Of a stretch of DNA of 64,000 bases, positions 1 to 64,000 are shown in pieces. The position numbers were made by a program, and so were the translations under genes. Within the stretch, counting starts at the first letter, position 1. The number at the start of each line of letters is the position of its first letter. This DNA is from Naegleria gruberi (lineage: Eukaryota). The stretch lies in assembly GCA_000004985.1 (NCBI GenBank), contig GG738869.1; one strand, written 5' to 3'. Below the pieces are notes generated by a model. The model saw only the letters and a list, made by a program, of their open reading frames with translations, was not told where the DNA came from and did not search any database.

Positions 1-424
1 CCAAACCCAAACCCAAACCCAAACCCAAACCCAAACCCAAACCCAAACCCAAACCCCAACCCAAACCCAAACCCAAACCCAAACCCAAACCCAAACCCAA
101 ACCCAAACCCAAACCCAAACCCAAACCCAAACCCAAACCCAAACCCAACCCAAACCCAAACCCAAACCCAAACCCAAACCCAAACCCAAACCCAAACCCA
201 AACCCAAACCCAAACCCAAACCCAAACCCAAACCCAAACCCAAACCCAAACCCAAACCCAAACCCAAACCCAAACCCAAACCCAAACCCAAACCCAAACC
301 CAAACCCAAACCCAAACCCAAACCCAAACCCAAACCCAAACCCAAACCCAAACCCAAACCCAAACCCAAACCCAAACCCAAACCCAAACCCAAACCCAAA
401 CCCAAACCCAAACCCAAACCCAAA
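1..424. repeat. Telomeric repeat tract, (CCCAAA)n on + strand = (TTTGGG)n G-strand; left chromosome end
   Basis: About 70 tandem hexamers start at base 1. Two variant units are present (CCCCAA near 52-57, CCCAA near 146). The C-rich strand reads 5'->3' into the chromosome, the orientation expected at a left end. The tract ends abruptly at 424 into unique sequence. Confidence 0.9.
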
Positions 425-667
425 TGATGGAAGGGAAGATCCAACTTGATGACCAAGAGATGATACATCTACCAATCCAATCCAATTACATTATTAAAGC
501 TATCCTAATTTCCAATTAATTTTGCAACTTGGTGGAAGTGAGTGCCAAAGGCACCACACCTCCACCATTATAATAACTTCCAAATAAATATTATTCCAAT
601 TCCGAAACATCATCTTCCAAATAATTCCAATCAATATATATTTTTAAAATTATTATGAAACAACTCC

Positions 668-737
668 TGATGATATGATGATATGATGATATGATGATAT
701 GATGATGATATGATGATATGATGAGATGATGAGATGA
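668..737. repeat. Subtelomeric 8-bp microsatellite (ATGATATG)n degenerating to (GATGAGAT)
   Basis: Direct reading shows tgatgatatgatgatatgatgatatgatgatgatatgatgatatgatgagatgatgagatgac. The 66-aa ORF at 631-831 is an artefact of this repeat. Confidence 0.8.
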
Positions 738-949
738 CTGAATGAGGAAGAGGAGACATTACAACATTTTTTTTGTATGTTACTTTTCCAACCGACAATT
801 TAAGAGCGTCCGCACTCTCACCTCCATACAACCAAGCCAGAATGAATCAACTCTCTTTAATTACAGCAAGGATTTCCAACAAGAATAATTAAATATTTAA
901 TCGGTGATAATTCAATAATTACTTAGTAAAATCCAAAAGTTGAAACACC

Positions 950-3900
950 NNNNNNNNNNNNNNNNNNNNNNNNNNNNNNNNNNNNNNNNNNNNNNNNNNN
1001 NNNNNNNNNNNNNNNNNNNNNNNNNNNNNNNNNNNNNNNNNNNNNNNNNNNNNNNNNNNNNNNNNNNNNNNNNNNNNNNNNNNNNNNNNNNNNNNNNNNN
1101 NNNNNNNNNNNNNNNNNNNNNNNNNNNNNNNNNNNNNNNNNNNNNNNNNNNNNNNNNNNNNNNNNNNNNNNNNNNNNNNNNNNNNNNNNNNNNNNNNNNN
1201 NNNNNNNNNNNNNNNNNNNNNNNNNNNNNNNNNNNNNNNNNNNNNNNNNNNNNNNNNNNNNNNNNNNNNNNNNNNNNNNNNNNNNNNNNNNNNNNNNNNN
1301 NNNNNNNNNNNNNNNNNNNNNNNNNNNNNNNNNNNNNNNNNNNNNNNNNNNNNNNNNNNNNNNNNNNNNNNNNNNNNNNNNNNNNNNNNNNNNNNNNNNN
1401 NNNNNNNNNNNNNNNNNNNNNNNNNNNNNNNNNNNNNNNNNNNNNNNNNNNNNNNNNNNNNNNNNNNNNNNNNNNNNNNNNNNNNNNNNNNNNNNNNNNN
1501 NNNNNNNNNNNNNNNNNNNNNNNNNNNNNNNNNNNNNNNNNNNNNNNNNNNNNNNNNNNNNNNNNNNNNNNNNNNNNNNNNNNNNNNNNNNNNNNNNNNN
1601 NNNNNNNNNNNNNNNNNNNNNNNNNNNNNNNNNNNNNNNNNNNNNNNNNNNNNNNNNNNNNNNNNNNNNNNNNNNNNNNNNNNNNNNNNNNNNNNNNNNN
1701 NNNNNNNNNNNNNNNNNNNNNNNNNNNNNNNNNNNNNNNNNNNNNNNNNNNNNNNNNNNNNNNNNNNNNNNNNNNNNNNNNNNNNNNNNNNNNNNNNNNN
1801 NNNNNNNNNNNNNNNNNNNNNNNNNNNNNNNNNNNNNNNNNNNNNNNNNNNNNNNNNNNNNNNNNNNNNNNNNNNNNNNNNNNNNNNNNNNNNNNNNNNN
1901 NNNNNNNNNNNNNNNNNNNNNNNNNNNNNNNNNNNNNNNNNNNNNNNNNNNNNNNNNNNNNNNNNNNNNNNNNNNNNNNNNNNNNNNNNNNNNNNNNNNN
2001 NNNNNNNNNNNNNNNNNNNNNNNNNNNNNNNNNNNNNNNNNNNNNNNNNNNNNNNNNNNNNNNNNNNNNNNNNNNNNNNNNNNNNNNNNNNNNNNNNNNN
2101 NNNNNNNNNNNNNNNNNNNNNNNNNNNNNNNNNNNNNNNNNNNNNNNNNNNNNNNNNNNNNNNNNNNNNNNNNNNNNNNNNNNNNNNNNNNNNNNNNNNN
2201 NNNNNNNNNNNNNNNNNNNNNNNNNNNNNNNNNNNNNNNNNNNNNNNNNNNNNNNNNNNNNNNNNNNNNNNNNNNNNNNNNNNNNNNNNNNNNNNNNNNN
2301 NNNNNNNNNNNNNNNNNNNNNNNNNNNNNNNNNNNNNNNNNNNNNNNNNNNNNNNNNNNNNNNNNNNNNNNNNNNNNNNNNNNNNNNNNNNNNNNNNNNN
2401 NNNNNNNNNNNNNNNNNNNNNNNNNNNNNNNNNNNNNNNNNNNNNNNNNNNNNNNNNNNNNNNNNNNNNNNNNNNNNNNNNNNNNNNNNNNNNNNNNNNN
2501 NNNNNNNNNNNNNNNNNNNNNNNNNNNNNNNNNNNNNNNNNNNNNNNNNNNNNNNNNNNNNNNNNNNNNNNNNNNNNNNNNNNNNNNNNNNNNNNNNNNN
2601 NNNNNNNNNNNNNNNNNNNNNNNNNNNNNNNNNNNNNNNNNNNNNNNNNNNNNNNNNNNNNNNNNNNNNNNNNNNNNNNNNNNNNNNNNNNNNNNNNNNN
2701 NNNNNNNNNNNNNNNNNNNNNNNNNNNNNNNNNNNNNNNNNNNNNNNNNNNNNNNNNNNNNNNNNNNNNNNNNNNNNNNNNNNNNNNNNNNNNNNNNNNN
2801 NNNNNNNNNNNNNNNNNNNNNNNNNNNNNNNNNNNNNNNNNNNNNNNNNNNNNNNNNNNNNNNNNNNNNNNNNNNNNNNNNNNNNNNNNNNNNNNNNNNN
2901 NNNNNNNNNNNNNNNNNNNNNNNNNNNNNNNNNNNNNNNNNNNNNNNNNNNNNNNNNNNNNNNNNNNNNNNNNNNNNNNNNNNNNNNNNNNNNNNNNNNN
3001 NNNNNNNNNNNNNNNNNNNNNNNNNNNNNNNNNNNNNNNNNNNNNNNNNNNNNNNNNNNNNNNNNNNNNNNNNNNNNNNNNNNNNNNNNNNNNNNNNNNN
3101 NNNNNNNNNNNNNNNNNNNNNNNNNNNNNNNNNNNNNNNNNNNNNNNNNNNNNNNNNNNNNNNNNNNNNNNNNNNNNNNNNNNNNNNNNNNNNNNNNNNN
3201 NNNNNNNNNNNNNNNNNNNNNNNNNNNNNNNNNNNNNNNNNNNNNNNNNNNNNNNNNNNNNNNNNNNNNNNNNNNNNNNNNNNNNNNNNNNNNNNNNNNN
3301 NNNNNNNNNNNNNNNNNNNNNNNNNNNNNNNNNNNNNNNNNNNNNNNNNNNNNNNNNNNNNNNNNNNNNNNNNNNNNNNNNNNNNNNNNNNNNNNNNNNN
3401 NNNNNNNNNNNNNNNNNNNNNNNNNNNNNNNNNNNNNNNNNNNNNNNNNNNNNNNNNNNNNNNNNNNNNNNNNNNNNNNNNNNNNNNNNNNNNNNNNNNN
3501 NNNNNNNNNNNNNNNNNNNNNNNNNNNNNNNNNNNNNNNNNNNNNNNNNNNNNNNNNNNNNNNNNNNNNNNNNNNNNNNNNNNNNNNNNNNNNNNNNNNN
3601 NNNNNNNNNNNNNNNNNNNNNNNNNNNNNNNNNNNNNNNNNNNNNNNNNNNNNNNNNNNNNNNNNNNNNNNNNNNNNNNNNNNNNNNNNNNNNNNNNNNN
3701 NNNNNNNNNNNNNNNNNNNNNNNNNNNNNNNNNNNNNNNNNNNNNNNNNNNNNNNNNNNNNNNNNNNNNNNNNNNNNNNNNNNNNNNNNNNNNNNNNNNN
3801 NNNNNNNNNNNNNNNNNNNNNNNNNNNNNNNNNNNNNNNNNNNNNNNNNNNNNNNNNNNNNNNNNNNNNNNNNNNNNNNNNNNNNNNNNNNNNNNNNNNN

Positions 3901-4973
3901 NNNNNNNNNNNNNNNNNNNNNNNNNNNNNNNNNNNNNNNNNNNNNNNNNNNNNNNNNNNNNNNNNNNNNNNNNNNNNNNNNNNNNNNNNNNNNNNNNNNN
4001 NNNNNNNNNNNNNNNNNNNNNNNNNNNNNNNNNNNNNNNNNNNNNNNNNNNNNNNNNNNNNNNNNNNNNNNNNNNNNNNNNNNNNNNNNNNNNNNNNNNN
4101 NNNNNNNNNNNNNNNNNNNNNNNNNNNNNNNNNNNNNNNNNNNNNNNNNNNNNNNNNNNNNNNNNNNNNNNNNNNNNNNNNNNNNNNNNNNNNNNNNNNN
4201 NNNNNNNNNNNNNNNNNNNNNNNNNNNNNNNNNNNNNNNNNNNNNNNNNNNNNNNNNNNNNNNNNNNNNNNNNNNNNNNNNNNNNNNNNNNNNNNNNNNN
4301 NNNNNNNNNNNNNNNNNNNNNNNNNNNNNNNNNNNNNNNNNNNNNNNNNNNNNNNNNNNNNNNNNNNNNNNNNNNNNNNNNNNNNNNNNNNNNNNNNNNN
4401 NNNNNNNNNNNNNNNNNNNNNNNNNNNNNNNNNNNNNNNNNNNNNNNNNNNNNNNNNNNNNNNNNNNNNNNNNNNNNNNNNNNNNNNNNNNNNNNNNNNN
4501 NNNNNNNNNNNNNNNNNNNNNNNNNNNNNNNNNNNNNNNNNNNNNNNNNNNNNNNNNNNNNNNNNNNNNNNNNNNNNNNNNNNNNNNNNNNNNNNNNNNN
4601 NNNNNNNNNNNNNNNNNNNNNNNNNNNNNNNNNNNNNNNNNNNNNNNNNNNNNNNNNNNNNNNNNNNNNNNNNNNNNNNNNNNNNNNNNNNNNNNNNNNN
4701 NNNNNNNNNNNNNNNNNNNNNNNNNNNNNNNNNNNNNNNNNNNNNNNNNNNNNNNNNNNNNNNNNNNNNNNNNNNNNNNNNNNNNNNNNNNNNNNNNNNN
4801 NNNNNNNNNNNNNNNNNNNNNNNNNNNNNNNNNNNNNNNNNNNNNNNNNNNNNNNNNNNNNNNNNNNNNNNNNNNNNNNNNNNNNNNNNNNNNNNNNNNN
4901 NNNNNNNNNNNNNNNNNNNNNNNNNNNNNNNNNNNNNNNNNNNNNNNNNNNNNNNNNNNNNNNNNNNNNNNNN
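950..4973. other. Assembly gap (4,024 N) in subtelomeric region
   Basis: Uninterrupted run of n. The three >1,300-aa ORFs listed across it are artefacts of translating N. Confidence 0.99.
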
Positions 4974-5618
4974 ATAGATGATAAGAATATAATCAATGAT
5001 ATGAATCTTCACTAAGTAATCTCTTAAATAACCCAAATAAATCAACTCTGAATCCTAACCAAACCCAAAGTCTTCTTAAAAGAAACATGGTTTTCAGTTG
5101 TGTGGATTTTTTTAAAGATGGAAGAAACTGTTTCTTGTAAGCTTACTCAACTTTTAAAGCAACTCACGATGAGAAATTATTGGTGGTCATGTCATTGGTT
5201 CTAAATGGTATCTGATATTTAGGAGTCAGATTAAATAAGTGCAAGTTGATTGTATCAAGAGAAATTATAATCTCTTTGACGGCCATAGTCAAAGGACAAG
5301 AAACATGACAGTCTGATTGGCGTTTCATTAACAGTCACCAATCATTTAAAGGATATTTGAAAAAGAAGCAAAATTGAAACTGATCTAATGATTTTTTAAC
5401 TGTCATTAATCCAACAGTAAATAACAGTGAAACTTCATATATTTTACAAAATGTTAATCCAATGAATCAACTTGTGTAATCTTAATGTTATTCACAGTTC
5501 AGAATTGTAAAGTGACCAAATTTGATTTTTATTTAAAATCAAAACTTTAATACAACTTTAACGGTACCAATTTACTGTTTGTTGTGAACTTTCCAGCGTC
5601 GTAGACGATATAATGTGC

Positions 5619-6923
5619 TCAACAGAATAAGTTTTCAATCACTTCATTACCCATTTTCTCATTTTCTGACATCTCATTATCCTCTTCTAGAAGCGTTATT
5701 TTTAAGAATTCCAATCCAGGTTCAAGGTTAATTTTTTCAGTATCAAATAAAGCAGCTGATTTTTTTTGAATAACAGCTGGAGGATTAGTTTTACCACTTT
5801 CTAAATATTCCATAATTTTCAAATTACCAGATATAGAACTATCATCTAAAATAGATTCATGTGCATAATTGATAGCCAGTGGATTTTCCAAAATGGCTTC
5901 CATAACAATGTCACTATCTTTCTTGAGCTTATCACCAGCGAACTTGAGAGCTAGTCCTGTAAGAACTATGGCTTCTGTAACAACTTGTTTGTTATTTTTA
6001 AATTCAGTAAAATACTCCAATAATAAAGGTTCCATTCTTAAAACTGATAAGACAAACTCCTTGTTTTTCATCCACTTATTTGGAATGTATTTCCAGAAGA
6101 GGTTAGTATTTTTCATCTTGACTGAATGAATGAAATCATCAAAAGGCACTCTAATATCTTTGGAAGGGAAACCAATCTCTAGCGCCTTTTGAATGATATC
6201 ATTATCAGAATCGTCAATGATGACTCCTCTTAATGCTGACAGACCAGATTTCGTAATGGCTTCATGTATGAGAAATTTGTCAGTCCTAAGAGCCTCAGAA
6301 GCAAATCTAAGGGATGTTCCATCATTATCTATGGCTTCCAAAACTACATCCCTGTCGGACTGAAGGGTTGGTGAGGCGAATTCCAAAGCATGTCCATTGT
6401 TACACACAGATACCAGTACTATTTCCTTATTATTTCTCAATTCATAGGAGGCATGTTCAAGAGCTAAACCATTTTGTTGAACTATTCTTAACACAAAATC
6501 TGCATCATTCTGTAACTCTTTTGATGCATAGCTAAGGGCAAGTTTAGGTTCGAAAGCACTAACTTTATCCATCACCTCAATGTGGTTGTTGTAAATATCA
6601 CTCATTTGCAAGAATTCAAAATTTTTCATCTCTATCATAGCATCTACCAATTTGGAATTTTTCCATACTTCTGGTGTTATATATTTAATGACATCTACCC
6701 TTTCGACATCATTCATAACCAGGTCAATAATTTGATCCAACTTATCGGAATCTGAGCAAGTAACTTCCAATGTTTTGTTCATTGTTGTTAATAATTCACT
6801 TTCCATAAAAATACCAAATATTTTCCTTGAAATTTCTCTTGATTCTCCAGATCTAAACGAAAATCGAATATCATTTCTCGGAATTTTTACAAGCTCTCTA
6901 AGAATTTCAAAATTTGATACCAA
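5619..6923 (-). CDS. DUF4116-like repeat protein segment (about 45-aa repeats with ASxxLRNDKxxVLxA motif); probably the C-terminal continuation of the upstream kinase gene, in a different frame
   Basis: 434-aa ORF with at least six repeats of the form ALEFASPTLQSDRDVVLEAI / LALKFAGDKLKKDSDIVMEAI. It overlaps the end of ORF 6887-8887 by 37 nt in another frame, and no in-frame short intron joins them. Confidence 0.6.
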   Translation of the reverse strand: MVSNFEILRELVKIPRNDIRFSFRSGESREISRKIFGIFMESELLTTMNKTLEVTCSDSDKLDQIIDLVMNDVERVDVIKYITPEVWKNSKLVDAMIEMKNFEFLQMSDIYNNHIEVMDKVSAFEPKLALSYASKELQNDADFVLRIVQQNGLALEHASYELRNNKEIVLVSVCNNGHALEFASPTLQSDRDVVLEAIDNDGTSLRFASEALRTDKFLIHEAITKSGLSALRGVIIDDSDNDIIQKALEIGFPSKDIRVPFDDFIHSVKMKNTNLFWKYIPNKWMKNKEFVLSVLRMEPLLLEYFTEFKNNKQVVTEAIVLTGLALKFAGDKLKKDSDIVMEAILENPLAINYAHESILDDSSISGNLKIMEYLESGKTNPPAVIQKKSAALFDTEKINLEPGLEFLKITLLEEDNEMSENEKMGNEVIENLFC

Positions 6924-8887
6924 ATCAAATCAAGTGGTAATAGAGTACACAGAGCTGGCATTAAACGAATTGCAATAGCACACAAGCGTACATTCCTGGA
7001 TAAATTATTATCTAAAAACTTGTAAACTTTTGGGTTTTTCATCAAAGCTCGCTCAATAAAATTCATATCTTTTTTCAAATAATCAGCATATTCAAAATTC
7101 TTCTTACTAAATGAGAGAGACTGCAGTATTATAGCTTCATTGTTTCTGATAATATCTGGTTGAGTTTCTAACCAATCACGTTTGATTATTAAATGATTCA
7201 AAATATCTGATTCAAAAATAAAAGGTGGAGGGTTTTCCCACAAAGAAATATCCAATCCCACAGTGGTACGTTCTACCTGTCGTTTTGAAAGGATATCTTT
7301 CACGAACCACTTGCTATTCAAATTCTGTTGTGGAATAGTGTTCTTAATTGTACCAGGAGTAAGAAAATCCTTCATACAACACATGACCATGAGAATATCT
7401 TTGTCTTTCTTCAATCTATCAGATGCAAATTCAAATGCATAGGGGTTTAGAGACGTGGCTTTCAGAACAATGTCCTTGTCATTTCGTAATTCTTCAGAAG
7501 CAAACTGAAGAGCAAGTGGACTAAACTCCATTGCTTTAGAAACCAATTCTTTGTCTGATCTCAGAGTTGGAGAGGCAAACTTGAGTGTATCATGATATAT
7601 TTCCAAAGCTATTTCAATAATTTGCTTATTATTATTGAAATGTTTAACTAATTTTGCATCTCTAATTAAAACTCTTCTCAATAACTTTCGATCGTATACT
7701 AAGCCATTATCGGAACCAATAAAATCAATTACTTTTGGATTCTTAAGAATAGACAAGTAACAAACAAGTTGATTATTTTTCAACTGATTTGAAATGTATC
7801 TGAATGAGCTAGCATTATTTTGAATGGCAGAAAATACTACGTTCACATCATTTCTGTAAGAGTATTGCAAATACTTGAGAAGATTTCCATGTTCAGAAAC
7901 CATACCAATAATTTCCTTTTTGCTTGCTTCCTTCCTTAAATAGTAAACTGCTCTCACTAAATTAATTTCCTTCTTTTGTAAATATTTAATATCCTCCCTG
8001 ATTTCGTTTGCAAAATTATTTCTTAAATTAATATCATAAGCCATCATCCATTCACTCAAATACTTCAGTATTTCATATTCATCAGCATTAGTTGATTTGT
8101 GCAGACCAACCAAATTTCTAATACTGACCCCAAGTGCATACACATCAGAGGCCAATGAATAACGCGTATGAATGAGCTCGTATCTTGCTTCATTTGAAAT
8201 TTCAGGCGCTAAAAAACCATCAGTTTTACCAGTTACTGGTTTTTGGTTAACAATTGAATCATCTTGTGTCTTGAATGAGTATCCAAAATCTGCTACTTTT
8301 ACATGAATGAATTCGTTATCTAATTCTTTCACTAAAATATTTCCCAACTTGATATCTCCATGAACCATTTTATGGATATCACAAATGAAAATCAGTGCAT
8401 TCATAACCTGAAATAAAATTTGTACAGCTAGTACATTTCCAACAACATGACTCCTTTTTAAATCTATCAAGGAACCATGTTCAGCATATTCCATTTCTAG
8501 ACAAGGAATATTTCTCAATGTTCTATATTCAATTGTTCTAATAACATTATCATGGTTTAGTCTGAGTGCATGATTGGCTTCTATTGAACCAAGTTCTGAT
8601 CGAATTAAATTTATCTTCCACACAGTGCTCTTGTCATTTCTTGTAAATTTATAAATTGCACCTTGTCCTCCTTTTCCCAATACTTTCACTACAACTCCTT
8701 TATCAATAAAATGCAACAACTTGTCAATTTCTTCTTGTGGTATTTGTTCTGTTTTCTGTTGGAAATCTTCTGCAAAAAGAATACTTTCGGAATCGTTAAA
8801 ACGTTGCTCCTTTGGATTGTTTGTGAATTGTGAGGTTGTGCATTGACTAGCGGTATTCTTTGATAGCTCTTTTCTCTTTTTTACCAT
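6887..8887 (-). CDS. Ser/Thr protein kinase domain followed by DUF4116-like repeats
   Basis: 666-aa ORF. It has a glycine loop (LGKGGQGAIYKF), a catalytic loop (HGDIKLGNILV), DFG (VADFGYS) and APE (FLAPE). The C-terminal repeats read KFASPTLRSDKELVSKA / QFASEELRNDKDIVLKA / EFASDRLKKDKDILM. Confidence 0.8.
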   Translation of the reverse strand: MVKKRKELSKNTASQCTTSQFTNNPKEQRFNDSESILFAEDFQQKTEQIPQEEIDKLLHFIDKGVVVKVLGKGGQGAIYKFTRNDKSTVWKINLIRSELGSIEANHALRLNHDNVIRTIEYRTLRNIPCLEMEYAEHGSLIDLKRSHVVGNVLAVQILFQVMNALIFICDIHKMVHGDIKLGNILVKELDNEFIHVKVADFGYSFKTQDDSIVNQKPVTGKTDGFLAPEISNEARYELIHTRYSLASDVYALGVSIRNLVGLHKSTNADEYEILKYLSEWMMAYDINLRNNFANEIREDIKYLQKKEINLVRAVYYLRKEASKKEIIGMVSEHGNLLKYLQYSYRNDVNVVFSAIQNNASSFRYISNQLKNNQLVCYLSILKNPKVIDFIGSDNGLVYDRKLLRRVLIRDAKLVKHFNNNKQIIEIALEIYHDTLKFASPTLRSDKELVSKAMEFSPLALQFASEELRNDKDIVLKATSLNPYAFEFASDRLKKDKDILMVMCCMKDFLTPGTIKNTIPQQNLNSKWFVKDILSKRQVERTTVGLDISLWENPPPFIFESDILNHLIIKRDWLETQPDIIRNNEAIILQSLSFSKKNFEYADYLKKDMNFIERALMKNPKVYKFLDNNLSRNVRLCAIAIRLMPALCTLLPLDLIWYQILKFLESL

Positions 8888-9203
8888 TTTTTTTTGAATA
8901 ATGTTAATTATTATTATTTTGAAAGAATTGGAAAGATGACATGGAAGCTTGCTTCATCACATTCATTAATATTTAACGGATCGAAACTTTATATATTTTA
9001 CAAAATGAATGTACTTGTGTAATCTTCAGTGAAAATCATCGATCATTACAAAATCCACTACAAATTTGCCAAGTGTGAAATCATCAAACTTTTTGAACTC
9101 TTCAACTTCCACTAGTGATTGGAAGGGGCGATTAGTAACAAGATGTTGACAAAAAATCAGCATGATTACAAAATTAATAATAATTAATAAATTTTAAAAA
9201 AAA

Positions 9204-12200
9204 ATGTTGCCACCATCAAAGAAGAGAAACCTCACCACCGCTGCCAACGGAGAGGAAGATCAACACAAAGCTGACACTCTTGAAAACAACAACAACAACA
9301 ATAACATTTCAACAACAATTTCGGAAAAAGATCAAAAACATAGATTAGTTTGGCAAGATCGTGAATCTTTGGAAAGATTTAGAATTGATAATTTAATACA
9401 ATTAAAACAAGATCGAAAGAGAAATGAAGAGAAGAGAAAGCAATTAGAATTGTTAGAAAAAATTGATGAACAAGATGAAAAGCCATCAGCTAAAAAACTC
9501 TTTCGAGAAATTGAAACTTCTCAACAGGTGGAAAATATCATCAAGTTGAATTTGAGAGGTAAAATATTCATCACTACGCTTCAAACACTCACAAAGAGAG
9601 AGAACATGTTCAAAATTATGCTAGGATCACAATTTGGTATTGATAAGGATGAGAATGGTTACATTTTGATTGATAGAGATCCAGACTACTTTCCAATAAT
9701 TTTGGAACACTTGAGAACTGGTTCAACTACTCATATTGGTATTTGGGAGGATGTTAATGAATCTTCACTTGAACAATTGACAAATTTATTGGAAGAATCA
9801 GATTTCTTTGGTACAGACAAACTAACATCAAAAGTTAAAGATCTTATTACCAAATATTCTGAAGAATTGGAGAAAATCAAAATTATTTCAAATAAGAAAC
9901 CTATTGAACAACCAGAAATAGAACCAGTTATTGATGTAAACGTTGATGATGATGGTTGGTACTCCAAGTTTGCAATGCTCACTTTGGAGGAAAAGACAAG
10001 AGTTGAGAATTATGTTGCCGAACAAACAAAGAAAGTACAAGAAGATTTTGAAGAATTAAATCATAAGGAAAAATCACTCCCTTCCACTAAAGATGTAACA
10101 ATAGATGTCAGAGGTGTCAACTTCACACTTTCTACTGCAAAACTAGTCCAACATGTTGATAGCTTGTTTTATGAGTTTTCAAAGAAAGCTATTCACACAC
10201 GTGGAGAATTTAAAATCTTCCTAGACAGAGATCCAACTATTTTCACTATTATTTATGAATATTTGATTAATGGAACTCTGCAAAATATTCCACAAGAAAT
10301 TGAAAAGAAAAAGCAAGTTTTCAAAGAGGCCAAATTCTTTAAATTGAAGGGTTTATTAGAATATTTCGATATTTGTAGATATCCTATTGAAGATATTGGA
10401 GAGAGAAACCTCCAAATTAAAAAAGAAGAGGACTTTTTAAGAAATTTATTTGCTGTAGATAGAGAAAATCCAATATTGAACGATCCATACATTCAATTAA
10501 TTAATGTTTTTGGAGATAACGACCATTCCACAAAATCATTCACTGCTGAAAGACAAGATCCTCCAGAAAAAGTGAAACTATTGTTTGATTTTGAAGACCC
10601 TTTGGAAGTATCTTCATTATGTCAAAATTCCAAGTTGACTGTTCCATCTGTACCAACAATCATCTCTTCCAGAGAACAATTTTTAAAACACTTCACCATC
10701 TTTACTGGAGGTATATTTAAAGGAATGGATTGGTCAAATATGTTTGTGGCTGGAGGTAGTGTTTTAGCATGTGCATTACAAGTTCCACTTCCAACCGAGG
10801 AACAAGGGAAAATCAACTCACAATCTGATTTGTATTTCAGACACAAGATGACAGAAAAGTATTGGGAAAATGATGATGCTAGTACTGACGATGATGTTTC
10901 AACAGTCAAAACAGTGGACTCCAATAGCGATGCTGAATATTTTACTGATGAGGAGCTCAATGCTGAATGTACTATTAATTACCCAACAATTGAAAATAAC
11001 GAGAAAAGTGAATACCTGCATATCCATGATTATTATCAAGAACATCCATGGAAAAAGAGTGATATTGATTTATTCCTCTATGGGTTATCAGAAACCGAAG
11101 CTGTAAAGAAAATTGAATATCTGTATAATACCTTTAAGAAAAATCTTATTGATTCTAAAAAACCAGAAGATAGTGAGAATCATTCTGATATTTTACTTTT
11201 AAGAACTCAACATGCAATTACTTTTAGATTTAATGACATTAAACCAGTCCAAATAATTTTGAGAATATACAAGAGTCCATCAGGTAAGTATTCAATTACA
11301 ACAATTTCTAACATTGAAAGAAATTTTATGCGGATTTGATATTCCTTGTTGTTGTATTGGGTAAGTTCTTTTTTAATATTTTGTCAAAATTCAATAATGA
11401 AATCAAGATTTGATGGAACACAAGTATTATGTATTCCTCGTGCAAGAGAGGCCATCAAAACTAGATGTAACATTGTAGATCCAGATAGACAATCAACAAC
11501 ATATGAAACTAGATTGATAAAGTATGCACTCAGAGGTTTCAGAATAGGAATTTGTGGATATGATCCTAAAAAGATTGTTAATCCATTCTTACACGGATTA
11601 CAACCATACAATCAAAAACAAAACATCAAACAGTTTACAGGATTAGCAAGAATTTTAATGTTTTTAGAGTCCTTTAAGAAGAATGAGAAGAAGCAAGCAT
11701 TTAATGAAATAGGAGGCAAGTTCTCACTCACTGAAACTGAAGAGGAACTTACTAAACCATCCTCTAAACATGACTATGCTCAAATTACATTCTCAATCAA
11801 TTATCAAGCAGCAACAGGAGATTATGATAGATTGAATGATCGTGTTGACTTTATTACCAAAAATTTGAAAAAGAAACCATTCTTTGAGTATTCCTTAAAC
11901 GATATTGACAAGATTCTTCGCCCTATTGAAATGAAAAGTGATCTTTCACCAGTTCTTGAATTTATTCAGATTGAACCAACTAGACAATATGTTGGTTGTT
12001 TTTCACCAATTGACAAAAACTTTTTAGAGGATGCCTATACATTTGTTAGAAACGAAAGAAAGTGTAAATACAAGTATATTGTTAGTACTGGTAATAGGGT
12101 TTATAGAAGAAGAAGAGGATATGTATATGTATTCAACACAACATTAGATTCAAAGACATGTGCTCTATTAGAAAGTGTCAGAAGAAAATGTAAGAAAACA

Positions 12201-12536
12201 GGCAAGAAACAAGAAGTAATCATTGGAGATAAAATTAAGGTAACATTTGAGTCTAATTGGAGGGCGGATATTTCTGCAGAGTACATCGATAAACCAGAGG
12301 AATCCATGGATATTTCGAGATACAAAGATGAGGAACATATTAAATACTTTTCAAAAAAGCCAAAGCAAGCAAATGATGAAAATGAGAATGAAAATGAAAA
12401 TGAGGATGAGGTTATGGATGACATTATTAGTGAACCAGTCAAGGTAAATGATCCTTGGCTGAATTTTAGACTTAATTTATCCAACGAAAGTGGTTCTGAT
12501 GTAGAAAATAGTTCTGGTGAAGACAGTGATGAATAA
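9204..12536 (+). CDS. Double BTB/T1 (KCTD-like) domain protein, 3 exons, about 1,082 aa
   Basis: Exon 1 is 9204-11283 and carries two T1-type BTB domains (NLRGKIFITTLQTLTK...ILIDRDPDYFPIILEHLRTG and IDVRGVNFTLSTAKL...IFLDRDPTIFTIIYEYLING). Intron 1 is 11284-11320 (37 nt, GTAAGT..AAG). Exon 2 is a 40-nt micro-exon at 11321-11360 encoding EILCGFDIPCCCIG. Intron 2 is 11361-11407 (47 nt). Exon 3 is 11408-12536 and ends at TAA. The frame is continuous only when the micro-exon is included. Confidence 0.7.
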
Positions 12537-12577
12537 CAAGATTGAAAATAAATTATTTGTACCAATATATTTTATTA

Positions 12578-14315
12578 TTATAAATTGGTTTGCTCAACAT
12601 TTATAATGACAGGTTTAGATTGCAACTCTATGGAGAATTGATCTTCTTGAGATGATCCAATTTCCACAACAGAAATTGTTGAAGAACCTTCATCATTGTG
12701 TGTGAATGAAGAAGATGATCCAACAGACATTGAATCCTTGTAATGATAGTCAACTGTTAAGAAATTAGAAGTTGTTGGCTGTTTCTGTGATGATTGATGT
12801 GAATGATTGTGAGTTGTCTCACTATCTGAATGAGTTGACCTAGTACTCTCATTGTAGGACATACTACCCATTGTCTTTCCATTTTTAACCTTATTATTTG
12901 ATGATTTACTGACCTTCTCAACAAGAACAGGATTATACAGGAATAGGACAACTATTGCGAAACTCAAAATTCCAAACGAATTAACAAAATCTCTGAGTGG
13001 TCCCCAAACCATAATTCCAGTCTGTCTTGTCAGTGGCTCAAAGATAATGGCTAATATTTGAAATAATGCACAAAATGTCAAAGCAGATTGTAAAACCATA
13101 ATTTTGACATAGTGAGATTTGTTATCTTTTCCATTTTTGGAAGATTTGCTCTTTTGTCTTTCACCAATGACTTTCATCACTCTAAATCCATTCACATTGA
13201 AAAATATCGTTTGAGTTACGATCATGGCCAAGTCAACCACCAAACAAATCATATAAACAGGTAGCAGAACCTTGTCACTTGTCAAATCCAATTTAAATAG
13301 CAAGTAAAATACTGAAATTGCAGCTTTGATAATAAATGACATGAAAATATAAATAATTGTTAAGGCATTCAACAGATAGGTCATTATTTTGAAAGGTTTC
13401 TCCTTCAATGCACCAACTTTCTTACATGTAGTAATACTATTTTCAATTCCATCAAATTAAATAGATTAGAAAACAACACAAATAATTAATAAATTAAAAT
13501 TAGACAAAATTATTTTGAAAAACTCACAAAACTTGTTGGATAAAATTCAAAATTACCAAAACGGTAATAAAATTTCCTTTTGTAAATCCAAAATCTGCAG
13601 AAACAAAGATATGAAATATTGTCAATTTTCTATAGAAATTATCTATGATTGCATCATCAACATTAAATCCTTCAATTATCTTTCCATAAATGGAATAAAA
13701 TTCTGTTCTTAGAACTATAGCTAACGAATCTGCGACTATTCTTGTGCAAAGTGCAATTAATTGAATGAAAACAAGAAAGCAAACCATCAAGAGCATGATT
13801 TTCTGATTTCTATTCATTTTTTGCTTTTGATGAGGTTTCGAATTTCCTTTAGGAGTAGATGGCGAAACTGATGGAAACATATTCGAAGGTGTAGTTGGCT
13901 GAGATTGGTCATGATTTCTAGCAGAATTCTTCATGTGACTTGGTGGTCCTTCACTTTGATCTTCATTATCCGATTGACAAGAAGTATAATTTTGAAATTT
14001 TACAATCAATACAAATAATAAGAAGAAAACTAAATAAATGATGAAACCACCAATGAATATTCCATTAATTCCCAAGCTAGCTGATGCGTATGGTATTGTT
14101 TTGAGAGTATTGTTTGTAGAATCGAATAGTTTGAAAGTTTCTAATAAGTCACTTTCGTTTCTTGTAGTTGAAATGATAGAATCTACTGGCGAATTTTGTA
14201 TGATGGATAACCCATGCATCTCTTTCAATGTTTTTTTTTCTTGTTGTAGTAATGCATGATGTACTTTGACTGTTCGAAACCATACGAAATCTGCATTCAG
14301 TAAAACAGCTTGCAT
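12578..14315 (-). CDS. Seven-transmembrane (GPCR-like) membrane protein, 2 exons, about 548 aa
   Basis: Exon 1 is 13528-14315 and exon 2 is 12578-13436. They are joined by a 91-nt intron at 13437-13527 (GTGAGT...AAAATAG) that restores the frame. Seven hydrophobic helices can be read, and the C-terminal tail is Ser/Thr/His-rich. The two ORF-track entries 13524-14315 and 12578-13408 correspond to the two exons. Confidence 0.65.
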
Positions 14316-14589
14316 TTATGGAGCAATAAATACAAATACACACCATTAGTTCCATCCTTTAACATCACCAAGAAGTTTATAATTCTCAAAATGATTTTGA
14401 AATAATAGTTATGGAAATGTTTGATTGTTTCTGAAAATGGCAAGTTAGTTTTAAGACCAAATATATTTTTGAAATGCTGTGATTGCTGTGATTGATCCAT
14501 TGGCTGTTTATTACCCACCGCCTATCAATAGGAAATTTTGATTAGAAGAAATACAGAATGGCTAATAATTTAAATATTAAGGAAAAGGT

Positions 14590-14663
14590 TACAGCGAGCG
14601 GGGCTGGAACCCGCGACCTTAAGCGTGTTAGACTTACTATCTAACCAACTGATCTATCGCTGC
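14590..14663 (-). tRNA. tRNA-Val (anticodon AAC)
   Basis: The reverse complement is GCAGCGATAGATCAGTTGGTTAGATAGTAAGTCTAACACGCTTAAGGTCGCGGGTTCCAGCCCCGCTCGCTGTA. The anticodon arm TAAGT-CTAACAC-GCTTA gives anticodon AAC. T arm is GCGGG/TTCCAGC/CCCGC. The D-stem is weak (3 bp) and position 1:72 is a G:U pair. Confidence 0.7.
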
Positions 14664-15935
14664 ATACATATTTAATAATTTATTAAGAATGAATCAAGCA
14701 TATCAGTTTTGCCACTATCCTGTTCAATCGAGGAGAGTTATTTACCTTCACTTCAATAATATTATTATTATTTACTCATGATGCTGATGAATAAAAATTA
14801 TCCTACCACAACCCAATGCTTCTAATCACTCTTGTGTACATCTACATTAAATATTTTCCCTTCTTATTCAATATTCATCAAGATTATCAACAATTTCTAT
14901 CAATACATGAAGTTTCACCTTCTGCCCTTTGACTTTAAAAAATTTGACGAGTTGATTGTGTGAAAGATGATGAACGAAATATGATGCTTGAAAAAATAAT
15001 CAAAAACAAAAATTTATCATCAATTCATTACCAACAATTTTATTCTGTGATGATTATCATAATAGGTTCTTGACTAGATTTTAAATAACTTTATACACTA
15101 CTAGTAGGGATGAAATGGAATCTACTCATGTGATTTTTAGGGAATTTAATCAAAAGATGAGGATTTTGCAAGTCAATGATAAGAATCACAAAAACTATTT
15201 ACCGACTGATGACTCATAACCTCTTCAGATGTTGGTAGCTATCTATTCTACTCTATTGAAGTTGGTCCGAGCTTTTTGCTATCAACATAACAACATCAAA
15301 ATATTAATCTTCTCATTTACATCACCAATAACAACATGTAACCAACAACCATCCCAGGATAGCCTCTAATAATGGTCTACTAGCATCCCAGAGAGTTTCT
15401 ATTCTTTTTAGTAGTTGTTGGTGAAGTTAGAAATGTTTGAAGATTTTAACATCATTATTAGCAATCTACAACAACTAATTATTCTTTATGATTAATATAT
15501 ATTGTTATTAATGGTAAGGACAATAATTACCAACAAAACAATTATTAGGATAATGGAATATGCAAAACCATCCGTAATCATCATCAATTATCATTATTCT
15601 GTGGAGCTGAACAGTGTGTCCTTCGTGGAAGATATCTTCCGTTGATTCATCACAATTAAATATGAATCTTGTGGAAAACCTCCATTGACAATTTTTAACT
15701 TCTCATCATATTAATTGATACTATTAGAAGTCACAACTTGTTTTAGGTTCAAGTTTGTTGATAATTTACTGTGAGATAATACTAAGAGTTGTAGCCATAA
15801 ATAGTACAGTTGGTCAAATGAGCATTGTTTAAATTTCATGATTTTTGAGCGAATAACCAATTCTCTCAAATATTACTCAAAAGAAAAAAGGTGAATATTG
15901 AAATTGCACATTCTATTGTTTTTAATCTTTAAAAA

Positions 15936-16337
15936 ATGTCATCGTGTGTTGTTTTGATTTTCAACGATTTACAATCTTCTCCACTTTTGATTGGAAAATT
16001 CCGACAACAACAAGCCCATCGACTACACACCATACGAATAGTTTATTGTCATCCCCATCATCAAGTTCCACAACTTTTGAATACTGAAACAATTGCATTG
16101 ATGAAAGGAATGGACAAAGAAAAACCAATGAGTGACCGTAAAGTACTTAATTATCCAGAAGAACATAAGCCAATGATGAAGAAATTAGAGAAATTATGTG
16201 AAAAGGTTGGAAGATTACAAGCTTTCAGATATCATAGATATTACGAATGTCATATTGGAGGTTTTGAATATGAAATTAATGCATACGGCATTGGTGGGGT
16301 ATTTTTCCTAGTATTCTACTCAGAAGGAGATTGGTAA
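15936..16337 (+). CDS. Hypothetical small protein (133 aa), no recognisable domain
   Basis: Isolated ORF in an otherwise ORF-free 1.8-kb intergenic region. I did not recognise a motif. Confidence 0.25.
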   Translation: MSSCVVLIFNDLQSSPLLIGKFRQQQAHRLHTIRIVYCHPHHQVPQLLNTETIALMKGMDKEKPMSDRKVLNYPEEHKPMMKKLEKLCEKVGRLQAFRYHRYYECHIGGFEYEINAYGIGGVFFLVFYSEGDW

Positions 16338-16523
16338 ATCATCTACTTTCAATGAATTATTGTCATTAATAAACGCTCATTGCACAGATGTTGAGCTGTG
16401 TGTTACAAAACTTTAAAAGATCGGGTTGTGGAATATTTGGGAAGTTCGTTGGAACATTGTTCCAGATTTGTTGCCTAAGATATTAATATCCTTTCTCACC
16501 CAATCATCACATCAATTATAAAA

Positions 16524-17768
16524 ATGGGACAAGGCAAATCATCTCAATCTCCAGCCACTGTTTCCGATCAGTGTTCTCTCTCACGATCACAATTAAAATT
16601 CACCTCCAAATTATTTGCAAGTTTAACCGCTTCCATGAATCATCATCATCATGATAATGATCATCAATCGAAGAAACAAGAAGAAAATGTGGTACTTTCT
16701 CCAATTTCAATTTTTATTAGTTTTCTAATGACTTTGAATGGAGCAAGAGGTGAAACTCTTGAACAATTATTTAAATTATTATCAATTGATAATGAGAAAA
16801 GTTTGGGAGAATGGCGAAATCAAGAGTTGGTTCCTTATGCGAATGGAATTATTGAATCGATTGGAAGTTCTCAAGTGTTAAAGATTGCTAATGGATTGTT
16901 TGTTGCTGAGAGAATTGAATTACAGAGCGAGTTTGAACAATTAACAAGTAACATTTTCAAATCTTGTGTGCAATCGTGTAATTTTGATAATGCTGAATCG
17001 AGTGCTGATACAATTAACAAATGGGTTGAAGAAAAGACACAAAAGATGATTAAGGGATTGGTTTCTCCTTCAGCTTTCAATTCAGAAACTTTGTTAGTTT
17101 TGGTGAATGCTGTTCATTTTCTTGGAAATTGGAAGTTGCCATTCGATCCAAATGATACTTTCGATTATGAATTCACATCTCACGTGTTTCCAAATAAGAA
17201 GATACCAACCATGAGTAAATATAATGAGAGAGTTGCTTATGGAAATGAGAAGGATTATCACTGGGTGGCATTGCCTTATTCTGATGCAAATTATAGAATG
17301 ACCATTATTACAACAAGAGAAACAGAGGTTAATGAACAAAATGAAAGAGAATTCAATAGTTGGTTCTGTAAGAAATTGGATTCTGGGAAGAGTTTGAAAC
17401 AATTATTTTCAGTTAGCTCAGAAGAACTCTCTTATATGTACATTCCAAAATTCGATATTGAATATTCAATTGATCTGACTGAGACACTATCCCAAGATCC
17501 TTTCAGTGTTAAAAATGTATTTTCCAATGCAGATTTTAGTGAAATGACAACAGTGGAAACTGTCAAAATTTCAAAAGTCATTCACAAGGCAATTATTAAA
17601 GTGGATGAATTTGGAACAAAGGCAGCTGCTGCAACTGCAATTATTGCTGAGGAAGATAATGACATTGAAGAGTTATATTTCACTGCTGATAGACCATTTA
17701 TTTATTTCATTTCTCATGTTCCATCTGGATCTGTAATCTTTGTTGGAAAATTTATTGGAATGCCTTGA
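16524..17768 (+). CDS. Serpin (inhibitory-type), single exon, 414 aa, no signal peptide
   Basis: Reactive-centre-loop hinge EFGTKAAAATAIIAEE. C-terminal serpin signature FTADRPFIYFISH...VIFVGKFIGMP. Shutter/breach segment LVLVNAVHFLGNWKLPFD. The N-terminus MGQGKSSQS matches an N-myristoylation consensus rather than a secretion signal. Confidence 0.85.
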   Translation: MGQGKSSQSPATVSDQCSLSRSQLKFTSKLFASLTASMNHHHHDNDHQSKKQEENVVLSPISIFISFLMTLNGARGETLEQLFKLLSIDNEKSLGEWRNQELVPYANGIIESIGSSQVLKIANGLFVAERIELQSEFEQLTSNIFKSCVQSCNFDNAESSADTINKWVEEKTQKMIKGLVSPSAFNSETLLVLVNAVHFLGNWKLPFDPNDTFDYEFTSHVFPNKKIPTMSKYNERVAYGNEKDYHWVALPYSDANYRMTIITTRETEVNEQNEREFNSWFCKKLDSGKSLKQLFSVSSEELSYMYIPKFDIEYSIDLTETLSQDPFSVKNVFSNADFSEMTTVETVKISKVIHKAIIKVDEFGTKAAAATAIIAEEDNDIEELYFTADRPFIYFISHVPSGSVIFVGKFIGMP

Positions 17769-18046
17769 CATCTCTCCAACTCAACTGATCTAGACGAGAT
17801 AACATGATTCAAATACAATCATTAAATTGTATCATGTTTCCATTACAAAAATTCCTTTTCAAAGTCTTTCCATGTTACAAGTTCACTGAGATTTCGATAA
17901 TAATAATATTTGGATTTTGATAACGAACTGATTGGAACAATGCGGTAATGGAAAAGAAATTTGATTTGACATTCCAGTTCATATGTTCAACTGACATTTA
18001 TTAAAACAAGATACAGACCTGTAAAAATCAACCAGAAAGAAAAAAA

Positions 18047-21000
18047 ATGTTAAAAAGTTCACTTGTTGTGGACGAGAGTGGAAAACCTGGAGTTGATGGA
18101 CACTCTGGTAGAAGGTTTGTACTTTTAATTGTTTATATTGACGTTTGGCATGCTAGTGGAACGGATGGTAGCTCAGGAAGTGTAAGTTTTGATGAGATTC
18201 GAATAAATTGATACTAAACGATGACGACAAATAGAGTGGAAGTTCAGGGAGAAGTGGTGGAAATGGTCAAAGAGGAGCAAATGGCATGAACGGAGGAAAG
18301 TAAGTTGTTTCGTCAATATTTCACAAGTTTCGAATGTATTTTGAACTTAAAAGTGGAGGAAAAGGCACAAATGGTAGTCAGTAAGTATATCTATCATATC
18401 ATCATGCAATTTAACATTAAAATAGTGGTACAAATGGAACTAGCGGTCAACATGCCAAAAACATTAAAGTGACAATTGAAGGATTAGACCACAAGTCAAT
18501 TGTTGTGAAAGGTTCTGCTAATGAAACTTTATGCTTGGATGATGGATCTGTCAGAGCTCTAGTATTCCTTGCGAATGGAGGTGATGGAGGGCAGTAAGTA
18601 TTGAACTGACATATTTGAAGTGACAAGTGACTTTTAGTGGAGGCAATGGTGGACGTGGAGGTGATGGAGGCAATGGTGGTCATGGTGGAACCGGTGGCCA
18701 TGGAGGCAGAGGACATAACGGTCCTAGAGGATGTTCTGGAGGACATGGAGGAGAGTAAGTTTAGTTTCATTTAGTTTTATAAATTTATATACTTATATAC
18801 TTTTGAAATAGTGGAGGAGAGTAAGTAATATTTTGGAAATATTTGATCACTAATTAAATGTGGCTTAGTGGTGGAAAGTAAGTTTTGGTTTTTTAGTTTG
18901 GAAATTAGAAAATTTAAAGTGGTGGAAAGTAAGTCTTTCTAATTTTAGTAATTCCATATTTATTCGAAATTAAAAATAGTGGTGGAGATGGAGGAGAGTA
19001 AGTTTCATCAATCTATTCATACAATTAACCTTCCAAAAATAGTGGTGGAAATGGTGCCAAGTAAGTTTCAAATTCTCATTCAGTCAACCAACCCTTAATT
19101 GTCAATTTTCCAAGTGGAGGAAATGGCGGAAATGGTGGATCAATCATTATCGAAACTCATAACCCATCTCTTCTGAAATTCATTCATACAGAATATCGAT
19201 CTGGAAAGAAAGGCAAAGGAGGACATGAAGGAAGTGGTGGTTACAATGGAAGTTCTGGATCTGGTGGTTCTGGAGGAAGTCCAGGATCAGGTGGTTCTCC
19301 AGGTCCTGGTGCAAGTGGTCAATCGTTACATTGTGGCCACAGTGGAACTCATGGAAGAGGTGGTCAATCAGGAAGTTCAGGAAATTTGGGAAGATGGTAA
19401 GTTGACTAGAAAATTTAAGTTGATTAAATTTTCATAGTGGAGTTGAAGGTCAGGATGGACAAGATGGTAATGAAGGAACTATTCAATTCACTGTCTTTGA
19501 TCCAGTCACTAATCAAGTGTTGGATCAAGGTAGCTCAGTGTTTGATTTAGTGGTAAATTCGTTCCAGTTGACTGCTGTTGAAGATGATGGAGTTTTTGAA
19601 CCTGGAGAAGCTGTTTTTATTTCAAATGTGAAGGTGACCAATCAAGGTGGTATGATATTGCCTATTGGAAGTGTCATTTCCTTTCCAACAAGTTTGGGAC
19701 AACAAAGTTTCGTTTCGTCTGGAGCTTTTTATATTTTACAACAAGCTCTGCATCCTGGTGAGACTTTTATAATTCCATTTCAATTTTTTGGAACTATTTC
19801 AGATACTCCAGAGCCCCAGCCATCATTGTTGGGTCATTACAAGTCAATTATGCCAATTCAATCTTTGGCAACTTTACTCACATCTCCATTCGAAACTTTC
19901 CTAAAGAATGATTATACTATTCAATATCCAGTTCAATTAGAATCAATCATTGCACCTCCTCAATTAGGAAGAACCGAAAGAGGAATCATAACTTTAAATT
20001 TTAGAAACATTTCACAAATTAATTATGGATGCAATGACAAGACTCATTTAAAGTTTAGTTTAGTCTTTGATCCAAGATTTATTGTGCATAATGAACCTAA
20101 TTTGAATGGAGTTAATGGAGTAGAAGAAGACATACCAATGATTCCACCAGGAATGACATTTTCAAGAAGTTTCCAAGTTGAAATTAATGATCTAGCTCAA
20201 TTCTTTGAAATTGTTCCATTTAAGGCAAGTTTATTCTTGAGAGGAAAGAAAATTGAAAATGCAGAAAGCATCATTAGATTAACTCCCAACTTTACCCCAA
20301 TCGCCAATCCATCTCTGAATCCATTCGATGTTTTATTCTTCACCGATAGACACATTCAAAGACCTGAATTCTTATGTTACGTCAAAATATTCGAAGGTTT
20401 AGGATTATCAATCAATATTTGGGATATTGAAAGATATGGAAGTGCTTCATTTATTAGAGGAACCACAAACAGACATCCAATTTCCTGGGTGAATGGCGGC
20501 TTTGAGGGTAAGATGATAATTCTTCCAATGCTCAACCAGGGAGATGATCAACATTTGGGAGCATCTGATATTCTACAATTATTGAGAGGACCTAATTGGA
20601 GAGATGATCATACACATGCAACGAATGGGTCTTTATTATTTGTGGGAAGTGTTGATGAGGCCAAATTTAAAAGTCGTCTCTTTTCTCCAGTTATGGAAAA
20701 GGAAATTCCTGAAAGTGAGCTAAAGGAAATGTTTCTACTCAACTCGCCAAATGATGGACATTTAGCCAAGAGAGTGAATGATTATATTCAGAAGAATTGC
20801 TTGAAAAAAGCTCAAAGTAGAATCTTTGTTTCACACAATGTCAAATATAATCCACAAAAAAGTGGCGCGCTGTCAAAGACTACTTTGGGAACAGCATTTT
20901 ACAAGGAATTACCATTGACAGTTTCAGATAATCTATTCTTTGTTCCATCAATGAGTGGAAATTCTCAAAATTTCTTGATTATTGATGCTCAGGATAATTT

Positions 21001-21694
21001 GAATTCCAATCAATTTATAGTCAATTCTAATTTTGGAAGATTGTTTTATTCAGTGATGATTTCTCTTCCATTGGAAAAGAAGTTGAAATTGTTGAGACAA
21101 CCGACAGAATGGTTGAAGAATTTGACATTTGTTGATGAAACTGGAAAGATAGTGAGCTATGTCAGTTCCATTATTCTTTCGCTTAATTATTGCATGTTTA
21201 TGGAAATTATTTATAAGGAAGAAATTGGAAGATATACCAATATTATCTTGAAAGATTTCGAATCAAACATTTCAGAATATAAGAATAATCCTCACTGTCA
21301 AGTCATTGCAGAATCATTATACTTTGTAATTACCAAATTAAGAAAAGATTTAAAGTGGAAAGGAATGTTACTCTCCAAAATCAAAGATAACAAACAATCA
21401 TTCTCCAAATTCTGCAAGCCTTTCCAAAAAACTCTCTTTTCCTTACTTGATCCAGCTCAAATTGATTTACTTAAAAAGGAAACAAAAGAAAAGATTAAGA
21501 ACATTACAACCAAACAATCATTTGCAGTCAATTTGAATTTCATTCAAAGACCACTCATTGATGATTATCATCACACATTGGAGAATCAGCTCACTAAGAA
21601 TGTATTCGATTCTGCATCGAAAGCTCTTTCAAAGAATTTCAAATTTGCTTCAGAGGAAGTTACCAAAGCAGGAGCCGAATTCTTAAATTATTAA
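18047..21694 (+). CDS. Glycine-rich / collagen-like (GXY then GGX repeat) protein with a large unknown C-terminal domain; 13 exons
   Basis: Exons are 18047-18114, 18157-18181, 18235-18299, 18354-18380, 18426-18593, 18638-18754, 18812-18820, 18869-18877, 18920-18928, 18980-18997, 19043-19060, 19115-19396 and 19438-21694. Introns are 41-57 nt with GTAAGT (one GTTTGT) 5' sites and AG 3' sites. Splicing keeps the GXY register (GKPGVDGHSGRS|GTDGSSGS|GSSGRSGGNGQRGANGMNGG...). Three consecutive exons are only 9 nt (tggaggaga, tggtggaaa, tggtggaaa). The last exon matches ORF 19517-21694. Confidence 0.7.
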
Positions 21695-21815
21695 ATAAAC
21701 ATTATTTAAAATATTGATCAAAATTTATTAAAATTCTGGTCACTTCCTAATTTGGAAAGTAATGAACTTTACAAAATCCAATCAATTTTAAATAAAAAAA
21801 ATCTTTTAAAAAAAA

Positions 21816-23261
21816 ATGTCTCTAAGCAAAATCAAAGGACCCTTTCAATTTCCATTGATCGGATCAGCTCCCTACATTTGGAGAAAAGGTGGTGTTACCA
21901 AAATGGTTCATGTATTCCGATCGTTATATCAAGATTTTGGACCAATTGTTGAATTATCGGCATTGGGAAAGAAGAGTGTTGTAATCTTTGATCCGGATAT
22001 GTATTTACAAGTGCATAGAGCATGTGGATCGTGTCCATTTGGAGCTACGGACACACTGTGGATGTTACATGCCTACTTTGAGAATCGTAAGAAATTGGAT
22101 TCTGGATTTATGAAGATGGATTATGGAAGTGGTGAGGAGTGGATTCGTGTGAGGAAGCCAATGCAGAAGGGTTTGTTTGTTCCAGAATCTTCTACGTATT
22201 ATTCTGAACATTTGAATGAAGTTTGTCAAGATGCTTCCAGGTTGATTGTAATGGAAATGCAAAAGGGAAAATCATTGCATGAATTTTTACAGAGATTGAG
22301 CTTTGAAATGGTTTCTTATTCATTGTTGGGGAAGAGGATGGGCGCTTTGACAAATGATGAGCCATTGTTGAGAGCTACTATTAGATCAATTGAGTGTGCG
22401 AGTGCCATGATGATGAGTCCAATACAGGAATATAACATGACCTTGAATACTAGATTGTGGAAAGATTGGGTCAAGAGTGTAGATTACATGTTGGAAAGAA
22501 CTGCTGAAATTATTGAAAATGCAATTCAGAGTAAGAGCAAAAAGTCATATATTGACATTTTGAGGGAAAATAATGAGTTGACAATGAGTCAAATTGTTTC
22601 AAATATTCCTGGATTAATGATGGCTGGATTTGAGACTGTGGCTTCAACTCTAAGTTGGACATTGATTCATTTGGCTCAAAATGAACATTGTCAAGCAATT
22701 TTATATGAGGAAATTCAAAGAGTTCTTGGAGATCGGCCATTCCAAAAGGATGACATTTCACACATGCCTTATTTGAAGAGTACCATTAGAGAAGTTCATC
22801 GTTTGACTCCAACTGCCTTTGCAATTCTCAGAAGAATGGACGAACCTGTAGTGATTGATAATTATGAAATCCCAGCTAAGGCATGGCTCTGTTTCAGCCC
22901 TGTTGGTATTTCAATGGATCCGAAATTTGTGGAATCTCCAGAAGAATTCAATCCTGGACGATATCTCAATAGAGTTGCAAGAGAGTGGCCACTTTTTGAT
23001 CATCCACTGATGAGAGATGGTTTCGGATATGGTCCAAGAAAATGTTTGGTATGTTTTATTACAATTTGAAAATAATTTAATATTGACTATTTCATTAAGG
23101 GTTTCCGATTGGCTGAGATGGAAATTTGGACAGTCATTGTAACATTAATAAGAGATTATCAAATATCACTAGCTCCTGGTACTAAAAAATTCGATATTGT
23201 CAATCATGCTGCAACCTATCCATCTCCAACTCCTCAATTAATATTTAAAAAGAGAACCTAA
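21816..23261 (+). CDS. Cytochrome P450, 2 exons
   Basis: Heme-binding motif FGYGPRKCL|GFRLAEMEI is split by a 51-nt intron at 23049-23099 (GTATGT...TTAAG). Exon 2 is 23100-23261 and ends at TAA. K-helix ExxR is present (TIREVHRL). No hydrophobic N-terminal anchor is seen (MSLSKIKGPFQFPLIG). Confidence 0.8.
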
Positions 23262-23376
23262 ATAGTGAAACTTGGTTCCAAAGCAATCTATTTATAAACG
23301 ACCTATCTTATAAAAATTTACCAAATATTCTCATTCACATGATAGGTCAGTAAGAGAGAAGGCTGCCTCTTAATTT

Positions 23377-25431
23377 TTAAAATATTAATTTTTTTGCATT
23401 ATACACTGATCCTACCATATACAACAAATAAACTTGAGTTGTAATTTCAATCAATTCATCATGAATTTCATCAAAGTTTGGTCTATTATTTGGATCCATA
23501 TCAACACATTTCAATCCCAAATAACGAATCTTACTAGCTTGTTTGTTGTATCTGGAAAACTTGGAACCTGTAAATAAACTATCTAAAATAGCAGCTGTGT
23601 TAGGTTTGAATTCTGTTAGGAGTTTTTGCATTATGACTCCAAAGCTGTAAATATCCAAAGATCTATCAATTAACTCTGTGTTTTCTTGTCTATTTCTCAA
23701 TTCTGGTGCAAAATAGTAGAATGGTATTTCGGATTTGATGTAAGAAACTATATCAGTTTTCTCAATATTTGGAGAAACATCAAAATCTGATAGTTCGACT
23801 TGGTGAATAATCTCTGAATCATTAATTCTAATCTTTTTGACCAACAAGTTGCTAGTTTTGATATCAAAATGAATGACATTCTTTGCATGTAAGTGTTTGA
23901 AAATATCCGAAACCTTAACAAGTGAGAATAATATTTGAAGAAGTTCTGAAAGTGTTGAGCCAGATGGAGCAGAGAAAGAATCCAATGCATCATCGAATAA
24001 TCCAATCAATTCTCCTTCACTATTTGTTGAACTATTTGGAATGATATTTTCCATTTTCTTCAATTTACAAGAAATAATTTGAGCCATCATGTAGGTGAAA
24101 TATTCTCTTTTAGATATAAAGCTAGTGAATTCAGTTTGTAAAACAAGATCAGCTTTAGATTCCAAACTAAATTGGAGATTATTCTTGAGGAATAGTTTTG
24201 GTAAAGTGTACATTGTAATGTAGTTTGCAAATGGCTCCATCTCTTCTTCAGTCAATAATTCTAATAATGATGCTACATCAACTCCGGAACCAAGTATTGC
24301 TTTGATATCTCCATTCGTTTTCTAACACATTATTATTCGAAAGTTCAGAGAAAATACAAACCTTAAAGTGATGAGCAATTAACAATCTTGTAATTTTGGG
24401 AAATCTTTTTCTTTCAGCTACTTGAATTGGTTTCTCTCCCTTTTAGTTATTGAAATAATTTAGTATATTCCATTAAAAAGAAACTTACTGGCTATTACAC
24501 TATAGTTTCTAATAAAAAATTGAAAACTTACTGGCTATTTAAAATCATTTAACAATTAATTTCTAAATGTACATACACACTGAATTGTTGAGTGATTCTC
24601 GAATATTTTAATTATAACTTACCATCTTATTCATTGTGTAAACAAAACTAATCTTGATAACTTACATTCTAGTAAGAGTTAATAAATAAATTGAAATTAA
24701 TTGAGAATACTTACACACTTTAAATAGTTAATAAATTCAAACAAATATTCAATATTCTATTCACTTACACACTGAAAATATTGTTATTTCTAATAGAAAA
24801 TAAAACTTACTCCCTAATTCATCATCACTTATTCGAAACTTTAAAATTCCAACAATTACTTACTCCCTAAAAATCATATCACTCAAATACTTTAATTCCA
24901 TTCAATACTTACTCCATTTTGGTAATCAATTTCTGGAAAACTTTTCAACAAGTATTTCACAACTTGAAATTGTTCATGTTCACATGCAATGTATAACAAT
25001 GTCCTTCCCATATGTCTATTCTTTCTTTCGGGAATGAAAACATAAAGTAGAGATTCCAGATCATTGATTCTGCACAATTCTTCAACATTTCCATGTTTAA
25101 TATGATAAACAGCTAGTAATGCATTATACATTTTGGGAAATATTTGAAAAGTTGTTATCCGTGGCTCCCATGAATTCCCTACTAGGAATCTAAATAGTGG
25201 ATCACTTGGCATTCTGAAAGGATAATTTAATGGAAATTCAAATTTAAAATCAAAGGGTTCTTCCTAGGTTTCGAATAACAATTAAATTAGAATAATTTTG
25301 ATCAAACTAACTTCATAAATTTTAAAAGAAACTGTCCATTCCGCAATATTTCCATCAGTAGCTTGTACAGAAAACCCATCATGTAATAGTTTTTTAATTT
25401 CAGTCAACTCTAACCCCACTCGTCGAAGCAT
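23377..25431 (-). CDS. UEV/UBC-fold domain + ankyrin-like segment + protein-kinase-like domain, joined through nine 3-nt micro-exons
   Basis: Exon A is 25312-25431 (MLRRVGLELTEIKKLLHDGFSVQATDGNIAEWTVSFKIYE, UBC-fold N-terminus). A 48-nt intron follows (GTTAGT..CTAG). Exon B is 24913-25263 (EEPFDFKFEFPLNYPFRMP..., no HPN-Cys so UEV-like, then LLYIACEHEQFQVVKYLL ankyrin-like). Nine 3-nt exons sit at 24864-66, 24811-13, 24769-71, 24715-17, 24666-68, 24623-25, 24577-79, 24532-34 and 24489-91, spelling GGCCNMCPP. Each is flanked by AG|NNN|GTAAGT, with 39-51-nt introns between. Exon C is 24362-24439. A 40-nt intron follows (GTTTGT). Exon D is 23377-24321 and has a kinase C-lobe (HFDIKTSNLLV, DFD, FAPE, DIYSFGVI). 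The N-lobe is degenerate. Confidence 0.55.
24483..24912 (-). repeat. Tandem array of nine about 40-55-nt intron-like units, each beginning GTAAGT/GTATGT and ending AG, separated by 3-nt in-frame spacers
   Basis: On the + strand the motif (a)acttac recurs at 24483, 24526, 24617, 24660, 24709, 24763, 24805, 24858 and 24907. The unit bodies have diverged but both splice signals are retained in every unit. Confidence 0.7.
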
Positions 25432-25729
25432 TTTTTTATAATGGAAACTTTGTAATCAGTTCAACAGATCTTTAATAACAGGGAATATTGAAGAAGGCTT
25501 GTCAGTATTAGAATGATTCAATAGCGCAACTTTATCGAAAGCAATACAATTTATGTATTATTTGATTTGTAATTGATAAACATCGGAATTAGGATTTTCG
25601 CCAATTTTATGATGGATTTCATAGCTAGATGATATTTTTGATAGAATTTAAAAAAATGCGAAAAGCTTAAATAAAATTATTAAGGATTTATTTCATCATT
25701 ATATTAGTTGATCCTCATCATGAAATCCT

Positions 25730-28700
25730 TTAAGCAAATGGAGCCCAACAAACAACACCTAGAGTGGTAGTTGTAGCAGCAGCTGTAGTCCACCACTTGT
25801 TAGTTGGAGCAGTGTAAACATAGTTAGCATAAACAACAGGACCAGAGCTTGAAGTAGCAAGATAATCAGTGAAAGCAGCAGTTGAAGTACCATCATCCCA
25901 AGTACCAGCACCAGAAGTATATGTCATTCCGAGAGGGAAGGTAATTGATTCAGCAGCTGGTAATATTGTTTGAATGAAAGTCTTTTCAGCAGCACTTTGA
26001 ATCATTACGAGTTTGGCATCCGATCTCCAATACTTGCAAATATCAGACATTACACTCTTGGTGTAGCCTGAAACAAACTTGGTGTAAATATAACAACGAC
26101 CAAGAGTGGCACTACAAGCAGTCTTACGAGCTGCACTATTTTCAACATAGGCTGGTGGTTGTGGATTGTATGGAGCAATAACACTGGCTGGACCCTTAAT
26201 GGTACCAGTAGCATATTGTGAATCTCCGAAAACACCAAAGGAAATGGAATCTTCTGTTACATCACCTTCAACAGTCAATGAGTAGGTAAAGCTTGAACCC
26301 TTAGCAATTGTGTAGACTCCTGGAGCACTTTCAAAGGAGAAACTGTCCTTGTTGGTAATTGGTTCTACACCTAGATAGACAGGGAAGTATGGATTGTAAT
26401 TATAGAAGGCATCTTGATTATAACCAGAGGCCATAGCCAAAGAGAACTTCTTGACACCACTTGGAGCACTTGATGCAACAGCAACTGTGTAATTGAATTG
26501 AGATCTGACCCAATTGGTAGACAAAATATTCTTGATAACAGATGTAGTCTTTCCCTTATAAGTGACAGTCATACCACTGTTTGCAAGTGGAACCAAAGTC
26601 TTGGTTTGGGAAGATGTGACTGTGTTACATGAGTTATCTACAACCAATTGGTAGACATTGGCAAGATTATTCCAATCGACATAGAGTGGATTGTTGGTAT
26701 CATAGTTCATTCTTTGAATTTGAACTTTACCCAAAGCACTTGTCAAACCAACACCAATACCAATAGCTAATTGTCTCCAATTCCAAATACCAGTACCAGC
26801 ATACTTGCTAACTTCAGCATTTGTGGAAACACCAGGAGACCAGGAATTAAGATCTGCTGATCTCAAAGTAGCTTCAGAACATGGATTACATCTACTACGA
26901 GAATCATTCCAAAGGCAGTTTGAGCAGTTCATTCCAGGGAATCTGTTTGATTTACAATAATTTGGAACAGAACCATATCTGAGAGGGTTGGCAGAGAAGG
27001 AGCTAGTACATCCACTACAACTACAAGGTTCTGTGGATTCACCGTCAGTTACGTGAATAATCATCTTGTTTACGATACTCTTTCTACCATAGCTTACCAT
27101 TTGGTCAATAGCAGCATTAATACCAGCAATTGAACCAGTTCCTGACTTTAATTGGGAAGCAGAGCTAATCTTGGACAAGACAACATCAACACTAGTACCA
27201 CTGTTAACTTGGAGGTGAGTAGTAATGCTTGAGGCAAACTGAATGATACCAATGTTTGTTCCAGTTGGTGAGATGTTGGAACCGAATCCCCTAGTAACGT
27301 TACCCATAAAGCTCTTCATCTTGATCCAATTTTCATCAGAAATAGAACCACTACCATCGAGGACAAAGATAATGTCCATATCAAGAGAACAAGTACAACT
27401 GGTGTATTGAACTGTTACAGTAGCACTTGATGAAGTACCATCTTGATCAGAAACAATAGTATATTCGAATTGGATAGAATCACAACTGTTGGCAACTGGT
27501 TTCACTCTAATAACTTGACTATTAGCAGGATCGTTTGGATTCAAAATAGTTGGAGTACCACTGGCACAATATCCAGTTGGACATGAGATACTAGCAAACT
27601 TGAAAGTACCACCAAGAGAATCATAATCGTTCGACAACAAGGTACTAACAGAAATGTCAACTTGGGCATTATACTTGGTAGAAACTACGTCATTGACAGC
27701 GATTGGAGGAGAAGCAAGAGGAGTAATAGTAATATTTGCAGAAACAGTAACTGGAGCATCAACATCACTATCGCTAACACCAACAATGAACCAACAAGAT
27801 GAACCAACAAAGGTTGTTTGTCTGAGGAAGCTAATCTTATTGGAGACAACAGAGATTGAAGAAACCAGAGTAGAAGTACAGGTACCTGTGTTTGTAATTG
27901 AAGTAAGCTTTAACTTGTCAGCAGTGTCAGCATCATAAGCATTAGAAACAGCCAAATAGTCAATAGTTTGTGCAACGTTGGTAGCTCTGCTTACAGAGTA
28001 AATATGGTTATAACTTGGAGCAACTGGAGCAGTATTTGGTTGATTTACGATAATCTTACAAGAAACTGTTTGACCAGCAGTATTAGAATAAGAATAAGTA
28101 GCATAACAGTTATCATTGATGCAGGAACGAGTACTATCTGCAGTATAAGTCCACTTGCTTGAAACCTTTGCAATTGTACCAACCTTAAGATTTGCAGTAG
28201 AGACAAGATTGATAGAGGCTGGTTCTGAGCCAGAAACCTTTACGAGAGCCAATCTCAAAGAATCTTCGAATTGATTAGCAGCATCATTCTTAGTGGCAGA
28301 AATGTAATAGTCGATACAGTTGAGAGCTGAACCAACAATGTTGATTGTATAAATGTAAGATGTTGTGAGTTGACCGTCTGTGAGGTAAACGTAGAATTGT
28401 TGGGTACCAATGAAAGAATTTGCATAAGTAAACTTGACTGATCCGTCAGTGTTCAAAACTACAGATGTACCAGAATTTTGATTTGGCAAGAGAGCAACTG
28501 AGGCAACAGTGACAGAATCACCATCAGCATCACTAGCACCAACCAAGAGATTGTTCAAGATTGTTGTTGGATTTGAGTAATTTCTAGTAACATTGGCAGT
28601 CTTGGAAGTACCTTGTGGTGGAGTATTGGTAATTGTAACAGAAACTTGTCCTGAAGTACTGAGTGGACCATCAGTACAAGAATAAGAGAAGGAATCAGAG

Positions 28701-31700
28701 ACAGTGTAAGCAGATCCATCACTTGGTGTGTTGGTGTAGGTGATAGAGGTAGATGGTTGATATGTAAAACTACCCAAAGAAGAATCAGTAACAACAACAC
28801 TTCCCAATGAACCTTGAGTAACACCAGAAAATGTGAGAGGATCACTGTTTGGATCAGAACACTTTGAAAGAATATTAGTGAATGAGGCAACATTTCTCCA
28901 CAAAACAGTAGCTGAAGTTGATTGAGCAGATGGAGCATCATTTGTATAAGTAATAGTTACAGTAACAAAGCTTGAAGTAGTAACTGAATCACTAATAGCA
29001 TACTTGAAAGTATCAACACCAGCTCCAAGAGCAGAATTATCCTTGTAGGTAACACTCTTCTTATCAGCACTTAATGTGAGAGAGGCAGATCTAGTAGATG
29101 AAACACTATCAATACTGCTAATGTAAATATCATCACCATTGGTATCGACATCATTAGCAAGTAAATTGAGAACAAGAGTCTTATTTCTCCAGTGTGTTGA
29201 GTAAGTATCAGCAACAGCAACTGGAGCAGTGTTAGTGAGTGCAATAGAGACAGTTTGGGTGACAGTTTGAGCGCCATCTGTAATCTTGAATTGGAATGAG
29301 GTAGAAAGAACTTGATTAGCAGGAGGAACAAACTTTACAACACCACTACTGACAGCAGTGAGAGTACCAACAGCTGGTTGAGAATAGTATGACACAGAGA
29401 GACTATCACCATCAGCATCCCTGGCATCAGCTAGCAAATTAATATTGAAACCAGATTGGACATTTCTCCAATGATTACTAAATGTTTGATCGCTTGATGT
29501 TGGAGCATAATTTTGGAGATTAATAGTTACAGTTTGAGTTGCTGAGCTATCAAGACCATCTGAAACAGAATAAGTGAAAGTTTGTTGAACCAAGTTGCCA
29601 GTTGGGTTGACAAAAGTAAAGGTCTTCTTATCACCTGAAAGAGTGAGTGTGCCAACAGATGGAGTTGTGAAAGCATTAACAGTCAATTTGGTAGTATCAG
29701 CCGAGTCACTATCGGTTGGTTTAAGAGCATCAGTTCTATCAATAATTGGAATTGTAATAGTATAGTTACTAAAGTGGACAGTAAGAGGAATATTATAAGC
29801 AACAGGAATACTATTACTAATTACAATTGGGAATGTAGCACTAGAGGCAGTCCAACCGTCAGTGAAAGCTACTGTGAATGTATCAGTTCCCTTCCATGGA
29901 GAAGTTAACTTGTAGGTAACTGTATTGGATGACCCAAGAACAACGGTACCTTGATTACCATTCTTTGTGATGGAAGTAACATTAACAGCATCATTTTCAG
30001 CGTCAGTGAATCTGGAATTCAAATTAATTGTTGCTGTAGTGTCATAAACAGCTCTCCAATGATAATTGAAAGCTTGAGTATCAACGGATGGAACAGTGTT
30101 GATAACAGTGACTGAAATGGTTCCAGAAACTGTTTCCTTGCCATCAGATACAATGAAAGTAACAGTATCAACCTTTCCTACAAATCCACTAGTTGGAGTG
30201 TAAATGATATTACCACCACTCTTAACAATAGTACCTTGAACAGCAGGAATGGTACTAAAGCTTGAAATAGTGAGAGAATCACCATTACTATCACTTGAAC
30301 CACCAATAACATTGAAAGTAACACCAGACTTGGCAACCTTCCAAACAACGCTTGAAGTATAACTAGTGGTTGTTGGTTTACTATTGGTTACAAGAATGAA
30401 AATCTTACCAGTGGTTGTGGTAACACCATCAGAGATAACATATGTCAAAGTATCATTACCAAGAGGAGCAGTATTTGGATAGTAAACAATCTTATTGCCA
30501 CTAATGATTGGAGCTTGTGTTGCCAAAGAACCATAAACTGAACTAATAGTGAGTGGATCACTTTCAGCATCAACATCATTGGCCAAGGCATCAATAACAA
30601 TAGAAGCAGTATTCCAGTGAACAGAGAGATAATCACTGTTAGCAACTGGAGCAGTATTAGTAACTTTGAGTGTAACAGTATTACTAACATCACCATTTGA
30701 GGCACCATCAGTAACTACATAACGGAAAGAGGTTGTACCAGTAAAGGTAGAACCTGGTGCAGAAATAGTTACAGAAGTGGTATCCTTTCTTTGAACAGTT
30801 CCTGATGCAAGTTCATTAACAACAGACTTTAAGGAGATTGGATCAGAGTTTGGATCAGCATCAGCTGTTGCCAAGGCAAGGACATTCAAATCAAAGCTTC
30901 TATAATTTCTCCAAGTAATTTCATATGATTTAGCAGAAACAACAGGAGGAGTATTAGTAACTTGAACAGTGAAAGAAGCAGTAGCATTCTTCAATCCATC
31001 AGATACAATATATGTTGCTTGAACTGTACCAATTGTTGAGGTTGGTGTGTAGGTGGCAACATTTGAAGCAATTGAGAGAGAACCAACTGGAACACTACCA
31101 GGATAGGTTGTCAAATAACCACTATCGGCACTATCCGCATCAGCAATTAATGGACCAAGATTGACAGTAGCAGTATTTCTCCAGTGAACTGGAGTAGAAG
31201 CAGCTTGAGCAGTTGGAGCGTTATCATAGACGTTCATATAGAAAGTGAGAGAACTGGTACCTGCACCATTATTATATGAAAATACGAATTTTTCTTCACC
31301 AGTAAAACCAACAGCAGGTTTGTAATTGAAATTCTTCAAGTCATCCAAAACATTTACAGTACCTCCCTTGTTTGGAGCAACGTTCAAAATCTTGTTCAAT
31401 TCAAGAGTACCGTATGAAGTGATATTATCAAAAGCATAGAAATCTTGTCCTACCAAACTCTTTCTCCAGTGAACATCAAAGTATTTTTCTTCAGCAGATG
31501 GAACAACACTTCTAATATCTACAGTTACAGTAGCAACAGCTGACTTAATCAAACCGTCATAAATTTGATAAGTAAAAGTATCAATACCAGTTTGAGTAAC
31601 CAAAGCAGGAGATGGGAAGTACTTGATCTTCTTATTGGAACTATCAATGGTAACAGCACCAGAACCAAATCTTGTTGATGCACCAACATTACTGACAACC

Positions 31701-34700
31701 AAATATGCAGAATCATCAGTATCAGAATCAGTTGCCAAACTAACAGCCTCAATAGTAATACCTGTTTGAACATTAGCACCATAGTATGTAACTGAAATAT
31801 CAGCAGCAGTTGGTGGGTTGTTGTATGAGGTTGTAGTTAAGGTCTTTGTAGAGCTATCCAAACCATCGGTCAATGTAGCAGTACAAACAGCAGTTCCAGT
31901 AAAGCTTGAAGAAGCAAAATTGACAACTTTAACAGCTCCAGATGCAACTGTAGAACAACCAGTACCTGTAACAGAGAGAGTGAGACTGTCACCATCACCA
32001 TCGGTTGGAGTATTGTAAACATTATAAGTAACACCACTAGCAGCAGTTCTCCAGTGAACAGTTTGAACTTGAGCATCAATGTTTGGTACATTGTTATTTG
32101 TAACTGTAACAAAAACAGTGGCAGTATTTGAGTTCAAAGCACCATCAGTAGCCTTATAAGTGAATTGATTAACACCAGTAGTAGGAGAAGAACCAAGGGT
32201 ATATCTAATAAGATTATTATTCTTTTCAATGGTACCTTTGGCAGGTTGAGTGAAAGTATCAACTGAGAGGGTATCAGAATCAGCATCAACATCATTAGCC
32301 AAAACATTAATGTCGATATTAGTAGATTTCCAGTGAACAGAGATGGTATCATTACTTGCAACAGGAGCATTATCCTTAATAGTTACATAAACAGTAGATG
32401 TACCTTGCGAAATACCATCAGTAATAGTGTAGGTGAATGAATCAGAACCAACAAATCCTTTAGTTGGAGTATAGATAGCTTTGCCGTTAGATTTTAAGGT
32501 TGAACCAGAGGTAGCTGAGGAAACAGATTGAAGACTGATAGAATCAGAATCAGCATCTGTGCATCCAGACAAAACATCAATAGTAATACCAGTTGACCAT
32601 ACGGACCAGTGAGCTTCAATATTCTTAACTGTTGCTGTTGGAGCAGTATTCTTAACAGAGACAACAAATGTACCTGTCTTACTAACCCAACCATCAGTGA
32701 ATTTAGCAGTGAAAGAGGAATCACCCAAAACTGGGCTATCTGGAAGAGTCCAATTAACCTTATCGGAAGAAATACTTGGAGTACCATAAGTAGTAGCACC
32801 AGTAGTCAAACTGAATGTAATAGCATCATTATCAGCATCAGTTACTGCAGATAAAACATCAATCAAGGTAGATTTTTGAGTCCAATGAATATTGGTTGGG
32901 AAGACTGTAACAACAGGATCGTTATTCAAAATGTTAATAGTCCAGTCAACTGATTTAGTCAACAAACCATCAGTGAAAGTAATAGTAACAATACTTGCAC
33001 CAGTATAACCTTGTTGACCAACAAAAGTAACCATATTACCAGAGAAAGTTGCAGAGCCACCAACATTAACAGAAACTGTCTTGACAGTTACAGTGTCTTC
33101 ATTGTCAGCGTCATTAGCACCACACATTACGACAGCATCACGAGTATAACCAGAAACAACTACGTCAAAGTGCTTGTTTTCAGTAACAGCATTAGCAGTT
33201 GGTGCTTGATCATAGACATTAAGATTGACTTGAACTTGAGAAGTACTAGCACCATCAGTAATGGTTACATTGAATGTATCAGCGCCCAAATAATTGTTTT
33301 GTTGAGTGTATTTGACATTTGGAATTGTAGAAGCATCACCGTTATTGATAGCAACTGAACCCTTAGAAGGAGTTGAAGTTGAAAGAATTGAGAGAGAATC
33401 TCCATCAGCATCGAGCGGTTGAGGAGTAGAGAACATATCAATAGTGGTACCACCAGTTTTTTGAGTAGACCAGTGAATATTCTTATTAATGACTTGATCT
33501 TGAGGAACATTATTATTGGTAACAATAAGTGTAACAGATGAAGAAGCACTCTTGGTAACATCATCGGTAGCAATATAGGTAATTTCTTGCGTACCAACAG
33601 ATGCAGCAACAGGAGAAAAGACAATAGCCTTTCTTTGAGCATCAATAGAAACTGATCCCTTGAAATCAGCAGCTTTGCTAACAGTATCAACAAAGAGAGC
33701 ATCATTGTTTGGATCCTTATCGTTTGCCAAAACATTCAATTGGTTATCACTTGACTTCCAGTGGAAAGTATAAGAGTCAGCAACTGGAAGAGGAGCATCA
33801 TTTCTAAGAGTGACAACAACATTGGCAACAGTTTCCTTTCCATAGTCAGAAACAGTGTATGTGAAAGTTGTTTCACCAGAATACTTTTCAGATGACTTGG
33901 ATGTGAAAACAAGAGCATCAGTACCATCAGCAAGTTGAGTACGAGTAACAACACCCTTTGATGGTTGAGTGAAGCTAGCAATATGAAGTGGGTCAGAATC
34001 AGCATCAACATCATTTGACAATACATTAATAGTAACTGAAGCATCATTCCAGTGAACAGAAGCAGTATCATCAACAGGAGCTGGAGCAGCATTAGTAACT
34101 TGCACAGTGACTGTTCCTTGATTTGATTCATCTAAGCCATCAGTAGTAGTGTAAGTAAATGTAGTGGTACCAGTGAAACCATTGTTTGGTTTAAAGAGAA
34201 CCTTTTTACCACCTTCAAAACTGGAAACTTGACCAGCAGTTGGTTGAGTCAATGTCTTGATAACCAAAGTATCATAATCACCTGGATTGATATCTTGGTC
34301 ATTATTCAAAACTTCAATAACAACACTTCTATTCCAAGATACAGACACAGCATCATTGTTAGCAATAGGAGCATCATTGACAACATTAACAGTGACAGTA
34401 GCATAATTAGAGAGAGCACCTTCATCATCAACAATAGAATAAGTAAAGGTGTCAACATATGTTTGGTTGAGAGCAGCATAGGTAACAAATCTGTTATTTG
34501 GTGAAATGTCAACAGTAATACCTTGAGTAGAAACAGTTGCAAGATCATATTGAATAGCATCACTATTTGGATCATAATCATTACTGATCAATTCAAATTT
34601 ACCAACTAAACCCTTAGAAACTTTAACAATATCGTCAACAGCAACAGGAGCGATATTTTTAACACCAACAATCAAATAACCAGTTACAGTGAAAATGCCT

Positions 34701-36285
34701 GTAGTTGATCCATCCTTGTTAGAATTTTTAACCTTGTATGGAGCAACATCGGTACCAGTGAAATCAGCTGGAGGAGTATAAGTCACATTCTTATCATCAA
34801 TCTTCTTGATCTTACCACCATTTTCAGTGGACAATTCATCAAAATCGAGCAAGAGATAATCATTGGAAGCACTATAATCATTAGCAACAACATCAACAGT
34901 GATTGGAACATTCTTATCGCACAAAACAGTATCATTAACAGCAACTGGAGCGACAGGAATAACATTAATAGTAACAGTACTTGTTACTGTATCAATATCA
35001 TCAGTAATTCTAAGCTTGAAAGATTCACTATAAATTACACCATCTTCAGGAGTGTAAACCATGGTATAACTATTCTTTTTAACATTGTAAAAATCTTGGG
35101 TTGGATAATTGACTTGAGTAATTGTGGATTGTTCCAAGAATTGGAAGGTACCACGAGTTGGCTTGGTCAACAAGGAAACGGTAACAGTATCTAACATATC
35201 AGCATCAGTGTATGTCAAATCCAATTGGTTATCCTTTGAATTCTTTGGAACATTGAGAATTCTATCAGCATTATTTGGTGGAGTATTGACAACTTTCAAG
35301 AAAACATAACTGCTTGAAGTAGTTGGACCATCAGTAATTGTATATTCAAAGGCATCAGTCAAAGCTTCAACCTTTGCAGGTGGAATGTAACTGAGATAGG
35401 TAGCATCTGAGGAAGTGATAACAGTACCAGCACTACCAGTACCAGATGTTGATGCAACAATAGTAATATTATCACCATTAATATCATAATCATTTTCCAT
35501 AACTCTGAGGATAGTCTTGGCATTCTTTGGAACAGTGTAAGTATCTGGATCAGCAACAGGTGGATCATTTTCAACATTAATAGTAATGAGAGCACTAACA
35601 ATAGCATTACCATCAGAAACGGTATAGTTGAATTGATCTTGAGCATTGAAACCATATTTTGGAGTGTAGTATACATATTTAGTGTCAAAAGTAACAACAG
35701 CTTCTGGAACTTGAGAAGCTGTAATACCAACAACAGTCAATTCGTCATTATCTGGATCAGTAATGAAAGCACCGTTATCAGTAACATAAGCAAAAATGTC
35801 AATACTGTTCTTTTTGCTATTCTTACTAACAGTGAGTGTAATATCAACCAATTCAGGTGGACGATTCAAAACTTCTACATGAACATTTGCTGAAGAAATC
35901 ATATAACCATTAGTTACATAATATTGGAAGGTTTCATTTCCAGCAAAAGAGCCTTTTGAAGTATAAACTAGTGTCTTACCATCCTTCAAAGAAACTGTAC
36001 CAGAAGTAGGTTGAGTAACGTTAACGAGAGTTAAATTCAATGATTTTGGATCAGCATCGTTAAGAAGTGGATATATTGTGATTGGGTAACGTTTGTAGAC
36101 TTGAATATAATCCTATTAGTTGTGGGTATTCAGAAAGTTGACATTTAGACATGCATGAATATAATGATGATAAACACAACAAATTCGAAATACTATGAAT
36201 TACTTACGTCTTTTGCGTCAGGAGCAGAGACTCCAGCAGAGACTGTAACCATGACAATAGTAACAACAACACTCGCAACAACCAT
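25730..36285 (-). CDS. Giant secreted adhesin-like protein (about 3,480 aa): signal peptide, about 25-30 tandem cadherin-like/Ig-like (VCBS-type) repeats, vWA domain, C-type lectin-like domain
   Basis: Exon 1 is 36218-36285 (MVVASVVVTIVMVTVSAGVSAPDAKD, hydrophobic signal). A 105-nt intron at 36113-36217 follows (GTAAGT...AATAG). Exon 2 is 25730-36112, a 10.4-kb uninterrupted ORF ending at TAA. About 100-aa repeats carry PVAxxD / VLxNDxDxxxDxL / TYTxxDG motifs. The vWA reads DIIFVLDGSGSIS...IHVTDGEST (MIDAS DxSxS). The C-terminal region has CTLD-like Cys/Trp spacing (CSATLGRCYIYTK...WDDG...VVCWAPFA). Confidence 0.8.
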
Positions 36286-37616
36286 TGCAGAAATGATAGC
36301 ACCAACCTGACAAGGCTTTAGTTTATGTTTTAATAATCAAAACTTACAATTGTTTGAGTAATTGTGTTTCCTTTCTATATAGTCAAAGATGATGAAGAAA
36401 CATAAAGGTCAACAATCAGCATGGACCAAAAATTACGTGAGCGCATTAATCAAAACAAGTTAGAATGTCAAATCACCGAGGGATAATACTACAACAACAA
36501 CATACCAACAAGGATACATTCACGCCAAAGCCTGAAGTACCAACAGTAGAGTTGGTGAAAATAACTTGGCCACCAGCAGGCATCTTGTTTGTTTTTTTTA
36601 AGAGAATGTTTTTTATAATGGGTGAGGATGGCACACATGAAATACCAATACAAAGCCTTTCATCACACGCCAATCTGTATCGAAAGAGAGGAGGATATTG
36701 AATATCGAAATGAGCGTTCTAGTGCTCTGTTGTTGGCCTTCTTTGAAAGTTTGTGTGTTTGTAATTAGCTTCATTGCCGAATAAATTTTATGAATTTGTC
36801 GCACAACTTGACAAAAAAACAGACATGGTGACATTTTGATAATTAATGTAGTAGAGTGATGGGTAACATCATACCATTTCAATACAGTCTAATCTTTAAT
36901 AGACAACATGACAAGTAGAATATATTCGAATATTTTATTGAGGAACGAATTGGGGATTCGAGTCATCTAGATTTGAAATATAGATGGTGTTTACTTTATC
37001 TTGATTTATTACTTACTCTACATCTTCTACTACAATTTATGTTGGCAACAATACACAATACACGAATCATGCCATAATATTTTCATGACTCGAAGGCATT
37101 GAGGTTAGAGCGGAAGAGTTTTAAGTGTAAGGAGTCTGGATCTGGTGATGGTTTGTAGAATAGTTGGTTGTTGTGAATTTTGCCTATTTTAATAATTACA
37201 TAAAAGGAAATAGGCAAACTTCCGTTTTACATTCAAAGCAGTTTATTCCAAAGAGGTTCTTTATCAGAAACGGAATGGTAGAAATTTTAGGTCAGTATTC
37301 AAAATTTTGTAACATTCAAATTTCATTTATTTGCACCATCTACAGTTTAGTTTAGGGTTAGGCAACGAATGACGGAGAGTGAGGGAGATCCTGTCTCAAT
37401 GATAAATTTGTTACCTGTGAATGAGAACCTAGGTTTTGAAAGTACCTTACTACTTTCATTCAGTTCAGCAGGGAAGGAATAGGATAAGTTGGACTGTTCA
37501 TTTTCAACAACTTGTGATAGGCATTTGCATTAAATGTGTCAATAACACTCAATGTACCTCCAACAATTACAATCATTACTTCAGCAGAGTTGGAATTTGC
37601 CAATTTGTAACAAAAA

Positions 37617-38075
37617 TCATAATTTCCTTTGTTTGTGAATTGAAAGTTGTATAAACATCTGCAGTATTATTGATTGGTGTAGAGATTGTTGAAACATTAA
37701 CAAGCTGATCTCACACAACAATTCGAAAGCTCTCCAAGATGCTTTACGAACACCAACATTGGTGATTAATCCATAGGTTCCTGAGAAGACTTTAGATTGT
37801 TGACCTCCCTCTTCGAAAATATCAGAAACACACCAAAAACTGAAAATGTCAACCAAGCCATGAATGTATGGTGCTGGAAAGGCTGTATCTTGATAAAAAT
37901 TTGATCCTCCTCCATTTTCTAATCCAGCATTCCATTCAGTGTAATAAAGTGGATAATTCCCAGCTTCCGTTCTGGTTTTTCTATTGGCATTTCACATAAA
38001 ATCTCTCTTAACGGGGAAGATATCAGTTGGATATTCATGTGTTGATATAAAATCAAGTGGAATATTTGCTTTTTT
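37617..38075 (-). pseudogene. Glycoside hydrolase family 39-like (alpha-L-iduronidase / beta-xylosidase family) remnant with in-frame stops
   Basis: Minus-strand frame reads ...IPLDFISTHEYPTDIFPVKRDFM*NANRKTRTEAGNYPLYYTEWNAGLENGGGSNFYQDTAFPAPYIHGLVDIFSFWCVSDIFEEGGQQSKVFSGTYGL... with GH39 hallmarks (DFISTHxY, nucleophile motif YTEWN, FS[FY]W..SD[IV]FEE, GxxGL). In-frame TGA codons lie at 37984-37986 and 38073-38075. Flanking regions are fragmented across frames. Confidence 0.45.
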
Positions 38076-38408
38076 GTGAATTCATTATTTGAGTCTGGTG
38101 ACAATATTGATCTAATATTCAAAATAAATACCACAGCTCCAAATAATATAATATCCACTCAAACTTGCAACTCTTTCATCAAATCCATGCTCATTAATTG
38201 CTTGAACTCGTTAATGAGAAGTAACAAACAATCCATCTCCCCTATTCCAAGAGCTGTTGACAGAGACCAGTTTTTTGAGTTTAAAGTGGTGTCTGAACAA
38301 CAACTTGATTAATAATTTAAAGGACATTGACAGTTTGTTTTTATTAAGATATACAGAGAGAAGGTAGAGAGAAGAACAGTGAAAAGGGAAATGAGAAATT
38401 CAAAAAGT

Positions 38409-39783
38409 TTACAAAATCATGCATTTGCCACCAGTCTTCTTTGCTGATTTGTTATCTTGCTTGAATCTTTCAGGATGCAAAACAACAGTGATGGCCAAAT
38501 TGAAACATTCCTTCAAACCAACTTGTGTCTTGGCCGAACATTCACAGTAAGAAATACAGTTGACTTCCTTTGACATTTGTTCACCCATTTCCTTAGTTAT
38601 TGGTGTAAGACCTTGTTCTTTCAATTTCTTTAAAGTGGCATCGTGTTCTCTCATGTCAACCTTCAAACCACACAAAATAATTGGAACAGCTGGACAGTGC
38701 TTACGCAATTCTGGAATCCAACGATCCTTAATGTTAGTGAATGATGATGGTTGAACAACTGAGAAACAAGCAATGAAAATTTCTGTATCTGGATAAGACA
38801 ATGGTCTCAAACGACTATTTTCAATTGTTCATCATCATTAAAATTATTAAATCAAATGGATAGAGTTAATTCACAACATTTAATATTAATATAGTAGAGA
38901 GATGGTGTAGTGTGTTAATAGTGAAGAAGAGGTGTCAAACAAATTATTATTAGAATCAAGTATGAAACTATTCGAATATTATTATTCTAAAACTTACTCA
39001 TAACTGTAAAATGTTGAAGGTTGTTAATATAATGAATAGAAATATAATACATACTCTTCTTGACCAGCTGTATCCCACAAACCTAATGACACTGTATGAT
39101 TTTCATACATGACATTGGCACAATAGTTATCAAAAACAGTTGGAACATATTCTAAAGTGGTGTTATTAGAAAGTCGTCATATTTTAAAAGCATGGTAATT
39201 AAAAGGATATCAGAAATTGATAGTATCATAACAAGATGAAGTGTAGGACTATGCATAAACAAGAAATTGTTTGTTAGAAACTTACCAGTTGGGAAGGAAT
39301 CAGTACTGTAACTAATTAACATGGAAGTTTTACCGACAGCACCATCACCTATAGTGGAAAATAATTATTTGTTATTAGAATGGTTGTTGTTGTTGTTTTG
39401 ATGGTTAGTCATAAGGTTTAGTTGTTTAAAGTGGAAAGTGGTTGATGGTGGTTTGATGTTTAGTTTACATTAATCATGATTGTGTTTTAGAGGTGAAAGA
39501 ATATTCGTTATGAATGTGAAAGATTATCGCGAAAGTCATGGATAGGGTTGAAATTGTTGTTGTTGTGGTTAGAAAGTGTAGAAATTTAACCAGAAAGTGT
39601 ACGAAACAATATTCGAAAAGGATCAAGTAAGAGAAAGCATCAAGTAATAATGATGGAAAGAAGAAGAAAATTTGTTATCATAATCAGATGGTAGAATTAA
39701 AAAATTCGAAACAAAACGGAATAATTAGAAACTAGACTAAACTTTTACATACCAACAACTACACATTTAATATTAGTATCCAT
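38409..39783 (-). CDS. Rac-like Rho-family small GTPase with CaaX box, 5 exons including a 6-nt micro-exon
   Basis: Exons are 39753-39783 ([11 protein letters not shown]), 39286-39348, 39055-39151, 38998-39003 (TTATGA) and 38409-38814. Introns are 404, 134, 51 and 183 nt with GTATGT/GTAAGT 5' sites. The spliced product reads [79 protein letters not shown]...KCMIL. The 6-nt exon supplies the conserved DYD. Confidence 0.75.
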
Positions 39784-40136
39784 TCTTTATATACAAAATC
39801 TATAGACAAAACTTTAATGATGGATTTGTTTCTATGTACGTACTCTCGAGAAAAAATCTAAGAGGGGTAGATTCGGTTTATTTTTTCTAGCTTGATTGCT
39901 GCCAAAAGTCAGAAGGTAACTGAGAACTAAAGGAATGATGTGTGATGGCCAGACGTGCGAACATTGAACTATAAAGTAATGGAAAAAAAGAAGGTATTCT
40001 ATTGAGGAAGGAACTGTGAAATGAAGAATATTACAAATTTCCATGAAGGCGTACAAATCCCTCATAAATGGGTGCGTCAACGAAAAACATCAGTCTGATT
40101 CCTCAATATCCATTAAGGTTCTCAAACTAATGTGCT

Positions 40137-40207
40137 CGTCTCGTGGTGTAATGGTAGCATAGTGGACTTTGAATCCATTGACGGAGGTTCGATTCCTCCC
40201 GAGACGG
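40137..40207 (+). tRNA. tRNA-Gln (anticodon TTG)
   Basis: CGTCTCG-TG-GTGT-AATGGTA-GCAT-A-GTGGA-CTTTGAA-TCCAT-TGAC-GGAGG-TTCGATT-CCTCC-CGAGACG-G. Acceptor stem is a perfect 7 bp. T-loop is the canonical TTCGATT. It closely resembles eukaryotic cytoplasmic tRNA-Gln. Confidence 0.9.
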
Positions 40208-40451
40208 TAACGTGGCGAGCCATTGAATTTTATTTTGAATAAATTTGGAATATTGAAGAGAAACCTTATTTGAAACTTTTTTATTTGAAAACATTAGAAG
40301 AAGGAAGCAGTTTGTTTGTTAAAACAATAACAAATTTCGAGATTAAAAATCTTCAAATATATTATGAATAATCTCCAATTGCTTAAAAACATCTCTTTCT
40401 TAATATTTTGACCTGTCAACCATCAATGATTGGCAACTATAAGAAAAAAAA

Positions 40452-41554
40452 ATGTCATCTTCTGGTTATGATTTAATTGCCATTCCTTTGGAAACAATTA
40501 TTGTGAGTGGGGATTTTCCCAAAAGGCTTTCCCTGCAAAGTGATTCCTCTTATAGATTAATCAAAAAGTTCAAGATTTGAGAGAAAGATTCGAACAGTTT
40601 CTTTCAACTGATGAACTATTAGAATCTCTCCATTGCAATCAACAGAAATTGTTGTTTCTTGACTATTTCTACGATTGTAAAAGAAAGAAAGCCATCAAAT
40701 TTAAAGATTATTCCTCACTCTTTCAAGTTTGTAATTGTTTTCTGGGTGAAATTATTGCCAAGTCAAAGGAACAAATTTTGATTAATGACTTGACAGGTAG
40801 GAATTCATTTCTAGCTCAGTTTAATTCAATAGTGGATGAAAATCCTTCATTATTTCCGATATGTAAGAATGTGGAGGTTTATTCTTGGTTTTCAAAACAA
40901 TCAGAATTGAGTAGAAATAGAGAAGGTGATGTAATTCTAGAAGAATCGAATAATGGTATTGGAAATGAGGAAGATGATGTGTTGGAAATGCTAATTCTCA
41001 CATTTAATTATCATTTCAAAGCTTTATTCTATTTCTTTCAGAAGGTAGATTCAAAATTCATTCTAAATTGGACGAAAGAAAGTTTGAGTTCATTACCAAA
41101 GTTTATTCTAGACGAATTGAAAGTGAAACACGAAACTCGTCAATCCTTCAAAGAATTACTTGTCTACAAGGAGGAAGAACTCAATAACAGTACAATCCTG
41201 GATGCAGACTTTGAATTTCTGAATTTCCTCGCAATGAACACAAGTGATTGGAAAGCAAGAACCAAACTGTCAAATGCAAGTAATTGTCACATTTACTCGT
41301 CAAAGGAAAAATACATGGCAACTCCCAGAACAACCATTTACAAATTTGTCTATACAGTGGATAAGACTATTGAAGAATTTTCAAAAGCTTTCCTTTCGTA
41401 TGATTTCTCTGGAGAAAAGATGGTTATTAGTTCGTACTGGAGTTATGACCCAATGAATATTAATCATTCCTCAAAGAAATATTCAATTGTTAAGGGTGAA
41501 TTAGTTTTCAATCCAAACATTCCTCTAATTTCCAAACGAAGATCAGATGATTGA
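40452..41554 (+). CDS. Hypothetical protein (about 350 aa), 2 exons, no recognised domain
   Basis: Exon 1 is 40452-40502 (MSSSGYDLIAIPLETII). A 53-nt intron at 40503-40555 follows (GTGAGT...TTATAG). Exon 2 is 40556-41554, in frame with ORF 40577-41554. Confidence 0.5.
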
Positions 41555-41679
41555 TGTGGAGGAATTGATTTCGAATAAAGTTTGCTAAGAAAAAAAGATT
41601 GAAAGCTAAATTGAGATGTTGATTTGCTCTTGCAAATGCTGAATATCCAATGATCGAGGCTAAGAACAAAAAATCAGAT

Positions 41680-41752
41680 ACCGACAATGGGGCTCGAACC
41701 CACGACCCCAGGATTAGAAGTCCTGTGCTCTATCCAACTGAGCTATGACGGC
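41680..41752 (-). tRNA. tRNA-Arg (anticodon TCT)
   Basis: The reverse complement is GCCGTCA-TA-GCTC-AGTTGGATA-GAGC-A-CAGGA-CTTCTAA-TCCTG-GGGTC-GTGGG-TTCGAGC-CCCAT-TGTCGGT-A. D, anticodon and T arms are good. The acceptor stem has one U:U mismatch (5:68) and G1:U72, so it may be weakly functional or degenerate. Confidence 0.65.
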
Positions 41753-41821
41753 TTACATTCAATATGAAAAATATTCCCTTTTTATAAAATTGTCTAGTAT
41801 GTACCTGGCAAGTTCCTCCTT

Positions 41822-42751
41822 GTGTTCACAAATGTCAAAAAAGTCAACAAACAAAAAATGTCAAAACCTGTCCACACATTGATTGTTTCGTTGTTTCTTG
41901 TCATCATACTTTCATTTTTGACAGCATCATCCACTGCAAAATCTTATGCAATTACTTCACTTTCTTCAGAAGTTCACATTACAAATGGTGCTTGTACTTT
42001 GGACGTGGTCGAAACTTTCGAATACGAATTTACTGGTTCCTATTCAACTATTGGAAGAGCTTTCGCTTCTAATATTGATAACGTCAACAATATTGCAGTT
42101 GTTACACTCACATCTGGTTATAGTATTTCAACTTATTTTGATAGTACTGGTTATATTATCATGTATTTGAGTCCAGCAACTCCAGAATCAGGAACAACAA
42201 TGGTTTCGTTCCAACTGTCGTATACTGTAATAGGAAGACAAAATCTATTTGCCAGTTCTGCATCAGCTTCAAAGAATACTGTTTCGTTCTATTACAAGGA
42301 TAGTGCAATGATTAGAAATTTGACCTCTACTTTTATATTCGATTCGAATATTGGATTCACCAGTGCACCAACTTCAAGTGGTCAACTCATCACTAATGGA
42401 AATCAATATTCAGTCTTATTTTCAGTTCAAAATCTCACCAGTCTATACGTTCCAACAGTTTACTTTAATCCAAATTCAGACAATTTTAATTTGTGTCCAT
42501 TAACAGTTGGTGGAGTGGTAGGAATAGTTATTGGATCTGTGGCTGGAGCCATCATTCTTACACTAATATTTGCATTCATATTAATTAAGGGTAAATCAGG
42601 TGGAGGAGGAGGTGTTGGCAGTGGAACTTCCCACTGGACAGGAAATAATCATCATCATCATAACCATTCTCATACTGGTTATGGATATAGTGGTGGAGGA
42701 GGTGGAGGTGGTGATAGTGGTCACACTGGAGGTTCAGGATTTGCAAATTAA
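41822..42751 (+). CDS. Type I single-pass membrane protein with Gly/His-rich cytoplasmic tail (309 aa)
   Basis: Signal-like N-terminus from the second Met at 41858 (MSKPVHTLIVSLFLVIILSFLTASSTA). Ser/Thr-rich ectodomain. TM helix VGGVVGIVIGSVAGAIILTLIFAFILI. Tail reads GGGGGVGSG...NNHHHHNHSHTGYGYSGGGGGGGDSGHTGG. Confidence 0.6.
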   Translation: MFTNVKKVNKQKMSKPVHTLIVSLFLVIILSFLTASSTAKSYAITSLSSEVHITNGACTLDVVETFEYEFTGSYSTIGRAFASNIDNVNNIAVVTLTSGYSISTYFDSTGYIIMYLSPATPESGTTMVSFQLSYTVIGRQNLFASSASASKNTVSFYYKDSAMIRNLTSTFIFDSNIGFTSAPTSSGQLITNGNQYSVLFSVQNLTSLYVPTVYFNPNSDNFNLCPLTVGGVVGIVIGSVAGAIILTLIFAFILIKGKSGGGGGVGSGTSHWTGNNHHHHNHSHTGYGYSGGGGGGGDSGHTGGSGFAN

Positions 42752-42892
42752 CTTGTTATTGAAAATGCTCAATTCCAATAAATATTGGAATTCAATTCTT
42801 ATGGACTTTGTTCGAATGTTAAGCCAAACTTTTTTTCCATCAATTACCTTACCAACATATTCAACTAAACTTCTCTCGAACTTTCAATATTT

Positions 42893-44641
42893 GTGGAGTT
42901 TGTTAGGAGTTGTTTAAAAAAAATGTCTTCAAGAGTTTGCACAGCTTTTGGTCGACTTATTTCCACGCCATCATCACCATCATCACTATCATCACGATCA
43001 TCAAGAAGGAAAATTAATTCATCCTTCTTCATGTTATTATTAAATTATTTCCTTCTCATAATTTCTCTCGTTTTCTTCATCACATCAACCTCCAATTTAA
43101 TACTTGCCAAATCATCATCATCAATAATTACATCATCATCATCGGTGCAATTTAGTAGTAGTAGAATTAAAAATCATGATGTGAAGGATCCACCAAATTT
43201 TAATATTTGTCAATCAGAGGTTTCGAATCAGGTCAAGGATATGCTTTCTAATTTTCCAGCAACTTTTGGTATTCAAGTAATGGTTAATCAAACCATTGAG
43301 TTGTTTTCTTATAATCCAGATCCATTTCTTCAACCTGCTTCTAATAACAAATTATTGACAACTATTGCTGCATTGAATCATTTGGGAAGTAAATTTCGTT
43401 TCTCCACTGATTTCTTCTATGATTATAAGAATAGAAGAGTTGTTGTGAGACCAAAGGGAGATCCAACATTAACATTTGAGCAATTGCAAAAATCATTAAT
43501 GAATGTTTTGGAAAAGGTCACTTCAATGAATCCTCATGAAATTGTTGTGGATGCTAGTTTTTTCAATCCAATTCCATTTACAAATGGTGGAGATGATGAG
43601 GAATTTCCAGATTCATGGGAATGGGGAAATTTACAATATTCATTTAGTTCAGTACCAAGTGCCTTATCTTTGGAACATAATACTTTAACATTTACTGTTA
43701 AAGGTGGAGAGGTTGCTGGTCAAGGATTGAGTATTGTTTTGGATGAACCATTTCAATCATTTGCAAAGGATTTCTTTGAATTTGATACTAGTTTGAGTAG
43801 AACTTTGGATTGTTCAAATGCTAATATTATCAGTAAGGAAAGTGTCACCTCTTATTATAAACCTTTAGATAATAAGATTATTGTTAGAGGTCAATTGTGT
43901 GCAAAGAAGGAATCCAAGCAAACATTGACTGTTTTGGATACTTATGGATTTTTCTTACAAGCAGTTTCAAGTGCTAGCGCCTCTTCAAATGGTCCAAAAT
44001 CTGTTAAAATTGATTATTTGAGTGAGGAGGAACGTTCCTCCATGTTTGAATTCAAAGAGGAATGCGTCTACTCTGATAATATTCTCACAGTTATGAATAC
44101 TACACTTCAAGAGAGTGATAACATGTATGCAGAATTATTCTTGAGACAATTGGGAACTTTCATTAAGGCAAATAGTAGTTTGGACGTTTTTCCATCCATC
44201 ACCACAAGAGGAATTCAAGTTGTTAAGGATATTTTGACAAGTCAATTCAACTTGTCACCATTCACATTCTTCCAAAATGATGGATCTGGACTTTCTCGTC
44301 ACAATCTCATTTCTCCTCGTTCTCTAGTCGATGCATTGAGTGCAATCTATTACAAGGGAGCAGGTGGAGTCAGTGGTGAAACATTTGTCTCCTTATTACC
44401 TCTCGGAGGAAGGAGTGGAACTCTCAGGAATAGATTTGTTGATTTCCCAGGTATTGTGAGTGCTAAAACTGGAAGCTTGGATGGAGTTAGTTCTTTGAGT
44501 GGATATATTAGAAATGCCAATTATAGAGATCCAATTGTTTTTTCAATTATTGTTAATCAGTGTCCACTCTCTGCCAAGGAAATGCATCAAATTATTGATT
44601 CCATTGTTACCTTGTTTGCATTCATGAATCCAAAATGCTAA
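42893..44641 (+). CDS. D-alanyl-D-alanine carboxypeptidase/endopeptidase (PBP4, peptidase S13) homologue, intronless, with Ser-rich N-terminal extension and hydrophobic anchor
   Basis: All three PBP4 active-site motifs are present with PBP4-specific context: SxxK (QPASNNKLLTTIAALNHLGSKFRFST, cf. E. coli DacB PASTQKVITALAAL), S-x-N (DGSGLSRHNLISPRSLVDAL) and KTG (AKTGSLDGVSSLSGYI). The N-terminus MSSRVCTAFGRLISTPSSPSSLSSRSSRRK plus FFMLLLNYFLLIISLVFFITS is eukaryote-style. Codon usage and AT content match neighbouring intron-containing genes. Confidence 0.8.
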   Translation: MEFVRSCLKKMSSRVCTAFGRLISTPSSPSSLSSRSSRRKINSSFFMLLLNYFLLIISLVFFITSTSNLILAKSSSSIITSSSSVQFSSSRIKNHDVKDPPNFNICQSEVSNQVKDMLSNFPATFGIQVMVNQTIELFSYNPDPFLQPASNNKLLTTIAALNHLGSKFRFSTDFFYDYKNRRVVVRPKGDPTLTFEQLQKSLMNVLEKVTSMNPHEIVVDASFFNPIPFTNGGDDEEFPDSWEWGNLQYSFSSVPSALSLEHNTLTFTVKGGEVAGQGLSIVLDEPFQSFAKDFFEFDTSLSRTLDCSNANIISKESVTSYYKPLDNKIIVRGQLCAKKESKQTLTVLDTYGFFLQAVSSASASSNGPKSVKIDYLSEEERSSMFEFKEECVYSDNILTVMNTTLQESDNMYAELFLRQLGTFIKANSSLDVFPSITTRGIQVVKDILTSQFNLSPFTFFQNDGSGLSRHNLISPRSLVDALSAIYYKGAGGVSGETFVSLLPLGGRSGTLRNRFVDFPGIVSAKTGSLDGVSSLSGYIRNANYRDPIVFSIIVNQCPLSAKEMHQIIDSIVTLFAFMNPKC

Positions 44642-44881
44642 ATTATAAAATAAATTAATATGTAATCCAAATAATTCAAATCTCGTTTGATCTAAATATT
44701 AATAATCATCAATTTAACATTCGTCTAAATCTCAAGGGAGTTGATCACTTTTAGAATTGTAAATGTTGATAATGGCCTAACATGAAGTGAAACATCTGTA
44801 TCCTGAAAAGATGATATACTTTCCAATTCGGTTAATAAATTAATCATTTAATTAATTACATATTATTAAAAGTCCCTTAAC

Positions 44882-45823
44882 TTATTGGTCTTTCTTTGCT
44901 TGTTTCTTCTTTTCAGAATGTTCCTCAAAATGAATGCTTGTTCTAAATATTCTGTCCATCACACCATACCAAGTTCCGTAATTATCTTGATAGTGAGAAT
45001 GGTGATAGGCATGTTCATTAGTCAACCACTTGAAAGGATTCAATTTGAAATCGAAACCTGAATGCACATAAGATGTCTCCATCATCTTGAAAACAATCCA
45101 CAAACAATACCAAAACAAGTGTACTCTCAATAAGCTTGGTCCAGATAGAACAGGAATTACATTACCAAACAAGTATTCAACTGGATGAGCATACACACAT
45201 CCAACGCTGACTGTATATCTCAATTCATGATGAAGAGAGTGAACATGTTTGTAGAGGAATGGTACCTTGTGAAGAAGGTAATGAGAACCAAAGAATAAAA
45301 CTTCATCCATGGCCATGAAAATACTCCAATAAATAATAATCTTTGGAATCCAATACCATCCAAAATCTGCCATCAAGCTCTCATACGAACTTTCGTGGAT
45401 TGTGGCCATGACTGATGAATTGAGAATAGTCATTGGAAGTGACATGAAGAAATGAATTTTTGAACAGAATATTAAAATCTTCCAGTAGAATGTTGGATCA
45501 AGAGGAGAATGTGACGGATTGATCAGGAATTTATCCATCCAAGAAATGTATCTTTTCGATAAGGTACTGCAAGTGTTTTCTCTGACCTTTAAAAATTGGT
45601 ATGCAATGAATGGAGCATTAAAAATCCAATAAGTCAACCACTGTGCCAGAAATGGATACACACCATAAACGATCCAAGTTGGTTGGTCCTCTACTGCATG
45701 TTTCCAAAACCTCTCTGTGAAGGAAGTGCTACTGATGTTTGTATGGTCATACGAAGACGACATGACGAAGAAATAGAAAGTGGACGAATAGACGTGGTTT
45801 GTTTTTTTTCTGTTGTCTAACAT
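44882..45823 (-). CDS. Fatty acid hydroxylase superfamily protein (sterol desaturase / methylsterol oxidase-like), 313 aa
   Basis: Histidine boxes HYLLHKVPFLYKHVHSLHHE and NEHAYHHSHYQ. Multiple TM segments. Confidence 0.75.
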   Translation of the reverse strand: MLDNRKKTNHVYSSTFYFFVMSSSYDHTNISSTSFTERFWKHAVEDQPTWIVYGVYPFLAQWLTYWIFNAPFIAYQFLKVRENTCSTLSKRYISWMDKFLINPSHSPLDPTFYWKILIFCSKIHFFMSLPMTILNSSVMATIHESSYESLMADFGWYWIPKIIIYWSIFMAMDEVLFFGSHYLLHKVPFLYKHVHSLHHELRYTVSVGCVYAHPVEYLFGNVIPVLSGPSLLRVHLFWYCLWIVFKMMETSYVHSGFDFKLNPFKWLTNEHAYHHSHYQDNYGTWYGVMDRIFRTSIHFEEHSEKKKQAKKDQ

Positions 45824-46988
45824 TCTAATCTATTCTCTCATTTCAATTTGTTTCGGCAAATCATCCGATTATGAATTTCTTCACTCATTCAATAATAAAT
45901 GTTTACAATAAATAGAAGGAGAACACTACGCTAGCCAGCCTATTATTGTACTTTACCGACCGCCACAACAGAAGAGAGATGAAGATGTTGTGAGGTACCT
46001 TGACCGATGACTCTTGAAATCAACCTTTGATTCGTCATCATGTTATTTTAATGGAGGTAGATGTCGGATAGTTCTCCATAATATTATTGTTGTCAGTGCA
46101 CTAAAATCCGTATTCCTTTTTTATTATTTAAACTTTGATATTTAATAGATGAGACGGGACGTTGTTTAATTTTTCTTAAGGCAAGAAATATTTACAGTTT
46201 TTTTTAAACTGCCAGCATAACAATTTTGTGCGGTTTCTGAAGAAGTGAATATTATTACCAACATGATTTAATTATCAATAGGAATATAACAGACTTTCTG
46301 TTGATCAAATTATCAGCGAAGGTGGTCATTCGTGCATGTTCATTCTAAAAATCATAATTTTTCATCATTAGTATTCATCAAGTCTTGTAATCAAGCGACC
46401 AATATTATGTGTTGTACAGTGTATTCTTAATCTTGGAGAGTAATAACCTTCATCAATAGTATTTCCTCTGCTGTTGCTGTTTTGTAGGCGAATATTCAAT
46501 CATGACTTTGCAAAGGTCTTGATACAGCATCGGAGTGAATGAAAAATGTTCAGGCTTCTTTTCAGTTTCTTTCTTTCTGATCAGCATTGTGTTCCTCCTC
46601 AATGCTAGCTTCTTCCTACAACAGTTGTTGGATCTAGAAATCAATTGACTACTAATCCTCGGAACCATTTCGTTATTTTTGTTTGCTCTTTCTCTTTGCT
46701 GATTGATTTTGATAATAATAGGCTCTTGAAAAGGTGCTGAAGAAATTTCCTGTAATTTAAGGATATTCTTCTTCGTTTCATTTACAATCAATAATAATTA
46801 GTGAGGCAGCTGGAAAAATATGAATATCTTTCGAATCACAGGTTGAAATTATCAGAAACAATAGGATATTGTCTGATATAAAACAAAATCATCCATTCTT
46901 CTTCTGTTTACAAAAGTGTAATTTTTCCAAAACAATTAATCCAAAATATTTTCCAAAATCCATTTACATATATTTACATATTAACTCT

Positions 46989-47357
46989 TTAATTATTATT
47001 ATTATTATATTTTTCCAATCTTTTTAATAATTCGGGAATTGCTTCCTGTTGCCAAAATTCATATGAAATAAATCCACCCGACATTCCACCTCTTGGAATA
47101 TCCTTTACCAATAAATTATCATTCGATTTGAGAATATCTTTTCCATCACATCTTTCCATTGAAATTTTAGAAACTTGTTCAAGAAATTGTTCCGAATTGA
47201 GTGGTTGTTTAATGTGAGAAAAGTGCTCTTGCAGAATTTCCCAGAAATAGGGATCTCCTCTTAGACCCCAATTATAACCAACATGAGAATCGAATAAATT
47301 GGCCATTGTTTGTGGTGTTGATGAAGAGGATGTTCCCGATGAATTATTGTTGCCCAT
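46989..47357 (-). CDS. Hypothetical small protein (122 aa) with N-terminal MGNNNSS (myristoylation-like) and C-terminal poly-Asn
   Basis: Clean ORF in a 1.8-kb ORF-poor interval. No recognised domain. Confidence 0.35.
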   Translation of the reverse strand: MGNNNSSGTSSSSTPQTMANLFDSHVGYNWGLRGDPYFWEILQEHFSHIKQPLNSEQFLEQVSKISMERCDGKDILKSNDNLLVKDIPRGGMSGGFISYEFWQQEAIPELLKRLEKYNNNNN

Positions 47358-47661
47358 TTTTTTTTGTAAACTATTAGTAATTTAATAATTAGATTTCGCG
47401 CTCTTTTTTTTCGTTTTATTTAAAAATTAATAAAAAAAAATAAGAGAATACGAAATGAGTCACGATCTTCGTTATGATATGCATTATATGCAGGTAGGTA
47501 AAACATGATGTTAAATTTTGATGATTTTATACAATTGTTGTTGATTTTGATTCCGAATAATAAAAAAGCACAAAACAGGATGTGTAAGTTTTAGTTAGAA
47601 ATTTATTAAATCAAGAATTATTGTGGATAATGTTGTAATTATCATCATAAATTAGGGAGAA

Positions 47662-49185
47662 TTGGATGAATATCAATACTTTACCATGATGGGAGTTGAT
47701 CCATCAATGATTCCGAGAACTCCAAAGAAAAAGAAGTTGGAATTGGATGCAAGAACTTGTTTGTTCTGTGCTTTGGAATCGGATGATATTCAAGTTTGCA
47801 AGGAATTCTTCCTCAATTATCATAAACACATTGGAAATGAAGATGTTATTCTCACTCCAATTTCATCATTGACTGAAATGATGTCTTCAATTGATGATTT
47901 GCAAAAGTTTGTGGATTTGGAATGCATTAACATGTTGTTAATGTTTTTGAAGAGTCCTGTGCGATACATTCCATTCTACACTAGTAGAATGATAGATTTA
48001 TTGACTAGGGATAGATGTGGATTAATCTTAATGAAACTGAAGGAAACTGAGGAAGAACAACAAAAGATTGGTTCTGAAAATCTTGTCAGTGTAAAAATGT
48101 TAATTGAAAACCTTACACAACTCATTCATGAAATGACTTGTGTTGAAAAGAGGGAGGCTCTCTTGTCAATTTCCAATATTTGTAAATTTATTGTTCAGGA
48201 GGACACATTGGATGAAGATTTGTATGTGGAAAATGTTTATCAAGTGGCTCAACGTGCTAAAAACTTGCTGTTGGAGGCCAAATTCTTCAAGTCACTGGTT
48301 CATTGCTTGAAAGTTCTAAACATTTCTCAATTGAAGGGAGAGGCCAATATTGCTGAACCAGCCCTTAAAAAAGTTCCAAAAACCTTGTATGCCAAATATA
48401 ATGACGATTGTCTAGATCCTCTCAAATTTGGCAGAGGTGTTCATCAAGAGAAGGTTCTTTCCAGAGGAGCCTACAATGTATTCGGAGATGAAACCTATTT
48501 GAGATATGCCATGACTGACTTCCAAAGAAGTTTAGCCAAGGCAATTTACAGATTTTCTCTGGTCAAATTTGATAAGGAAAAGGCAGTCAATGCGTTCAAA
48601 CCTTTCGTGAAGGACTTTGTGGAATATTTAACAAAATTATTAACACAAACTAAGGACTATCCAACAATGTGTTATCTTATGGGAGCTTTGGAATCATTCA
48701 ATGAGAAGGGATATCTTCAAAGTGGACCAGTTGATGATATCAAGAACAGTTTGCCATACCTTCTCTTTGAAAATCTCAAGAAACAATCAACAAATATTTT
48801 AAATGTTGAAGCCATGAAAAAGATGGACACAACCTATGGCTGGGCCTACTCCTATCCAATGTTACCAGAGAGGGGTTGGAATCCAAACTCATTGTGGATA
48901 AAGGAAAAGGGCACTCTCGAAAAGGAATATCATGAAACTCATCTGAGATTGGAAACTGTATCCACTGCTGTGAGAGCCATGCTTTTGAAATCAGGCATCT
49001 CTGAGGAGAGCTTGAATGAATTGGAAAAATCAGCTCAATCACAATCAACACAAACAATTTGTGCTGTCTGTAAGAAGGCAGCCTCCAAGAAATGTGCCAA
49101 CTGTAAAGCTGTCTATTATTGTTCTGCAGATTGTCAAAAGAAACATTGGAGTGTACATAAGAAGCTCTGTAAGCCAACCAAATAA
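47662..49185 (+). CDS. MYND-type zinc finger protein (507 aa)
   Basis: C-terminal CAVCKKAASKKCANCKAVYYCSADCQKKHWSVHKKLC matches zf-MYND (C-x2-C...C-x2-C...C-x3-C...H-x3-C). Confidence 0.75.
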   Translation: MDEYQYFTMMGVDPSMIPRTPKKKKLELDARTCLFCALESDDIQVCKEFFLNYHKHIGNEDVILTPISSLTEMMSSIDDLQKFVDLECINMLLMFLKSPVRYIPFYTSRMIDLLTRDRCGLILMKLKETEEEQQKIGSENLVSVKMLIENLTQLIHEMTCVEKREALLSISNICKFIVQEDTLDEDLYVENVYQVAQRAKNLLLEAKFFKSLVHCLKVLNISQLKGEANIAEPALKKVPKTLYAKYNDDCLDPLKFGRGVHQEKVLSRGAYNVFGDETYLRYAMTDFQRSLAKAIYRFSLVKFDKEKAVNAFKPFVKDFVEYLTKLLTQTKDYPTMCYLMGALESFNEKGYLQSGPVDDIKNSLPYLLFENLKKQSTNILNVEAMKKMDTTYGWAYSYPMLPERGWNPNSLWIKEKGTLEKEYHETHLRLETVSTAVRAMLLKSGISEESLNELEKSAQSQSTQTICAVCKKAASKKCANCKAVYYCSADCQKKHWSVHKKLCKPTK

Positions 49186-49267
49186 AAGATTGAAAGATGA
49201 AAAACAATAGAATACATTTGTACAATTTACATTTAAAACACTCGCTTTACTAATCCACAAAAATAAA

Positions 49268-49780
49268 CTAATTCAATAATTCTTGAATTGAAATTGAAGT
49301 TCTGATAATCTTCCTTTGAAGTGATGAAGTTTCAGCTCTTTGAGGATGGTGAGTTTTCGTCTTGCTTGTCTTTTCAATTTTAGGAATTGTTGGAATGAGA
49401 GGCATTGAAATATCTTTCTGTTTTGCGTGCATTGTGTAATTGAATGGAAAATTCAGTGAGATTGGTCGTTCTATATCTTTACCTCTATTTACATTAGAAA
49501 CTTGTTCATTTTGTGGAATTCTATTCGAAAGATTACAGTCACCACCAGAATAAGGAGCATTCACCATTTGACTCATTGCACCTTTCGAATTACTTGTCAG
49601 TGGTGATCCTTGACCATTCGATGAAGGCACCTGCTGAATCAATTTATCTGTCGATACAACTCTCATCTCACCTCTCTTTGGTACTCTTGTCTTTCTTCCT
49701 CTCTTACTCGGCAAGTGTTCCTCCTTAATGGCCGACTTGTTTGGTTGATAAAACTCAACAATGCTAAACTTATGAATCAT
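49268..49780 (-). CDS. Hypothetical basic protein (170 aa)
   Basis: ORF only. It has a Lys/Arg-rich N-terminal part (SKRGRKTRVPKRGE). No recognised domain. Confidence 0.3.
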   Translation of the reverse strand: MIHKFSIVEFYQPNKSAIKEEHLPSKRGRKTRVPKRGEMRVVSTDKLIQQVPSSNGQGSPLTSNSKGAMSQMVNAPYSGGDCNLSNRIPQNEQVSNVNRGKDIERPISLNFPFNYTMHAKQKDISMPLIPTIPKIEKTSKTKTHHPQRAETSSLQRKIIRTSISIQELLN

Positions 49781-50545
49781 TTTCCAAGTGTGTGCACAAA
49801 AAATCTCAAACTCTCTAGCAAACCGCTTTTCGTGTTGTTTGTTTTTTTAAGTGTTTCGAGCTGTATGTTGAGGTTTTCGCGCTCAAATGGAAAGAAATAC
49901 AACCATTCATGACTCAATAAGGACAAATTGACAATTATTTACACCATTTATGGAAAATTCGAATAGTGATCTCGAGTATGAAATTGTAAAGTGATGGCTC
50001 ATGAAATGTTCAAAATAGGTACTTTAGGGCTGATTAGTATTAAATTTACAATGTCTGAAATGAAAATATACAAAATTGGACAATTGAATGACTGGAAATG
50101 ATAACAATGTCTCTCGCATCTATTGTAGTTTCATCTGTTAATCGAATCGAATAATTTAGGATGGAAACAATTATTCCTTTTGTGGATATTATAATATTTT
50201 TGGTAGTGTCGATTGATTTTATTGAAAATATATTGCATTAGTAATTATTAATTTGGATTAGTACGGAAATAAAGGGTTTTTTGAATTTCCAATCAAATAA
50301 AAGTGAACTATCCATTAAACTATATTAGGCCAATCATGCGATGAAATTCATATATTCCAAACAGTAACCTTTACAATATTAAATTCATGATCGAGAGCAT
50401 TTTATCTTGCACAAATATTTGTGTGAAAACAAAAGTATTTTATTAAAATAAAAAGAAATTGATTATTAAATAAATTGATAATCAAAAAAAATGTCAATTA
50501 TTTACCAAGATGCCATTACCATCATTATTCCCTTCCTAGAAATTA

Positions 50546-51583
50546 ATGAATGCATCATTTTCAAGAGTAAACAAAACTTGGCTCCGAGCCATTCAAAGTC
50601 TCCAAAATTATTGGAAAGATTTATGCCATAATTTGTTAAAATTCGATCCGCGATGGCTTAAATCAACTGTTCATAATGATGATAACAAATCCAATGTTTG
50701 TTGGTTGCAAGTTTTTTCCTTCTTAATTTCTCAAATTCCAAAGAAAATTTGCTATGGAACGAGAGATAAGAGTAATCAACAAATGGAAGAATTGAAAGTT
50801 GAAAAATTGGATGCTTCTTGTTATGGAAATATTGATTTGTTGGTAAGATGGGAATCACCTTTTGATGATTCAAGATTTGTAGAGTATCCAGATGTCGTTG
50901 ATTTTGATTTGCAGGAATCAGTTTCGTTTTACAAGTTTGGATTTGATTTGAGAAGAGAAATTATTGATAGGTATAAAATGGAAGAATCTCTTATTCAAAT
51001 CAAATTACAGAAATTGTTCGCATGTTGTTTGATGTATGAATTTTTATCAATTGGAAACTATGTCCCTAACTTGTTTCAGGACAAGATTCGAATAATTCCG
51101 TCTATACAAATTGCTCTTATCAGAAATAAGTCATTCACATGTCCATTTCCATACCTAATTCTTGGATTATTGAACGATGGAATCAGAGATTATTCCCTCT
51201 CTCAAGAATTAACCAAGCATGTTGTTAATTCAATTGAAAATGAGGAATTATTCGGAAGTTTCTTAGATAATACGTCTGGAGAAAAGATTAAGGAAGCAAT
51301 TAATTGTGGAGAAAGAGCAGTTCAGTTTGAAATAACTCCAAATACGCTTAATCCTATTGACTATTGGTTATCATTGAAAACATTCGATGAAATGGTTTCA
51401 AATGTAGAGTGGAATGATAACTTTGAAATGAATTGTGGTATTGCAGGAGATGGAGAAATATTCGCATTATATTACAATGCAGGAGGTGGAATTACGGATA
51501 GTACTACAATTAATGTGAGCATTGATGGGAATGATGGATCATTGGTGAAAGTTGTCAGAAATGAAGCAAGAAAATATTGGTGA
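50546..51583 (+). CDS. Hypothetical protein (345 aa)
   Basis: Long clean ORF. No motif recognised. Confidence 0.45.
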   Translation: MNASFSRVNKTWLRAIQSLQNYWKDLCHNLLKFDPRWLKSTVHNDDNKSNVCWLQVFSFLISQIPKKICYGTRDKSNQQMEELKVEKLDASCYGNIDLLVRWESPFDDSRFVEYPDVVDFDLQESVSFYKFGFDLRREIIDRYKMEESLIQIKLQKLFACCLMYEFLSIGNYVPNLFQDKIRIIPSIQIALIRNKSFTCPFPYLILGLLNDGIRDYSLSQELTKHVVNSIENEELFGSFLDNTSGEKIKEAINCGERAVQFEITPNTLNPIDYWLSLKTFDEMVSNVEWNDNFEMNCGIAGDGEIFALYYNAGGGITDSTTINVSIDGNDGSLVKVVRNEARKYW

Positions 51584-51600
51584 AATTGGCAATCAAATAT

Positions 51601-52425
51601 TCACCAATCTATGGTTGGAATAAAGTTATCGATCTTATCATAATATACTTTAGCTTCTTCCTCTGAAACATCTCTCATAAATCTGGATGGTTTGGAGATT
51701 GATTTCATGGCTGCTTTGAGTCTCGTTTGTGGATGCAGCAGCACCATAAAATCTTCCAGTATCTGAAACTCTGTATCATTAATTTTAATGGAATCTCCCA
51801 AATATCCTTTCAGATATTTCATAACTTCAACCTTTTGAATTCCAAACTCAATTTTCAAAATGGACAAATTTAAAAACCAAATAACACAGGTTTTAAAATT
51901 GAAATTCGTTCCATCAAATAATAATGGCACTCCATCATCTCTGAAAAGAATCATTTCTTTCGAGGAACTTTGCAAATTAAGGACCAGATCACTCCTCAAT
52001 AAATTCGTCAATTTCAATTTGGAGAGCAAGTCTTTCAGTAAATTTAACTGTCTCTCATTCAACACATTAAATAACAATTCGAGAGGATTATTCTTCATCT
52101 TGATTTTATGCATTCCAATAGCTTTCAATATTCTAAAGTGAAAATCATTAACATTTGTGCCATCTAGAGTCAAATCAAATGGTTTACCCAATTCTTGATA
52201 GACACTTTTCATCACTTTCTCTCCATCATTATCAATATTCGAAACATGTTCATCCACTGCAACAACAATCGAATTAAAATACAACACGGAAAATGATTTA
52301 CTCTCAATAAGATTTTTCCATAGTGTGGTAACATATCTTCCCTTGATGAATACAAATTGCGGAGGAAGGAAGAGAAGAATTTCACGAATGAGAGGTTCGT
52401 GATGAAACCATTGATTTTGAGACAT
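51601..52425 (-). CDS. Hypothetical protein (274 aa) with F-box-like N-terminus
   Basis: HHEPLIREILLFLPPQFVF resembles an F-box (LPxEIL..IF). The rest is unassigned. Confidence 0.45.
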   Translation of the reverse strand: MSQNQWFHHEPLIREILLFLPPQFVFIKGRYVTTLWKNLIESKSFSVLYFNSIVVAVDEHVSNIDNDGEKVMKSVYQELGKPFDLTLDGTNVNDFHFRILKAIGMHKIKMKNNPLELLFNVLNERQLNLLKDLLSKLKLTNLLRSDLVLNLQSSSKEMILFRDDGVPLLFDGTNFNFKTCVIWFLNLSILKIEFGIQKVEVMKYLKGYLGDSIKINDTEFQILEDFMVLLHPQTRLKAAMKSISKPSRFMRDVSEEEAKVYYDKIDNFIPTIDW

Positions 52426-52578
52426 TTTTTTGGGAAAATTATTAGAAAATTATTTGGAAACTTTTGGAGATGGGTAATTATGTCAAATTGGCATTAAACT
52501 CCTTTCGCCTTATAATATTATGTGTGTTTAATAATATTTAATTTGATTTAAAAATATTTAAAAAAAAATAAGCAAACT

Positions 52579-53757
52579 TTGATTTCAAATTGTGTACACA
52601 AAATGTTCCACCATTCGGATGCAATGATTGATGGTGAGGATGTTAATATAACTCCTATTGAGAAGGTATTATTTTCTTGTCATGGCGAATTTATGAAAAC
52701 TTCTTCCTCTGCAAGGCAATTGGATTCTTCATCATCAAATATAAATAATTTTCTAATTTATTATGAAATGGATTTAAATAATATTAAACAAAAATTGGAA
52801 GGAAGCGAATGTGATGAATTTAAAGTGGAAAAATTGCTTTTTAATTTGACAAATCGAGTGAGGATGATGGTGAAGGATTGGGACAAGCCTTCGGAACATT
52901 ACAGAGTACCTTTTTATCATTATATTGTTGGGAATCCATATCAGTTGCCTAATTTAATGTTTTTTAGAAAGTTGGTGATGGAATCGAATGAGTTTATTGA
53001 GGATTTAATTCTGGAGAATCTGTCATTGTCAGTTTTTAGGCAAATGTTTGAAGTTGCTTGTAAATTTACCAAGGAATATTACAATTTTACGAGTAGGAAG
53101 AGTTTTACCTTGTTTATGAGTCCTACTCCAATTGTAAATTTTATTAGAAATTTGTTGAAATCATTTGGATATGATTCAATATTGAATGGTTATTGTAAAG
53201 CTGGAAATTCAAGTCAATTACTCGCTTTGAAATGTGAAAGTGTAAATTTATGTGGAATAATCTCAAATGATCTATCAGAACAAACTGAAGAAGAGTGGAA
53301 GAATTGCATTCTTATTCCACAAATAATGCAGAGAAGAAACAAGCATGGTCACTTTGAAGATTCACTTTCGTTTATCATTCATGGACAATCAATTTCATTC
53401 TTCTTTACCAATTATTCACTCTCGAGTTCTATTTATCATTTCAGGACAAATTTCATCAAGACAATGAACATGAACAATTTGGATGATATAATTGATCTAA
53501 TTGGTTTATTATGGTCCTATCTGATGACTGTTCTGATGCGAAAGAAGGTTCCAATTCTATTGGGATGTGATGTAAATACATTACTCCCACTTCGATACAC
53601 TATTCTACTCTATCACATGGACAGTAAACTAAAAAAGAAGGAAGAAGAAGAGCCATCCATACTCAATAGGAATGATCAAAGAATTAAAAAGAAATCCCAG
53701 AAATCTGACATTGCAGACAAGGTCAGGAAGAGTTTAAAAAAGGCAAATATGTTCTAG
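52579..53757 (+). CDS. Hypothetical protein (392 aa)
   Basis: Long clean ORF. No motif recognised. Confidence 0.45.
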   Translation: MISNCVHKMFHHSDAMIDGEDVNITPIEKVLFSCHGEFMKTSSSARQLDSSSSNINNFLIYYEMDLNNIKQKLEGSECDEFKVEKLLFNLTNRVRMMVKDWDKPSEHYRVPFYHYIVGNPYQLPNLMFFRKLVMESNEFIEDLILENLSLSVFRQMFEVACKFTKEYYNFTSRKSFTLFMSPTPIVNFIRNLLKSFGYDSILNGYCKAGNSSQLLALKCESVNLCGIISNDLSEQTEEEWKNCILIPQIMQRRNKHGHFEDSLSFIIHGQSISFFFTNYSLSSSIYHFRTNFIKTMNMNNLDDIIDLIGLLWSYLMTVLMRKKVPILLGCDVNTLLPLRYTILLYHMDSKLKKKEEEEPSILNRNDQRIKKKSQKSDIADKVRKSLKKANMF

Positions 53758-53769
53758 TAGAATACACCA

Positions 53770-54168
53770 TCAAGAGTTGGGATTTATCTTGGAGTTTGCC
53801 AATTGACTAACCATCGATTGGAATAATACATGTTCAGGTAAACTCTGAAAATCTGTAAATCTAGAAATCAACATTCCAAACAAGACATTCACTTGGTCTG
53901 AAGAAGTTGCACAAAACTCATTCCAATCATTCAACAGACGTTTTTCAGCTTCAGGAGAAAGAACATGTGCTTCACTAATCTTTCGCTTTTTGTTATCTTG
54001 ATAACTAGTAGTAGTAATTGTATCGTTATCATTATTGACATACTCTCGTTTTCCTACCGAATTAATTCTGTCATCATCATAACAATCTAACGAAGAAGAA
54101 GAACACATATCAGTGCGCTGCATAATATTTTCTTCAGAGAATTGTTGTTGGTTTGGTTGTTGAATCAT
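53770..54168 (-). CDS. Hypothetical small protein (132 aa)
   Basis: ORF only. Confidence 0.25.
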   Translation of the reverse strand: MIQQPNQQQFSEENIMQRTDMCSSSSLDCYDDDRINSVGKREYVNNDNDTITTTSYQDNKKRKISEAHVLSPEAEKRLLNDWNEFCATSSDQVNVLFGMLISRFTDFQSLPEHVLFQSMVSQLANSKINPNS

Positions 54169-54640
54169 GTTGTTGGTTGTTAGTTGTGATTTTTTTTTCG
54201 TTCTGAATGCCTGAAGTTTAGGAGATGGACCATTTGGCTGTCACAAATACGGTTTTAGAAAAGCTTATTTCTAAATTGGTATTATAGAAAATACAATTAT
54301 ATCTCCTCGGTTTATCTAAATATTGACCTGTGTGTCGAATTGAGGAGGTTTATGAACCTACGCAGCTGAGCAAGTTATTTATTTTTGCAATTAGGAAACA
54401 CAAACAAACATTCAAGAAACTCTTTGAGTTGCATTGCAATTATTGTAGTAGTTATTACACTATTAACTGAATAAAATTGGTTTCCATCTGGTACGATTAT
54501 TAATATAATAGATCAAAATCATCATTAAGCAATATGACATCGGAACATGATTATAATAATCTCACTTATTAAATCACCACAATGAGATAATTAATTTTAA
54601 TTTCATTAGATAGAAGACGAGGATGAAAAGATTCTACTTT

Positions 54641-54835
54641 GAAGATATATATCCAGATCTATATGTTACTGACTCTTCTGGTAAGACCTTTTACATTGAT
54701 GTCGATGCTAACACCTCTGATGCCTAACTTTTCTCTCAAGAATGCTGGAAAGGTCAATATTAACCTTAACATGTTGAAGGCTGGTGATGAAGTTGATATC
54801 TTTACAGTTATTCCATTACATTTATTGTGGATACG
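54641..54835 (+). pseudogene. Internally deleted partial copy of the downstream PPC-domain gene (three collinear segments)
   Basis: atccagatctatatgttactg matches 55863-55883. tctggtaagaccttttacattg...tctgatgc matches 56898-56945 at about 85% identity. gaatgctggaaaggtcaatattaaccttaacatgttgaaggctggtgatgaag is 100% identical over 53 nt to 57062-57114, with divergent flanks. The junction between pieces 2 and 3 falls at a TACTTTTC direct repeat. Confidence 0.75.
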
Positions 54836-55289
54836 CACAAACATACATTTAAGAAACTTTTCGAGTTATATTGATAATCATTTAATATTCTAAAAAATTA
54901 AGAAATGGAAAGAAGAGGATGAACAGAAGATAGTTGGCCGTTACTTTGAAGAAAATTTAATCCTTTGATTTGCACATGGCTCATGTATCAACTAGGATTT
55001 AAAAGACCAAGAAATCAATTTGATTGCATAGTTACGCAGCCGCGACTCTAAGGTTTTGTTAAGAAACTATTTTTAAGAGTATTGAATTTTCCAGACTTCC
55101 TTAGTTTTCCTCAAGTTAAATACTTGGCCGAGACACATGCCGTGTGATTGATACAATTGTCTTAAATAGACAAAACCTACATCATTTCTATATTCTATCC
55201 TACCGTAATCTACCGCCCCTCAATGTAGATTCAATGGAATGAAAATTGTGTCAAAAGACTCACCAGTACCAAAAAATTAGCCTTAAAAA

Positions 55290-58200
55290 ATGAAAGAACT
55301 GCTATTAGCTACTATTGCCATATGCTTATTTTGCTGCTCTCTTGTTTTTGCTCAGAATACCGTCATTAAGTATGATGTTTCTGGTAAGAACGTTTCAAAG
55401 ACCCTGATAAGGGGAGAAATTCAATATTTTCTCGTTGATGTTTCATCGTGGGGTTGGAAAGAAGGAGATTTTGTTACCCTTAGTTTGAATTCACTCTCGG
55501 GTGATTGTGATATGTGGATTAGCAGTGTTGACTATCCAAAAACTGCTTGTGCCAATTGCCTTGGTCCAAATGGCTTTGGTGATGTTCGAATTATATACTA
55601 CAATTCCACTGAGAATGCACAGGGTGTTTTCTATGTTGGAATCATTGCTCAAGAAAGGAGTGCTGAATTTACTTTTGTTGCTTGGAAGTCTAATGGTAAG
55701 TTTTGATTGTTCAATTCCGAATGACATTAATTAGAAATTATCAATATTAACAAGAATGAAATTATCTTTGCTCAATCCCCAACTGGAAAGAAGAATACCT
55801 TTTTATTCAACATTCCAAGCGAAGCCAATTTGATTACAATCAATGTTGATGGTATCTATGGCGATCCAGATCTATATGTTACTGGTTCTAATGGTGATTC
55901 ATGGGCTTCTGAGAATTACGGATTTGAGACTTTGAAGATTAAGGCTGTCCCAGGACTGACTCAATTGAAAATTACTATTGTTGCCGTCTCTGATACTGTC
56001 TATAGTGTAGTTATCAAAGTCAATGACCAATCTGTGCGTTTACCAGAAGGTATCTTCTCACCAATACTGTCAATGCGAATGAAATGGATACCTTCATGTT
56101 CAGAAGTCTTGAAGCTGTTCAAAATATATTTGTTGAAATTAAACACCCCAGTAATGAAGAGGGAGAAACCAAGTTATACGTTCGTAAAGGAGCTATACCA
56201 ACTAGCAGTGAATTTGATTATGTCATTTCAGGTGAGGGTACATACACTGTAGCGGATGCCACTGTTGGTGATTACTATTTTGGTGTTGTTGGTTTGATGA
56301 ATAATACCAACTATAAGATTTGGGCATTTGGTGAAAACCAAAATCAAGTTGTTCTTTTCACCAGTCAACCAGTGCAAAAGGCATTCACTGCTACCACAAA
56401 GTCTTACACTTTCAAGTATGCCAATAACGATCAAGCCAAGACCATTGTTGCTACTGCGAAGCTTGTTTCTGGATCCTCAATTAATGTTTATGGAGCTCAA
56501 TTCTCTAGACCTAGTTCCACAAAGTACCATTCTAAGGCTGTTGCAATCACTGGTGCCGATGGTGTCTTAAAGTTTGTTGCTCCATCTCCACGTCCAAACA
56601 TTTACTTTACTGTTGCTGCTGATTCTGGTGAATTCTCAATTGAAGTCACCACTTCTCAACCAATCATGGCCCTCAGTGATGGTGAAGAAGTTTATTTGAA
56701 TTGGGTTCCAAAGGGATCATACAGATATTTCTCCTTTGTTGCTGATAAGTATCCAGAAAAGGCCATCTCCATCACTGCCCACCCATTTAGTGGCGACGTT
56801 GGTGTCCAAGTTTCAACCATTCTTCAATATCCATCTGTTAATAGTAACCAATGGTTTGCTAAACACACTGTTTACATACCAGCTCAAGATTCTAAGGCTT
56901 CTGGTAAGACCTTTTACATTGGTGTCCATGCTTTCACTTCTGATGCATACTTTTCCATATGCGCTTCTCAAGTCAGAGCCATAATGCCTCTCTCTGAAGG
57001 AACATCAACCTCAAGTTCTGTTATTGAAAGAGAGTATGCTTACTTTTCTCTCAATATCAAGAATGCTGGAAAGGTCAATATTAACCTTAACATGTTGAAG
57101 GCTGGTGATGAAGCTGATATCTTCTACAGTTATTCCGTCAAGACACCAAACAGATATGATTATGAAGGGAGATCTATTAATAATGGTAAGAATGTTTTGA
57201 CCATTGAAGATGCCAACCCAGGAGAAATTTACATTTCTGTTTTTGGTATTGTTTCAACTACTGATAGTACCACTAAAGCTATTCCATTTACTCTCTCAAT
57301 TGCCACTGATTATTTGAACTTGTTCCCAAATGGAGATACTGCTCTCGTCAATTCTGCAAAGGGTACTATTACTCATTTCAGAACTAACATTACCAGCGCA
57401 TTGAGGATTATCACTGCTTCTGCAACCCTCATTTCTGGTAAAACTGCAATGTACATCTCCACAAATGGAGAAAAGGCTAGTTTTACCAATTTTGTTTGGT
57501 CTGACCAAAATACGAATGGTAATAGCATTGTTATCAAGCAAACTGACCTTGCCTTTAGACGTGGAGTTTGTTTTATTGCAATTCTTGCTATTGAAAACTC
57601 TGTCTATCGCATGTCATTGGCTAGTAATATTGGTGCCACAGTTTTGGAAAACATTCCAACACTTGGTAGAACTGCACCTGACGGAAATATGGAGTCTTTG
57701 ATTTATAGTTTCTCATTCAATGACTCTTCTAAGGATGTCTATCTTCACATTAAGGAATTGGAAGGAAAAGTTGATGTTTTTGTTAATCAAAACAATTATA
57801 CATCAGAAAGAAATTACACTTGGAAGTCTCTTTCTAATGGTGAAATTGCTAGAGGGATCACTCTCAAGAAGGAAAGTCTTGTTGTTGAAAAGGCTGTCTA
57901 TGTTTCTGTAATCGGTAAGGATCAAGGAAAGAGCTCTCTGTTCTCTATTGAATTCAGATATATGGCACCTCCAGTCAGTAATATTACATTCAAAGTTCAA
58001 ATAATTTCTCCAAATAATCCAAATCTTCAAAAGATTAATCCTAATGAAGATTTAATTTTAACAAGTGTTATTGAACCATTACCAAATGAAATGTTCTCCT
58101 ACAAATGGGTAATTCCAATGAATGACATTGAAATAACAAAGAGTTATATTGTCATTCCTAAACATTTACTAACAAGTGGAATTTCATTTTATATAACTTT

Positions 58201-58399
58201 AGAAATTACAACAACAAACCAAGAAAAAAGTACAACCTTTATTAACGTTAAAGTGAATGAATCTCCAAAATTGGGAGAGTTTGCAGTTTCTCCAAAAACT
58301 GGTTATGTTTTAGAAACTCAATTTAACTTGACAGCAAATAACTGGTATGAAAATGAACCTGTGACTTATCGATTGTGTATCGATATGTTGGAGATTTAA
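55290..58399 (+). CDS. Secreted protein with multiple PPC (pre-peptidase C-terminal, bacterial-type) domains; at least 3 exons
   Basis: Exon 1 is 55290-55695 (signal peptide MKELLLATIAICLFCCSLVFAQ, then a PPC-like domain with GDCDMWIS). Intron is 55696-55734 (39 nt, GTAAGT..TTAG). Exon 2 is 55735-56068 (TINVDGIYGDPDLYVTGSNGDSW..., classic G-D-x-D-L-Y-V). A candidate 35-nt intron sits at 56069-56103 (weak GTCAAT..CAG). Exon 3 is 56104-58399 with further PPC-like units (GETKLYVRKGAIPTSSEFDYVISGEGTYTV, NAGKVNINLNMLKAGDEADIFYSY, KELEGKVDVFVNQNNYT). Confidence 0.6.
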
Positions 58400-59724
58400 C
58401 ATGGAAAACTCTTTCAGAACAATCATCTCAAAGATCTTTGACAACTTCATTACCTTTTGGAAATATTGAATTAGCAGTGTTTATTTATGATTCATTCAAT
58501 TCATTTACCCAATCACAAACTATTTCAATTCAAGTGCTTCAAAAATCAGAATTTTCAAATGAAGTATTAACTACATTAGAAAGCGAAACATCACTCTCGC
58601 CACCAATTCTCGCAACTCTGTCAACAATAATATCAGATCAAAATATACAGGTCAAGGAAAGGGTGATTCGAATAATTTCAAACTATTTTACAAAACAATT
58701 AGATCTATTGAGAAGTAATAATATAACTACTAATCAATTAAGCTCCATTGCTTCAACTATTTCATCTGTTAGCACATCAATTTCCCATTTAGATACAAAC
58801 ACTAAAACTGTTATTTTGGATTATTTTTCAGGTACATTGGAAAAAGTAGCAAGTAATAGTATTCAACTTTCAGATAATGATTTCCAAGTTTGTTTATCAT
58901 CAATTTCAACGATGGAAGAGCAAACAAACAGCATAGTTCAGAAATATACTACCAAGGTGATCAAAATTTACAAACTACTTTCAGATTTTAAATTAAGATC
59001 CTTATTAGAAGATGGTTCTCCGTTTAAGATTTCTGGTAAAGTTTACAAATCATATTCAAAATATGTAAAGAATTACTCGGCACTTCAAGATGTTCTCTAT
59101 GATCAAACTGAAATTACTATGAATCCACTTCAAATTCCATCATGTATTGTTGGTGTGAAAACATACACTAATGAATTATTAAGTAGTGATTTCAAATTCT
59201 CTCAAGTTATAGAATTTACTCTTCAAAATGCTAACACTTTGCAAAATATTGATCTTGGAGTGAACTCTAATTTATTATCACAAATAACATTCCCTTATAA
59301 TTCAAGTGCAGTTTCTAGAAAGTTAACATTACAGACCACTCATTGCAAATATCAATTATCGACAGGAGATTTTGTGGATGATCATTGTACTTTGCATAGC
59401 AATGATGATGGCACTTTATCTATGAGAATTTCTAGAACTGGAATTTTTGTTATTGGATATCAAGAAACCAAAATTGAACCTACTCAATCGGTTCATCCAA
59501 CTCAATCAGAATCTTCAAATATTCCATTGATTATAGGATTATCTATTTTCTTTCCTGTTACATTTATTGTGGTTGGCATTATTTTAATATTGGTATTTTA
59601 CTTATTAAGGAGAAATAGAAATGTGAAATCTAAAATCAAAAAGACGTTCGCCAATATTAGGGATGGTCAATATCTTGAAAAGTTTGAAGATTCAAAAGTC
59701 GAAATGCAAGAAAGTACTTGTTGA
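58375..59724 (+). CDS. Probable C-terminal continuation of the PPC-domain gene: extracellular region, one TM helix, short basic tail
   Basis: ORF frame is offset by +2 from the ORF ending at 58399. No signal peptide of its own. TM is IPLIIGLSIFFPVTFIVVGIILILVFYLL followed by RRNRNVKSKIKK. I could not find a canonical intron that joins the two frames. Confidence 0.45.
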   Translation: MYRYVGDLTWKTLSEQSSQRSLTTSLPFGNIELAVFIYDSFNSFTQSQTISIQVLQKSEFSNEVLTTLESETSLSPPILATLSTIISDQNIQVKERVIRIISNYFTKQLDLLRSNNITTNQLSSIASTISSVSTSISHLDTNTKTVILDYFSGTLEKVASNSIQLSDNDFQVCLSSISTMEEQTNSIVQKYTTKVIKIYKLLSDFKLRSLLEDGSPFKISGKVYKSYSKYVKNYSALQDVLYDQTEITMNPLQIPSCIVGVKTYTNELLSSDFKFSQVIEFTLQNANTLQNIDLGVNSNLLSQITFPYNSSAVSRKLTLQTTHCKYQLSTGDFVDDHCTLHSNDDGTLSMRISRTGIFVIGYQETKIEPTQSVHPTQSESSNIPLIIGLSIFFPVTFIVVGIILILVFYLLRRNRNVKSKIKKTFANIRDGQYLEKFEDSKVEMQESTC

Positions 59725-59898
59725 TTTCATTGTGCAATATGTAATGAATATTCAAGATATTAAAAGGAAATTCCTCAATGTTATAGATCAATTAAACTAT
59801 TGCTTTGAAACTTAAACTTCTATTTTTGTAAAGAGTATTGTAAAATATTTAAACATTTAGTGGTTTCCAAGTTCCAATCAAAACTCTCATTTAAAAAA

Positions 59899-62800
59899 AT
59901 GCCAGAAAATCAAAGCGAACAAGGTGAGAACAATTCGCCACTAATTACATGGCTTAAAGTTGTGTTTCCATCTGGTATGAATAATAATAGATCATCAACT
60001 TTGGAACATTATGCAAATTCTTCACAGTACGCTTCGGAACATGATGAGGATCATCAGCAGCAAGAAATTATTAAATCACCAACAATTAATTCGAGTTTGA
60101 GTTTGATTTGGTTTAGTGGTTTGCTATTGGAGAATGATCATCATTCAATGCTGGTAGTTGAAAGCTTTACGGAAATGGCCAAGTTAATTAAATCATCATC
60201 AGAAGATTCATCAACAATATGTGAGGAAATGTATTTTGGATTATCGGAGGAGGGAAAATACTTTATTCATAATAACAATAATAAGAACAATAAGAAAATC
60301 GATACGGAATCCAATAATACCAACACTAGCCTATTTGTAAATCCTCCTCCACTCATGATGAAAAGTTCTGTCAATTCTTCCCTGCTTGGAAAACCAACCT
60401 CCTCATTGGAGACATTTATTTATTTATTTTCATTATGTTCACTATGCAATGCTTGTTCGGAGGAAATTTTCAACAACTTTAATGAAATAGTGCAGGTAGT
60501 AGAATATAGTTTACAGGATGTAAATTGTCAGAATGACATTTATTGGCAGGAGATTTATAATAATATTTCTGCCGATTCACAATCACTGATCATATTGGGA
60601 AAGTTTATTTGTGCAATTTTTCCTCATATTCAGATTTTAAACAAATCCAATTCGACTATACTGTTCGGTCACATTTGTAGATGTTGGACTAAACAAGTCG
60701 TGAATAATTCGAGTGAAGAGTTGTGGAAATTATTGGCCAGGTTTTTATCATATCCCGAACTCTCTAGGTATTACTTTTTTACCAATTCAGAAATTGGTCA
60801 TACTACTAGTGTGCTATTGGCAAATTACACGATTGACATTTTAGATAAGGACCATTATTGTGATGATAGTAATTTTACACTTTCAGAGAAATTCGAGCTC
60901 TTCTTGAAAGTATTTAAAAACAAATTCCTCACATCAGATTTCAAGGAATCTTCAGAGATTTACGAATATTGTAAATTATTTATTGATACAGATACATTCA
61001 AGGAGGAACATTTCGAGCTGTATCTAAGATTCAAAGCAGAAATGGAATATATTGTCATATTATCGCCTCCTTTTGTATCATATTATAGAGCTATAGAATA
61101 CTTGTTGAATTTAGCAAATCAAGTCGAGGAGAGTAAGGAAACACTCTCAGAGAATGTATATATCTTCCTCAAATCTCAAATTATTTTACACAAACTAAAG
61201 AAGGCATCAACCTTTGAAATATCTGCCGAGTATTACTCCCAAAAGGATTATTTGATTACAACCTTCAAGAAGGAATTGGAAGATTTGGTTGATATCAAGA
61301 ACGAATACTTCACTAAGGGGTATTTGAACCCATTCATCATACATATACTTTCTCCTGGCAAATTAATGCGCAATTGGCTGCTGGTTAACAATAAGAATAC
61401 TCTCTCAAAAATTCAACATTACAGCTCTCTTGCTGGCTGGTACAAGGAGAGAGGAAATTGTGTCAAACACAGAGAGTACCTCCAAAAGGCCTACTCTCTC
61501 TTCCAATATATTAATATGAGAGATTGGATGAATAATGGAATATTTGAAGTGGCCGAGAGTTTGGTATCTGCTTATGCCTCTGAAAGTCTTCCTCCTTTTT
61601 TCAGCAAAAAGCTATTGATTGAATTGGAGGCATTGTGGAGTGGATTGGACTCAACTAGAGAGCTATACTTTCCTGGAGCCTATAAAATTCTCATCAATTT
61701 GAAAGCAAGTCTATGTCCAGAAAAAGAGAGTAGAGAAATTCTTGACTCTGCCATATCTTTATTCAAATCTGCACTTTGCCTGAGAAAGGACAATTATGCA
61801 ATTGAAGAGAATCCAAATTATGAACAAATTCTTAAATATGGAGGTGAAGATAACAAGAAGAAGGATACCTCCGCATATCAAGTTTACATTTCTCTCATCA
61901 AGGATCATGCCAATACCTATTCCAAATCAGCTCCTAAAGTTTCACTTAAAATTTACAGGAACCTTTTGATAGAGAATACTGTCAAGCATGACCACTGCTC
62001 CATTAGATTGTTTATTCTCTCACTGTTCTCATCATTGAACATGCAAAATGACATGATCCATTTATGTGACCAACTCTTTGAGTATTATGGAACATATCCT
62101 GTCGTAAAAATCAGATGCTATCAATACTTGGCTGATTATTACAAGAGAAAGATCAAGTTTTCTACTCTTCTTTCAGAAGAATTACAATTAATTGAAAAAT
62201 CTCTACTCAACCTGACTGGTGCTGTGGAAGTTTTGAAAGAAAACGACTTGGATACTTACTCTTCCCTATCAGACTTTTTATTGTGTGCACAGACAGCATC
62301 TTCCCTATATTCAAGTTTTAGTGATCGAATCAAGAAGGATGTCAAGTGGGAATCTTTCGAAAAGTCCCTTTCAACAATATTTGAAGACCTTATTGAATTC
62401 TTGAAAAAGTTTGACTTTTCTAATTGTATTTCCAAAAGTAATATCGATTTAGTCCAAAGTATGTTTTCAATACTTTCAGGTGCTATGGAATTCTTGAGCA
62501 CTTCCCAATTGAAGACCATTCTTCTCAAGGCACTTCTACTCTCAGAGAATATCAAACCAATTGTTAACATTTACAATAATTCCACGATTATGTATGGATT
62601 TTATGATATTCTGATTCTCTCCAACAAGTTCTTTTCTCAGGTTGAAGAACCAGTTGTTAAGGAAATTAACTATGAAAAAAGAGACTTATTGGGGTCAATT
62701 TTTTCTGTGGATGAGGAAAATACCAATTTTTGGAACCACATGATAGAATATCCAGAGGATCAGTTTCCAACATTTTTGGAAATTGAGTATGGCTTTTTAA

Positions 62801-64000
62801 ATTTCCTATTGGAGGGGTTTCAACATCACGGAGTATACAAATCTCTCATCTATAAGCAAATATTTGATATCCACAGAAGAAATAAGAATTGCACAAAAGA
62901 ATTATTCCTCAAGCATCTCGAATCATGGAAAGAGGTTGCAATCGACTCAGACACTAGAAGACACTACCCAACTCACATTCTTGATTGTGAACTCTATGAG
63001 AATTTTACCAAATTCAAAACAAAGGGAGATTTGACACTCACCAGAATGAATATCATTACCGATGTTTCCTCTATTGATGAGACAACCAAACAAAGAGTAG
63101 TAAGGGATTTGTCAAATGATATATTCTTCCATGAAAAGTTTTTACAAACCGTCTCAATGATTCAATCTTATGAAATGATACTTGCCATCAACTTGAGACA
63201 AGTGGATTTATTCTCTAAAATTCCTACCAGCTTTTGCAAACTAAGAGCACTGAGATCTATCCTATTTCTTGAATCTGTGACTGGAATTAATGGACTCAGT
63301 GAACACTTTTTCGAAAGAGTGCAACAAATTCAAGTCTCAGACGATCTCATTGTCAACATTGGATGTGGTAATGATGATAGAATTTACATTTATGCTAAAA
63401 TTGAAGGTCTCGATTTGAATTATGATGTCATTACTGAAGATAGAGTCAAGGTAATGGAAAAATTATTGGAATCATCATTCTTTGGATTTATGGATATATA
63501 CAGTGAAATTGATTACTTGTCGTGTGGTTTGAGTGAGGATGGCTCCATCTATTTGCACACATACTATGAACTGAAGACGAGCTCCTTCTCCAAACTTCTC
63601 TACACCCTTCAAACCTTCATCAAGAATGCAGAAAATTGGAAGAGTGAGGTATTTGAATTGATATCCAAGAAAACCAAACATACTAGTGCAACCAACATTA
63701 GAGAACGTATCTTTAATACTCGATACCTAGCCACACACAACACAAAGAAAAAGTATGGTTTGAGCAAGGATCAAGGTACTCTTGTTGAATCAATCATTAC
63801 ACTGATTGAAAAGAAAGAGGAGGAATCTAAAACACCAACCCACGAAAAGCAAGACGAAAATGAAATGCTCGAAGTATTCACAGATAGTACCCTGGAAGTG
63901 TTGGAATCATACCTATCCAACTCAACACAAGATCTCTACGATGGAACTCTTCAAAAGTATAAGGCTAAGGAAATGATTGAAAATAGTTTGAATGCTCTGT
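59899..64000 (+). CDS. Large hypothetical protein, N-terminal at least 1,367 aa (continues beyond window end)
   Basis: From ATG at 59899 I read no in-frame stop through position 64000. No competing ORFs are listed on any frame in this 4.1 kb. It is absent from the ORF track, presumably because it has no stop inside the window. No domain recognised. Confidence 0.55.
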   Translation, partial: MPENQSEQGENNSPLITWLKVVFPSGMNNNRSSTLEHYANSSQYASEHDEDHQQQEIIKSPTINSSLSLIWFSGLLLENDHHSMLVVESFTEMAKLIKSSSEDSSTICEEMYFGLSEEGKYFIHNNNNKNNKKIDTESNNTNTSLFVNPPPLMMKSSVNSSLLGKPTSSLETFIYLFSLCSLCNACSEEIFNNFNEIVQVVEYSLQDVNCQNDIYWQEIYNNISADSQSLIILGKFICAIFPHIQILNKSNSTILFGHICRCWTKQVVNNSSEELWKLLARFLSYPELSRYYFFTNSEIGHTTSVLLANYTIDILDKDHYCDDSNFTLSEKFELFLKVFKNKFLTSDFKESSEIYEYCKLFIDTDTFKEEHFELYLRFKAEMEYIVILSPPFVSYYRAIEYLLNLANQVEESKETLSENVYIFLKSQIILHKLKKASTFEISAEYYSQKDYLITTFKKELEDLVDIKNEYFTKGYLNPFIIHILSPGKLMRNWLLVNNKNTLSKIQHYSSLAGWYKERGNCVKHREYLQKAYSLFQYINMRDWMNNGIFEVAESLVSAYASESLPPFFSKKLLIELEALWSGLDSTRELYFPGAYKILINLKASLCPEKESREILDSAISLFKSALCLRKDNYAIEENPNYEQILKYGGEDNKKKDTSAYQVYISLIKDHANTYSKSAPKVSLKIYRNLLIENTVKHDHCSIRLFILSLFSSLNMQNDMIHLCDQLFEYYGTYPVVKIRCYQYLADYYKRKIKFSTLLSEELQLIEKSLLNLTGAVEVLKENDLDTYSSLSDFLLCAQTASSLYSSFSDRIKKDVKWESFEKSLSTIFEDLIEFLKKFDFSNCISKSNIDLVQSMFSILSGAMEFLSTSQLKTILLKALLLSENIKPIVNIYNNSTIMYGFYDILILSNKFFSQVEEPVVKEINYEKRDLLGSIFSVDEENTNFWNHMIEYPEDQFPTFLEIEYGFLNFLLEGFQHHGVYKSLIYKQIFDIHRRNKNCTKELFLKHLESWKEVAIDSDTRRHYPTHILDCELYENFTKFKTKGDLTLTRMNIITDVSSIDETTKQRVVRDLSNDIFFHEKFLQTVSMIQSYEMILAINLRQVDLFSKIPTSFCKLRALRSILFLESVTGINGLSEHFFERVQQIQVSDDLIVNIGCGNDDRIYIYAKIEGLDLNYDVITEDRVKVMEKLLESSFFGFMDIYSEIDYLSCGLSEDGSIYLHTYYELKTSSFSKLLYTLQTFIKNAENWKSEVFELISKKTKHTSATNIRERIFNTRYLATHNTKKKYGLSKDQGTLVESIITLIEKKEEESKTPTHEKQDENEMLEVFTDSTLEVLESYLSNSTQDLYDGTLQKYKAKEMIENSLNAL

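Follow-up and report, generated by a model that had tools for sequence, protein, structure and literature searches.

The window analysed here, a stretch of DNA of 64,000 nt, carries a gene of the DUF7932 family whose glycine-rich repeats are divided by a tandem array of mini-introns into exons as short as 9 nt. This splice pattern is genuine, of great age and unusual as a gene structure, and not the product of chance. In its best reading, to which a probability of about 0.6 is given, the gene is a genuine family member and its introns would have spread among pre-existing G-G-X (GGX) units by homologous exchange. The origin of new spliceosomal introns remains a matter of debate, for which nature offers few clear examples.

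Structure of the gene

Removal of 12 GT..AG introns (41-57 nt) from positions 18047-19437 joins 13 exons into an uninterrupted ORF of 1023 codons. The first-pass annotation had ended the gene at 19437, which proved too short: the last exon, of 2257 nt, continues to a stop codon at 21694. The features below come from the gene model, further sources being given in brackets.

18047-21694 (+): complete CDS of the predicted DUF7932-family protein, 1023 aa, 13 exons and 12 introns, stop codon TAA at 21692-21694 (translation, Pfam, profile search)
18047-18114 (+): exon 1, 68 nt, with the start codon and the first part of the G-X-Y stretch
18115-18156 (+): intron 1, 42 nt, GTTTGT..TAG, phase 2, without in-frame stop if retained
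18157-18181 (+): exon 2, 25 nt (orthologues)
18182-18234 (+): intron 2, 53 nt, phase 0, contains TTCGAA, acceptor after 18234
18235-18299 (+): exon 3, 65 nt
18300-18353 (+): intron 3, 54 nt, phase 2
18354-18380 (+): exon 4, 27 nt
18381-18425 (+): intron 4, 45 nt, phase 2
18426-18593 (+): exon 5, 168 nt, first strand-rich segment and start of the GGX block (strands predicted in the orthologue model)
18594-18637 (+): intron 5, 44 nt, phase 2, lineage-specific position (orthologue alignment)
18638-18754 (+): exon 6, 117 nt, GGX repeats with visible 9-nt period (repeat analysis)
18755-19114 (+): micro-exon array, introns 6-11 (all GTAAGT..AG, phase 2) between exons 6 and 12
18755-18811 (+): intron 6, 57 nt
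18812-18820 (+): exon 7, 9 nt, TGGAGGAGA
18821-18868 (+): intron 7, 48 nt
18869-18877 (+): exon 8, 9 nt, TGGTGGAAA
18878-18919 (+): intron 8, 42 nt
18920-18928 (+): exon 9, 9 nt, TGGTGGAAA
18929-18979 (+): intron 9, 51 nt
18980-18997 (+): exon 10, 18 nt, TGGTGGAGATGGAGGAGA
18998-19042 (+): intron 10, 45 nt
19043-19060 (+): exon 11, 18 nt, TGGTGGAAATGGTGCCAA
19061-19114 (+): intron 11, 54 nt
19115-19396 (+): exon 12, 282 nt, end of the GGX block, conserved SIIIETHNPSLLKF strand and second glycine-rich stretch (family alignment)
19397-19437 (+): intron 12, 41 nt, phase 2
19438-21694 (+): exon 13, 2257 nt, intronless, DUF7932 domain and conserved C-terminal two-thirds of the protein (Pfam)

The single codon phase first ascribed to these introns holds for 11 of the 12, all in phase 2; the exception is intron 2, whose phase-0 position is used in 5/5 orthologues. 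Retention of any intron other than intron 1 leads to a stop within 2-10 codons, in the ten phase-2 GTAAGT introns because of the TAA inside GTAAGT. The earlier argument that retention introduces stops is thus borne out for 11 introns and fails for intron 1 (42 nt, GTTTGT), which keeps the ORF open.

Exons 7-11 conform to the tandem array as it was first described: they measure 9, 9, 9, 18 and 18 nt, each opens with TGG(A/T)GGA, is preceded by AG and is followed by GTAAGT, and jointly they encode GGD GGN GGN GGDGGD GGNGAN. If coding exons of up to about 30 nt count as micro-exons, and those of up to 15 nt as 'small' ones, these five qualify, as do exons 2 and 4 (25 and 27 nt). Exons of 18 nt or less hold 63 of the 3069 coding nt.

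Chance is excluded by two regularities, namely the clustering of GTAAGT and the shared position of the introns in the G-G-X unit. On the plus strand, 11 of the 19 GTAAGT hexamers of the window fall within 18182-19397, where composition predicts ~0.44 (Poisson P ~2e-12); overall, GTAAGT hexamers cluster in just two arrays, the remainder of the window being intron-poor. In addition, 11 of 12 introns sit at one of nine possible positions of the G-G-X unit (binomial P = 3e-10). That the region is a pseudogene in decay or an artefact of assembly, in which GTAAGT..AG would be incidental, is hardly conceivable given this clustering, a spliced ORF that is intact over 1023 codons and the same structure, array included, in four independent assemblies besides the window. 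The opposite strand offers no plausible gene, just a 107-aa low-complexity antisense ORF, and no Rfam RNA family matches within 16000-26000.

Micro-exons recur within the window, as the first-pass annotation had noted. The Rac gene has a 6-nt exon that is required to spell an invariant motif, and a further chain, read from the sequence, lies near 24.5 kb:

24440-24912 (-): ten mini-introns separated by 3-nt exons

A homologue search for the gene carrying this chain gave no match. A serpin gene is also present in the window.

The predicted protein

The predicted product belongs over its full length to DUF7932, a family found across the eukaryotes. Residues 309-435 match the Pfam profile (PF25560) at 53.6 bits against a cut-off of 27 (E = 4e-14), with the whole 130-position profile covered. 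A profile search returned 440 family representatives, 76 of them at E <= 1e-30, and in a 30-sequence alignment the protein is co-linear with the family over its full length, the GGxGGx blocks and the I.T.DP.LL strand being held in common. The gene is intact and presumably expressed, and its source is a Naegleria-related (heterolobosean) protist. The label 'collagen-like' suits the composition, with perfect G-X-Y runs at aa 12-70 and roughly aa 255-295 of the translation and GGX blocks of the same period, but collagen family identity was rejected, since Pfam Collagen (PF01391) scores 24.0 bits, under its gathering threshold of 27.2, and the protein belongs to the DUF7932 family.

The glycine block, in the N-terminal region of the protein, measures 75 aa with the micro-exons, against a family median of 73 (range 63-76 aa), and would fall to 54 aa without them; in the intronless gene of the sponge Oopsacas it is also 75 aa long. 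In an AlphaFold2 model of the N. lovaniensis orthologue, the glycine blocks are predicted at pLDDT ~90 to form neither helix nor strand and to lie between beta-strands. Searched against PDB sequences, the block gave low-complexity matches only, with the snow-flea glycine-rich antifreeze protein at E = 0.86. Foldseek matches were confined to Ig-like sandwich domains, from transglutaminases and integrins, with low TM-scores, and no function follows from them.

Conservation and age of the array

Four orthologous loci were compared, two on metagenome contigs (L001 and L003), one in N. lovaniensis and one on an N. gruberi-like contig, and the micro-exon array is present in 4/4. Conservation in these loci, together with the 1023-codon ORF, upholds the first-pass annotation in taking the 12 mini-introns and the micro-exons as real. 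The five introns bounding the last two 9-nt and both 18-nt exons occupy identical columns, in identical phase, in 5/5 genes. Between species the micro-exons are 76-93% identical (41-50 of 54 nt) and Gly-Ala is conserved despite a synonymous GCC/GCT/GCA change, while the orthologous introns that separate them are no more similar than shuffled sequence (z = -1.8 to 2.8). Sequence comparison shows that the array was already present in the common ancestor of the window organism, Naegleria and two uncultured relatives, and thus predates the Naegleria split.

Outside the array, the position of intron 1 is common to L001 and falls within one alignment residue in N. lovaniensis, and that of intron 12 is common to both. 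The counterpart of exon 2 is 28 nt long in N. lovaniensis but, as in the window, 25 nt in the other three loci, and intron 4 is missing in the four other orthologues. More distant genes lack the array: that of Willaertia magna has three introns, positioned elsewhere, and no micro-exons, that of Oopsacas has no introns, and in a further homologue (L007) the glycine block is uninterrupted. This confines the array to a single orthologue group within the heteroloboseans. A metagenome scan for relatives by C-terminal alignment gave no matches; prokaryote-style gene calling on the metagenome contigs had split these genes into fragments.

The 9-, 9-, 9-, 18- and 18-nt pieces are probably constitutive coding exons, the inclusion of each being suggested by conservation. 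They could instead be optional cassettes, used to vary the number of GGX units or skipped as an array. Owing to the one phase shared by the array introns, any donor joins any acceptor in frame, and a comparable tandem layout exists in Schistosoma micro-exon genes (PMC10526429). Moreover, the deposited N. gruberi protein (XP_002679508.1) is without exactly one 18-nt unit found in the N. gruberi-like contig, which could reflect an annotation miss or a strain difference; N. lovaniensis also lacks one 18-nt unit. Optional use of the array is nonetheless improbable. Full skipping would leave a block of 54 aa, outside the range of the family, and the micro-exon sequences are conserved in five lineages whereas the introns are not. 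The deposited N. lovaniensis protein, from an annotation made with BRAKER1 and RNA-seq (PMC6125883), maps exactly onto exons of 9, 9, 9, 9 and 18 nt, with every micro-exon included. Some exon skipping in the array may occur.

Similarity among introns

All-against-all comparison covered 53 introns from four orthologues (1378 pairs), and the 14 introns of the fifth orthologue were compared among themselves. The window introns show no significant similarity to each other, z reaching at most ~4-5, within the chance tail (2.4 for the neighbouring-module pair W8-W9). As a result, the tandem [exon+intron] duplication that the first-pass annotation had proposed does not emerge when the units of the window are aligned with each other, and cannot be read from this locus. 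Neighbouring introns of the N. gruberi-like locus (14 introns compared) are likewise not recognisably homologous. Just two of the 1378 pairs stand out, L001 introns 8/9 and 1/3, and no introner-type family of mutually similar introns was found in the comparison. The former pair belongs to two adjacent, near-identical modules of TGGTGGAGA plus intron (z = 7-10 among 300-1378 intron pairs), in which the 9-nt exons are identical and the introns match almost base for base (z = 7.1 and 9.75). It is on these L001 modules, and on orthologues that vary by whole [exon + intron] modules, that the duplication proposal retains support. Because introns stand at both positions in every lineage, the 8/9 match is a secondary homogenisation, and gene conversion between two independently arisen introns could equally explain it.

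The regularity expected of module amplification is found in the window and in all four orthologues, where the exons of the array are multiples of the 9-nt repeat (9, 9, 9, 18 and 18 nt in the window) and all introns of the array are in phase 2. The direct repeats, however, span the exon and the splice consensus only, not the intron bodies, and intron sequence bears no likeness to the coding repeat. The exon junctions seen are AG/TG, GT/AG, AA/TG, CA/TG, GA/TG and TG/TG (slash at the junction); the canonical AG/GT proto-splice site occurs at 0/12, though the glycine-rich CDS contains seven AGGT. Creation of introns from a duplicated AGGT-containing exon segment was rejected on these two grounds, the lack of AG/GT junctions and repeats that omit the intron bodies. 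Glycine codon usage is the same in micro-exons and long exons (Fisher P = 0.66), so that the likeness of the micro-exons reflects codon bias and protein constraint and gives no sign of recent duplication. Since the block has a family-typical length even in the intronless sponge gene, duplication did not build the repeats, and the introns entered existing ones or spread within them. Spread by duplication 'rather than insertion', as first suggested, is not shown.

Repeats that predate their introns are also what parallel insertion would lead one to expect. Each intron would then have been gained independently at a short sequence (..GGA RA/TGG..) recurring in every GGX unit, through reverse splicing, DNA-break repair or a mobile intron and without duplication or exchange, the preferred recurring site giving the same phase in many units. 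The mutual dissimilarity of the window introns fits such a process, as do intron positions in the first glycine block that vary between lineages, yet are nearly all in phase 2. Several observations nevertheless make it rather unlikely: the site used is A/T and not the AG/G proto-splice site, despite seven AGGT and 35 AGG in the same CDS; the introns of the Rac gene and of the 24.5 kb chain lack the exon context of the DUF7932 array; the introns form no introner-like family; and the near-identical adjacent modules of L001 reveal exchange from unit to unit.

Proposed mechanism

Under the preferred reading, spread by homologous exchange, the GGX repeat block would be older than its introns. From the one unit where it first arose, an intron would have been passed on to the equivalent site of adjacent, near-identical 9-nt units, through unequal crossing-over or gene conversion copying the [exon + intron] module. 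Module gain may have been balanced by unit loss under selection for a constant block length, and occasional precise intron loss would have produced the differences between lineages. As the window introns are dissimilar, the exchange step draws on one clear pair in another species and on positional regularity.

Splicing would proceed by intron definition, each mini-intron being recognised as a unit, with GTAAGT, fully complementary to the 5' end of U1 snRNA, as a presumably strong intronic 5' signal. Neighbouring introns would probably be removed successively, a 9-nt exon being too short for two assembling spliceosomes. Read from the sequence, a phase-2 GTAAGT puts TAA in frame, so that an unspliced copy would terminate at once, and such transcripts may be degraded.

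A broader, tentative proposal is that heterolobosean genomes copy whole [micro-exon + mini-intron] modules locally, by tandem duplication or gene conversion, along a route unlike introner transposition, the DUF7932 array being an old product and the 24.5 kb chain a young one. If so, intron-poor genomes could hold dense intron arrays in which exons measure 18, 9 or as little as 3 nt, and the spliceosome would routinely join such exons. Three features coincide here in an intron-poor genome, namely a conserved array of long standing with 9- and 18-nt exons, module copying in a relative and a 3-nt-exon array nearby. They provide a compact system in which to test intron spread by homologous exchange against targeted insertion, as well as an intron-definition spliceosome on exons shorter than its own footprint.

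Comparison with known systems

In fibrillar collagen genes, the Gly-triplet repeat is carried by 54-bp exon units, multiples of 9 nt in one phase, a pattern classically explained by amplification of a unit made up of exon and intron. Each of these exons opens on a complete Gly codon (phase 0); they measure 45-162 bp and are separated by long introns. The array shares with them exon lengths that are multiples of 9 nt and a single phase, but its introns split the X codon (phase 2) and its exons have 9 or 18 nt.

Introners, or introner-like elements, form recognisable sequence families. The likeness to them lies in the accumulation of many introns, locally or genome-wide, in an otherwise intron-poor lineage; in contrast, the introns compared here form no sequence family, the only similar ones being an adjacent pair and a second pair, both of L001.

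Genes have also been described to gain introns when part of their DNA is duplicated, in tandem or segmentally, without a mobile element (PMC3265369, PMC4974935, PMC2891723). In those cases the intron is made from duplicated exon sequence between two AG/GT, whereas here a pre-existing intron would have been copied with its micro-exon. Plants have coding micro-exons of at most 15 nt that are shared between species and that annotation easily overlooks (PMC8831610). These are mostly single micro-exons in longer introns, unlike the three to four tandem 9-nt exons found here at distances of ~45-nt introns in a protist genome that is otherwise poor in introns.

Schistosoma micro-exon genes (MEGs) use their layout for product variation. 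Like the array, they contain very short symmetric exons in tandem, each measuring a multiple of 3 nt, so that the frame is kept whichever exons are joined; MEG exon lengths are 3-81 bp (PMC10526429). The introns of MEGs reach up to 5 kb, as against 41-57 nt in the DUF7932 gene, and most of the coding sequence for their small secreted proteins lies in micro-exons, as against 63/3069 nt here in exons of 18 nt or less. The gene is thus not of the Schistosoma type, with its CDS mostly in micro-exons and its long introns, and encodes instead a large, conserved, eukaryote-wide DUF7932 protein with an array that is conserved and not variable.

Structure of the DUF7932 Gene

The gene begins with an ATG at 18047 on the plus strand, and its frame is broken 12 times by short AT-rich segments, all ending in AG and starting with GTAAGT in 11 cases and GTTTGT in one. 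Excision of all 12, the mini-introns that the first-pass annotation had proposed, gives a single ORF of 1023 codons, and exons 7-11 have the sizes and sequences described there. The gene runs on well past the reported range of 18047-19437:

Introns 1-12, plus strand: 42, 53, 54, 45, 44, 57, 48, 42, 51, 45, 54 and 41 nt
Exons 7-11, plus strand: 9, 9, 9, 18 and 18 nt (TGGAGGAGA, TGGTGGAAA, TGGTGGAAA, TGGTGGAGATGGAGGAGA and TGGTGGAAATGGTGCCAA)
19438-21694, plus strand: last exon, uninterrupted by introns, with the TAA stop at 21692-21694

The claim of a common codon phase stands for 11 introns, which are in phase 2, but not for intron 2, which is in phase 0 because its correct acceptor follows 18234. 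Retention of any single intron introduces an in-frame stop within 2-10 codons (in the ten phase-2 GTAAGT introns this is the TAA of GTAAGT itself), with the exception of the 42-nt intron 1, which is stop-free in frame. The pattern of introns and micro-exons is not due to chance: 11 of the 19 plus-strand GTAAGT copies found in 60 kb of sequence are crowded into 1.2 kb, a stretch for which about 0.44 would be expected from base composition, and of the nine positions available in a G-G-X unit, 11 of the 12 introns use one and the same (P = 3e-10).

Intron length is divisible by 3 in nine of the 12 introns (18115-19437), including all six of the array (P ~0.004 on its own). This excess is probably a chance effect, since it is not repeated in four orthologues (17 of 55 introns).

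A Glycine Block Conserved in the Protein Family

Residues 309-435 match DUF7932 in Pfam (E = 4e-14). The Pfam Collagen family was rejected (24.0 bits, under the 27.2 cut-off), and the earlier label "collagen-like" fits only the composition and triplet period of the protein. A profile covering the 750 C-terminal residues matched 440 cluster representatives; named members include N. lovaniensis XP_044550565.1 ("DUF7932 domain-containing protein"), N. gruberi XP_002679508.1, and proteins of Willaertia magna, sponges, bdelloid rotifers, liverworts and a Vannella transcriptome.

In the family alignment, G-X-Y runs are followed by a strand-rich segment, the GGxGGx block and the strand I.T.DP.LL, in that order, so that the glycine-rich part is, judging from this alignment, a conserved family feature and no free-running repeat. 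From one conserved strand to the other, the block measures 75 aa in the window protein and 63-76 aa (median 73) in nearly all family members; it is also 75 aa in the sponge Oopsacas, whose gene is a single exon with no introns. For the N. lovaniensis orthologue, AlphaFold2 gave a model with a mean pLDDT of 80.6, in which the glycine blocks, at a pLDDT of about 90, form no helix and no strand; the only folds recognised by a fold search were Ig-like sandwiches in its middle part.

Conservation and Probable Use of the Micro-Exons

Four orthologous loci were modelled, and the sizes of the exons immediately 5' of the exon with I.T.NP.LL were compared.

Micro-exon sizes (nt) in the window and at orthologous loci
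Window gene: 9, 9, 9, 18, 18
L001, JGI metagenome contig (C-terminal region 50% identical to the window protein): 18, 9, 9, 18, 18
L003, ENA metagenome contig: 9, 9, 9, 9, 18, 18
L004, N. gruberi-like contig (product matching the N. gruberi protein at 998/1007 residues): 18, 9, 9, 18, 18
L002, N. lovaniensis (exact mapping of the deposited protein): 9, 9, 9, 9, 18, 5

The micro-exon block aligns gap-free in four genes out of five. Five introns occupy identical columns in the same phase in all five genes, and introns 1, 2 and 12 are likewise widely common to orthologues. Differences in single introns, one absent from the window gene and another from L001 and N. gruberi, look like precise intron loss. 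Whole modules differ too. The N. lovaniensis gene is one 18-nt unit short, and the deposited N. gruberi protein XP_002679508.1 (P0152) lacks exactly one 18-nt micro-exon (GGNGGN), which L004, otherwise 99% identical, contains together with good splice sites; the annotation may have skipped this exon, or the strains or isoforms may differ. The array is absent from more distant family members: the Willaertia gene has three introns at other sites, and the glycine block is uninterrupted in L007 as it is in Oopsacas.

Between species, the four core micro-exons are identical at 41-50 of 54 nt, with Gly-Ala kept through the synonymous codons GCC/GCT/GCA, and introns at the same position resemble each other at the level of shuffled sequences (z = -1.8 to 2.8). 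The glycine block has the length typical of the family with the micro-exons, and 54 aa if they are skipped. Moreover, the N. lovaniensis model that includes them was obtained with BRAKER1 and RNA-seq (PMC6125883). This evidence, to which the 6-nt Rac exon described below adds, is indirect but points one way, and we hold it very likely, with a probability of about 0.9, that the micro-exons are real, conserved and constitutive.

Proposed Splicing of the Array

As the exonic half of every donor is dictated by coding, recognition would have to depend on the intron (intron definition). The introns measure 41-57 nt, and their GTAAGT, nearly invariant, is complementary to the 5' end of U1. Since a 9-nt exon cannot carry two spliceosomes assembling on both sides at once, the introns are probably removed sequentially, and after every splice the flanking exon would be longer for the next removal. 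Unspliced copies would terminate at once, as each phase-2 GTAAGT donor brings a TAA into frame.

The palindrome TTCGAA is found inside the mini-introns, often directly before the 3' splice site (..TTCGAATAG|): in three of the 12 introns of the DUF7932 gene (starts 18182, 18300 and 18929) and in eight of 14 L004 introns, against an expectation of about 0.2 per 600 nt, and also in intron K2 of the 3-nt-exon chain at 24.5 kb. L001 introns have no TTCGAA and carry TTGAC or TTGAT in its place. TTCGAA could serve as a branch-site or 3' element specific to its lineage.

Origin of the Introns

Tandem duplication of an [exon+intron] module, as first proposed, holds only in part. Alignment of the introns of the window gene to each other gives best pairs with z ~4-5 among 1378 comparisons, which is not significant; mutual similarity of the micro-exons is due to codon bias, and duplication did not create the repeats, because the repeat block is equally long in intronless homologues. 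Other observations favour the proposal. In L001, two adjacent modules (TGGTGGAGA plus intron each) are nearly identical throughout, with one terminal indel as the exception (z = 7.1 and 9.75), which must reflect later unit-to-unit copying, since both positions bear introns in all five lineages; to judge from its alignment, this pair shows that the required copying process operates. Module-level indels among orthologues are also present.

A live if rather unlikely rival, with which the dissimilarity of the introns in this gene is compatible, is that each unit gained its intron independently by insertion at the same site. Against this rival, the site, RA|TGG, is not the canonical AG|G proto-splice site, of which 7 AGGT and 35 AGG were available, and the RA|TGG context is not common to other introns in the window. 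We therefore lean towards a spread among pre-existing units, in which an intron at one repeat unit would have passed to neighbouring, near-identical units through unequal exchange or gene conversion while selection held the block length constant, precise losses following later.

Introns 1 (940-976) and 3 (1101-1141) of L001, which lie at different, anciently conserved positions in phases 2 and 1, contain an identical 14-nt core, ATCATTGTGTTGAC (z = 5-8.5), which suggests sequence transfer between non-adjacent introns.

Other Small Exons and Chromosomal Context

Outside the DUF7932 gene, the window has only one further dense GTAAGT cluster, at 24440-24912; it also has a 6-nt exon in a Rac gene:

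24440-24912, minus strand: ten GT..AG mini-introns of 39-51 nt with nine triplets between them (GGA, GGA, TGT, TGT, AAT, ATG, TGT, CCA, CCA)
38815-39054, minus strand: region of the Rac 6-nt exon, flanked by introns of 51 and 183 nt

The triplet chain belongs to a gene with a protein-kinase domain in Pfam (497/506 aa, CDS 25431 to ~23377), for which a homologue search found none. To judge from the translation, the gene also encodes an ankyrin-like segment, one loop of which would contain the chain (Pfam matched the kinase domain only). Identical triplets are neighbours (e.g., GGA/GGA), and the most similar introns are the adjacent K1 and K2, flanking GGA/GGA (z = 3.3). The ORF is intact both with and without the nine triplets, which are putative exons. 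The Rac exon (TTATGA, 39003-38998, in a gene at ~38500-39350, minus strand) is confirmed, being needed for the invariant Rho-family switch-II motif; the spliceosome of this organism evidently handles exons of this size.

The window opens with telomere-type repeats followed by a gap and thus lies at a chromosome end; a peptidase gene is listed with these features:

1-424: ~70 tandem CCCAAA (TTTGGG on the other strand)
~670-730: short ATGATG-rich repeats
~950 to ~5000: assembly gap (N run), its end judged from the composition profile and the list of ORFs
42893-44641, plus strand: single-ORF D-Ala-D-Ala carboxypeptidase (Peptidase_S13, E = 1e-57)

Most genes nearby consist of one long ORF. The neighbours include DUF4116 kinases, a BTB protein, a serpin, a P450 and the S13 peptidase, the last a candidate bacterial gene transfer in a eukaryotic chromosome.

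Comparison With Known Systems

Collagens are Gly-repeat genes made of 9n-nt exons in a single phase. Symmetric micro-exons in tandem are known from the micro-exon genes of Schistosoma (PMC10526429), conserved small micro-exons from plants (PMC8831610), and introns gained through internal duplication from several cases (PMC3265369, PMC4974935, PMC2891723). Full-text searches turned up no publication dealing with micro-exons in heteroloboseans, Naegleria included, or with DUF7932; Naegleria gene models with the array are already public. Compared with these known systems, what differs here is the runs of 9-nt exons spaced only ~45 nt apart, their host, an otherwise intron-poor protist genome, their location in a large, conserved protein of non-secreted type, and the maintenance of this structure in at least five heterolobosean lineages.

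Follow-up and report, generated by a model that had tools for sequence, protein, structure and literature searches.

A gene on the minus strand of a Naegleria gruberi scaffold raises the question of how the 473 nt between two of its exons (24912-24440) are spliced. The interval contains nine triplets, each of which is preceded by AG and followed by a consensus donor. It could thus be read as ten very short introns that are separated by nine exons of a single codon, or as one long intron which carries the remains of a repeat. The DNA analyzed (64,000 nt, hereafter the window) is a subtelomeric scaffold end from a genome with ~33% G+C, and the gene is located ~25 kb away from the telomere. Judging from the sequence and its relatives, we favor, with a probability of about 0.6, a genuine series of ten short introns of the spliceosomal type and nine single-codon exons, which would have been born by tandem duplication of a codon together with an intron and would be spliced singly.

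Gene layout and anatomy of the chain

In the encoded protein, a UBC-like fragment is followed by two ankyrin repeats and then by a kinase-like C-lobe (coordinates are given in the direction of the minus strand). Exon 1 (25431-25312, ATG at 25431, 40 codons) encodes the N-terminal part of the UBC-like fragment. It is followed by intron A (25311-25264, 48 nt, GTTAGT...TAG), which has a TTCGAA inside. Exon 2 (25263-24913, 117 codons) encodes the remaining UBC-like fragment and ankyrin repeat 1, terminating in ...EIDYQNG with GGA as its last codon (3' end ...GATTACCAAAATGGA). On the other side of the chain, the ankyrin repeat 2 exon (24439-24362, 78 nt, 26 codons, GEKPIQVAERKRFPKITRLLIAHHFK) starts with GGAGAGAAACCAATT... 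and is homologous to positions 219-299 of a contig that carries a paralog, L002 (GEAPFEIAKTNNFTKIMRLLIAHHLIK). Intron B (24361-24322, 40 nt, GTTTGT...TAG) is required because the reading frame is otherwise lost, and an intron is also found at this position in L002. The last exon (24321-23377, 314 codons plus TAA) encodes the kinase-like C-lobe (HFDIKTSN, DFD, APE), the N-lobe being absent when compared to the paralogs. In the initial annotation, the chain was joined directly to the kinase-like exon, which has to be corrected, since the ankyrin repeat 2 exon and intron B intervene. The spliced ORF (506 codons, CDS of 1521 nt) is fully open in the window strain, and consensus sites are kept at all 12 introns of the gene.

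The chain proper consists of ten introns (39-51 nt) between the exon end at 24913 and the exon start at 24439. Parsing of the minus strand from 24866 to 24489 yields nine 3-nt units, in 5' to 3' order GGA, GGA, TGT, TGT, AAT, ATG, TGT, CCA and CCA. The donor is GTAAGT in nine of the ten introns and GTATGT in the other one, and all ten have an AG acceptor. The units, the spacer lengths and the retained splice sites are thus as initially described. Canonical sites on both sides, as expected for micro-exons, are found for each of the nine units (AG|NNN|GT(A/T)(A/T)GT). All are in phase 0 and devoid of a stop codon, and the frame is preserved, so that the in-frame insert GGCCNMCPP, which had also been claimed, is reproduced in the predicted spliced reading ...EIDYQNG-GGCCNMCPP-GEKPIQ.... 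The predicted junction is GGAGGATGTTGTAATATGTGTCCACCA with all triplets and AATGGA|GGAGAG when exon 2 is joined directly to the ankyrin repeat 2 exon; in total, 512 junction sequences are possible. None of the internal AGs in the chain is directly followed by GT. Any use of an internal acceptor therefore leaves the next triplet in the mRNA, which means that stepping-stone removal of the interval is the same as triplet inclusion. The initial annotation had treated single-codon exons and a stepping-stone arrangement as two readings; they collapse into one, while the distinction made there from a passive intronic repeat is backed by the splice sites and by a paralog (see below).

Intron i1 (24912-24867, 46 nt, GTAAGT...TAG) starts with GTAAGTATTGAAT, which is common to the ankyrin-boundary introns of the paralog on contig L005. 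Unit 1 (GGA, Gly, 24866-24864) separates it from its nearest relative, i2 (24863-24814, 50 nt, z = 3.3). After unit 2 (GGA, Gly, 24813-24811) comes i3 (24810-24772, 39 nt), which is similar to i9 (z = 2.7). Unit 3 (TGT, Cys, 24771-24769), i4 (24768-24718, 51 nt) and unit 4 (TGT, Cys, 24717-24715) lead to i5 (24714-24669, 46 nt), which has TTATTAACT in common with i4 (z = 2.1 for this pair). Unit 5 (AAT, Asn, 24668-24666) precedes i6 (24665-24626, 40 nt), in which CACAATGAA is found, as it is in the first intron, partly covered, of L002. Next are unit 6 (ATG, Met, 24625-24623) and i7 (24622-24580, 43 nt), the 3' end of which (CTCAACAATTCAG) resembles CTCAACCATTTCACAG from L002. Unit 7 (TGT, Cys, 24579-24577) is followed by the only GTATGT donor of the chain, that of i8 (24576-24535, 42 nt, GTATGT...TAG), and a TGT|GTATGT unit is also present in L002. 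Unit 8 (CCA, Pro, 24534-24532) and unit 9 (CCA, Pro, 24491-24489) have TCA and TGT, respectively, as their L002 counterparts; i9 (24531-24492, 40 nt) lies between them. The chain is completed by i10 (24488-24440, 49 nt), which is partly visible in the contig from a sister strain (L001).

At the protein level, the UBC-like part scores 22.9 bits with UQ_con (cut-off 27) and covers only profile positions 4-63 of 140, thus falling short of a UBC/UEV domain, for which the score and the HPN-Cys region would be required. The kinase match (PF00069 / PF07714, 5e-17) is confined to profile positions ~103-258 and hence is not a complete domain; G-loop, VAxK and alphaC are present in four paralogs and absent from this gene. 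The combination of a UBC fold with a kinase-like domain is therefore weaker than initially proposed, being reduced to a sub-threshold N-terminal UBC fragment and a kinase that has lost its N-lobe, although the kinase-like C-lobe itself is present. The ankyrin assignment exceeds the cut-off either way (Ank_2, cut-off 27.3: 34.7 bits without and 31.2 with the triplets; Ank_4: 36.3 versus 31.8 bits). Without the triplets, the linker between the repeats has 6 residues compared to the canonical 7. It is then already near canonical, and the structure thus has no need of the nine codons. With the spliced product as query, a protein search returned one weak Rhizophagus kinase match and no self-match, and two protein searches revealed neither an annotated N. 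gruberi protein nor a protein derived from cDNA, EST or RNA-seq for this locus. The long ORF of the neighboring gene also had no match in a protein search.

Splice signals, duplication and related arrays

The pattern AGNNNGTAAGT occurs 11 times in the window versus 1.40 expected, and none of 100 shuffles reached 11 matches. Eight of the 11 matches are within the 473-nt chain, where the ninth unit has GTATGT. The remaining three were considered as 3-nt exons and were rejected, as they represent a tRNA-Val gene and two ordinary exon ends in the neighboring gene.

The ten chain units have a mean column identity of 46%, and most pairwise z-scores between the intron interiors are below 2. Against this background, 59 of the 60 donor positions, all ten AGs and all nine 3-nt spacings are intact, with the reservation that the nine spacings are non-independent observations if they were inherited by duplication. 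Even with a neutral per-site identity of 0.6, the probability of at least 59 intact positions out of 60 is 2e-12. The variation in spacer length (39-51 nt) implies that indels have occurred, none of them inside AG-NNN-GT. Retention of any single chain intron results in an in-frame stop or a frameshift. The triplets have a G+C content of 44%, compared to 17.5% in the intron interiors. An Rfam search of 24300-25000 did not reveal an RNA family.

Possible signs of duplication are seen in this diverged chain. Triplets are repeated (GGA twice after the exon-final GGA, TGT twice, CCA twice), and the intron pairs i1/i2, i3/i9 and i4/i5 stand out, with most other pairs being at background similarity. 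A motif T(T/A)(A/G)GAA(A/T)T is common to the interiors of the chain introns.

A paralog is present on contig L002, which belongs to the same sister strain and sample as contig L001 (98.1% identity between L001 and the window). It represents the ortholog of NAEGRDRAFT_73958 (97% amino acid identity, compared to 53%, or about half, with the chain gene). Directly upstream of its homologous ankyrin repeat 2 exon, it has AG|AAT|GTAAGT, AG|TGT|GTATGT, AG|TCA|GTAGGT and AG|TGT|GTAAGT, with introns of 43, 41, 48 and 42 nt. The interiors of these introns no longer align with those of the window chain, but the unit structure survives. The public protein for NAEGRDRAFT_73958 (XP_002671040.1) reads ...DYKNG-GCHNSC-..., which corresponds to six single-codon exons in the deposited model; as this model was generated automatically and, in addition, lacks the ankyrin repeat 2 exon, GCHNSC is no proof of splicing. 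Overall, the comparative evidence argues against a passive, decaying intronic repeat. When JGI metagenomes were scanned with an alignment of the family, 223 stretches fitted the pattern, none of which was confirmed.

A second metagenome scan used GTAAGT-N(30-48)-AGNNNGTAAGT-N(30-48)-AGNNNGTAAGT. The matches listed were mostly (AAGT)n microsatellites and near-identical tandem repeats, and only one among them was informative. This unrelated contig (L011, Ga0207864_1037532) has four single-codon exons (K, W, N, S), which account precisely for the four loop residues of a 33-residue ankyrin repeat (predicted reading ...NAKN-KWNS-TPLH...); when these codons are included, the Ank_5 score increases from 73.5 to 92.7 bits. 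Its introns are 71% alike, and its four triplets are all different.

Proposed origin and competing explanations

The array occupies the place of a phase-0 intron, where ankyrin repeat 1 is followed by ankyrin repeat 2. We propose that one ancestral intron and the adjacent codon were duplicated in tandem, and that the layout probably grew by repeated duplication of such a "one codon plus intron" unit. About seven units may already have been present in the common ancestor with the paralog NAEGRDRAFT_73958, and later duplications leading to GGA-GGA and TGT-TGT would account for the nine units of the window gene. Each 39-51-nt unit is likely to be recognized across the intron, as is assumed for the other short introns of N. 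gruberi. The introns would be removed singly, since simultaneous occupation of an acceptor and of the donor after it is hardly feasible at a distance of 3 nt. An exon|GTAAGT donor would be recreated at every step, with one codon left behind. If the array is used in full, the hairpin loop that connects the ankyrin repeats is predicted to gain GGCCNMCPP and, with all donor-acceptor combinations being in frame, shorter loops may also be formed. The array might persist because loss of a donor or retention of an intron gives a stop or a frameshift.

A wider reading, which we regard as less likely, is that arrays of single-codon exons are built and maintained by iterated tandem duplication of a codon and a mini-intron in Naegleria as well as in one or more other AT-rich eukaryotes (represented by L011). 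Introns would then be gained in a way that simultaneously extends a protein loop, residue by residue. As all pairings of donors and acceptors are in frame, the nine units could give up to 2^9 variants of the loop at the ligand-binding hairpin of an ankyrin domain. Codons for Cys and His recur (C, C, C in the window chain; C, H, C, C in the paralog), a hint at a selected, possibly metal-binding insert.

Removal of all 473 nt in a single step (24912 to 24440), with the internal units being unused relics of a diverged intronic minisatellite, is an unlikely explanation, even though the chain units probably do stem from duplication. Intron size does not exclude it, as introns of 404 and 183 nt are removed in a Rac-like gene in the same window and a 404-nt intron is thus tolerated, and its product would have the near-canonical ankyrin linker and score 3.5-4.5 bits better on the ankyrin profiles. 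However, unused splice sites should decay like the interiors. An intronic minisatellite should be similar over its whole length, without an excess of splice-motif conservation, yet the 46% identity of the chain units contrasts with the near-complete set of donors, acceptors and spacings, and the unit structure has even outlived the alignability of the interiors in the paralog. In addition, nine GTAAGT/GTATGT donors, each with an acceptor 39-51 nt further on, at the modal intron size of these genes, would be strong competitors of a distal pairing; the 404-nt Rac-like intron has no internal GTAAGT. The divergence of the units is too great for Tandem Repeats Finder, which did not detect an array in the chain when applied to 23000-26000. 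Even less probable, in our opinion, is a separate insertion of each intron, by introner-like elements or by reverse splicing with duplication of a 3-nt target. Such a target-site duplication would explain why four of the ten chain introns are located between identical triplets (GGA/GGA twice, TGT/TGT, CCA/CCA), but the other six are not. Intron i1 is similar to intron n5 of an unrelated neighboring gene (z = 4.0, 325 pairs) and to introns of L005, and TTCGAA is enriched ~10-fold in the introns of the window; similarity among AT-rich sequences of 40 nt is weak evidence, though, and a dispersed family of near-identical introns is not visible in the 64 kb. In L011, similar introns separate triplets that all differ, as would fit independent gain. 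In the window chain, by contrast, the most similar introns (i1/i2 and i4/i5) are neighbors that follow the same triplet, which is what tandem duplication predicts.

A different type of objection holds that the ancestor had, and the paralog still has, a working array, but that the window copy has become a pseudogene that is non-functional or not expressed and in which the array is idle. What is at issue there is the gene as it is today and not what kind of array it contains; we regard this objection as less likely, though a real possibility. Compared to the four paralogs, the kinase N-lobe (~100 residues) has been lost. A comparison of the two strains gives a pN/pS of 0.76 for the chain gene (12 nonsynonymous and 4 synonymous differences) and of 0.03 for the P450 gene adjacent to it (Fisher p = 0.004). 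The subtelomeric location and the missing annotated protein in both protein searches point in the same direction. In contig L001, one nucleotide is missing from the last exon, which shifts the frame; as this is a metagenomic contig, the deletion could also be an assembly error. The gene copy looks degenerate, is under relaxed constraint and may be becoming a pseudogene. On the other hand, the 506 codons have stayed open at a G+C of ~33%, with consensus sites at every intron. Moreover, i1 and i2 have diverged by ~30% since their duplication while their donors, acceptors and triplets are identical, so that constraint must have long outlasted the expansion of the array.

Relation to known systems

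The run of minimal exons would be the longest one known if the triplets are spliced in, as we favor. Our full-text literature search, which had incomplete coverage, did not retrieve a description of consecutive 3-nt exons or of such a feature in Naegleria. Micro-exons of 3 nt or of similarly tiny size have been reported for Drosophila homothorax (micro-Ex8, PMC7392893), human RPS24 (3, 18 and 22 bp, PMC12207440), MAP4K5 (PMC8632122), lipS from Dactylellina haptotyla (two 3-nt exons, PMC5639578) and plants (PMC8831610). Known 3-nt micro-exons also consist of one codon with a canonical acceptor and donor, keep the frame and frequently escape annotation. They are, however, isolated or occur at most once per small cluster, usually with long flanking introns and exon-definition enhancers, whereas the Naegleria chain has nine in a row, introns of 39-51 nt and a probable relationship by duplication.

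Two further systems resemble the proposed operation or the layout of the chain. Long introns of Drosophila undergo zero-nucleotide recursive splicing at ratchet points (bioRxiv 10.1101/006163; PMC8605326), which, as proposed for the chain, is stepwise from 5' to 3' with a donor recreated at each new junction. At ratchet points, AG|GT are juxtaposed, nothing is left in the mRNA and introns of tens of kilobases are subdivided. The Naegleria chain has 3 nt between AG and GT, would deposit a codon per step and has segments of ~45 nt. An AG|GT arrangement is absent from the window chain and was found only in the paralog contig L005, where AG|GTAGGT (a 0-nt exon) is located at 1665/1666 between two tandem 38-nt introns. 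The micro-exon genes (MEGs) of Schistosoma code for secreted proteins and have exons of 3-81 bp with introns of up to 5 kb (PMC10526429, PMC4350168). They also contain runs of symmetric micro-exons (multiples of three) which can be skipped in frame and can generate protein variants. In MEGs, the micro-exons make up most of the CDS, and there is no homology to the Naegleria gene, which has only 27 of its 1521 coding nt in micro-exons, which belong to an ankyrin loop, in a protein of the intracellular type, and are flanked by minimal introns. The chain gene is thus not a MEG of the schistosome type; symmetry alone is common.

Intron gain by tandem genomic duplication is reportedly the subject of a model by Rogers from 1989 and of a study by Hellsten et al. 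from 2011 (Nat Commun). In the classical version, duplication of an exonic segment containing AGGT is said to result in one new intron. The proposed origin of the chain has in common with that model that tandem duplication at the DNA level would lead to additional functional introns. In the chain, by comparison, the repeat unit is apparently an existing intron plus one codon, iterated to ten copies. Fungal stwintrons are complex intervening sequences with consecutive splicing, for which intron duplication is discussed (PMC5639578, PMC8469720). They are nested, one intron interrupting a splice signal of another, while the Naegleria introns are side by side and each is complete.

With the triplets spliced in, the chain would provide a natural test of the minimum distance between an acceptor and the next donor, with 3 nt occurring nine times and introns near minimum size, and would bear on the mechanics of intron definition, on the order of removal and on intron multiplication. 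It may also be a datable example of intron gain via tandem duplication, with about seven units in the ancestor of the two paralogs and nine in the window gene. RNA-seq data for N. gruberi are already public (ENA PRJEB23822, cited in PMC6142364). An annotation blind spot is apparent as well: neither of the two genes with a micro-exon chain in the window has a self-match among public proteins, while the model of the paralog strings together six one-codon exons.

Introns in the window were sized from hand-built models of four genes. Besides those of the chain, 16 introns were modeled which have 39-57 nt and the same donors. The strict intron size of 35-55 nt which had been assumed initially does not apply, given the two long introns of the Rac-like gene. 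Tiny exons are apparently handled elsewhere in the window, too: the Rac-like gene needs a 6-nt exon (39003-38998) for its DYD motif (DTAGQE-DYD-RLRPLSY), and the neighboring gene has consecutive exons of 9, 9, 9, 18 and 18 nt which continue a GG[DN] repeat.

The chain of one-codon units and its host gene

The host gene is encoded on the minus strand. It starts with an ATG at 25431. Exon 1 (25431-25312) is followed by a 48-nt intron and by exon 2 (25263-24913), which ends in ...EIDYQNG and leads into the chain (24912-24440). Directly after the chain come a 78-nt exon (GEKPIQVAERKRFPKITRLLIAHHFK, 24439-24362), a 40-nt intron and the last exon (24321-23377, with a TAA stop). The chain introns (i1-i10) have lengths of 46, 50, 39, 51, 46, 40, 43, 42, 40 and 49 nt, and the triplets between them are, in order, GGA, GGA, TGT, TGT, AAT, ATG, TGT, CCA and CCA. 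The donor is GTAAGT in nine introns and GTATGT in one; the acceptor is AG in all ten. With all 12 introns intact, the spliced ORF is open over 506 codons.

The run of nine AG-NNN-GT units described in the initial annotation was borne out by unit parsing of the minus strand and by enrichment over shuffled sequence. The window has 11 matches to the pattern AGNNNGTAAGT (1.4 expected; 11 reached in 0 of 100 shuffles), eight of them in the 473-nt chain interval. The remaining three are not 3-nt exons: one is a chance match in a tRNA-Val(AAC) gene (14587-14664, minus strand) and two are ordinary exon ends.

According to Pfam, the gene codes for two ankyrin repeats, the C-lobe only of a kinase (PK_Tyr_Ser-Thr, 5e-17, profile positions 103-258) and a sub-threshold N-terminal fragment of a UBC fold (22.9 bits; cut-off 27). 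A profile search with the last exon retrieved four N. gruberi paralogs: NAEGRDRAFT_73958 (our handle P0254), a protein kinase (P0113), NAEGRDRAFT_76961 (P0117) and NAEGRDRAFT_69871 (P0123). When aligned with these, the host gene lacks the G-loop, VAxK and alphaC region (about 100 residues). L001, a metagenomic contig of a sister strain, is 98.1% identical to the window across 2288 nt. Its last exon differs by 12 nonsynonymous and 4 synonymous changes (pN/pS 0.76) and has an additional 1-nt deletion, while the adjacent P450 gene shows 1 nonsynonymous and 9 synonymous changes (pN/pS 0.03; Fisher p = 0.004 against the last exon). Two protein searches, one with the spliced product and one with the last-exon profile, brought up no annotated protein of N. 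gruberi for this locus. Given the missing kinase N-lobe, the raised pN/pS, the deletion and the lack of an annotated protein, constraint on this copy is relaxed. The copy may be decaying, perhaps without selection now.

Related chains and tiny exons in other genes

(a) The paralog NAEGRDRAFT_73958 is 53% identical to the host gene. Contig L002, from the same sample as L001, bears its ortholog (97% amino acid identity) and starts within a chain that leads to the homologous ankyrin-2 exon (GEAPFEIAKTNNFTKIMRLLIAHHLIK, 81 nt, L002 219-299). This chain reads ...AAAAG|AAT|GTAAGT(43 nt)|TGT|GTATGT(41)|TCA|GTAGGT(48)|TGT|GTAAGT(42)|GGAGAAGCA. Its TGT|GTATGT unit corresponds to unit 7 of the window chain, including the unusual donor, and the next unit differs in one base (CCA in the window, TCA in L002). 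Ahead of the matched units, the introns have short 3' motifs in common (CACAATGAA, CTCAAC); elsewhere they are no more alike than background. All visible donors, acceptors and spacings are kept in both paralog lineages. Because matching units occur in both although the intron interiors can no longer be aligned, the array would be older than the split of the two genes.

The deposited protein XP_002671040.1 (NAEGRDRAFT_73958) reads ...LVDYKNG-GCHNSC-RNHHDV.... The public model thus already contains six one-codon exons in series (GCHNSC), with the chain joined straight to the kinase exon. It lacks the ankyrin-2 exon and, going by L002, one TGT unit. It is probably mis-modelled, as the 81-nt exon present in L002 was left out. 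Partly from this automatic gene model, we infer that the ancestor had about seven units (G C H/N N/M C S/P C/P) and that two unit duplications, of GGA and of TGT, followed in the host gene. In keeping with this, i1/i2 and i4/i5 rank with the closest intron pairs (see below).

(b) Between introns of 51 nt (39054-39004) and 183 nt (38997-38815), the Rac/Rho-like GTPase gene (39783 (ATG)-38409, minus strand) carries an exon of only 6 nt, TTATGA (39003-38998). Only with this exon, the source of DYD, does the protein read DTAGQE-DYD-RLRPLSY, containing the invariant switch II motif DTAGQEDYDRLRPLSY. The gene also has a 404-nt intron (39752-39349). Introns of N. gruberi are thus not strictly short, and the strict size of 35-55 nt assumed in the initial annotation has to be given up.

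(c) In the neighbouring DUF7932 gene (18047-21694, plus strand), 12 introns of 41-57 nt interrupt the part that encodes the glycine-rich N-terminus. Five micro-exons in succession, of 9, 9, 9, 18 and 18 nt (18812-18820, 18869-18877, 18920-18928, 18980-18997 and 19043-19060) each have the form T GGx GGx xA|GTAAGT and jointly extend the GG[DN] repeat perfectly. They make up a second chain, in which the duplicated unit is a 'short exon + intron'. The gene appears to be unannotated, as its 725-aa ORF matched nothing in the protein collection searched, itself included.

(d) Contig L005 (ENA ERZ929261, k127_374854) carries a NAEGRDRAFT_76961-type paralog, in which two introns of 38 nt, about 80% alike, are in direct tandem (1628-1703) at the ankyrin-1/ankyrin-2 boundary, with a 0-nt exon (...AATTAG|GTAGGT...). 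Formally, this is a ratchet-point arrangement, in a protist. A third similar intron (1791-1828) is at the following repeat boundary, and the ankyrin exon has exactly 29 codons. The start GTAAGTATTGAAT is common to i1 and the L005 introns.

The gene structures in (b) to (d) argue that N. gruberi can handle such tiny exons. The exon spacings found (0, 3, 6, 9 and 18 nt) are multiples of three throughout, as they should be if splicing uses these sites and the resulting mRNA is translated.

(e) Most of what a pattern scan of the JGI metagenomes picked up was (AAGT)n repeats, but it yielded contig Ga0207864_1037532 from another eukaryote (about 20% G+C; region 1025-1403). Here, a chain lies between two ankyrin exons of 29 codons each. 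GTAAGT introns of 40, 35, 38, 44 and 36 nt are separated by the single-codon exons AAA, TGG, AAT and AGT. The four hairpin residues that the 33-residue ankyrin repeat would otherwise lack are exactly those encoded by these codons (K W N S). With them, the Ank_5 score rises from 73.5 to 92.7 bits and three of four other ankyrin profiles rise, while Ank_3 falls from 74.2 to 72.5. This protein logic favours inclusion of the single-codon exons.

(f) Lone 3-nt exons are already known (PMC7392893, PMC12207440, PMC8632122, PMC5639578), as is zero-nt recursive splicing (10.1101/006163). Schistosome MEGs have series of symmetric micro-exons (PMC10526429), but with long introns, while those of the window chain are minimal. 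In the full-text literature searched, we found no description of nine one-codon exons in succession with minimal introns and conservation between paralogs.

Origin of the units and probable inclusion of the triplets

On sequence grounds, the ten chain units appear to be of common ancestry. The closest intron pairs are i1/i2 (z = 3.3), i3/i9 (z = 2.7) and i4/i5 (z = 2.1), and the aligned units have an internal T(T/A)(A/G)GAA(A/T)T motif in common. Triplets are repeated as well (GGA GGA behind an exon-final GGA, TGT TGT, CCA CCA); that these represent 3-nt target duplications from separate intron insertions is quite improbable. Intron i1 (24867-24912, minus strand) also resembles an intron of the unrelated DUF7932 gene (n5, 18594-18637, plus strand; z = 4.0, top of 325 intron pairs), with GTAAGTATTGAA...TATTTGA(A)GTGA...TTTTAG in common. 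Mean column identity across the ten units is 46%, and Tandem Repeats Finder did not find an array at the chain. Against this divergence, the donors are preserved at 59 of 60 positions, and none of the ten AGs or the nine 3-nt spacings has been lost. Donor conservation alone has P = 2e-12, even with neutral identity set at 0.6. Indels must have been frequent, as spacers vary from 39 to 51 nt, but AG-NNN-GT is untouched by them in every unit. The G+C content is 44% in the triplets and 17.5% in the intron interiors. Retention of any one intron results in an in-frame stop or a frameshift.

At no internal acceptor is AG followed by GT. The sole onward donor lies beyond the next triplet, so this triplet stays in the mRNA if the acceptor is used. 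The 'stepping-stone' and 'single-codon exon' readings of the initial annotation therefore coincide. The only real alternative to inclusion is that the chain is removed as one long intron and its internal sites are never used. Given the 404-nt intron in the Rac-like gene, one splice of 473 nt is possible, and ankyrin profiles score 3.5-4.5 bits higher without the triplets. The linker then has 6 residues (canonical: 7), so the nine codons would be a hairpin-loop insertion rather than a requirement. Nothing, however, would preserve unused sites, which makes this alternative rather unlikely; site maintenance is the main, if indirect, argument that the triplets are included. Somewhat less doubtful is a relic within a dead gene copy, in which case the array could still be functional in the paralog. 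The pN/pS of 0.76, the missing N-lobe, the L001 deletion and the lack of an annotated protein would fit, but the 506-codon ORF and the 12 introns are intact.

In the most likely reading (probability about 0.6), the chain is a true array of mini-introns that arose by tandem duplication, with single-codon exons between them. Each unit would be spliced singly, with a normal donor re-formed at each step and one codon left in an insertion-tolerant ankyrin loop. The array would be kept because failure of any unit is destructive.

The scaffold end

At its start, the window has CCCAAA repeats over about 424 nt (1-424; about 70 copies, with occasional variants), which form a TTTGGG-type telomere on the opposite strand. 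A 4024-nt N gap spans 950-4973. The short unique stretch in between contains a (GATGATAT)n-like microsatellite (about 671-735). A serpin ORF (16524-17768) matches an NCBI 'predicted protein [Naegleria gruberi]' at 100% identity, and every gene model built in the window is compatible with the standard genetic code. The window is thus a subtelomeric N. gruberi scaffold end, with the chain about 25 kb away from the chromosome end. Two neighbouring ORFs at 5619-8887 (minus strand) have multiple DUF4116 repeats, one also having a kinase domain, which is typical for lineage-specific subtelomeric gene families.

The palindrome TTCGAA occurs 38 times in the window (13.3 expected; 38 reached in 0 of 100 shuffles), for example at 18198, 18329, 18963, 24336, 24832, 25270, 36184, 38971 and 39705. 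Short GTAAGT introns account for only 2-3% of the window but hold at least nine of these sites, frequently in the form (A/T)TTCGAA(T/A)A. The palindrome may be an intronic motif, or it may reflect common intron ancestry.

Follow-up and report, generated by a model that had tools for sequence, protein, structure and literature searches.

A four-exon Naegleria gruberi gene encodes a giant tandem-95 repeat protein, a candidate membrane-anchored adhesin with a vWA and C-type lectin-like head

In the window analysed here (64,000 nucleotides of Naegleria gruberi contig GG738869.1, assembly GCA_000004985.1) a four-exon gene occupies positions 36583-25730 of the minus strand and encodes a product of about 3,528 aa. 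The reading that we favour, at a probability of roughly 0.6, is that of a single-pass, N-terminally anchored stalked protein with a putative metal-dependent adhesive head. The initial annotation of this DNA had described a candidate extracellular matrix or cell-adhesion giant with some 25-30 cadherin-like repeats, and this description is supported. The repeats were matched by Pfam families, and 30 units of 90-110 aa (typically ~95 aa) were delimited with an iterated self-HMM. Moreover, the repeat array is ancient and stable, and the public annotation of the gene wrongly cuts 1,162 residues from the protein. The features of the gene and its product are listed in the table.

Features of the N. 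gruberi tandem-95 gene and its product (positions are those of the window)
Feature	Position	Strand	Description
Coding exon 1	36506..36583	-	aa 1-26, MPAGGQ...VNVSLL; GT donor after 36506
Coding micro-exon 2	36348..36374	-	27 nt, KGNTITQTI; GT..AG borders, phase 0
Coding exon 3	36208..36306	-	99 nt, aa 36-68; sole hydrophobic segment of the protein (putative signal-anchor or TM helix)
Intron 3	36113..36207	-	95 nt, GTAAGT...TAG, read from sequence; stops in frame
Coding exon 4	25730..36112	-	10,383 nt, aa 69-3528 and stop 25732-25730; uninterrupted frame
Repeat 1	36112-35861 and end of exon 3	-	self-HMM
Repeats 2-30 of the tandem-95 (Big_9 / Cadherin_4 / Cadherin_5) array	27437..35860	-	iterated self-HMM
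vWA domain	26624..27382	-	Pfam VWA (PF00092)
vWA MIDAS residues	DGSGS 27358-27344; T within 27145-27122; D within 27052-27032	-	invariant in 4 homologues
Cys-rich insertion in vWA	26870..27031	-	54 aa, directly after the MIDAS aspartate
Beta-rich middle domain	26165..26623	-	~150 aa; conserved in P0001 and P0002
C-terminal C-type lectin-like domain (CTLD)	25733..26119	-	divergent; Pfam Lectin_C and family profile

The main open frame (25730..36040) yields 3,436 aa from an internal TTG, but it stays open as far as the acceptor AG at 36114-36113; exon 4 therefore spans 36112-25730, with 3,460 codons and a stop, and it is colinear from end to end with the orthologues of Willaertia magna and N. 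lovaniensis. The start codon of exon 1 lies at 36583-36581, and a TATAAAA sequence is found at 36617-36611. The N-terminus encoded by this exon is identical to that of the GenBank entry XP_002676992.1, and the paralogue and the Willaertia orthologue share its Met-Pro start and the S-L pair in the N-terminal family motif. Micro-exon 2, which is set between introns of 131 nt and 41 nt, contributes three residues to the same motif, K27 and Q33, which are invariant, and T30, which is nearly so; the second of these introns is unusually short, and the evidence for it is the conservation of the protein. Exon 3 is followed by a GTAAGT donor at 36207. Several details of the initial annotation had to be revised here. 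The gene is encoded by the minus strand; the hydrophobic exon upstream of the large one, given as 68 nt, measures 99 nt (36306-36208), or 78 nt from the ATG at 36285 proposed at that time; and the intron behind it is 95 nt and not 105 nt long. The 11 overlapping Leu-rich ORFs, described as antisense, belong to the gene's own strand in shifted frames, whereas the 5 plus-strand ORFs are not Leu-rich. In addition, most genes of this genome had been supposed to be peppered with introns; however, at least five neighbouring single ORFs exactly match annotated full-length N. gruberi proteins, and the N. gruberi genome is intron-poor.

Among the Pfam families, the repeats matched Big_9 (719 bits in 23 stretches), Cadherin_4 (456 bits) and Cadherin_5 (445 bits), and the NCBIfam tandem-95 model NF012211 scored 187.7 bits on a 733-aa slice, against a cut-off of 90. 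The VCBS label initially attached to the repeats was abandoned, as the Pfam and NCBIfam matches include no VCBS family and the repeat is that of NF012211. The name VCBS is used loosely for relatives in some metagenome sources. When repeats 13-14 were modelled with AF2, an all-beta structure was obtained (pLDDT 94.9), the top Foldseek matches of which were the cadherin-like modules of GH107 fucanase, SraP CDHL and the EC pairs of cadherins and protocadherins (E 8e-9 to 1e-6); the repeat unit is thus predicted to adopt a cadherin-like beta-sandwich fold. Only about half of the repeats show clear acidic motifs of the Ca2+ type: across all 30 there are 13 D-x-D-x-D and 11 ND-x-D motifs, and several repeats have neither. 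Outside the cell the 30 diverged tandem-95 beta-sandwich domains would form a stalk of ~120-135 nm, at 4-4.5 nm per domain, which is probably stiffened by Ca2+ bound at the ND-x-D / D-x-D-x-D motifs.

The membrane-distal head would comprise a vWA domain whose MIDAS is intact and which bears a family-specific Cys-rich insert, a beta-rich domain, and a CTLD without sugar- or Ca2+-binding motifs. The MIDAS-containing vWA domain that had been proposed was confirmed by the Pfam VWA profile, with an E-value of 7e-21, or 3e-22 on the isolated segment (75.6-80.1 bits, gathering threshold 23.8), and by a complete MIDAS motif, D-x-S-x-S ... T ... D (DGSGS, SGTGS, VTDG). This match covers profile positions 1-117 of 174 and stops at the Cys-rich insertion, and the nearest solved relatives of the domain are collagen VI, integrin I domains and MIC2/TRAP. 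Of the 8 Cys that the insertion contains in N. gruberi, 6 are invariant among the 4 homologues, and the pattern P-C-x-C-x-x-C ... C-x-W ... C-x-P-C is invariant in N. gruberi, P0001, P0002 and P0003; more distant family members have a Cys-rich insertion as well. No significant Pfam match was obtained for the middle domain, the strands of which were predicted by AF2 at low confidence, and the AF2 model of the head had a pLDDT of 39.9.

The C-terminal CTLD is likewise upheld. The N. gruberi copy scored 20.6 bits against Pfam Lectin_C (PF00059), just below the cut-off of 22.6, whereas the N. lovaniensis domain reached 40.6 bits, and three of five family members matched Lectin_C at E up to 0.01 (best E 8e-11). 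When a 2-sequence profile of the domain was compared with the PDB, the top 39 matches were all CTLDs (best E 1.1e-5); with a 5-sequence profile, 85 matches were found at E up to 0.001, the 60 listed were all CTLD proteins, and single-domain E-values went down to 3e-10. Of the CTLD cysteines, C0, C0', C1 and C4 are present and the C2-C3 pair is absent, and FPLGM stands in place of WIGL. The EPN/QPD and WND motifs are absent from the N. gruberi CTLD, and N. lovaniensis has GNPNN and WDD instead. Judged by these residues, the domain should properly be termed a CTLD and not a lectin. The head as a whole may bind ligands on the substrate, on prey bacteria or on other cells in a metal-ion-dependent manner.

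In GenBank the gene is entered as NAEGRDRAFT_79811 (XP_002676992.1, "predicted protein", 2,366 aa). The N-terminus of this model agrees with the four-exon structure, and the model differs from the continuous-ORF product by the omission of six in-frame segments. All six are stop-free and align with the W. magna and N. lovaniensis orthologues, and the real product is therefore about 3,528 aa long; the identity of the segments to these orthologues, 38-51%, is similar to that of the retained parts. The opposite view, that the 2,366-aa model is correct and the segments are real introns that are open by chance, could appeal to their GT..AG-compatible borders and to their lengths, which are multiples of three. 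However, it is very improbable, given 1,162 sense codons free of any stop in DNA of ~38% GC, the full tandem-95 repeats encoded by the segments, a supposed intron of 1,803 nt in a gene whose own introns measure 41-131 nt, and orthologue lengths (3,559 aa in Willaertia and 3,429 aa in N. lovaniensis) that fit the unspliced product. The single uninterrupted exon seen in the initial annotation for the main coding block is thus a better reading than the public gene model. The same annotation had considered the repeats homogeneous, pointing to recent duplication or concerted evolution, and prone to collapse or expansion in the assembly. What favours a recently expanded or concertedly evolving gene of unreliable copy number is only the regular ~95-aa period and the shared motifs, and we regard this explanation as extremely unlikely, since the repeats share a mean identity of only 25% (27% between adjacent repeats, 43% at most). 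TRF reported no array whose period lies around 285 nt, and repeats at the DNA level were no longer than 135 nt, with 60-73% identity; the divergence of the repeats and the lack of a DNA-level tandem array remove the concern about the assembly. Moreover, the best match stood at the same position for 30 of 30 repeats in Willaertia and for 28 of 30 in N. lovaniensis, at ~44% identity, and each repeat resembles the Willaertia repeat at the same position (44%) more closely than it resembles the repeats beside it. It is also most improbable that the gene is bacterial DNA, either a contaminant or a tandem-95 adhesin that was acquired very recently from bacteria by horizontal transfer. A repeat slice does have bacterial proteins as its closest relatives (Vibrio harveyi, Thiodiazotropha and actinobacteria-like sequences, 30-34% identity), the NF012211 family is a bacterial annotation model, and a tandem-95 homologue in Vermamoeba has been interpreted as acquired from bacteria (PMC7125106). 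However, the gene has three GT-AG introns and lies between eukaryotic genes on a 747-kb scaffold, its GC3 (0.233) and codon usage are host-like (RSCU correlation with neighbouring genes 0.82, inside their range), and Naegleria and Willaertia possess orthologues and a paralogue of it. When 185,579 prokaryotic genomes were searched in a pattern scan, only generic vWA N-halves at 24-28% identity were recovered; the Cys-insert, the middle domain and the CTLD were not found. One homologue has cullin, PARG and APC3 genes as its neighbours on a metagenomic contig. By its introns, host-like codon usage and gene context this is a native eukaryotic gene. An ancient transfer that involved just the repeat module is possible and would be compatible with the reading favoured here.

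The remaining alternative concerns the N-terminus. The initial annotation had placed a "signal-peptide exon" upstream of the large exon; this exon is the third of four and stands behind a conserved segment of 35 residues, supplied by two small upstream exons. The segment contains the motif NxSL[LIVM]KxxTxxQxxxG, followed by a TM helix, in 14 family members (the same N-terminus is found in the GenBank model, the paralogue, Willaertia and 10 other members), and it has one basic and no acidic residue. Residues 30-66 form the sole Kyte-Doolittle window above 1.6 in the 3,528 aa, and neither a C-terminal hydrophobic tail nor a second TM segment nor a GPI-type tail was found in this product. For a cleaved signal peptide the hydrophobic core is expected within ~25 residues of the initiator Met, but here it begins at about residue 35 of the conserved four-exon product. 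The hydrophobic stretch most likely serves as a type II signal anchor that is not cleaved; the 35 N-terminal residues with their conserved juxtamembrane motif would then be cytoplasmic. The 28 N-x-S/T sequons and the clustering of Cys residues in the head were counted as signs of a probable extracellular location. Alternatively, the protein could be a secreted matrix, glycocalyx or cyst-wall component, with a signal peptide of unusually long n-region that is cleaved after VSA (residue 63); the released giant would then serve as an extracellular scaffold and not as a membrane-tethered adhesin. SAGVSA|PD does resemble a -3/-1 cleavage site, secretion would accord with the lack of any further membrane segment or tail, and secreted matrix proteins, e.g., collagen VI and matrilins, commonly contain vWA and CTLD modules. 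Nevertheless, we consider secretion rather unlikely: 35 conserved residues before the helix, including invariant S, L, K, Q and G in 14 relatives, are unexpected for a disposable signal peptide, and the relatives have VG[FY]xPP after the helix, with no consistent small-x-small site and with F, Y or P near the equivalent position (VGFNPP, VGYSPP), which disfavours signal peptidase.

The protein was compared with several known systems. The Willaertia magna (KAL9644294.1) and N. lovaniensis (XP_044542534.1, named "Tandem-95 repeat protein" in UniRef) orthologues and the N. gruberi paralogue NAEGRDRAFT_72752 share its architecture from the N-terminal motif to the CTLD and are colinear with it, each repeat in register, with identities of 38-54%. 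The model of the paralogue, at 2,816 aa, is shorter and includes an Ice_binding (PF11999) segment, and the N. lovaniensis model starts within the TM helix and lacks repeat 7, probably through model errors. The bacterial tandem-95/Big_9 giants (NF012211; PF17963, PF17803, PF17892) belong to the same repeat family by HMM, well over the cut-offs, and likewise have a ~95-aa unit with ND-x-D-x-D and TYT-x-x-DG signatures, a cadherin-like beta-sandwich and tens of tandem copies that make up most of the protein. Unlike them, however, the Naegleria gene has spliceosomal introns, its product carries a putative N-terminal TM anchor with a family-specific motif in place of bacterial secretion/retention modules, and the combination of a Cys-insert vWA with a CTLD in the head was not found in the prokaryotic genome scan. 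Some Gram-negative RTX adhesins, e.g., LapA, include a vWA domain. The fibrillar adhesins of this type (T1SS; LapA, FrhA, MpIBP) follow the same logic of an anchor, a long Ig/cadherin-like extender and a distal ligand-binding region, but the Naegleria protein has no GGxGxD nonapeptide, T1SS signal or retention module, ends in a CTLD and is anchored by a putative TM helix in a eukaryotic membrane; the likeness is an analogy of design and not membership. Fibrillar adhesins of this class are treated in a review (bioRxiv 10.1101/2025.09.30.679566). Metazoan cadherins and protocadherins also consist of tandem beta-sandwich domains with acidic inter-domain motifs, and the AF2 model of two repeats can be superposed on EC pairs from cadherin-23, protocadherin-15 and desmocollin, although at an identity of 13-20%. 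Unlike classical cadherins, the Naegleria protein has neither a Pfam Cadherin (PF00028) match nor a catenin-binding tail, and with its sole TM segment at the N-terminus its membrane topology would be opposite to theirs. The MIDAS-bearing N-terminal half of the vWA domain most resembles those of integrin alpha I, collagen VI, matrilins and apicomplexan TRAP/MIC2, but these vWA/I-domain adhesion proteins do not have the Cys-rich insert after the MIDAS aspartate, and the C-terminal half of the Naegleria domain is too divergent for the Pfam model.

The protein is best read as a eukaryotic variant of the giant bacterial repeat adhesins, with a putative adhesive function; its proposed layout parallels their order of anchor, extender and distal binding region that includes a vWA domain. 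A wider proposal, which we regard as possible though on balance doubtful, is that it represents a family, so far undescribed, of giant adhesins of ~130 nm with type II membrane topology in several protist lineages. In these, a tandem-95 extender of bacterial type, obtained long ago from bacteria that were prey or symbionts, would have been joined to a eukaryotic vWA/CTLD head and to a new, highly conserved N-terminal juxtamembrane anchor module, and amoebae would employ the protein for reaching out to capture bacteria or for gripping surfaces. If true, this would be a eukaryotic re-invention of the bacterial fibrillar adhesin. The 30 repeats have each been held in place since before the split of Naegleria and Willaertia, which makes the gene a clean example of a bacterial-type repeat module inside a long-lived eukaryotic gene and a counter-example to the usual expectation of quick turnover in long tandem-repeat genes. 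At the same time, XP_002676992.1 lacks a third of this core Naegleria surface protein, and those peptides would be missed in proteomic, surface-antigen and comparative work on Naegleria, including the relatives of the pathogen N. fowleri. Just two C-type lectin and two vWA genes were counted in the Naegleria core genome in a pangenome study (PMC9928731), and these counts are consistent with the gene described here and its paralogue, to which they may correspond. The molecular basis of adhesion and prey capture in heteroloboseans is poorly understood, and a conserved, apparently membrane-anchored giant with a MIDAS offers a concrete candidate for both.

The giant reading frame described in the initial annotation is real, a long open frame being present on the minus strand. 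Its length in the ORF listing took an internal TTG as the start. Run with the last 722 aa of the protein as the query, an exhaustive HMMER search recovered the gene's own GenBank record (XP_002676992.1 / EFC44248.1 / D2VFU1, NAEGRDRAFT_79811), a "predicted protein" of 2,366 aa. An early reading of the gene as lacking any annotation did not survive the representative search, in which XP_002676992.1 turned up. The longest match listed in the repeat-slice homologue search was at most 1,281 aa, from which we inferred that giant proteins are missing from this database; the absence of the gene from such searches is therefore uninformative on its annotation. A literature search for the gene's accession numbers found no publications.

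The four exons translate into 3,528 aa; XP_002676992.1 has the same sequence except that it lacks six internal segments, of 193, 48, 29, 161, 601 and 130 aa. Their borders lie, to within a few nt, at 34534/33956, 33316/33173, 32842/32756, 32446/31964, 31363/29561 and 29251/28862. These segments keep the frame without any stop codon, have GT..AG-compatible borders and encode complete repeats. Alignment of the omitted segments with two orthologues, the Willaertia magna protein KAL9644294.1 (3,559 aa) and XP_044542534.1 of N. lovaniensis (3,429 aa), gave 38-51% identity, on a par with the retained parts (28-49%). We conclude from these features that the six internal "introns" are gene-finder artefacts, and that the single-exon reading of the main coding block describes the gene better than the database record. 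The N. lovaniensis model starts within the TM helix (MVTVGAGY...) and has nothing corresponding to repeat 7; re-annotation is probably needed here as well.

Features of the giant gene and its neighbourhood (window positions)
Feature	Position	Strand	Remarks
Two upstream exons	36583-36506 and 36374-36348	minus	spliced product matches GenBank N-terminus
Second intron	36307-36347	minus	41 nt, GTAAGT...GTCAG
Coding exon 3 (hydrophobic)	36306-36208	minus	99 nt; initial annotation started at ATG 36285
Intron 3		minus	95 nt, between hydrophobic exon and exon 4
Coding exon 4	36112-25730	minus	3,460 codons plus stop; frame open upstream to acceptor AG 36114-36113
ORF as listed	25730..36040	minus	3,436 aa
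Scaffold gap	950-4973		4,024-nt N run
Kinase/DUF4116 ORF	5619-8887	minus
tRNA-Val (AAC)	14587-14664	minus
Interval without ORF >90 aa	36600-38400		about 1.8 kb
Rho-type GTPase gene, last exon	38409-38810
tRNA-Gln (TTG)	40136-40208	plus
tRNA-Arg (TCT)	41679-41752	minus
Peptidase_S13 ORF	42893-44641	plus	E 1.4e-57
PPC-like/REJ ORFs	55290-59724	plus	REJ E 1.7e-13

At the 5' end, the separate "signal-peptide exon" of the initial annotation had to be redrawn in its borders, its intron and its meaning, with two more exons upstream. The spliced product begins MPAGGQVIFTNSTVGTSGFGVNVSLLKGNTITQTIVGAIISAMVV, and its N-terminus is identical to that of the GenBank model. The paralogue, Willaertia and ten further relatives share the conserved motif N-x-S-L-[LIVM]-K-x-x-T-x-x-Q-x-x-x-G ahead of a hydrophobic helix, and the invariant residues of the motif are distributed across all three small exons. 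The second intron is very short, and its support comes from the conservation of the spliced protein motif. The helix is the sole hydrophobic segment among the 3,528 residues, and the residues following it in the relatives (VG[FY]xPP) are unlike a signal-peptidase site. For these reasons the N-terminus most likely lies on the cytosolic side, with the helix as a type II signal anchor; cleavage of the helix after VSA, which would make it a signal peptide, is conceivable and less likely. The N-terminal module had no match in a Pfam scan, and a profile search with it recovered a single 111-aa fragment. The family is known from Naegleria, Willaertia and metagenome/Logan eukaryotes, and the representative search recovered roughly 60 of its members.

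Between the anchor and the head lies the repeat array, for which the initial annotation had estimated about 25-30 cadherin-like repeats; an iterated self-profile counted 30 units of 90-110 aa each. Pfam matched Big_9 in 23 stretches (719 bits), as well as Cadherin_4 and Cadherin_5. The proposed VCBS label was not borne out: neither VCBS nor metazoan Cadherin (PF00028) matched in Pfam and NCBIfam scans, and the NCBIfam name of the repeat is "tandem-95" (NF012211; 187.7 bits vs a cut-off of 90 in a 733-aa slice). A repeat slice had no match when its sequence was searched against the PDB. The AlphaFold2 model of repeats 13-14, built on an alignment of the protein's own 27 di-repeats, reached a pLDDT of 94.9, and Foldseek related it to bacterial cadherin-like modules (GH107 fucanase, SraP) and to cadherin/protocadherin EC pairs.

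The repeats had been described as homogeneous and attributed to recent internal duplication or concerted evolution. Homogeneity is refuted by a mean pairwise identity of 25% (27% between adjacent repeats, 43% at maximum). Tandem Repeats Finder did not pick up any array at a period of about 285 nt, and the longest DNA-level repeats were 135 nt at 60-73% identity. For all 30 repeats the best match in Willaertia lay at the equivalent position, with the matches monotonic along the target (mean identity 43.6%; 73 bits vs 43 for the second-best repeat), and in N. lovaniensis this was the case for 28 of the 30. These positional matches indicate that the array predates the Naegleria/Willaertia split repeat for repeat, which rules out recent duplication and concerted evolution. 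Collapse of the repeats during assembly is ruled out by the same correspondence.

In addition, we evaluated the origin of the gene. The initial annotation had set its long exon against a genome peppered with introns. This does not hold here: five single ORFs of the window are letter-identical to N. gruberi proteins (NAEGRDRAFT_67752, _67751, _67746, _58086 and _67736, on a 747-kb scaffold), which shows that the local genome is intron-poor. The genome paper of Fritz-Laylin and co-workers from 2010 reportedly gives about 0.7 introns per gene in N. gruberi; our literature search found no paper stating the intron density.

Searches with repeat slices retrieved bacterial proteins first, at 30-34% identity. 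This is about the identity among the repeats themselves, and thus a repeat phylogeny would fail to resolve a donor lineage. The gene as a whole is clearly native to its host, judging from its three introns, eukaryotic neighbour genes, host-like codon usage (GC3 0.233; RSCU correlation with neighbours 0.82, within the neighbours' range), a paralogue on a different scaffold and orthologues in two further heterolobosean genomes. A metagenomic contig carries a homologue of 3,445 aa in one ORF, which likewise adjoins genes for PARG, cullin and APC3. In 185,579 prokaryotic genomes, a pattern scan returned generic vWA N-halves only. An ancient transfer of the repeat module alone from bacteria is plausible, and a Vermamoeba tandem-95 homologue has been interpreted as an acquisition of the ancient-transfer type (PMC7125106).

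Two relatives deserve a separate remark. The model of the paralogue, NAEGRDRAFT_72752, contains at residues ~1550-1710 an Ice_binding beta-helix segment (PF11999, 37.8 bits) amid the repeat array, which is either a real insertion or a gene-model artefact. On metagenomic contig L001 (ENA ERZ929261, 2531-4801) a homologue with 51-54% identity has an ORF of just 756 aa; it starts within the equivalent of repeat 29, lacks the anchor and has opposite-strand genes directly upstream. Truncation of the copy, decay into a pseudogene and a chimeric assembly are all conceivable.

The surroundings of the gene are gene-dense, with tRNA genes dispersed between the protein genes. The interval between the giant gene and the Rho-type GTPase gene is unusually empty by comparison and may represent a promoter region or the remains of a gene. 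A bacterial-type peptidoglycan enzyme is encoded in this amoeba 6.6 kb from the giant gene: the ORF has a hydrophobic N-terminus and a full-length Peptidase_S13 domain (PBP4-type D-Ala-D-Ala carboxypeptidase). Farther away, a row of ORFs encodes PPC-like beta-sandwich repeats, a REJ domain and, at the C-terminus, a TM segment; these ORFs probably form a single multi-exon polycystin-like surface receptor. A protein kinase is fused to six DUF4116 repeats, and the adjoining ORF looks rich in repeats of this type by sequence, which suggests local duplication of the family. ORFs listed across the scaffold gap are meaningless.

The head carries one vWA domain (Pfam, E 7e-21), and the presence of a MIDAS was confirmed, its residues (DGSGS, T, D) being invariant in four homologues. 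Among solved structures, the domain is closest to those of collagen VI, the integrin I domains and MIC2/TRAP of apicomplexans. The Pfam match stops at a Cys-rich insert of 54 residues that follows the MIDAS aspartate and is conserved across the family, with eight cysteines in N. gruberi and six of them invariant across the four homologues. A beta-rich middle domain of ~150 aa follows, which matched no Pfam family. The last 130 residues had been called a C-type lectin or CTLD. The assignment to this domain type stands, as all PDB matches listed for the family profile were C-type lectin-like domains and the domain of N. lovaniensis exceeds the Pfam cut-off (40.6 bits), but the N. gruberi copy falls just below it (Lectin_C, 20.6 bits vs 22.6). 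Since it has neither the EPN/QPD and WND motifs nor the C2-C3 disulfide, we designate this domain a predicted CTLD and not a demonstrated lectin. AlphaFold2 modelled the whole 556-aa head from a four-sequence alignment with low confidence (pLDDT 39.9).

The best-supported model is of an N-terminally anchored protein in which a Ca2+-stiffened stalk of ~120-135 nm would present a MIDAS-dependent adhesive head. Cadherin-type domains measure roughly 4-4.5 nm each, and the stalk length is estimated from 30 such domains; the adhesive function is deduced from the architecture alone. The design matches that of giant bacterial repeat adhesins, but the protein belongs neither to the RTX class, as it has no GGxGxD motifs, nor to the cadherins. 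According to the pangenome study (PMC9928731), the core genome of the genus Naegleria has just two genes for C-type lectins and just two for vWA proteins, which would fit the giant gene and its paralogue. Overall, this is an ordinary-looking yet real giant adhesin gene. The present analysis corrects its gene model, demonstrates that its repeat array is ancient and adds a conserved anchor module that is previously undescribed.

Follow-up and report, generated by a model that had tools for sequence, protein, structure and literature searches.

Dictyostelium discoideum PscA (DDB_G0271902) is an active penicillin-sensitive carboxypeptidase and a published candidate for gene transfer from a bacterium to a eukaryote. 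Bdellovibrio bacteriovorus secretes two PBP4 homologues, Bd3459 and Bd0816, which act as predatory DD-endopeptidases against prey peptidoglycan. In PBP4 of Escherichia coli, R39 of Actinomadura and PBP4a of Bacillus subtilis, an aspartate (D155, D142 and D145, respectively) recognizes the free end of meso-diaminopimelate (PMC5054556). Here, we describe a PBP4-like gene of Naegleria gruberi located in a 64,000-nucleotide stretch of contig GG738869.1 (assembly GCA_000004985.1; hereafter the window). Literature searches that paired Naegleria with either D-Ala-D-Ala carboxypeptidase or penicillin-binding protein returned nothing on this gene, the transfer list of the Cell 2010 genome paper lying outside their scope. 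The reading that we favor, with a probability of about 0.7, is that Naegleria PBP4 belongs to a long-established family of eukaryotic class C1 penicillin-binding proteins (PBPs) of cyanobacterial-type origin and acts as a secretory DD-peptidase on prey peptidoglycan.

The gene was listed as an open reading frame at 42893..44641 on the plus strand, the GTG at 42893 being an artefact of ORF listing. The first ATG lies at 42923, in the context aaaaaaaATG, and the coding sequence carries the following features.

42923..44641, plus strand: PBP4-like CDS (peptidase S13, class C1 PBP), 572 aa from the first ATG, single exon, TAA at 44639-44641
42923..43030, plus strand: Ser/Arg-rich N-terminal extension of 36 aa, no acidic residues, net charge +6, predicted disordered
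43025..43108, plus strand: hydrophobic segment (residues ~35-62), Kyte-Doolittle mean 2.67 over 19 aa, predicted helix 33-64
43031..43033, plus strand: second in-frame ATG (M37), an alternative start giving 536 aa with a classical signal peptide, MLLLNYFLLIISLVFFITSTSNLILA
43109..43201, plus strand: Ser-rich, low-confidence linker from the signal segment to the catalytic domain (pLDDT <50, residues 65-88)
43208..43210, plus strand: Cys96, within the conserved ICxS motif that opens the mature domain, one half of a pair common with cyanobacterial PBP4
43340..43351, plus strand: SxxK motif S140-N-N-K143 (nucleophilic Ser and Lys), PASNNK matching E. coli PASTQK (S62-T-Q-K65)
43628..43630, plus strand: Asn236, aligned with Asp155 of E. 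coli PBP4, Asn in 4/4 Naegleria-clade sequences
44114..44122, plus strand: SxN motif S398-D-N400, the true second catalytic motif, QESDNMYAE matching E. coli KKSDNMIAD
44279..44317, plus strand: DGSGLSRHNLISP, a conserved S13 family motif, E. coli equivalent DGSGLSRHNLIAP
44465..44473, plus strand: KTG motif K515-T-G517, SAKTGSL matching E. coli SAKTGSL (K417-T-G)
44480..44482, plus strand: Asp520, at the position of E. coli Gln422 and R39 Ser415 (second sub-site residue), Asp in the Naegleria clade only
44636..44638, plus strand: Cys572, the last residue, the other half of the pair, common to the cyanobacterial and eukaryotic clades

The ORF product matches the N. gruberi predicted protein P0001 (747-kb scaffold) at 100% identity; that 453-aa model starts at M120 and omits N-terminal sequence conserved in the orthologues. 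Translation may begin at ATG 42923 or at ATG 43031, and the 536-aa product from M37 is similar in size to the orthologues (522 and 516 aa).

The identity proposed from the sequence alone, a PBP4 of the S13 family, held up in the suggested Pfam check: the ORF scores 195.8 bits (E=1.4e-57) against Peptidase_S13 (PF02113), whose curated cut-off is 22.8 bits, over profile positions 18-440 of 444. Motifs were assigned by residue-by-residue alignment with E. coli PBP4 (2ex2), and this alignment of SxxK, SxN and KTG is the basis for the presence of all three catalytic motifs. The earlier count of three active-site motifs was right, but DGSGLSRHNLISP had been named as one of them in error, the real SxN being S398-D-N400. 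All three are conserved across every sequence group compared, and the DGSGLSRHN motif is conserved in Naegleria PBP4. As judged from these alignments, the complete acyl-serine catalytic machinery (Ser140/Lys143, Ser398/Asn400 and Lys515-Thr-Gly) is kept. An AlphaFold2 model (pLDDT 82.4, pTM 0.77) matches E. coli PBP4 (2ex2), Actinomadura R39 (1w79) and B. subtilis PBP4a (1w5d) over 485-507 columns, with target-normalised TM scores of 0.77-0.82. A three-domain PBP4 architecture, in which domains II and III interrupt the penicillin-binding domain, is thereby predicted, and the model has an all-beta region at residues ~250-340.

The window starts with a telomere repeat, and the genes around PBP4 are these.

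38397..39783, minus strand: intron-containing Ras/Arf-like GTPase gene, exon blocks at about 38397-38790, 39047-39157, 39284-39352 and 39751-39783
41679-41752, minus strand: tRNA-Arg(TCT)
41822-42751: ORF of 309 aa between the tRNA-Arg and PBP4 genes
44882-45823, minus strand: FA_hydroxylase gene (Pfam), the downstream neighbour

The tRNA-Arg and sterol-desaturase-like genes between which PBP4 had been placed are both there, although the 309-aa ORF intervenes on the tRNA side. An intron-containing eukaryotic gene does lie nearby, namely the Ras/Arf-like GTPase gene with its four exon blocks, and this gene is the conserved upstream neighbour of PBP4 in N. gruberi, N. fowleri and N. lovaniensis. 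FA_hydroxylase is not the downstream neighbour in the latter two species, and synteny is therefore upstream only. In all three species PBP4 is a single-exon gene, as its description as intronless implied, and lies near a chromosome or contig end. The sequence-only reading was also correct that its composition is like that of its neighbours: GC content is native, and GC3 (0.25, against 0.23-0.40 for the other long ORFs of the window) and the RSCU correlation with those ORFs (0.89, window range 0.74-0.95) fall inside the window ranges. For the N. fowleri and N. lovaniensis genes, dN/dS is 0.079/0.67, that is ~0.12; the PBP4 gene is intact and under purifying selection. A metagenomic relative, P0004, has gained a 38-nt intron (GTAAGT...TAG) and has DHHC and WASP-like genes as neighbours. 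We conclude that PBP4 is a real, intact nuclear gene of Naegleria gruberi.

The Ser-rich N-terminus swamped a word-indexed homologue search with the full protein (69 real matches among 8000 candidates), and a repeat with a 17-sequence alignment apparently returned the same candidate set and added nothing, while a search with the mature domain only succeeded. No bacterial homologue above 35% identity was found among 1.84 billion representative proteins and the matches listed from 185,579 prokaryotic genomes. The best named bacterial matches were nearly all cyanobacterial, at <=35% identity, as were the best 80 loci among 185,579 prokaryotic species genomes. Since the alignment behind the genome scan included cyanobacterial sequences, and the best 80 loci were listed, we take that scan as supporting evidence only. 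The closest relatives outside Naegleria are 37-40% identical; they include P0071, from a contig with eukaryote-only genes, and group with P0073, from another such contig.

Relationships were examined in a neighbour-joining tree of 153 taxa, built on maximum-likelihood (ML) distances with a Gonnet-derived rate matrix and gamma rates. A eukaryote-dominated clade of 51 sequences plus P0100 was recovered in 63% of bootstraps exactly and in 95% under a relaxed criterion (>=90% of members, <=2 outsiders), and its union with cyanobacteria in 69% and 96%, respectively. The cyanobacterial PBP4 clade received 89% support. The clade's named eukaryotes are Percolomonas, a heterolobosean like Naegleria, and Heterostelium, Synstelium, Pelomyxa, Thecamonas and Paulinella, together with MMETSP and EukProt transcriptomes; others have eukaryote-only genes beside them on their contigs (COG7 and RNase H2C, a TLC-domain protein, DOCK, Alg9). 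Names or contig neighbours identify at least 16 members as eukaryotic. Most members are metagenomic proteins, so bacterial sequences could be nested in the clade; candidates are P0100, possibly the one non-eukaryote adjoining it, and P0122, whose neighbour encodes WD40 plus decapeptide repeats. Inside the clade, where nodes have <50% support, Naegleria falls in the sub-clade of Percolomonas and the dictyostelids fall near Pelomyxa, both with weak support. When Kimura-corrected p-distances were used, diverse bacteria came between the eukaryotic and cyanobacterial clades; we judged this placement to be a saturation or long-branch effect and used ML distances instead. The tree thus groups Naegleria PBP4 with S13 proteins of other eukaryotes, in what appears to be a sister clade of cyanobacterial PBP4. 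It took in the 'peptidase S13' proteins of Heterostelium and Synstelium and left out D. discoideum pscA; through these two dictyostelids we infer that PscA belongs to the same clade.

The N-terminus had been interpreted as an acquisition typical of eukaryotic targeting. Both of its parts are indeed present in N. gruberi, yet the Ser/Arg-rich extension is specific to this species: neither the N. fowleri nor the N. lovaniensis model has it. In N. lovaniensis it is ruled out by a stop codon in frame 5 codons upstream, and in N. fowleri an extension could reach 14 residues at most, and only via upstream in-frame ATGs. The hydrophobic segment has the character of a signal peptide or type II signal anchor. 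Equivalent hydrophobic N-termini occur in the Naegleria orthologues and in cyanobacterial PBP4, so the signal was probably inherited rather than acquired. A cysteine at the Cys96 position is found in 27/28 cyanobacterial and 31/51 eukaryote-clade sequences, and in none of the residues recorded for 74 other bacterial sequences. Cys96 and Cys572 may well form a disulfide.

Naegleria PBP4 departs from its relatives in the sub-site that recognizes diaminopimelate by the free end of stem-peptide residue 3. The canonical specificity Asp is absent from the Naegleria protein; Asp stands at the Asn236 position in 46/47 of the remaining eukaryote-clade sequences, in 28/28 from cyanobacteria and in 49/74 from other bacteria. 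Together with Asp520, this indicates at the sequence level that the Naegleria lineage altered the sub-site, from Asp to Asn236 and from Ser/Thr to Asp520. With Asn in place of Asp155, the principal residue for meso-diaminopimelate recognition in C1 PBPs, the substrate may be other than canonical peptidoglycan, and the remodelled sub-site may give a stem-peptide preference different from that of canonical PBP4.

How did a bacterial-type enzyme come to be in this genome? Contamination or a chimeric assembly, a question raised by the sequence-only reading, has nothing in its favor except that the family to which the protein belongs has bacterial affinity. The locus and its intron-containing GTPase neighbour recur in three independently assembled Naegleria genomes (contigs of 716-814 kb), GC and codon usage are native, and the relative P0004 has gained an intron; three-species synteny, native codon usage, a dN/dS of ~0.12 and that intron exclude such an explanation. 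Horizontal transfer as first proposed stands in so far as the ancestry is bacterial and the chromosome eukaryotic, but the case is neither isolated nor recent. A recent, Naegleria-specific transfer from an identifiable bacterial donor could draw on the lack of introns in three Naegleria, the location near chromosome or contig ends and the fact that all structurally characterized relatives are bacterial. It is nevertheless very improbable, given a bacterial identity of <=35% in 1.84 billion proteins and the matches listed from 185,579 genomes, closest relatives (37-40%) that include P0071 and group with P0073, both linked to eukaryote-only genes, fully native codon usage, and orthologues that are syntenic across species ~40% apart at the protein level. 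Search and phylogeny yielded no donor clade, the gene lying instead inside a eukaryote-dominated clade. This placement, with Percolomonas, dictyostelids, Pelomyxa, Thecamonas and Paulinella, comes close to the result that the sequence-only reading had named as speaking against itself, and its view of PBP4 homologues as essentially bacterial overlooked the published Dictyostelium pscA. Under the favored reading, a cyanobacterial-type PBP4 would have been acquired long before the Naegleria species diverged, and the family would now be patchy, in phagotrophic bacterivores (Heterolobosea, dictyostelids, Pelomyxa, Thecamonas) and Paulinella. Whether one ancient gain followed by loss explains this pattern is a separate matter. 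Spread by eukaryote-to-eukaryote transfer, or by several independent cyanobacteria-like acquisitions, is a possibility that we rate at somewhat under one in three: the distribution across Discoba, Amoebozoa, Apusomonadida and Rhizaria is very patchy, support for the deep nodes of the eukaryotic clade is under 50%, and every named host either is a phagotroph or was one until recently, taking up bacteria, cyanobacteria among them. Against it, the eukaryotic sequences form one group without cyanobacterial interleaving (95% relaxed), and those of Heterolobosea and Amoebozoa tend to group with others from their own host lineage. An entry before those four lineages split would be close to the last eukaryotic common ancestor. 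More speculative is the full scenario of a single entry near that ancestor, with retention only in bacterivores for phagosomal cross-link cutting and re-tooling of the Naegleria pocket for other prey walls; we regard it as unlikely as a whole.

As to function, the favored role of a secretory-pathway DD-peptidase digesting the wall of bacterial prey is the most likely one. The N-terminal secretion signal would direct translocation into the secretory/endolysosomal pathway, where the enzyme could be soluble or tethered through its N-terminal helix. In that pathway it would act as a DD-endopeptidase/DD-carboxypeptidase on stem peptides in the peptidoglycan of ingested bacteria, cutting D-Ala-D-Ala ends and 4-3 cross-links and helping to dismantle the sacculus alongside lysozymes; it would be inhibited by beta-lactams. 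Mammalian LACTB is a PBP-derived protein of the mitochondrial intermembrane space, and the first 36 residues of the N. gruberi protein, Ser/Arg-rich, without acidic residues and followed by a hydrophobic helix, could be read as a LACTB-like bipartite presequence with a stop-transfer segment. A mitochondrial location is nonetheless highly unlikely: the extension is lacking in N. lovaniensis and limited to 14 residues in N. fowleri, the orthologues and all relatives begin with plain signal peptides, and the conserved cysteine pair would suit an oxidising secretory compartment. Less easily dismissed, although still unlikely, is repurposing to an active serine hydrolase whose substrate is an endogenous component, either D-amino-acid-containing or of the cyst wall, or else some other peptide or ester. 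Asn236 and the new Asp520 are fixed in 4/4 Naegleria-clade sequences, and the Dictyostelium enzyme has activity without an assigned biological role. However, conservation extends to the catalytic motifs, DGSGLSRHN and the three-domain fold, the sub-site keeps an acidic residue, merely elsewhere, and bacterivory is common to the hosts of the family.

The locus offers a clean, well-anchored case of a bacterial cell-wall enzyme retained by a eukaryote without such a wall. It extends PscA, the single studied case, to Heterolobosea, including an orthologue in the pathogen N. fowleri. With one eukaryote-dominated clade beside cyanobacterial PBP4, and the cysteine pair as its marker, scattered 'HGT candidates' become one testable question, namely whether there was a single old acquisition tied to bacterivory. 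The altered sub-site of Naegleria is a natural experiment on PBP4 substrate specificity, and penicillin-type drugs in amoeba culture could inhibit the Naegleria enzyme if beta-lactams bind as predicted.

Among known systems, PscA is, like Naegleria PBP4, a peptidase S13/class C1 PBP whose gene lies in the nucleus of an amoeba that feeds on bacteria. Its host belongs to Amoebozoa, whereas Naegleria belongs to Discoba, and dictyostelid sequences are only ~30% identical to Naegleria PBP4. Dictyostelids keep the sub-site Asp and, at least in Heterostelium, are without the C-terminal Cys, in contrast to Asn236 and Cys572 of Naegleria. With E. coli and Haemophilus influenzae PBP4 (DacB), B. subtilis PBP4a and Actinomadura R39, the Naegleria protein has in common the SxxK, SxN, KTG and DGSGLSRxN motifs, a secretion signal and, by prediction, the three-domain fold. 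These housekeeping class C1 PBPs are just 22-24% identical to it in structural alignment, and Asn and Asp stand at the positions of E. coli D155 and Q422/S415. Naegleria has no peptidoglycan of its own, so its enzyme cannot serve own-wall remodelling. Bd3459 and Bd0816 of Bdellovibrio are structural matches to the Naegleria model (E about 1e-11); their loss of domain III opens the active site, while the modelled Naegleria protein appears to have three domains (target-normalised TM ~0.8 against full-length PBP4 and ~0.55 against Bd3459). The closest bacterial relatives, at 30-35% identity, are the cyanobacterial PBP4 proteins, such as those of Microcoleus, Nostoc, Chroococcus and Trichodesmium. 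They form their separate clade (89%) and are bacterial genes that presumably act on their own wall, but they have, like Naegleria, the 'ICxxxL' Cys after the signal peptide and a Cys at or near the C-terminus, a pair essentially absent elsewhere in bacterial PBP4.

The peptidase S13 open reading frame proposed from the sequence alone is real: it appears in the ORF listing, and its product matches Peptidase_S13 over nearly the full profile length with 195.8 bits (Pfam cut-off, 22.8 bits). The GTG at 42893 is an artefact of the ORF-listing convention. The first ATG, at 42923 in the context aaaaaaaATG, gives a product of 572 aa. A "predicted protein" of N. gruberi on a 747-kb scaffold is 100% identical to it; the 453-aa public model begins only at M120, leaving out N-terminal sequence that is conserved in orthologues. 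The features of the window discussed here are:

42893-44641, plus strand, PBP4 ORF as listed
40136-42751, insert found only in N. gruberi: tRNA-Gln(TTG), 325-aa ORF, tRNA-Arg(TCT), 309-aa ORF
25730-35902, minus strand, 3390-aa ORF with 21 Big_9 "bacterial Ig", 14 Cadherin_4 and 16 Cadherin_5 matches and one VWA domain
5619-6806 and 6887-8887, minus strand, two adjacent DUF4116-repeat genes beside the telomere gap

Residue-by-residue alignment with E. coli PBP4 (2ex2) pairs PASNNK with PASTQK (SxxK) and QESDNMYAE with KKSDNMIAD (SxN), and SAKTGSL (KTG) is identical in both proteins. The full catalytic motif set is therefore present, with S140/K143, S398/N400 and K515-T-G517 as catalytic residues. 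The sequence-only reading was right that there are three active-site motifs but misnamed the second: DGSGLSRHNLISP is not the catalytic SxN but a conserved family motif, whose E. coli counterpart is DGSGLSRHNLIAP. In the AlphaFold2 model (pLDDT 82.4, pTM 0.77), a helix spans residues 33-64, between disordered stretches at 1-32 and 65-88. Structural comparison aligns this model with E. coli PBP4, Actinomadura R39 and B. subtilis PBP4a across 485-507 columns (target-normalised TM 0.77-0.82), from which the three-domain architecture of class C1 is predicted to be retained.

The gene is an established resident of the Naegleria genome. Single-exon orthologues are found in N. fowleri (814-kb contig) and N. 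lovaniensis (716-kb contig), 60-63% identical to the N. gruberi protein and 87% identical to each other. A Ras/Arf-like GTPase gene in four exon blocks is the shared upstream neighbour in the three species, which excludes the chimeric assembly that had been flagged for checking. The two tRNA genes and two ORFs of the insert account for about 3 kb of extra sequence between the GTPase and PBP4 genes in N. gruberi; neither ORF has a Pfam match, and the 309-aa ORF has an N-terminal signal, a C-terminal transmembrane segment and a Gly/His-rich tail. Codon usage is native, as had been noted (GC3 0.25, RSCU correlation 0.89, both within the range of 13 other long ORFs in the window), and dN/dS between N. 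fowleri and N. lovaniensis is about 0.12 (0.079/0.67). P0004, a metagenomic relative with 51% identity, is encoded between DHHC palmitoyltransferase and WH1+PBD (WASP-like) genes, and its gene carries a 38-nt GTAAGT...TAG intron directly before the AKTG codons (3143-3180 of its contig, L003). The C-terminus recorded for P0004 is false, as a prokaryotic gene caller ran through this intron. Synteny, native codon usage, dN/dS and the intron-bearing P0004 rule out bacterial contamination, chimeric assembly and a pseudogene.

Telomere repeats, (CCCAAA)n, occupy positions 1-949 of the window and an N gap comes next (950-4973), which places the PBP4 gene about 43 kb from the chromosome end. Its orthologues lie about 18 kb (N. 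lovaniensis) and 29 kb (N. fowleri) from contig ends, which together with the telomere suggests that a subtelomeric position is conserved in these three species. One of the DUF4116-repeat genes is fused to a protein kinase domain. The 3390-aa ORF, composed of bacterial-type adhesin repeats, lies in the highest-GC stretch of the window (0.38-0.395); neither its GC3 (0.23) nor its RSCU correlation (0.83) departs from the range spanned by the other long ORFs. It lies 7 kb from the PBP4 locus, appears to be another gene with bacterial ancestry, and brings to mind Dictyostelium colossin A.

A recent transfer into Naegleria would be expected to leave a close bacterial relative, but none turned up in an exhaustive HMMER scan covering 1.84 billion representative proteins. 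The best matches beyond the Naegleria group, P0070 and P0071, are 37-40% identical; the P0071 contig carries a TLC/ceramide-synthase-type gene beside the S13 gene, and the gene for the related P0073 adjoins COG7 and RNase H2 subunit C genes. Other relatives are on contigs with a DOCK exchange factor or an Alg9-like mannosyltransferase gene, or in MMETSP and EukProt transcriptomes. Cluster look-ups and contig neighbours added the heterolobosean Percolomonas cosmopolitus, the dictyostelids Heterostelium album and Synstelium polycarpum, Pelomyxa schiedti, Thecamonas trahens and Paulinella micropora. Nearly every top named bacterial match is cyanobacterial, as are nearly all of the 80 highest-ranking loci from a scan of 185,579 prokaryotic species genomes with a partly cyanobacterial query alignment; identity in both sets is no more than 35%. 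Eight metagenomic proteins of about 960 aa (P0072, P0074, P0075, P0080, P0086, P0102, P0112 and P0165) are built from a tandem pair of complete S13/PBP4 units and cluster with diverse bacterial sequences in trees.

In a neighbour-joining tree of 153 sequences (Gonnet-derived rate matrix, gamma-corrected ML distances, 100 bootstraps), Naegleria and P0004 are joined at 100%. An eukaryote-dominated clade of 51 sequences plus P0100, a single possible non-eukaryote, has 63% exact support and 95% under a relaxed criterion (at least 90% of members, at most two outsiders). Its union with 28 cyanobacterial PBP4 proteins has 69% and 96%, respectively, and the cyanobacterial proteins alone 89%. Within the clade, Naegleria and Percolomonas share a sub-clade and dictyostelids lie near Pelomyxa, at node support below 50%. 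A cysteine pair, one directly following the signal peptide ("ICxS", C96) and the other at the extreme C-terminus (C572), is present in 27 of the 28 cyanobacterial and most eukaryote-clade sequences; among 74 other bacterial sequences the N-terminal Cys was recorded in none and the C-terminal Cys in one. The pair is, at the sequence level, an independent character in agreement with the tree.

Judged from these relationships, the ancestry of the gene is bacterial and of cyanobacterial type, and its acquisition is old and common to several protist lineages. Horizontal transfer followed by domestication, the original proposal, holds as to bacterial ancestry and domestication, but the event is neither unique to Naegleria nor recent, with Percolomonas, dictyostelids, Pelomyxa, Thecamonas and Paulinella in the same clade. 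Likewise, the suggested homology search and phylogeny confirmed Peptidase_S13 with cyanobacteria as nearest bacteria, but gave a place among eukaryotes and no close donor. The gene is a PscA-type eukaryotic C1 PBP.

The hydrophobic N-terminal segment is conserved in Naegleria orthologues, other eukaryotic members and cyanobacterial proteins. The Ser/Arg-rich extension described before it does exist (36 residues) but is specific to N. gruberi and not conserved in orthologues: N. lovaniensis has an in-frame stop five codons upstream, and in N. fowleri upstream in-frame ATGs allow at most 14 residues. Translation from ATG 42923 would make the hydrophobic helix a signal anchor whose positively charged tail stays in the cytosol; with ATG 43031 as the start, the same helix becomes a plain signal peptide. 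Both arrangements would put the catalytic domain in the lumen. Amino-acid composition alone would allow a bipartite mitochondrial presequence, although conservation lends it no support.

In C1 PBPs, the free end of meso-diaminopimelate fits a pocket formed by two residues, Asp155 and Gln422 in E. coli numbering, with D142/S415 in R39 and D145/S416 in PBP4a as equivalents (PMC5054556). The four Naegleria-clade sequences all carry Asn in place of the first residue (N236) and Asp in place of the second (D520). Elsewhere the first position is Asp in 46/47 other eukaryote-clade and 28/28 cyanobacterial sequences, and the second is Ser/Thr in 37/47 and 24/28. The pocket Asp is the sole family-defining feature tested that the Naegleria protein lacks. 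The acidic group seems to have been relocated rather than lost, and the change may alter which stem peptide is preferred or mark a change of substrate. This remodelled sub-site, and a single eukaryote-dominated S13 clade beside cyanobacteria, are modestly new.

Alignment and predicted fold show an intact acyl-serine catalytic apparatus and a kept PBP4 fold, and the protein should be sensitive to beta-lactams. It would enter the ER, and is a putative DD-endopeptidase/DD-carboxypeptidase that probably works on the peptidoglycan of ingested bacteria, at the cell surface or within the secretory or endolysosomal system. UniRef names the N. fowleri and N. lovaniensis proteins D-alanyl-D-alanine carboxypeptidase and NCBI "hypothetical protein"; a literature search whose coverage did not extend to the Naegleria genome paper found no publication on the Naegleria S13 gene. 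The Dictyostelium S13 gene DDB_G0271902 (pscA) is listed as a candidate bacterial transfer in Dictyostelium genome papers, and a paper on B. subtilis PBP4a points out that D. discoideum, "which phagocytes bacteria", has a functional C1-PBP, and suggests that such C1-PBPs serve as weapons or in bacterial-wall recycling (PMC4604126). Bdellovibrio attacks its prey with secreted PBP4 homologues (PMC3276566), a parallel to the action on peptidoglycan of consumed bacteria proposed here. Unlike those homologues, the Naegleria protein, as modelled, apparently keeps domain III.

Follow-up and report, generated by a model that had tools for sequence, protein, structure and literature searches.

How does a gene come to have a scrap of itself lying just ahead of its own start codon, and is such a scrap, once there, of any use? 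The question is raised by a short tract of Naegleria gruberi DNA (the relic) within the whole 64,000-nt stretch analysed here, which we call the window and which is eukaryotic in character (32% GC, with short GT..AG introns and a scaffold gap). The relic sits in an unannotated, divergent intergenic region of 1.1 kb between two consecutively numbered genes: NAEGRDRAFT_67753, which is exactly a 132-aa open reading frame (ORF) on the minus strand (53770-54168), and NAEGRDRAFT_67754, which we refer to as the parent. Its 3' end falls ~455-475 nt before the parent ATG at 55290, by the end coordinate chosen, in agreement with the ~450 bp of the original prediction. That prediction had suggested a decayed tandem duplicate, shortened by microhomology-mediated deletions and possibly patched by gene conversion, and we find that six collinear pairs of segments, the abutment of the two sets, a broken frame, neutral substitutions and uneven divergence all bear it out. 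In other words, the relic is, very probably, the non-functional remnant of a head-to-tail tandem duplication of a gene for a PPC-REJ membrane protein.

The argument begins with homology. BLASTN of 54500-55000 against the window returns three matches to the downstream gene, which are collinear with it and share its strand: 54651-54682 with 55864-55895 (+ strand, 87.5% identity, E 1e-5), 54675-54733 with 56898-56955 (+ strand, 88.1%, E 9e-15) and 54724-54814 with 57039-57136 (+ strand, 90.8%, E 9e-34). These reproduce all three of the source pieces first proposed, and the alignment, whose failure on recomputation was to count against the proposal, holds. At the level of protein, pieces 2 and 3 find the parent product by tblastn with E 8e-12. 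Similarity to a paralogous gene that is this significant (E 1e-5 to 9e-34) is the first thing one asks of a duplicated pseudogene. The longest exact block shared by relic and parent is 57 nt; its exact identity had been noted correctly, and its length had been put at 53 nt. This 57-mer has exactly two matches in the 64 kb when up to three mismatches are allowed and none in 100 shuffles. The neighbours of the block are diverged, as had been said, and are 87-88% rather than ~85% identical to their sources.

Could the pieces have come from somewhere else? A self-comparison of 53000-64000 against the whole 64-kb window yields no further copies of any relic piece. A protein search (E <= 1e-10, top 8000 word-sharing candidates) finds the encoded relic peptide in no other N. 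gruberi protein and, within the same limits, no close N. gruberi paralogue of the parent. The parent product has 98% identity with the predicted N. gruberi protein XP_002676889.1 (P0001), that is, NAEGRDRAFT_67754 itself; its other matches, Logan and JGI records without an N. gruberi label, do not exceed 29% identity. Within those limits, then, nothing else among N. gruberi proteins is similar to the parent, which leaves the neighbour as the one plausible source. Pfam recognizes in its product the REJ domain (PF02010, 2.4e-21) and the PPC domain (PF04151, 1e-6), and the best PF04151 match, at residues 570-640, is where piece 3 starts.

Three pieces packed into ~195 bp, as originally described, are indeed present, and that description of the extent is incomplete: there are a fourth piece and flanking non-coding repeats besides (Table 1). 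The 21 nt that follow piece 3 contain a 15-mer that matches parent 59558-59572 exactly (score 15 vs 9.2 +/- 1.0, 0 of 300 shuffles, in a search targeted at the parent downstream of piece 3), and we add it here as piece 4, collinear with the other three. Outside the pieces lie two pairs of direct repeats. The first, X and X', is 84% identical over 38 nt by BLAST (E 4e-6), with a local score of 28 against 13.3 +/- 1.7 for shuffles (0 of 300); in an unbiased scan of the 64 kb, it is the sole such pair, scoring 29.5 against a background maximum of 18-21. The second, B and B', with a gapped local score of 17 against 13.0 +/- 2.2 (equalled in 20 of 300 shuffles), is marginal alone and is collinear with the chain. 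Both copies thus have in common the order X, B, piece 1, piece 2, piece 3, piece 4, and the left set ends at 54830, just 5 nt short of the start of the right set at 54836, that is, head-to-tail.

Table 1. Coordinates in the window of the relic, its partner segments and the parent gene
Feature	Position	Strand	Description
X	54399-54437	+	first element of the left, decayed copy (non-coding direct repeat); partner X'
B	54596-54647	+	second, weaker direct repeat, left copy; partner B'
B sequence blocks	54596-54647		contains GAGGATGAA and TACTTTGAAGA
Piece 1	54651-54676	+	= parent 55864-55889, codes ..DPDLYVTGS..; 24/26 identical
Exact 21-mer in piece 1	54651-54671	+	
Piece 2	54677-54726	+	= parent 56900-56948 (..SGKTFYIGVHAFTSDA..); 42/49 identical plus a 1-nt insertion
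Piece 3	54727-54814	+	= parent 57042-57136, where the best-scoring PPC domain starts
Piece 3 lesions			1 substitution (88 nt); deletions of 6 nt and 1 nt
Perfect 57-nt block	54736-54792	+	inside piece 3, = parent 57057-57113; candidate gene-conversion tract
Piece 4	54815-54830	+	= parent 59557-59572, transmembrane segment ..VTFIV..; 15/16 identical
X'	54836-54874	+	opens the right, intact copy, 5 nt past the left copy's last piece
B'	54881-54952	+	right-copy partner of B
Parent promoter region	54953-55289	+	directly after B'
NAEGRDRAFT_67754 (parent)	55290-59724	+	signal peptide, PPC-type repeats, REJ domain, transmembrane segment, short tail
Parent 13-nt repeat, left member	56943-56955	+	ATGCATACTTTTC; both members ATGC[A/T]TACTTTTC
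Parent 13-nt repeat, right member	57036-57048		ATGCTTACTTTTC

Two further candidates were set aside. A third X-like copy, seen by eye near 55035-55095, gives local alignment scores within the range of the shuffles, and an extension of piece 1 leftward to 54636 covers a stretch that the B/B' pairing (TACTTTGAAGA) explains better. Each member of the B pair holds GAGGATGAA with an ATG; that of the relic opens a 34-codon ORF (54623-54727) that runs in the native frame through pieces 1 and 2, and that of B' opens a 4-codon ORF only (54910-54927), ~370 nt upstream of the parent ATG.

Adjacency, common strand, collinearity, duplicated non-coding flanks and a head-to-tail junction are together the marks of a tandem duplicate, in this case of a unit of ~4.74 kb (54836-59572) whose left copy now measures 432 nt (54399-54830). 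In likeness to the unprocessed duplicated pseudogenes known elsewhere, the relic is adjacent to, collinear with and co-oriented with its parent, its flanking non-coding DNA was duplicated along with it, it is truncated, frame-broken and startless, and its substitutions are spread evenly over codon positions. It differs from them in being unusually collapsed (~190 nt, in four islands, remain of >3.7 kb of coding sequence) and in that all of its internal junctions happen to keep the native frame. A processed pseudogene can be rejected: the upstream segments X and B were duplicated too, the location is adjacent to the parent and piece 4 is followed by no A-run (ATACGCACAAAC); no piece spans an intron. 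On this last point, the original prediction, in which piece 1 spans an exon-intron-exon region of the parent, fails, because the source of piece 1 (..GDPDLYVTGSNG..) lies wholly within exon 2, and the sole clear intron of the parent (39 nt, GTAAGT..TTAG, 55696-55734) is 130 nt upstream of it, as the annotated gene model and our own agree.

What, then, became of the rest of the copy? Missing from the relic are a stretch of 911 nt, which takes in the promoter-proximal region, the ATG, exon 1 and the intron, and, between the successive pieces, stretches of ~1010 nt, 93 nt and ~2420 nt. The clearest of the junctions is that between pieces 2 and 3, where a breakpoint on a direct repeat had been predicted and where we find a 13-nt direct repeat in the parent at both sites; its two members, 93 nt apart, match at 12 of 13 positions, and the relic has one hybrid copy of the repeat, with the intervening 93 nt gone. 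Pieces 1 and 2 join at a TCT repeat and pieces 3 and 4 at a TTCC repeat, and five unmatched bases (ATACG) precede X'. This is how deletions between short direct repeats, by slippage or by microhomology-mediated end joining, leave their junctions, with the repeats (the 13-nt pair at 12/13, TTCC and TCT) present at both parental sites, although here the mechanism is read from the junction sequences only, and no intermediate alleles turned up.

One might propose instead that a single template-switching event (of the FoSTeS or MMBIR type) stitched together stretches of the neighbouring gene and of its upstream DNA and that a full-length duplicate never existed. The shortness of the pieces (16-95 nt), the microhomologies of 2-13 nt, the 5-nt filler at the last junction and the location of every template within 5 kb all suit such an event, but strict collinearity on one strand holds for all six segments, and the right set begins almost directly where the left set ends; such an outcome is automatic for duplication followed by deletion and is not required by template switching. 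The pieces, moreover, differ significantly in their divergence (as we describe below), which does not fit a single uniform history unless conversion is invoked as well, and we regard the proposal as unlikely.

The tandem duplication that we prefer can be set out as a series of events, whose order, like the mechanism of each deletion, we infer. A segment of ~4.7 kb, reaching from X (~455 nt upstream of the ATG) into the transmembrane-coding region, would have been duplicated, and the upstream of the two copies would have been unable to make a complete protein. At least four deletions (911, ~1010, 93 and ~2420 nt) would then have cut that copy to its present length, each joining short direct repeats or microhomologies, in the manner of replication slippage or of repair guided by microhomology. 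The deletions would have been followed by small indels and neutral substitutions, and piece 3 would later have been overwritten, by a short gene-conversion tract, from the neighbouring parent.

The disabling lesions are plain. With no native start and >95% of the coding sequence gone, the relic is truncated and frameshifted: a +1 insertion at 54725 gives rise to the stop TAA (54725-54727), a -1 deletion follows 77 nt after that insertion and there is a 6-nt deletion besides. Of the 15 substitutions, 4, 5 and 6 are at codon positions 1, 2 and 3, respectively, and 10 are non-synonymous, a neutral pattern relative to the parent, although the numbers are small; they look like neutral decay. One feature of the copy is less expected of a dead gene. 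All three internal deletions keep the native frame, once the two frame breaks of the parent (discussed below) are allowed for, an outcome with a probability by chance of ~1/27; the copy could have been under selection for a while, or the deletions may have occurred between repeated motifs that were in phase. With its two small indels repaired, the relic reads as a single ORF of 83 codons, from the ATG in B to the TGA that X and X' share.

Not all of the relic has decayed to the same degree. Pieces 1 and 2 together have 9 substitutions in 75 positions (12%) and X/X' has 7 in 39 (18%), whereas pieces 3 and 4 have 2 in 104 (1.9%). The difference between pieces 1+2 and pieces 3+4 gives a post hoc Fisher p = 0.009 (0.001 with X added), and the perfect run of 57 nt has, given 20 events in 207 columns, a likewise post hoc P = 0.024. 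A segment that is closer to its donor than its own flanks are is the signature of gene conversion, and the explanation that we find most likely for these figures is that piece 3, with its 57-mer, was overwritten when the parent, which lies 2.3 kb away, donated a short conversion tract. The tract resembles the short-tract ectopic conversions that occur between a gene and a neighbouring pseudogene, being 57 nt long, bounded by an indel and a mismatch and set in surroundings that are ~12% diverged; it differs from them in that the conversion is deduced here, with support that is moderate and post hoc (P ~0.02 and 0.009). The perfect identity takes in synonymous sites, which argues against constraint at the level of the protein.

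There remains the second half of our opening question. Might the relic, or the 57-mer within it, have been kept because it does something, whether as a regulatory RNA (siRNA or antisense), as a cis-regulatory element in a shared promoter region or as a small ORF? We believe that there is hardly any chance of this. In its favour, the perfect block is longer than expected at the probability just given, the relic lies in the divergent promoter region between two genes and Naegleria species encode Dicer and Argonaute homologues (PMC13315211). Against it, the relic is co-oriented with the parent, and a sense transcript of it would therefore be unable to pair with the parent mRNA; neither the 57-mer nor the relic folds, on either strand, better than shuffled sequence (z = +0.4, -1.9, +0.8 and +0.6); no Rfam family matches within the relic; and the relic ORFs (34, 76 and 61 aa) are absent from ~15 billion proteins, with no annotated gene covering the relic. 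Identity that extends to synonymous sites is, furthermore, an outcome of gene conversion, and the remainder of the relic decays neutrally. An inverted arrangement or a stable hairpin, from which double-stranded RNA with the parent might be had, was looked for and is not what the locus offers, since the orientation is direct and the folds are not significant. The original suggestion of an antisense or regulatory role for the perfect block is thus left without support in orientation, fold, Rfam match or known product. Like the pseudogenes that give rise to endo-siRNAs or antisense RNAs, the relic does have a perfect stretch in common with its parent, and this is the sole likeness; unlike them, it is direct rather than inverted, it is without a predicted hairpin and it is known here from its sequence alone.

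A more specific version of the same idea can be stated, and we consider it very unlikely. The 57-mer might be kept because the divergent promoter region is transcribed into RNA that matches the parent mRNA, or its complement, and that tunes expression of the PPC-REJ surface protein by way of the RNAi machinery of Naegleria. Alternatively, the relic might have been a mini-gene of 83 codons that was expressed up to the time of two recent indels that compensate each other, to judge from its in-frame junctions and from the coding-like end of X'.

That coding-like end brings us to the most puzzling property of the locus, for which a second, N. gruberi-like isolate provided a comparison. The isolate, represented in the metagenome ERR1078381 (PRJEB11402), was reached via the protein cluster of the neighbour. 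Two of its contigs, L001 (1-1846) and L002 (1-1321), are 98.4% identical to the window over 52676-54576; both cover X, and they end, short of the relic, at 54515 and 54576. (The outer 20 nt of L002, an unaligned tail, are an Illumina adapter left in the Logan contig.) Beyond this isolate, scans of JGI metagenomes with peptide patterns and exact DNA came back empty, and no contigs that encode the parent or the neighbour as annotated are on record. In the isolate, X reads ..TTGTATTGA.., and two differences from X' that are specific to strain NEG-M drop out. The remaining X/X' differences, with the states of the isolate used, number 5; all 5 lie at the same codon phase (P = 0.007), and in the frame HK[Q/H]TFKKLFELY*, which runs in phase out of piece 4, 4 of them are synonymous; X and X' are identical at 34 of 39 positions before their shared TGA and at 9 of 21 after it. 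Differences with a period of three are not predicted by a simple duplication of upstream non-coding DNA, and they hint that X-type sequence was formerly the 3' end of a coding region and that the locus has an older or more complex history.

How far can one follow that hint? It might mean that there was once an older array of at least three PPC-REJ genes with C-terminal ends of the X type (..HK[Q/H]TFKKLFELY*). X would then be all that is left of one of these genes, the fragment with X' would belong to another and the identity of pieces 1-4 to the parent would be due to conversion. Such an array would account for the phase and the synonymy of the X/X' differences, for the end of similarity at the shared TGA, for the frame that enters X' from piece 4 and for the 83 codons of the repaired relic. 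Its difficulty is that, when one looks for the other traces that it should have left, they do not appear. X and X' score 17 against the tail and 3' end of the parent, below random places in the window (18-21), so that the homology of X to the stop-codon and 3'-UTR region of the parent must be rejected, in spite of a targeted test that gave 4 of 500; the similarity of the left flank of X to the transmembrane segment is not significant, and X cannot be extended as a relic of that region either. A permissive tblastn of the parent over the whole 1.1-kb intergenic region recovers the known pieces only. X contains no ATG-initiated or intact ORF, and in the second isolate there is a stop just upstream of it. 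Among the distant homologues P0002-P0005 (22-29% identity), we find no tails of the X type. An array of this kind requires more events than one duplication does, and we think it distinctly unlikely.

If the relic is indeed the remnant of a single tandem duplication, it represents a familiar outcome of duplication followed by decay. At most, it is a neat case, so far unannotated, of the loss of a tandem duplicate from a compact protist genome, by large deletions joined at short direct repeats and then by small indels, with a probable short conversion tract from the surviving gene. The literature on pseudogenes, tandem duplication, small RNAs and telomeres in Naegleria gave general context only. 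Annotators would do well to mark the relic as a fragment of a pseudogene.

The annotation of the parent also merits re-inspection. The assembly shows the parent frame broken twice by -1, in short homopolymers near 56060 and 58372, and the annotated model hides these breaks behind implausible introns: one of 35 nt (GTCAAT..TTCAG, 56069-56103) at the first break and one of ~330 nt (58376-58704) at the second. Between them, these introns take out residues that are conserved in PPC and REJ, and the Pfam match to REJ passes straight through the second frame break. No such breaks interrupt the other long ORFs of the window, of 10.4 kb and 4.2 kb. It may be that the parent became a pseudogene in NEG-M only very recently, or there may be a local error in the sequence; if the frame breaks are real, both copies of the gene are dying in this strain.

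A few observations concern the surroundings. Within the coding sequence of NAEGRDRAFT_67753, at 54004-54087 on the minus strand, there is a sub-threshold Rfam match to the C/D-box snoRNA family RF00526 (28 bits against a gathering threshold of 50, E 0.028), which is probably due to chance. Positions 1-424 of the window consist of 70.8 copies of CCAAAC with 99% matches, (GGGTTT)n on the other strand, and they look like a telomere-type repeat at the scaffold end; if that is what they are, the gene and the relic lie ~54-60 kb from the end of a chromosome. Next come a minisatellite of the TGATGATA type (668-745) and a gap of N (~950 to 5000). On the minus strand, 25733-36112 is one uninterrupted ORF of 3460 codons, and on the plus strand, the ORF at 42869-44638 matches the Peptidase_S13 (D-Ala-D-Ala carboxypeptidase) domain over its full length (E 1.5e-57); this enzyme, of bacterial type in a eukaryotic genome, was likely acquired horizontally.
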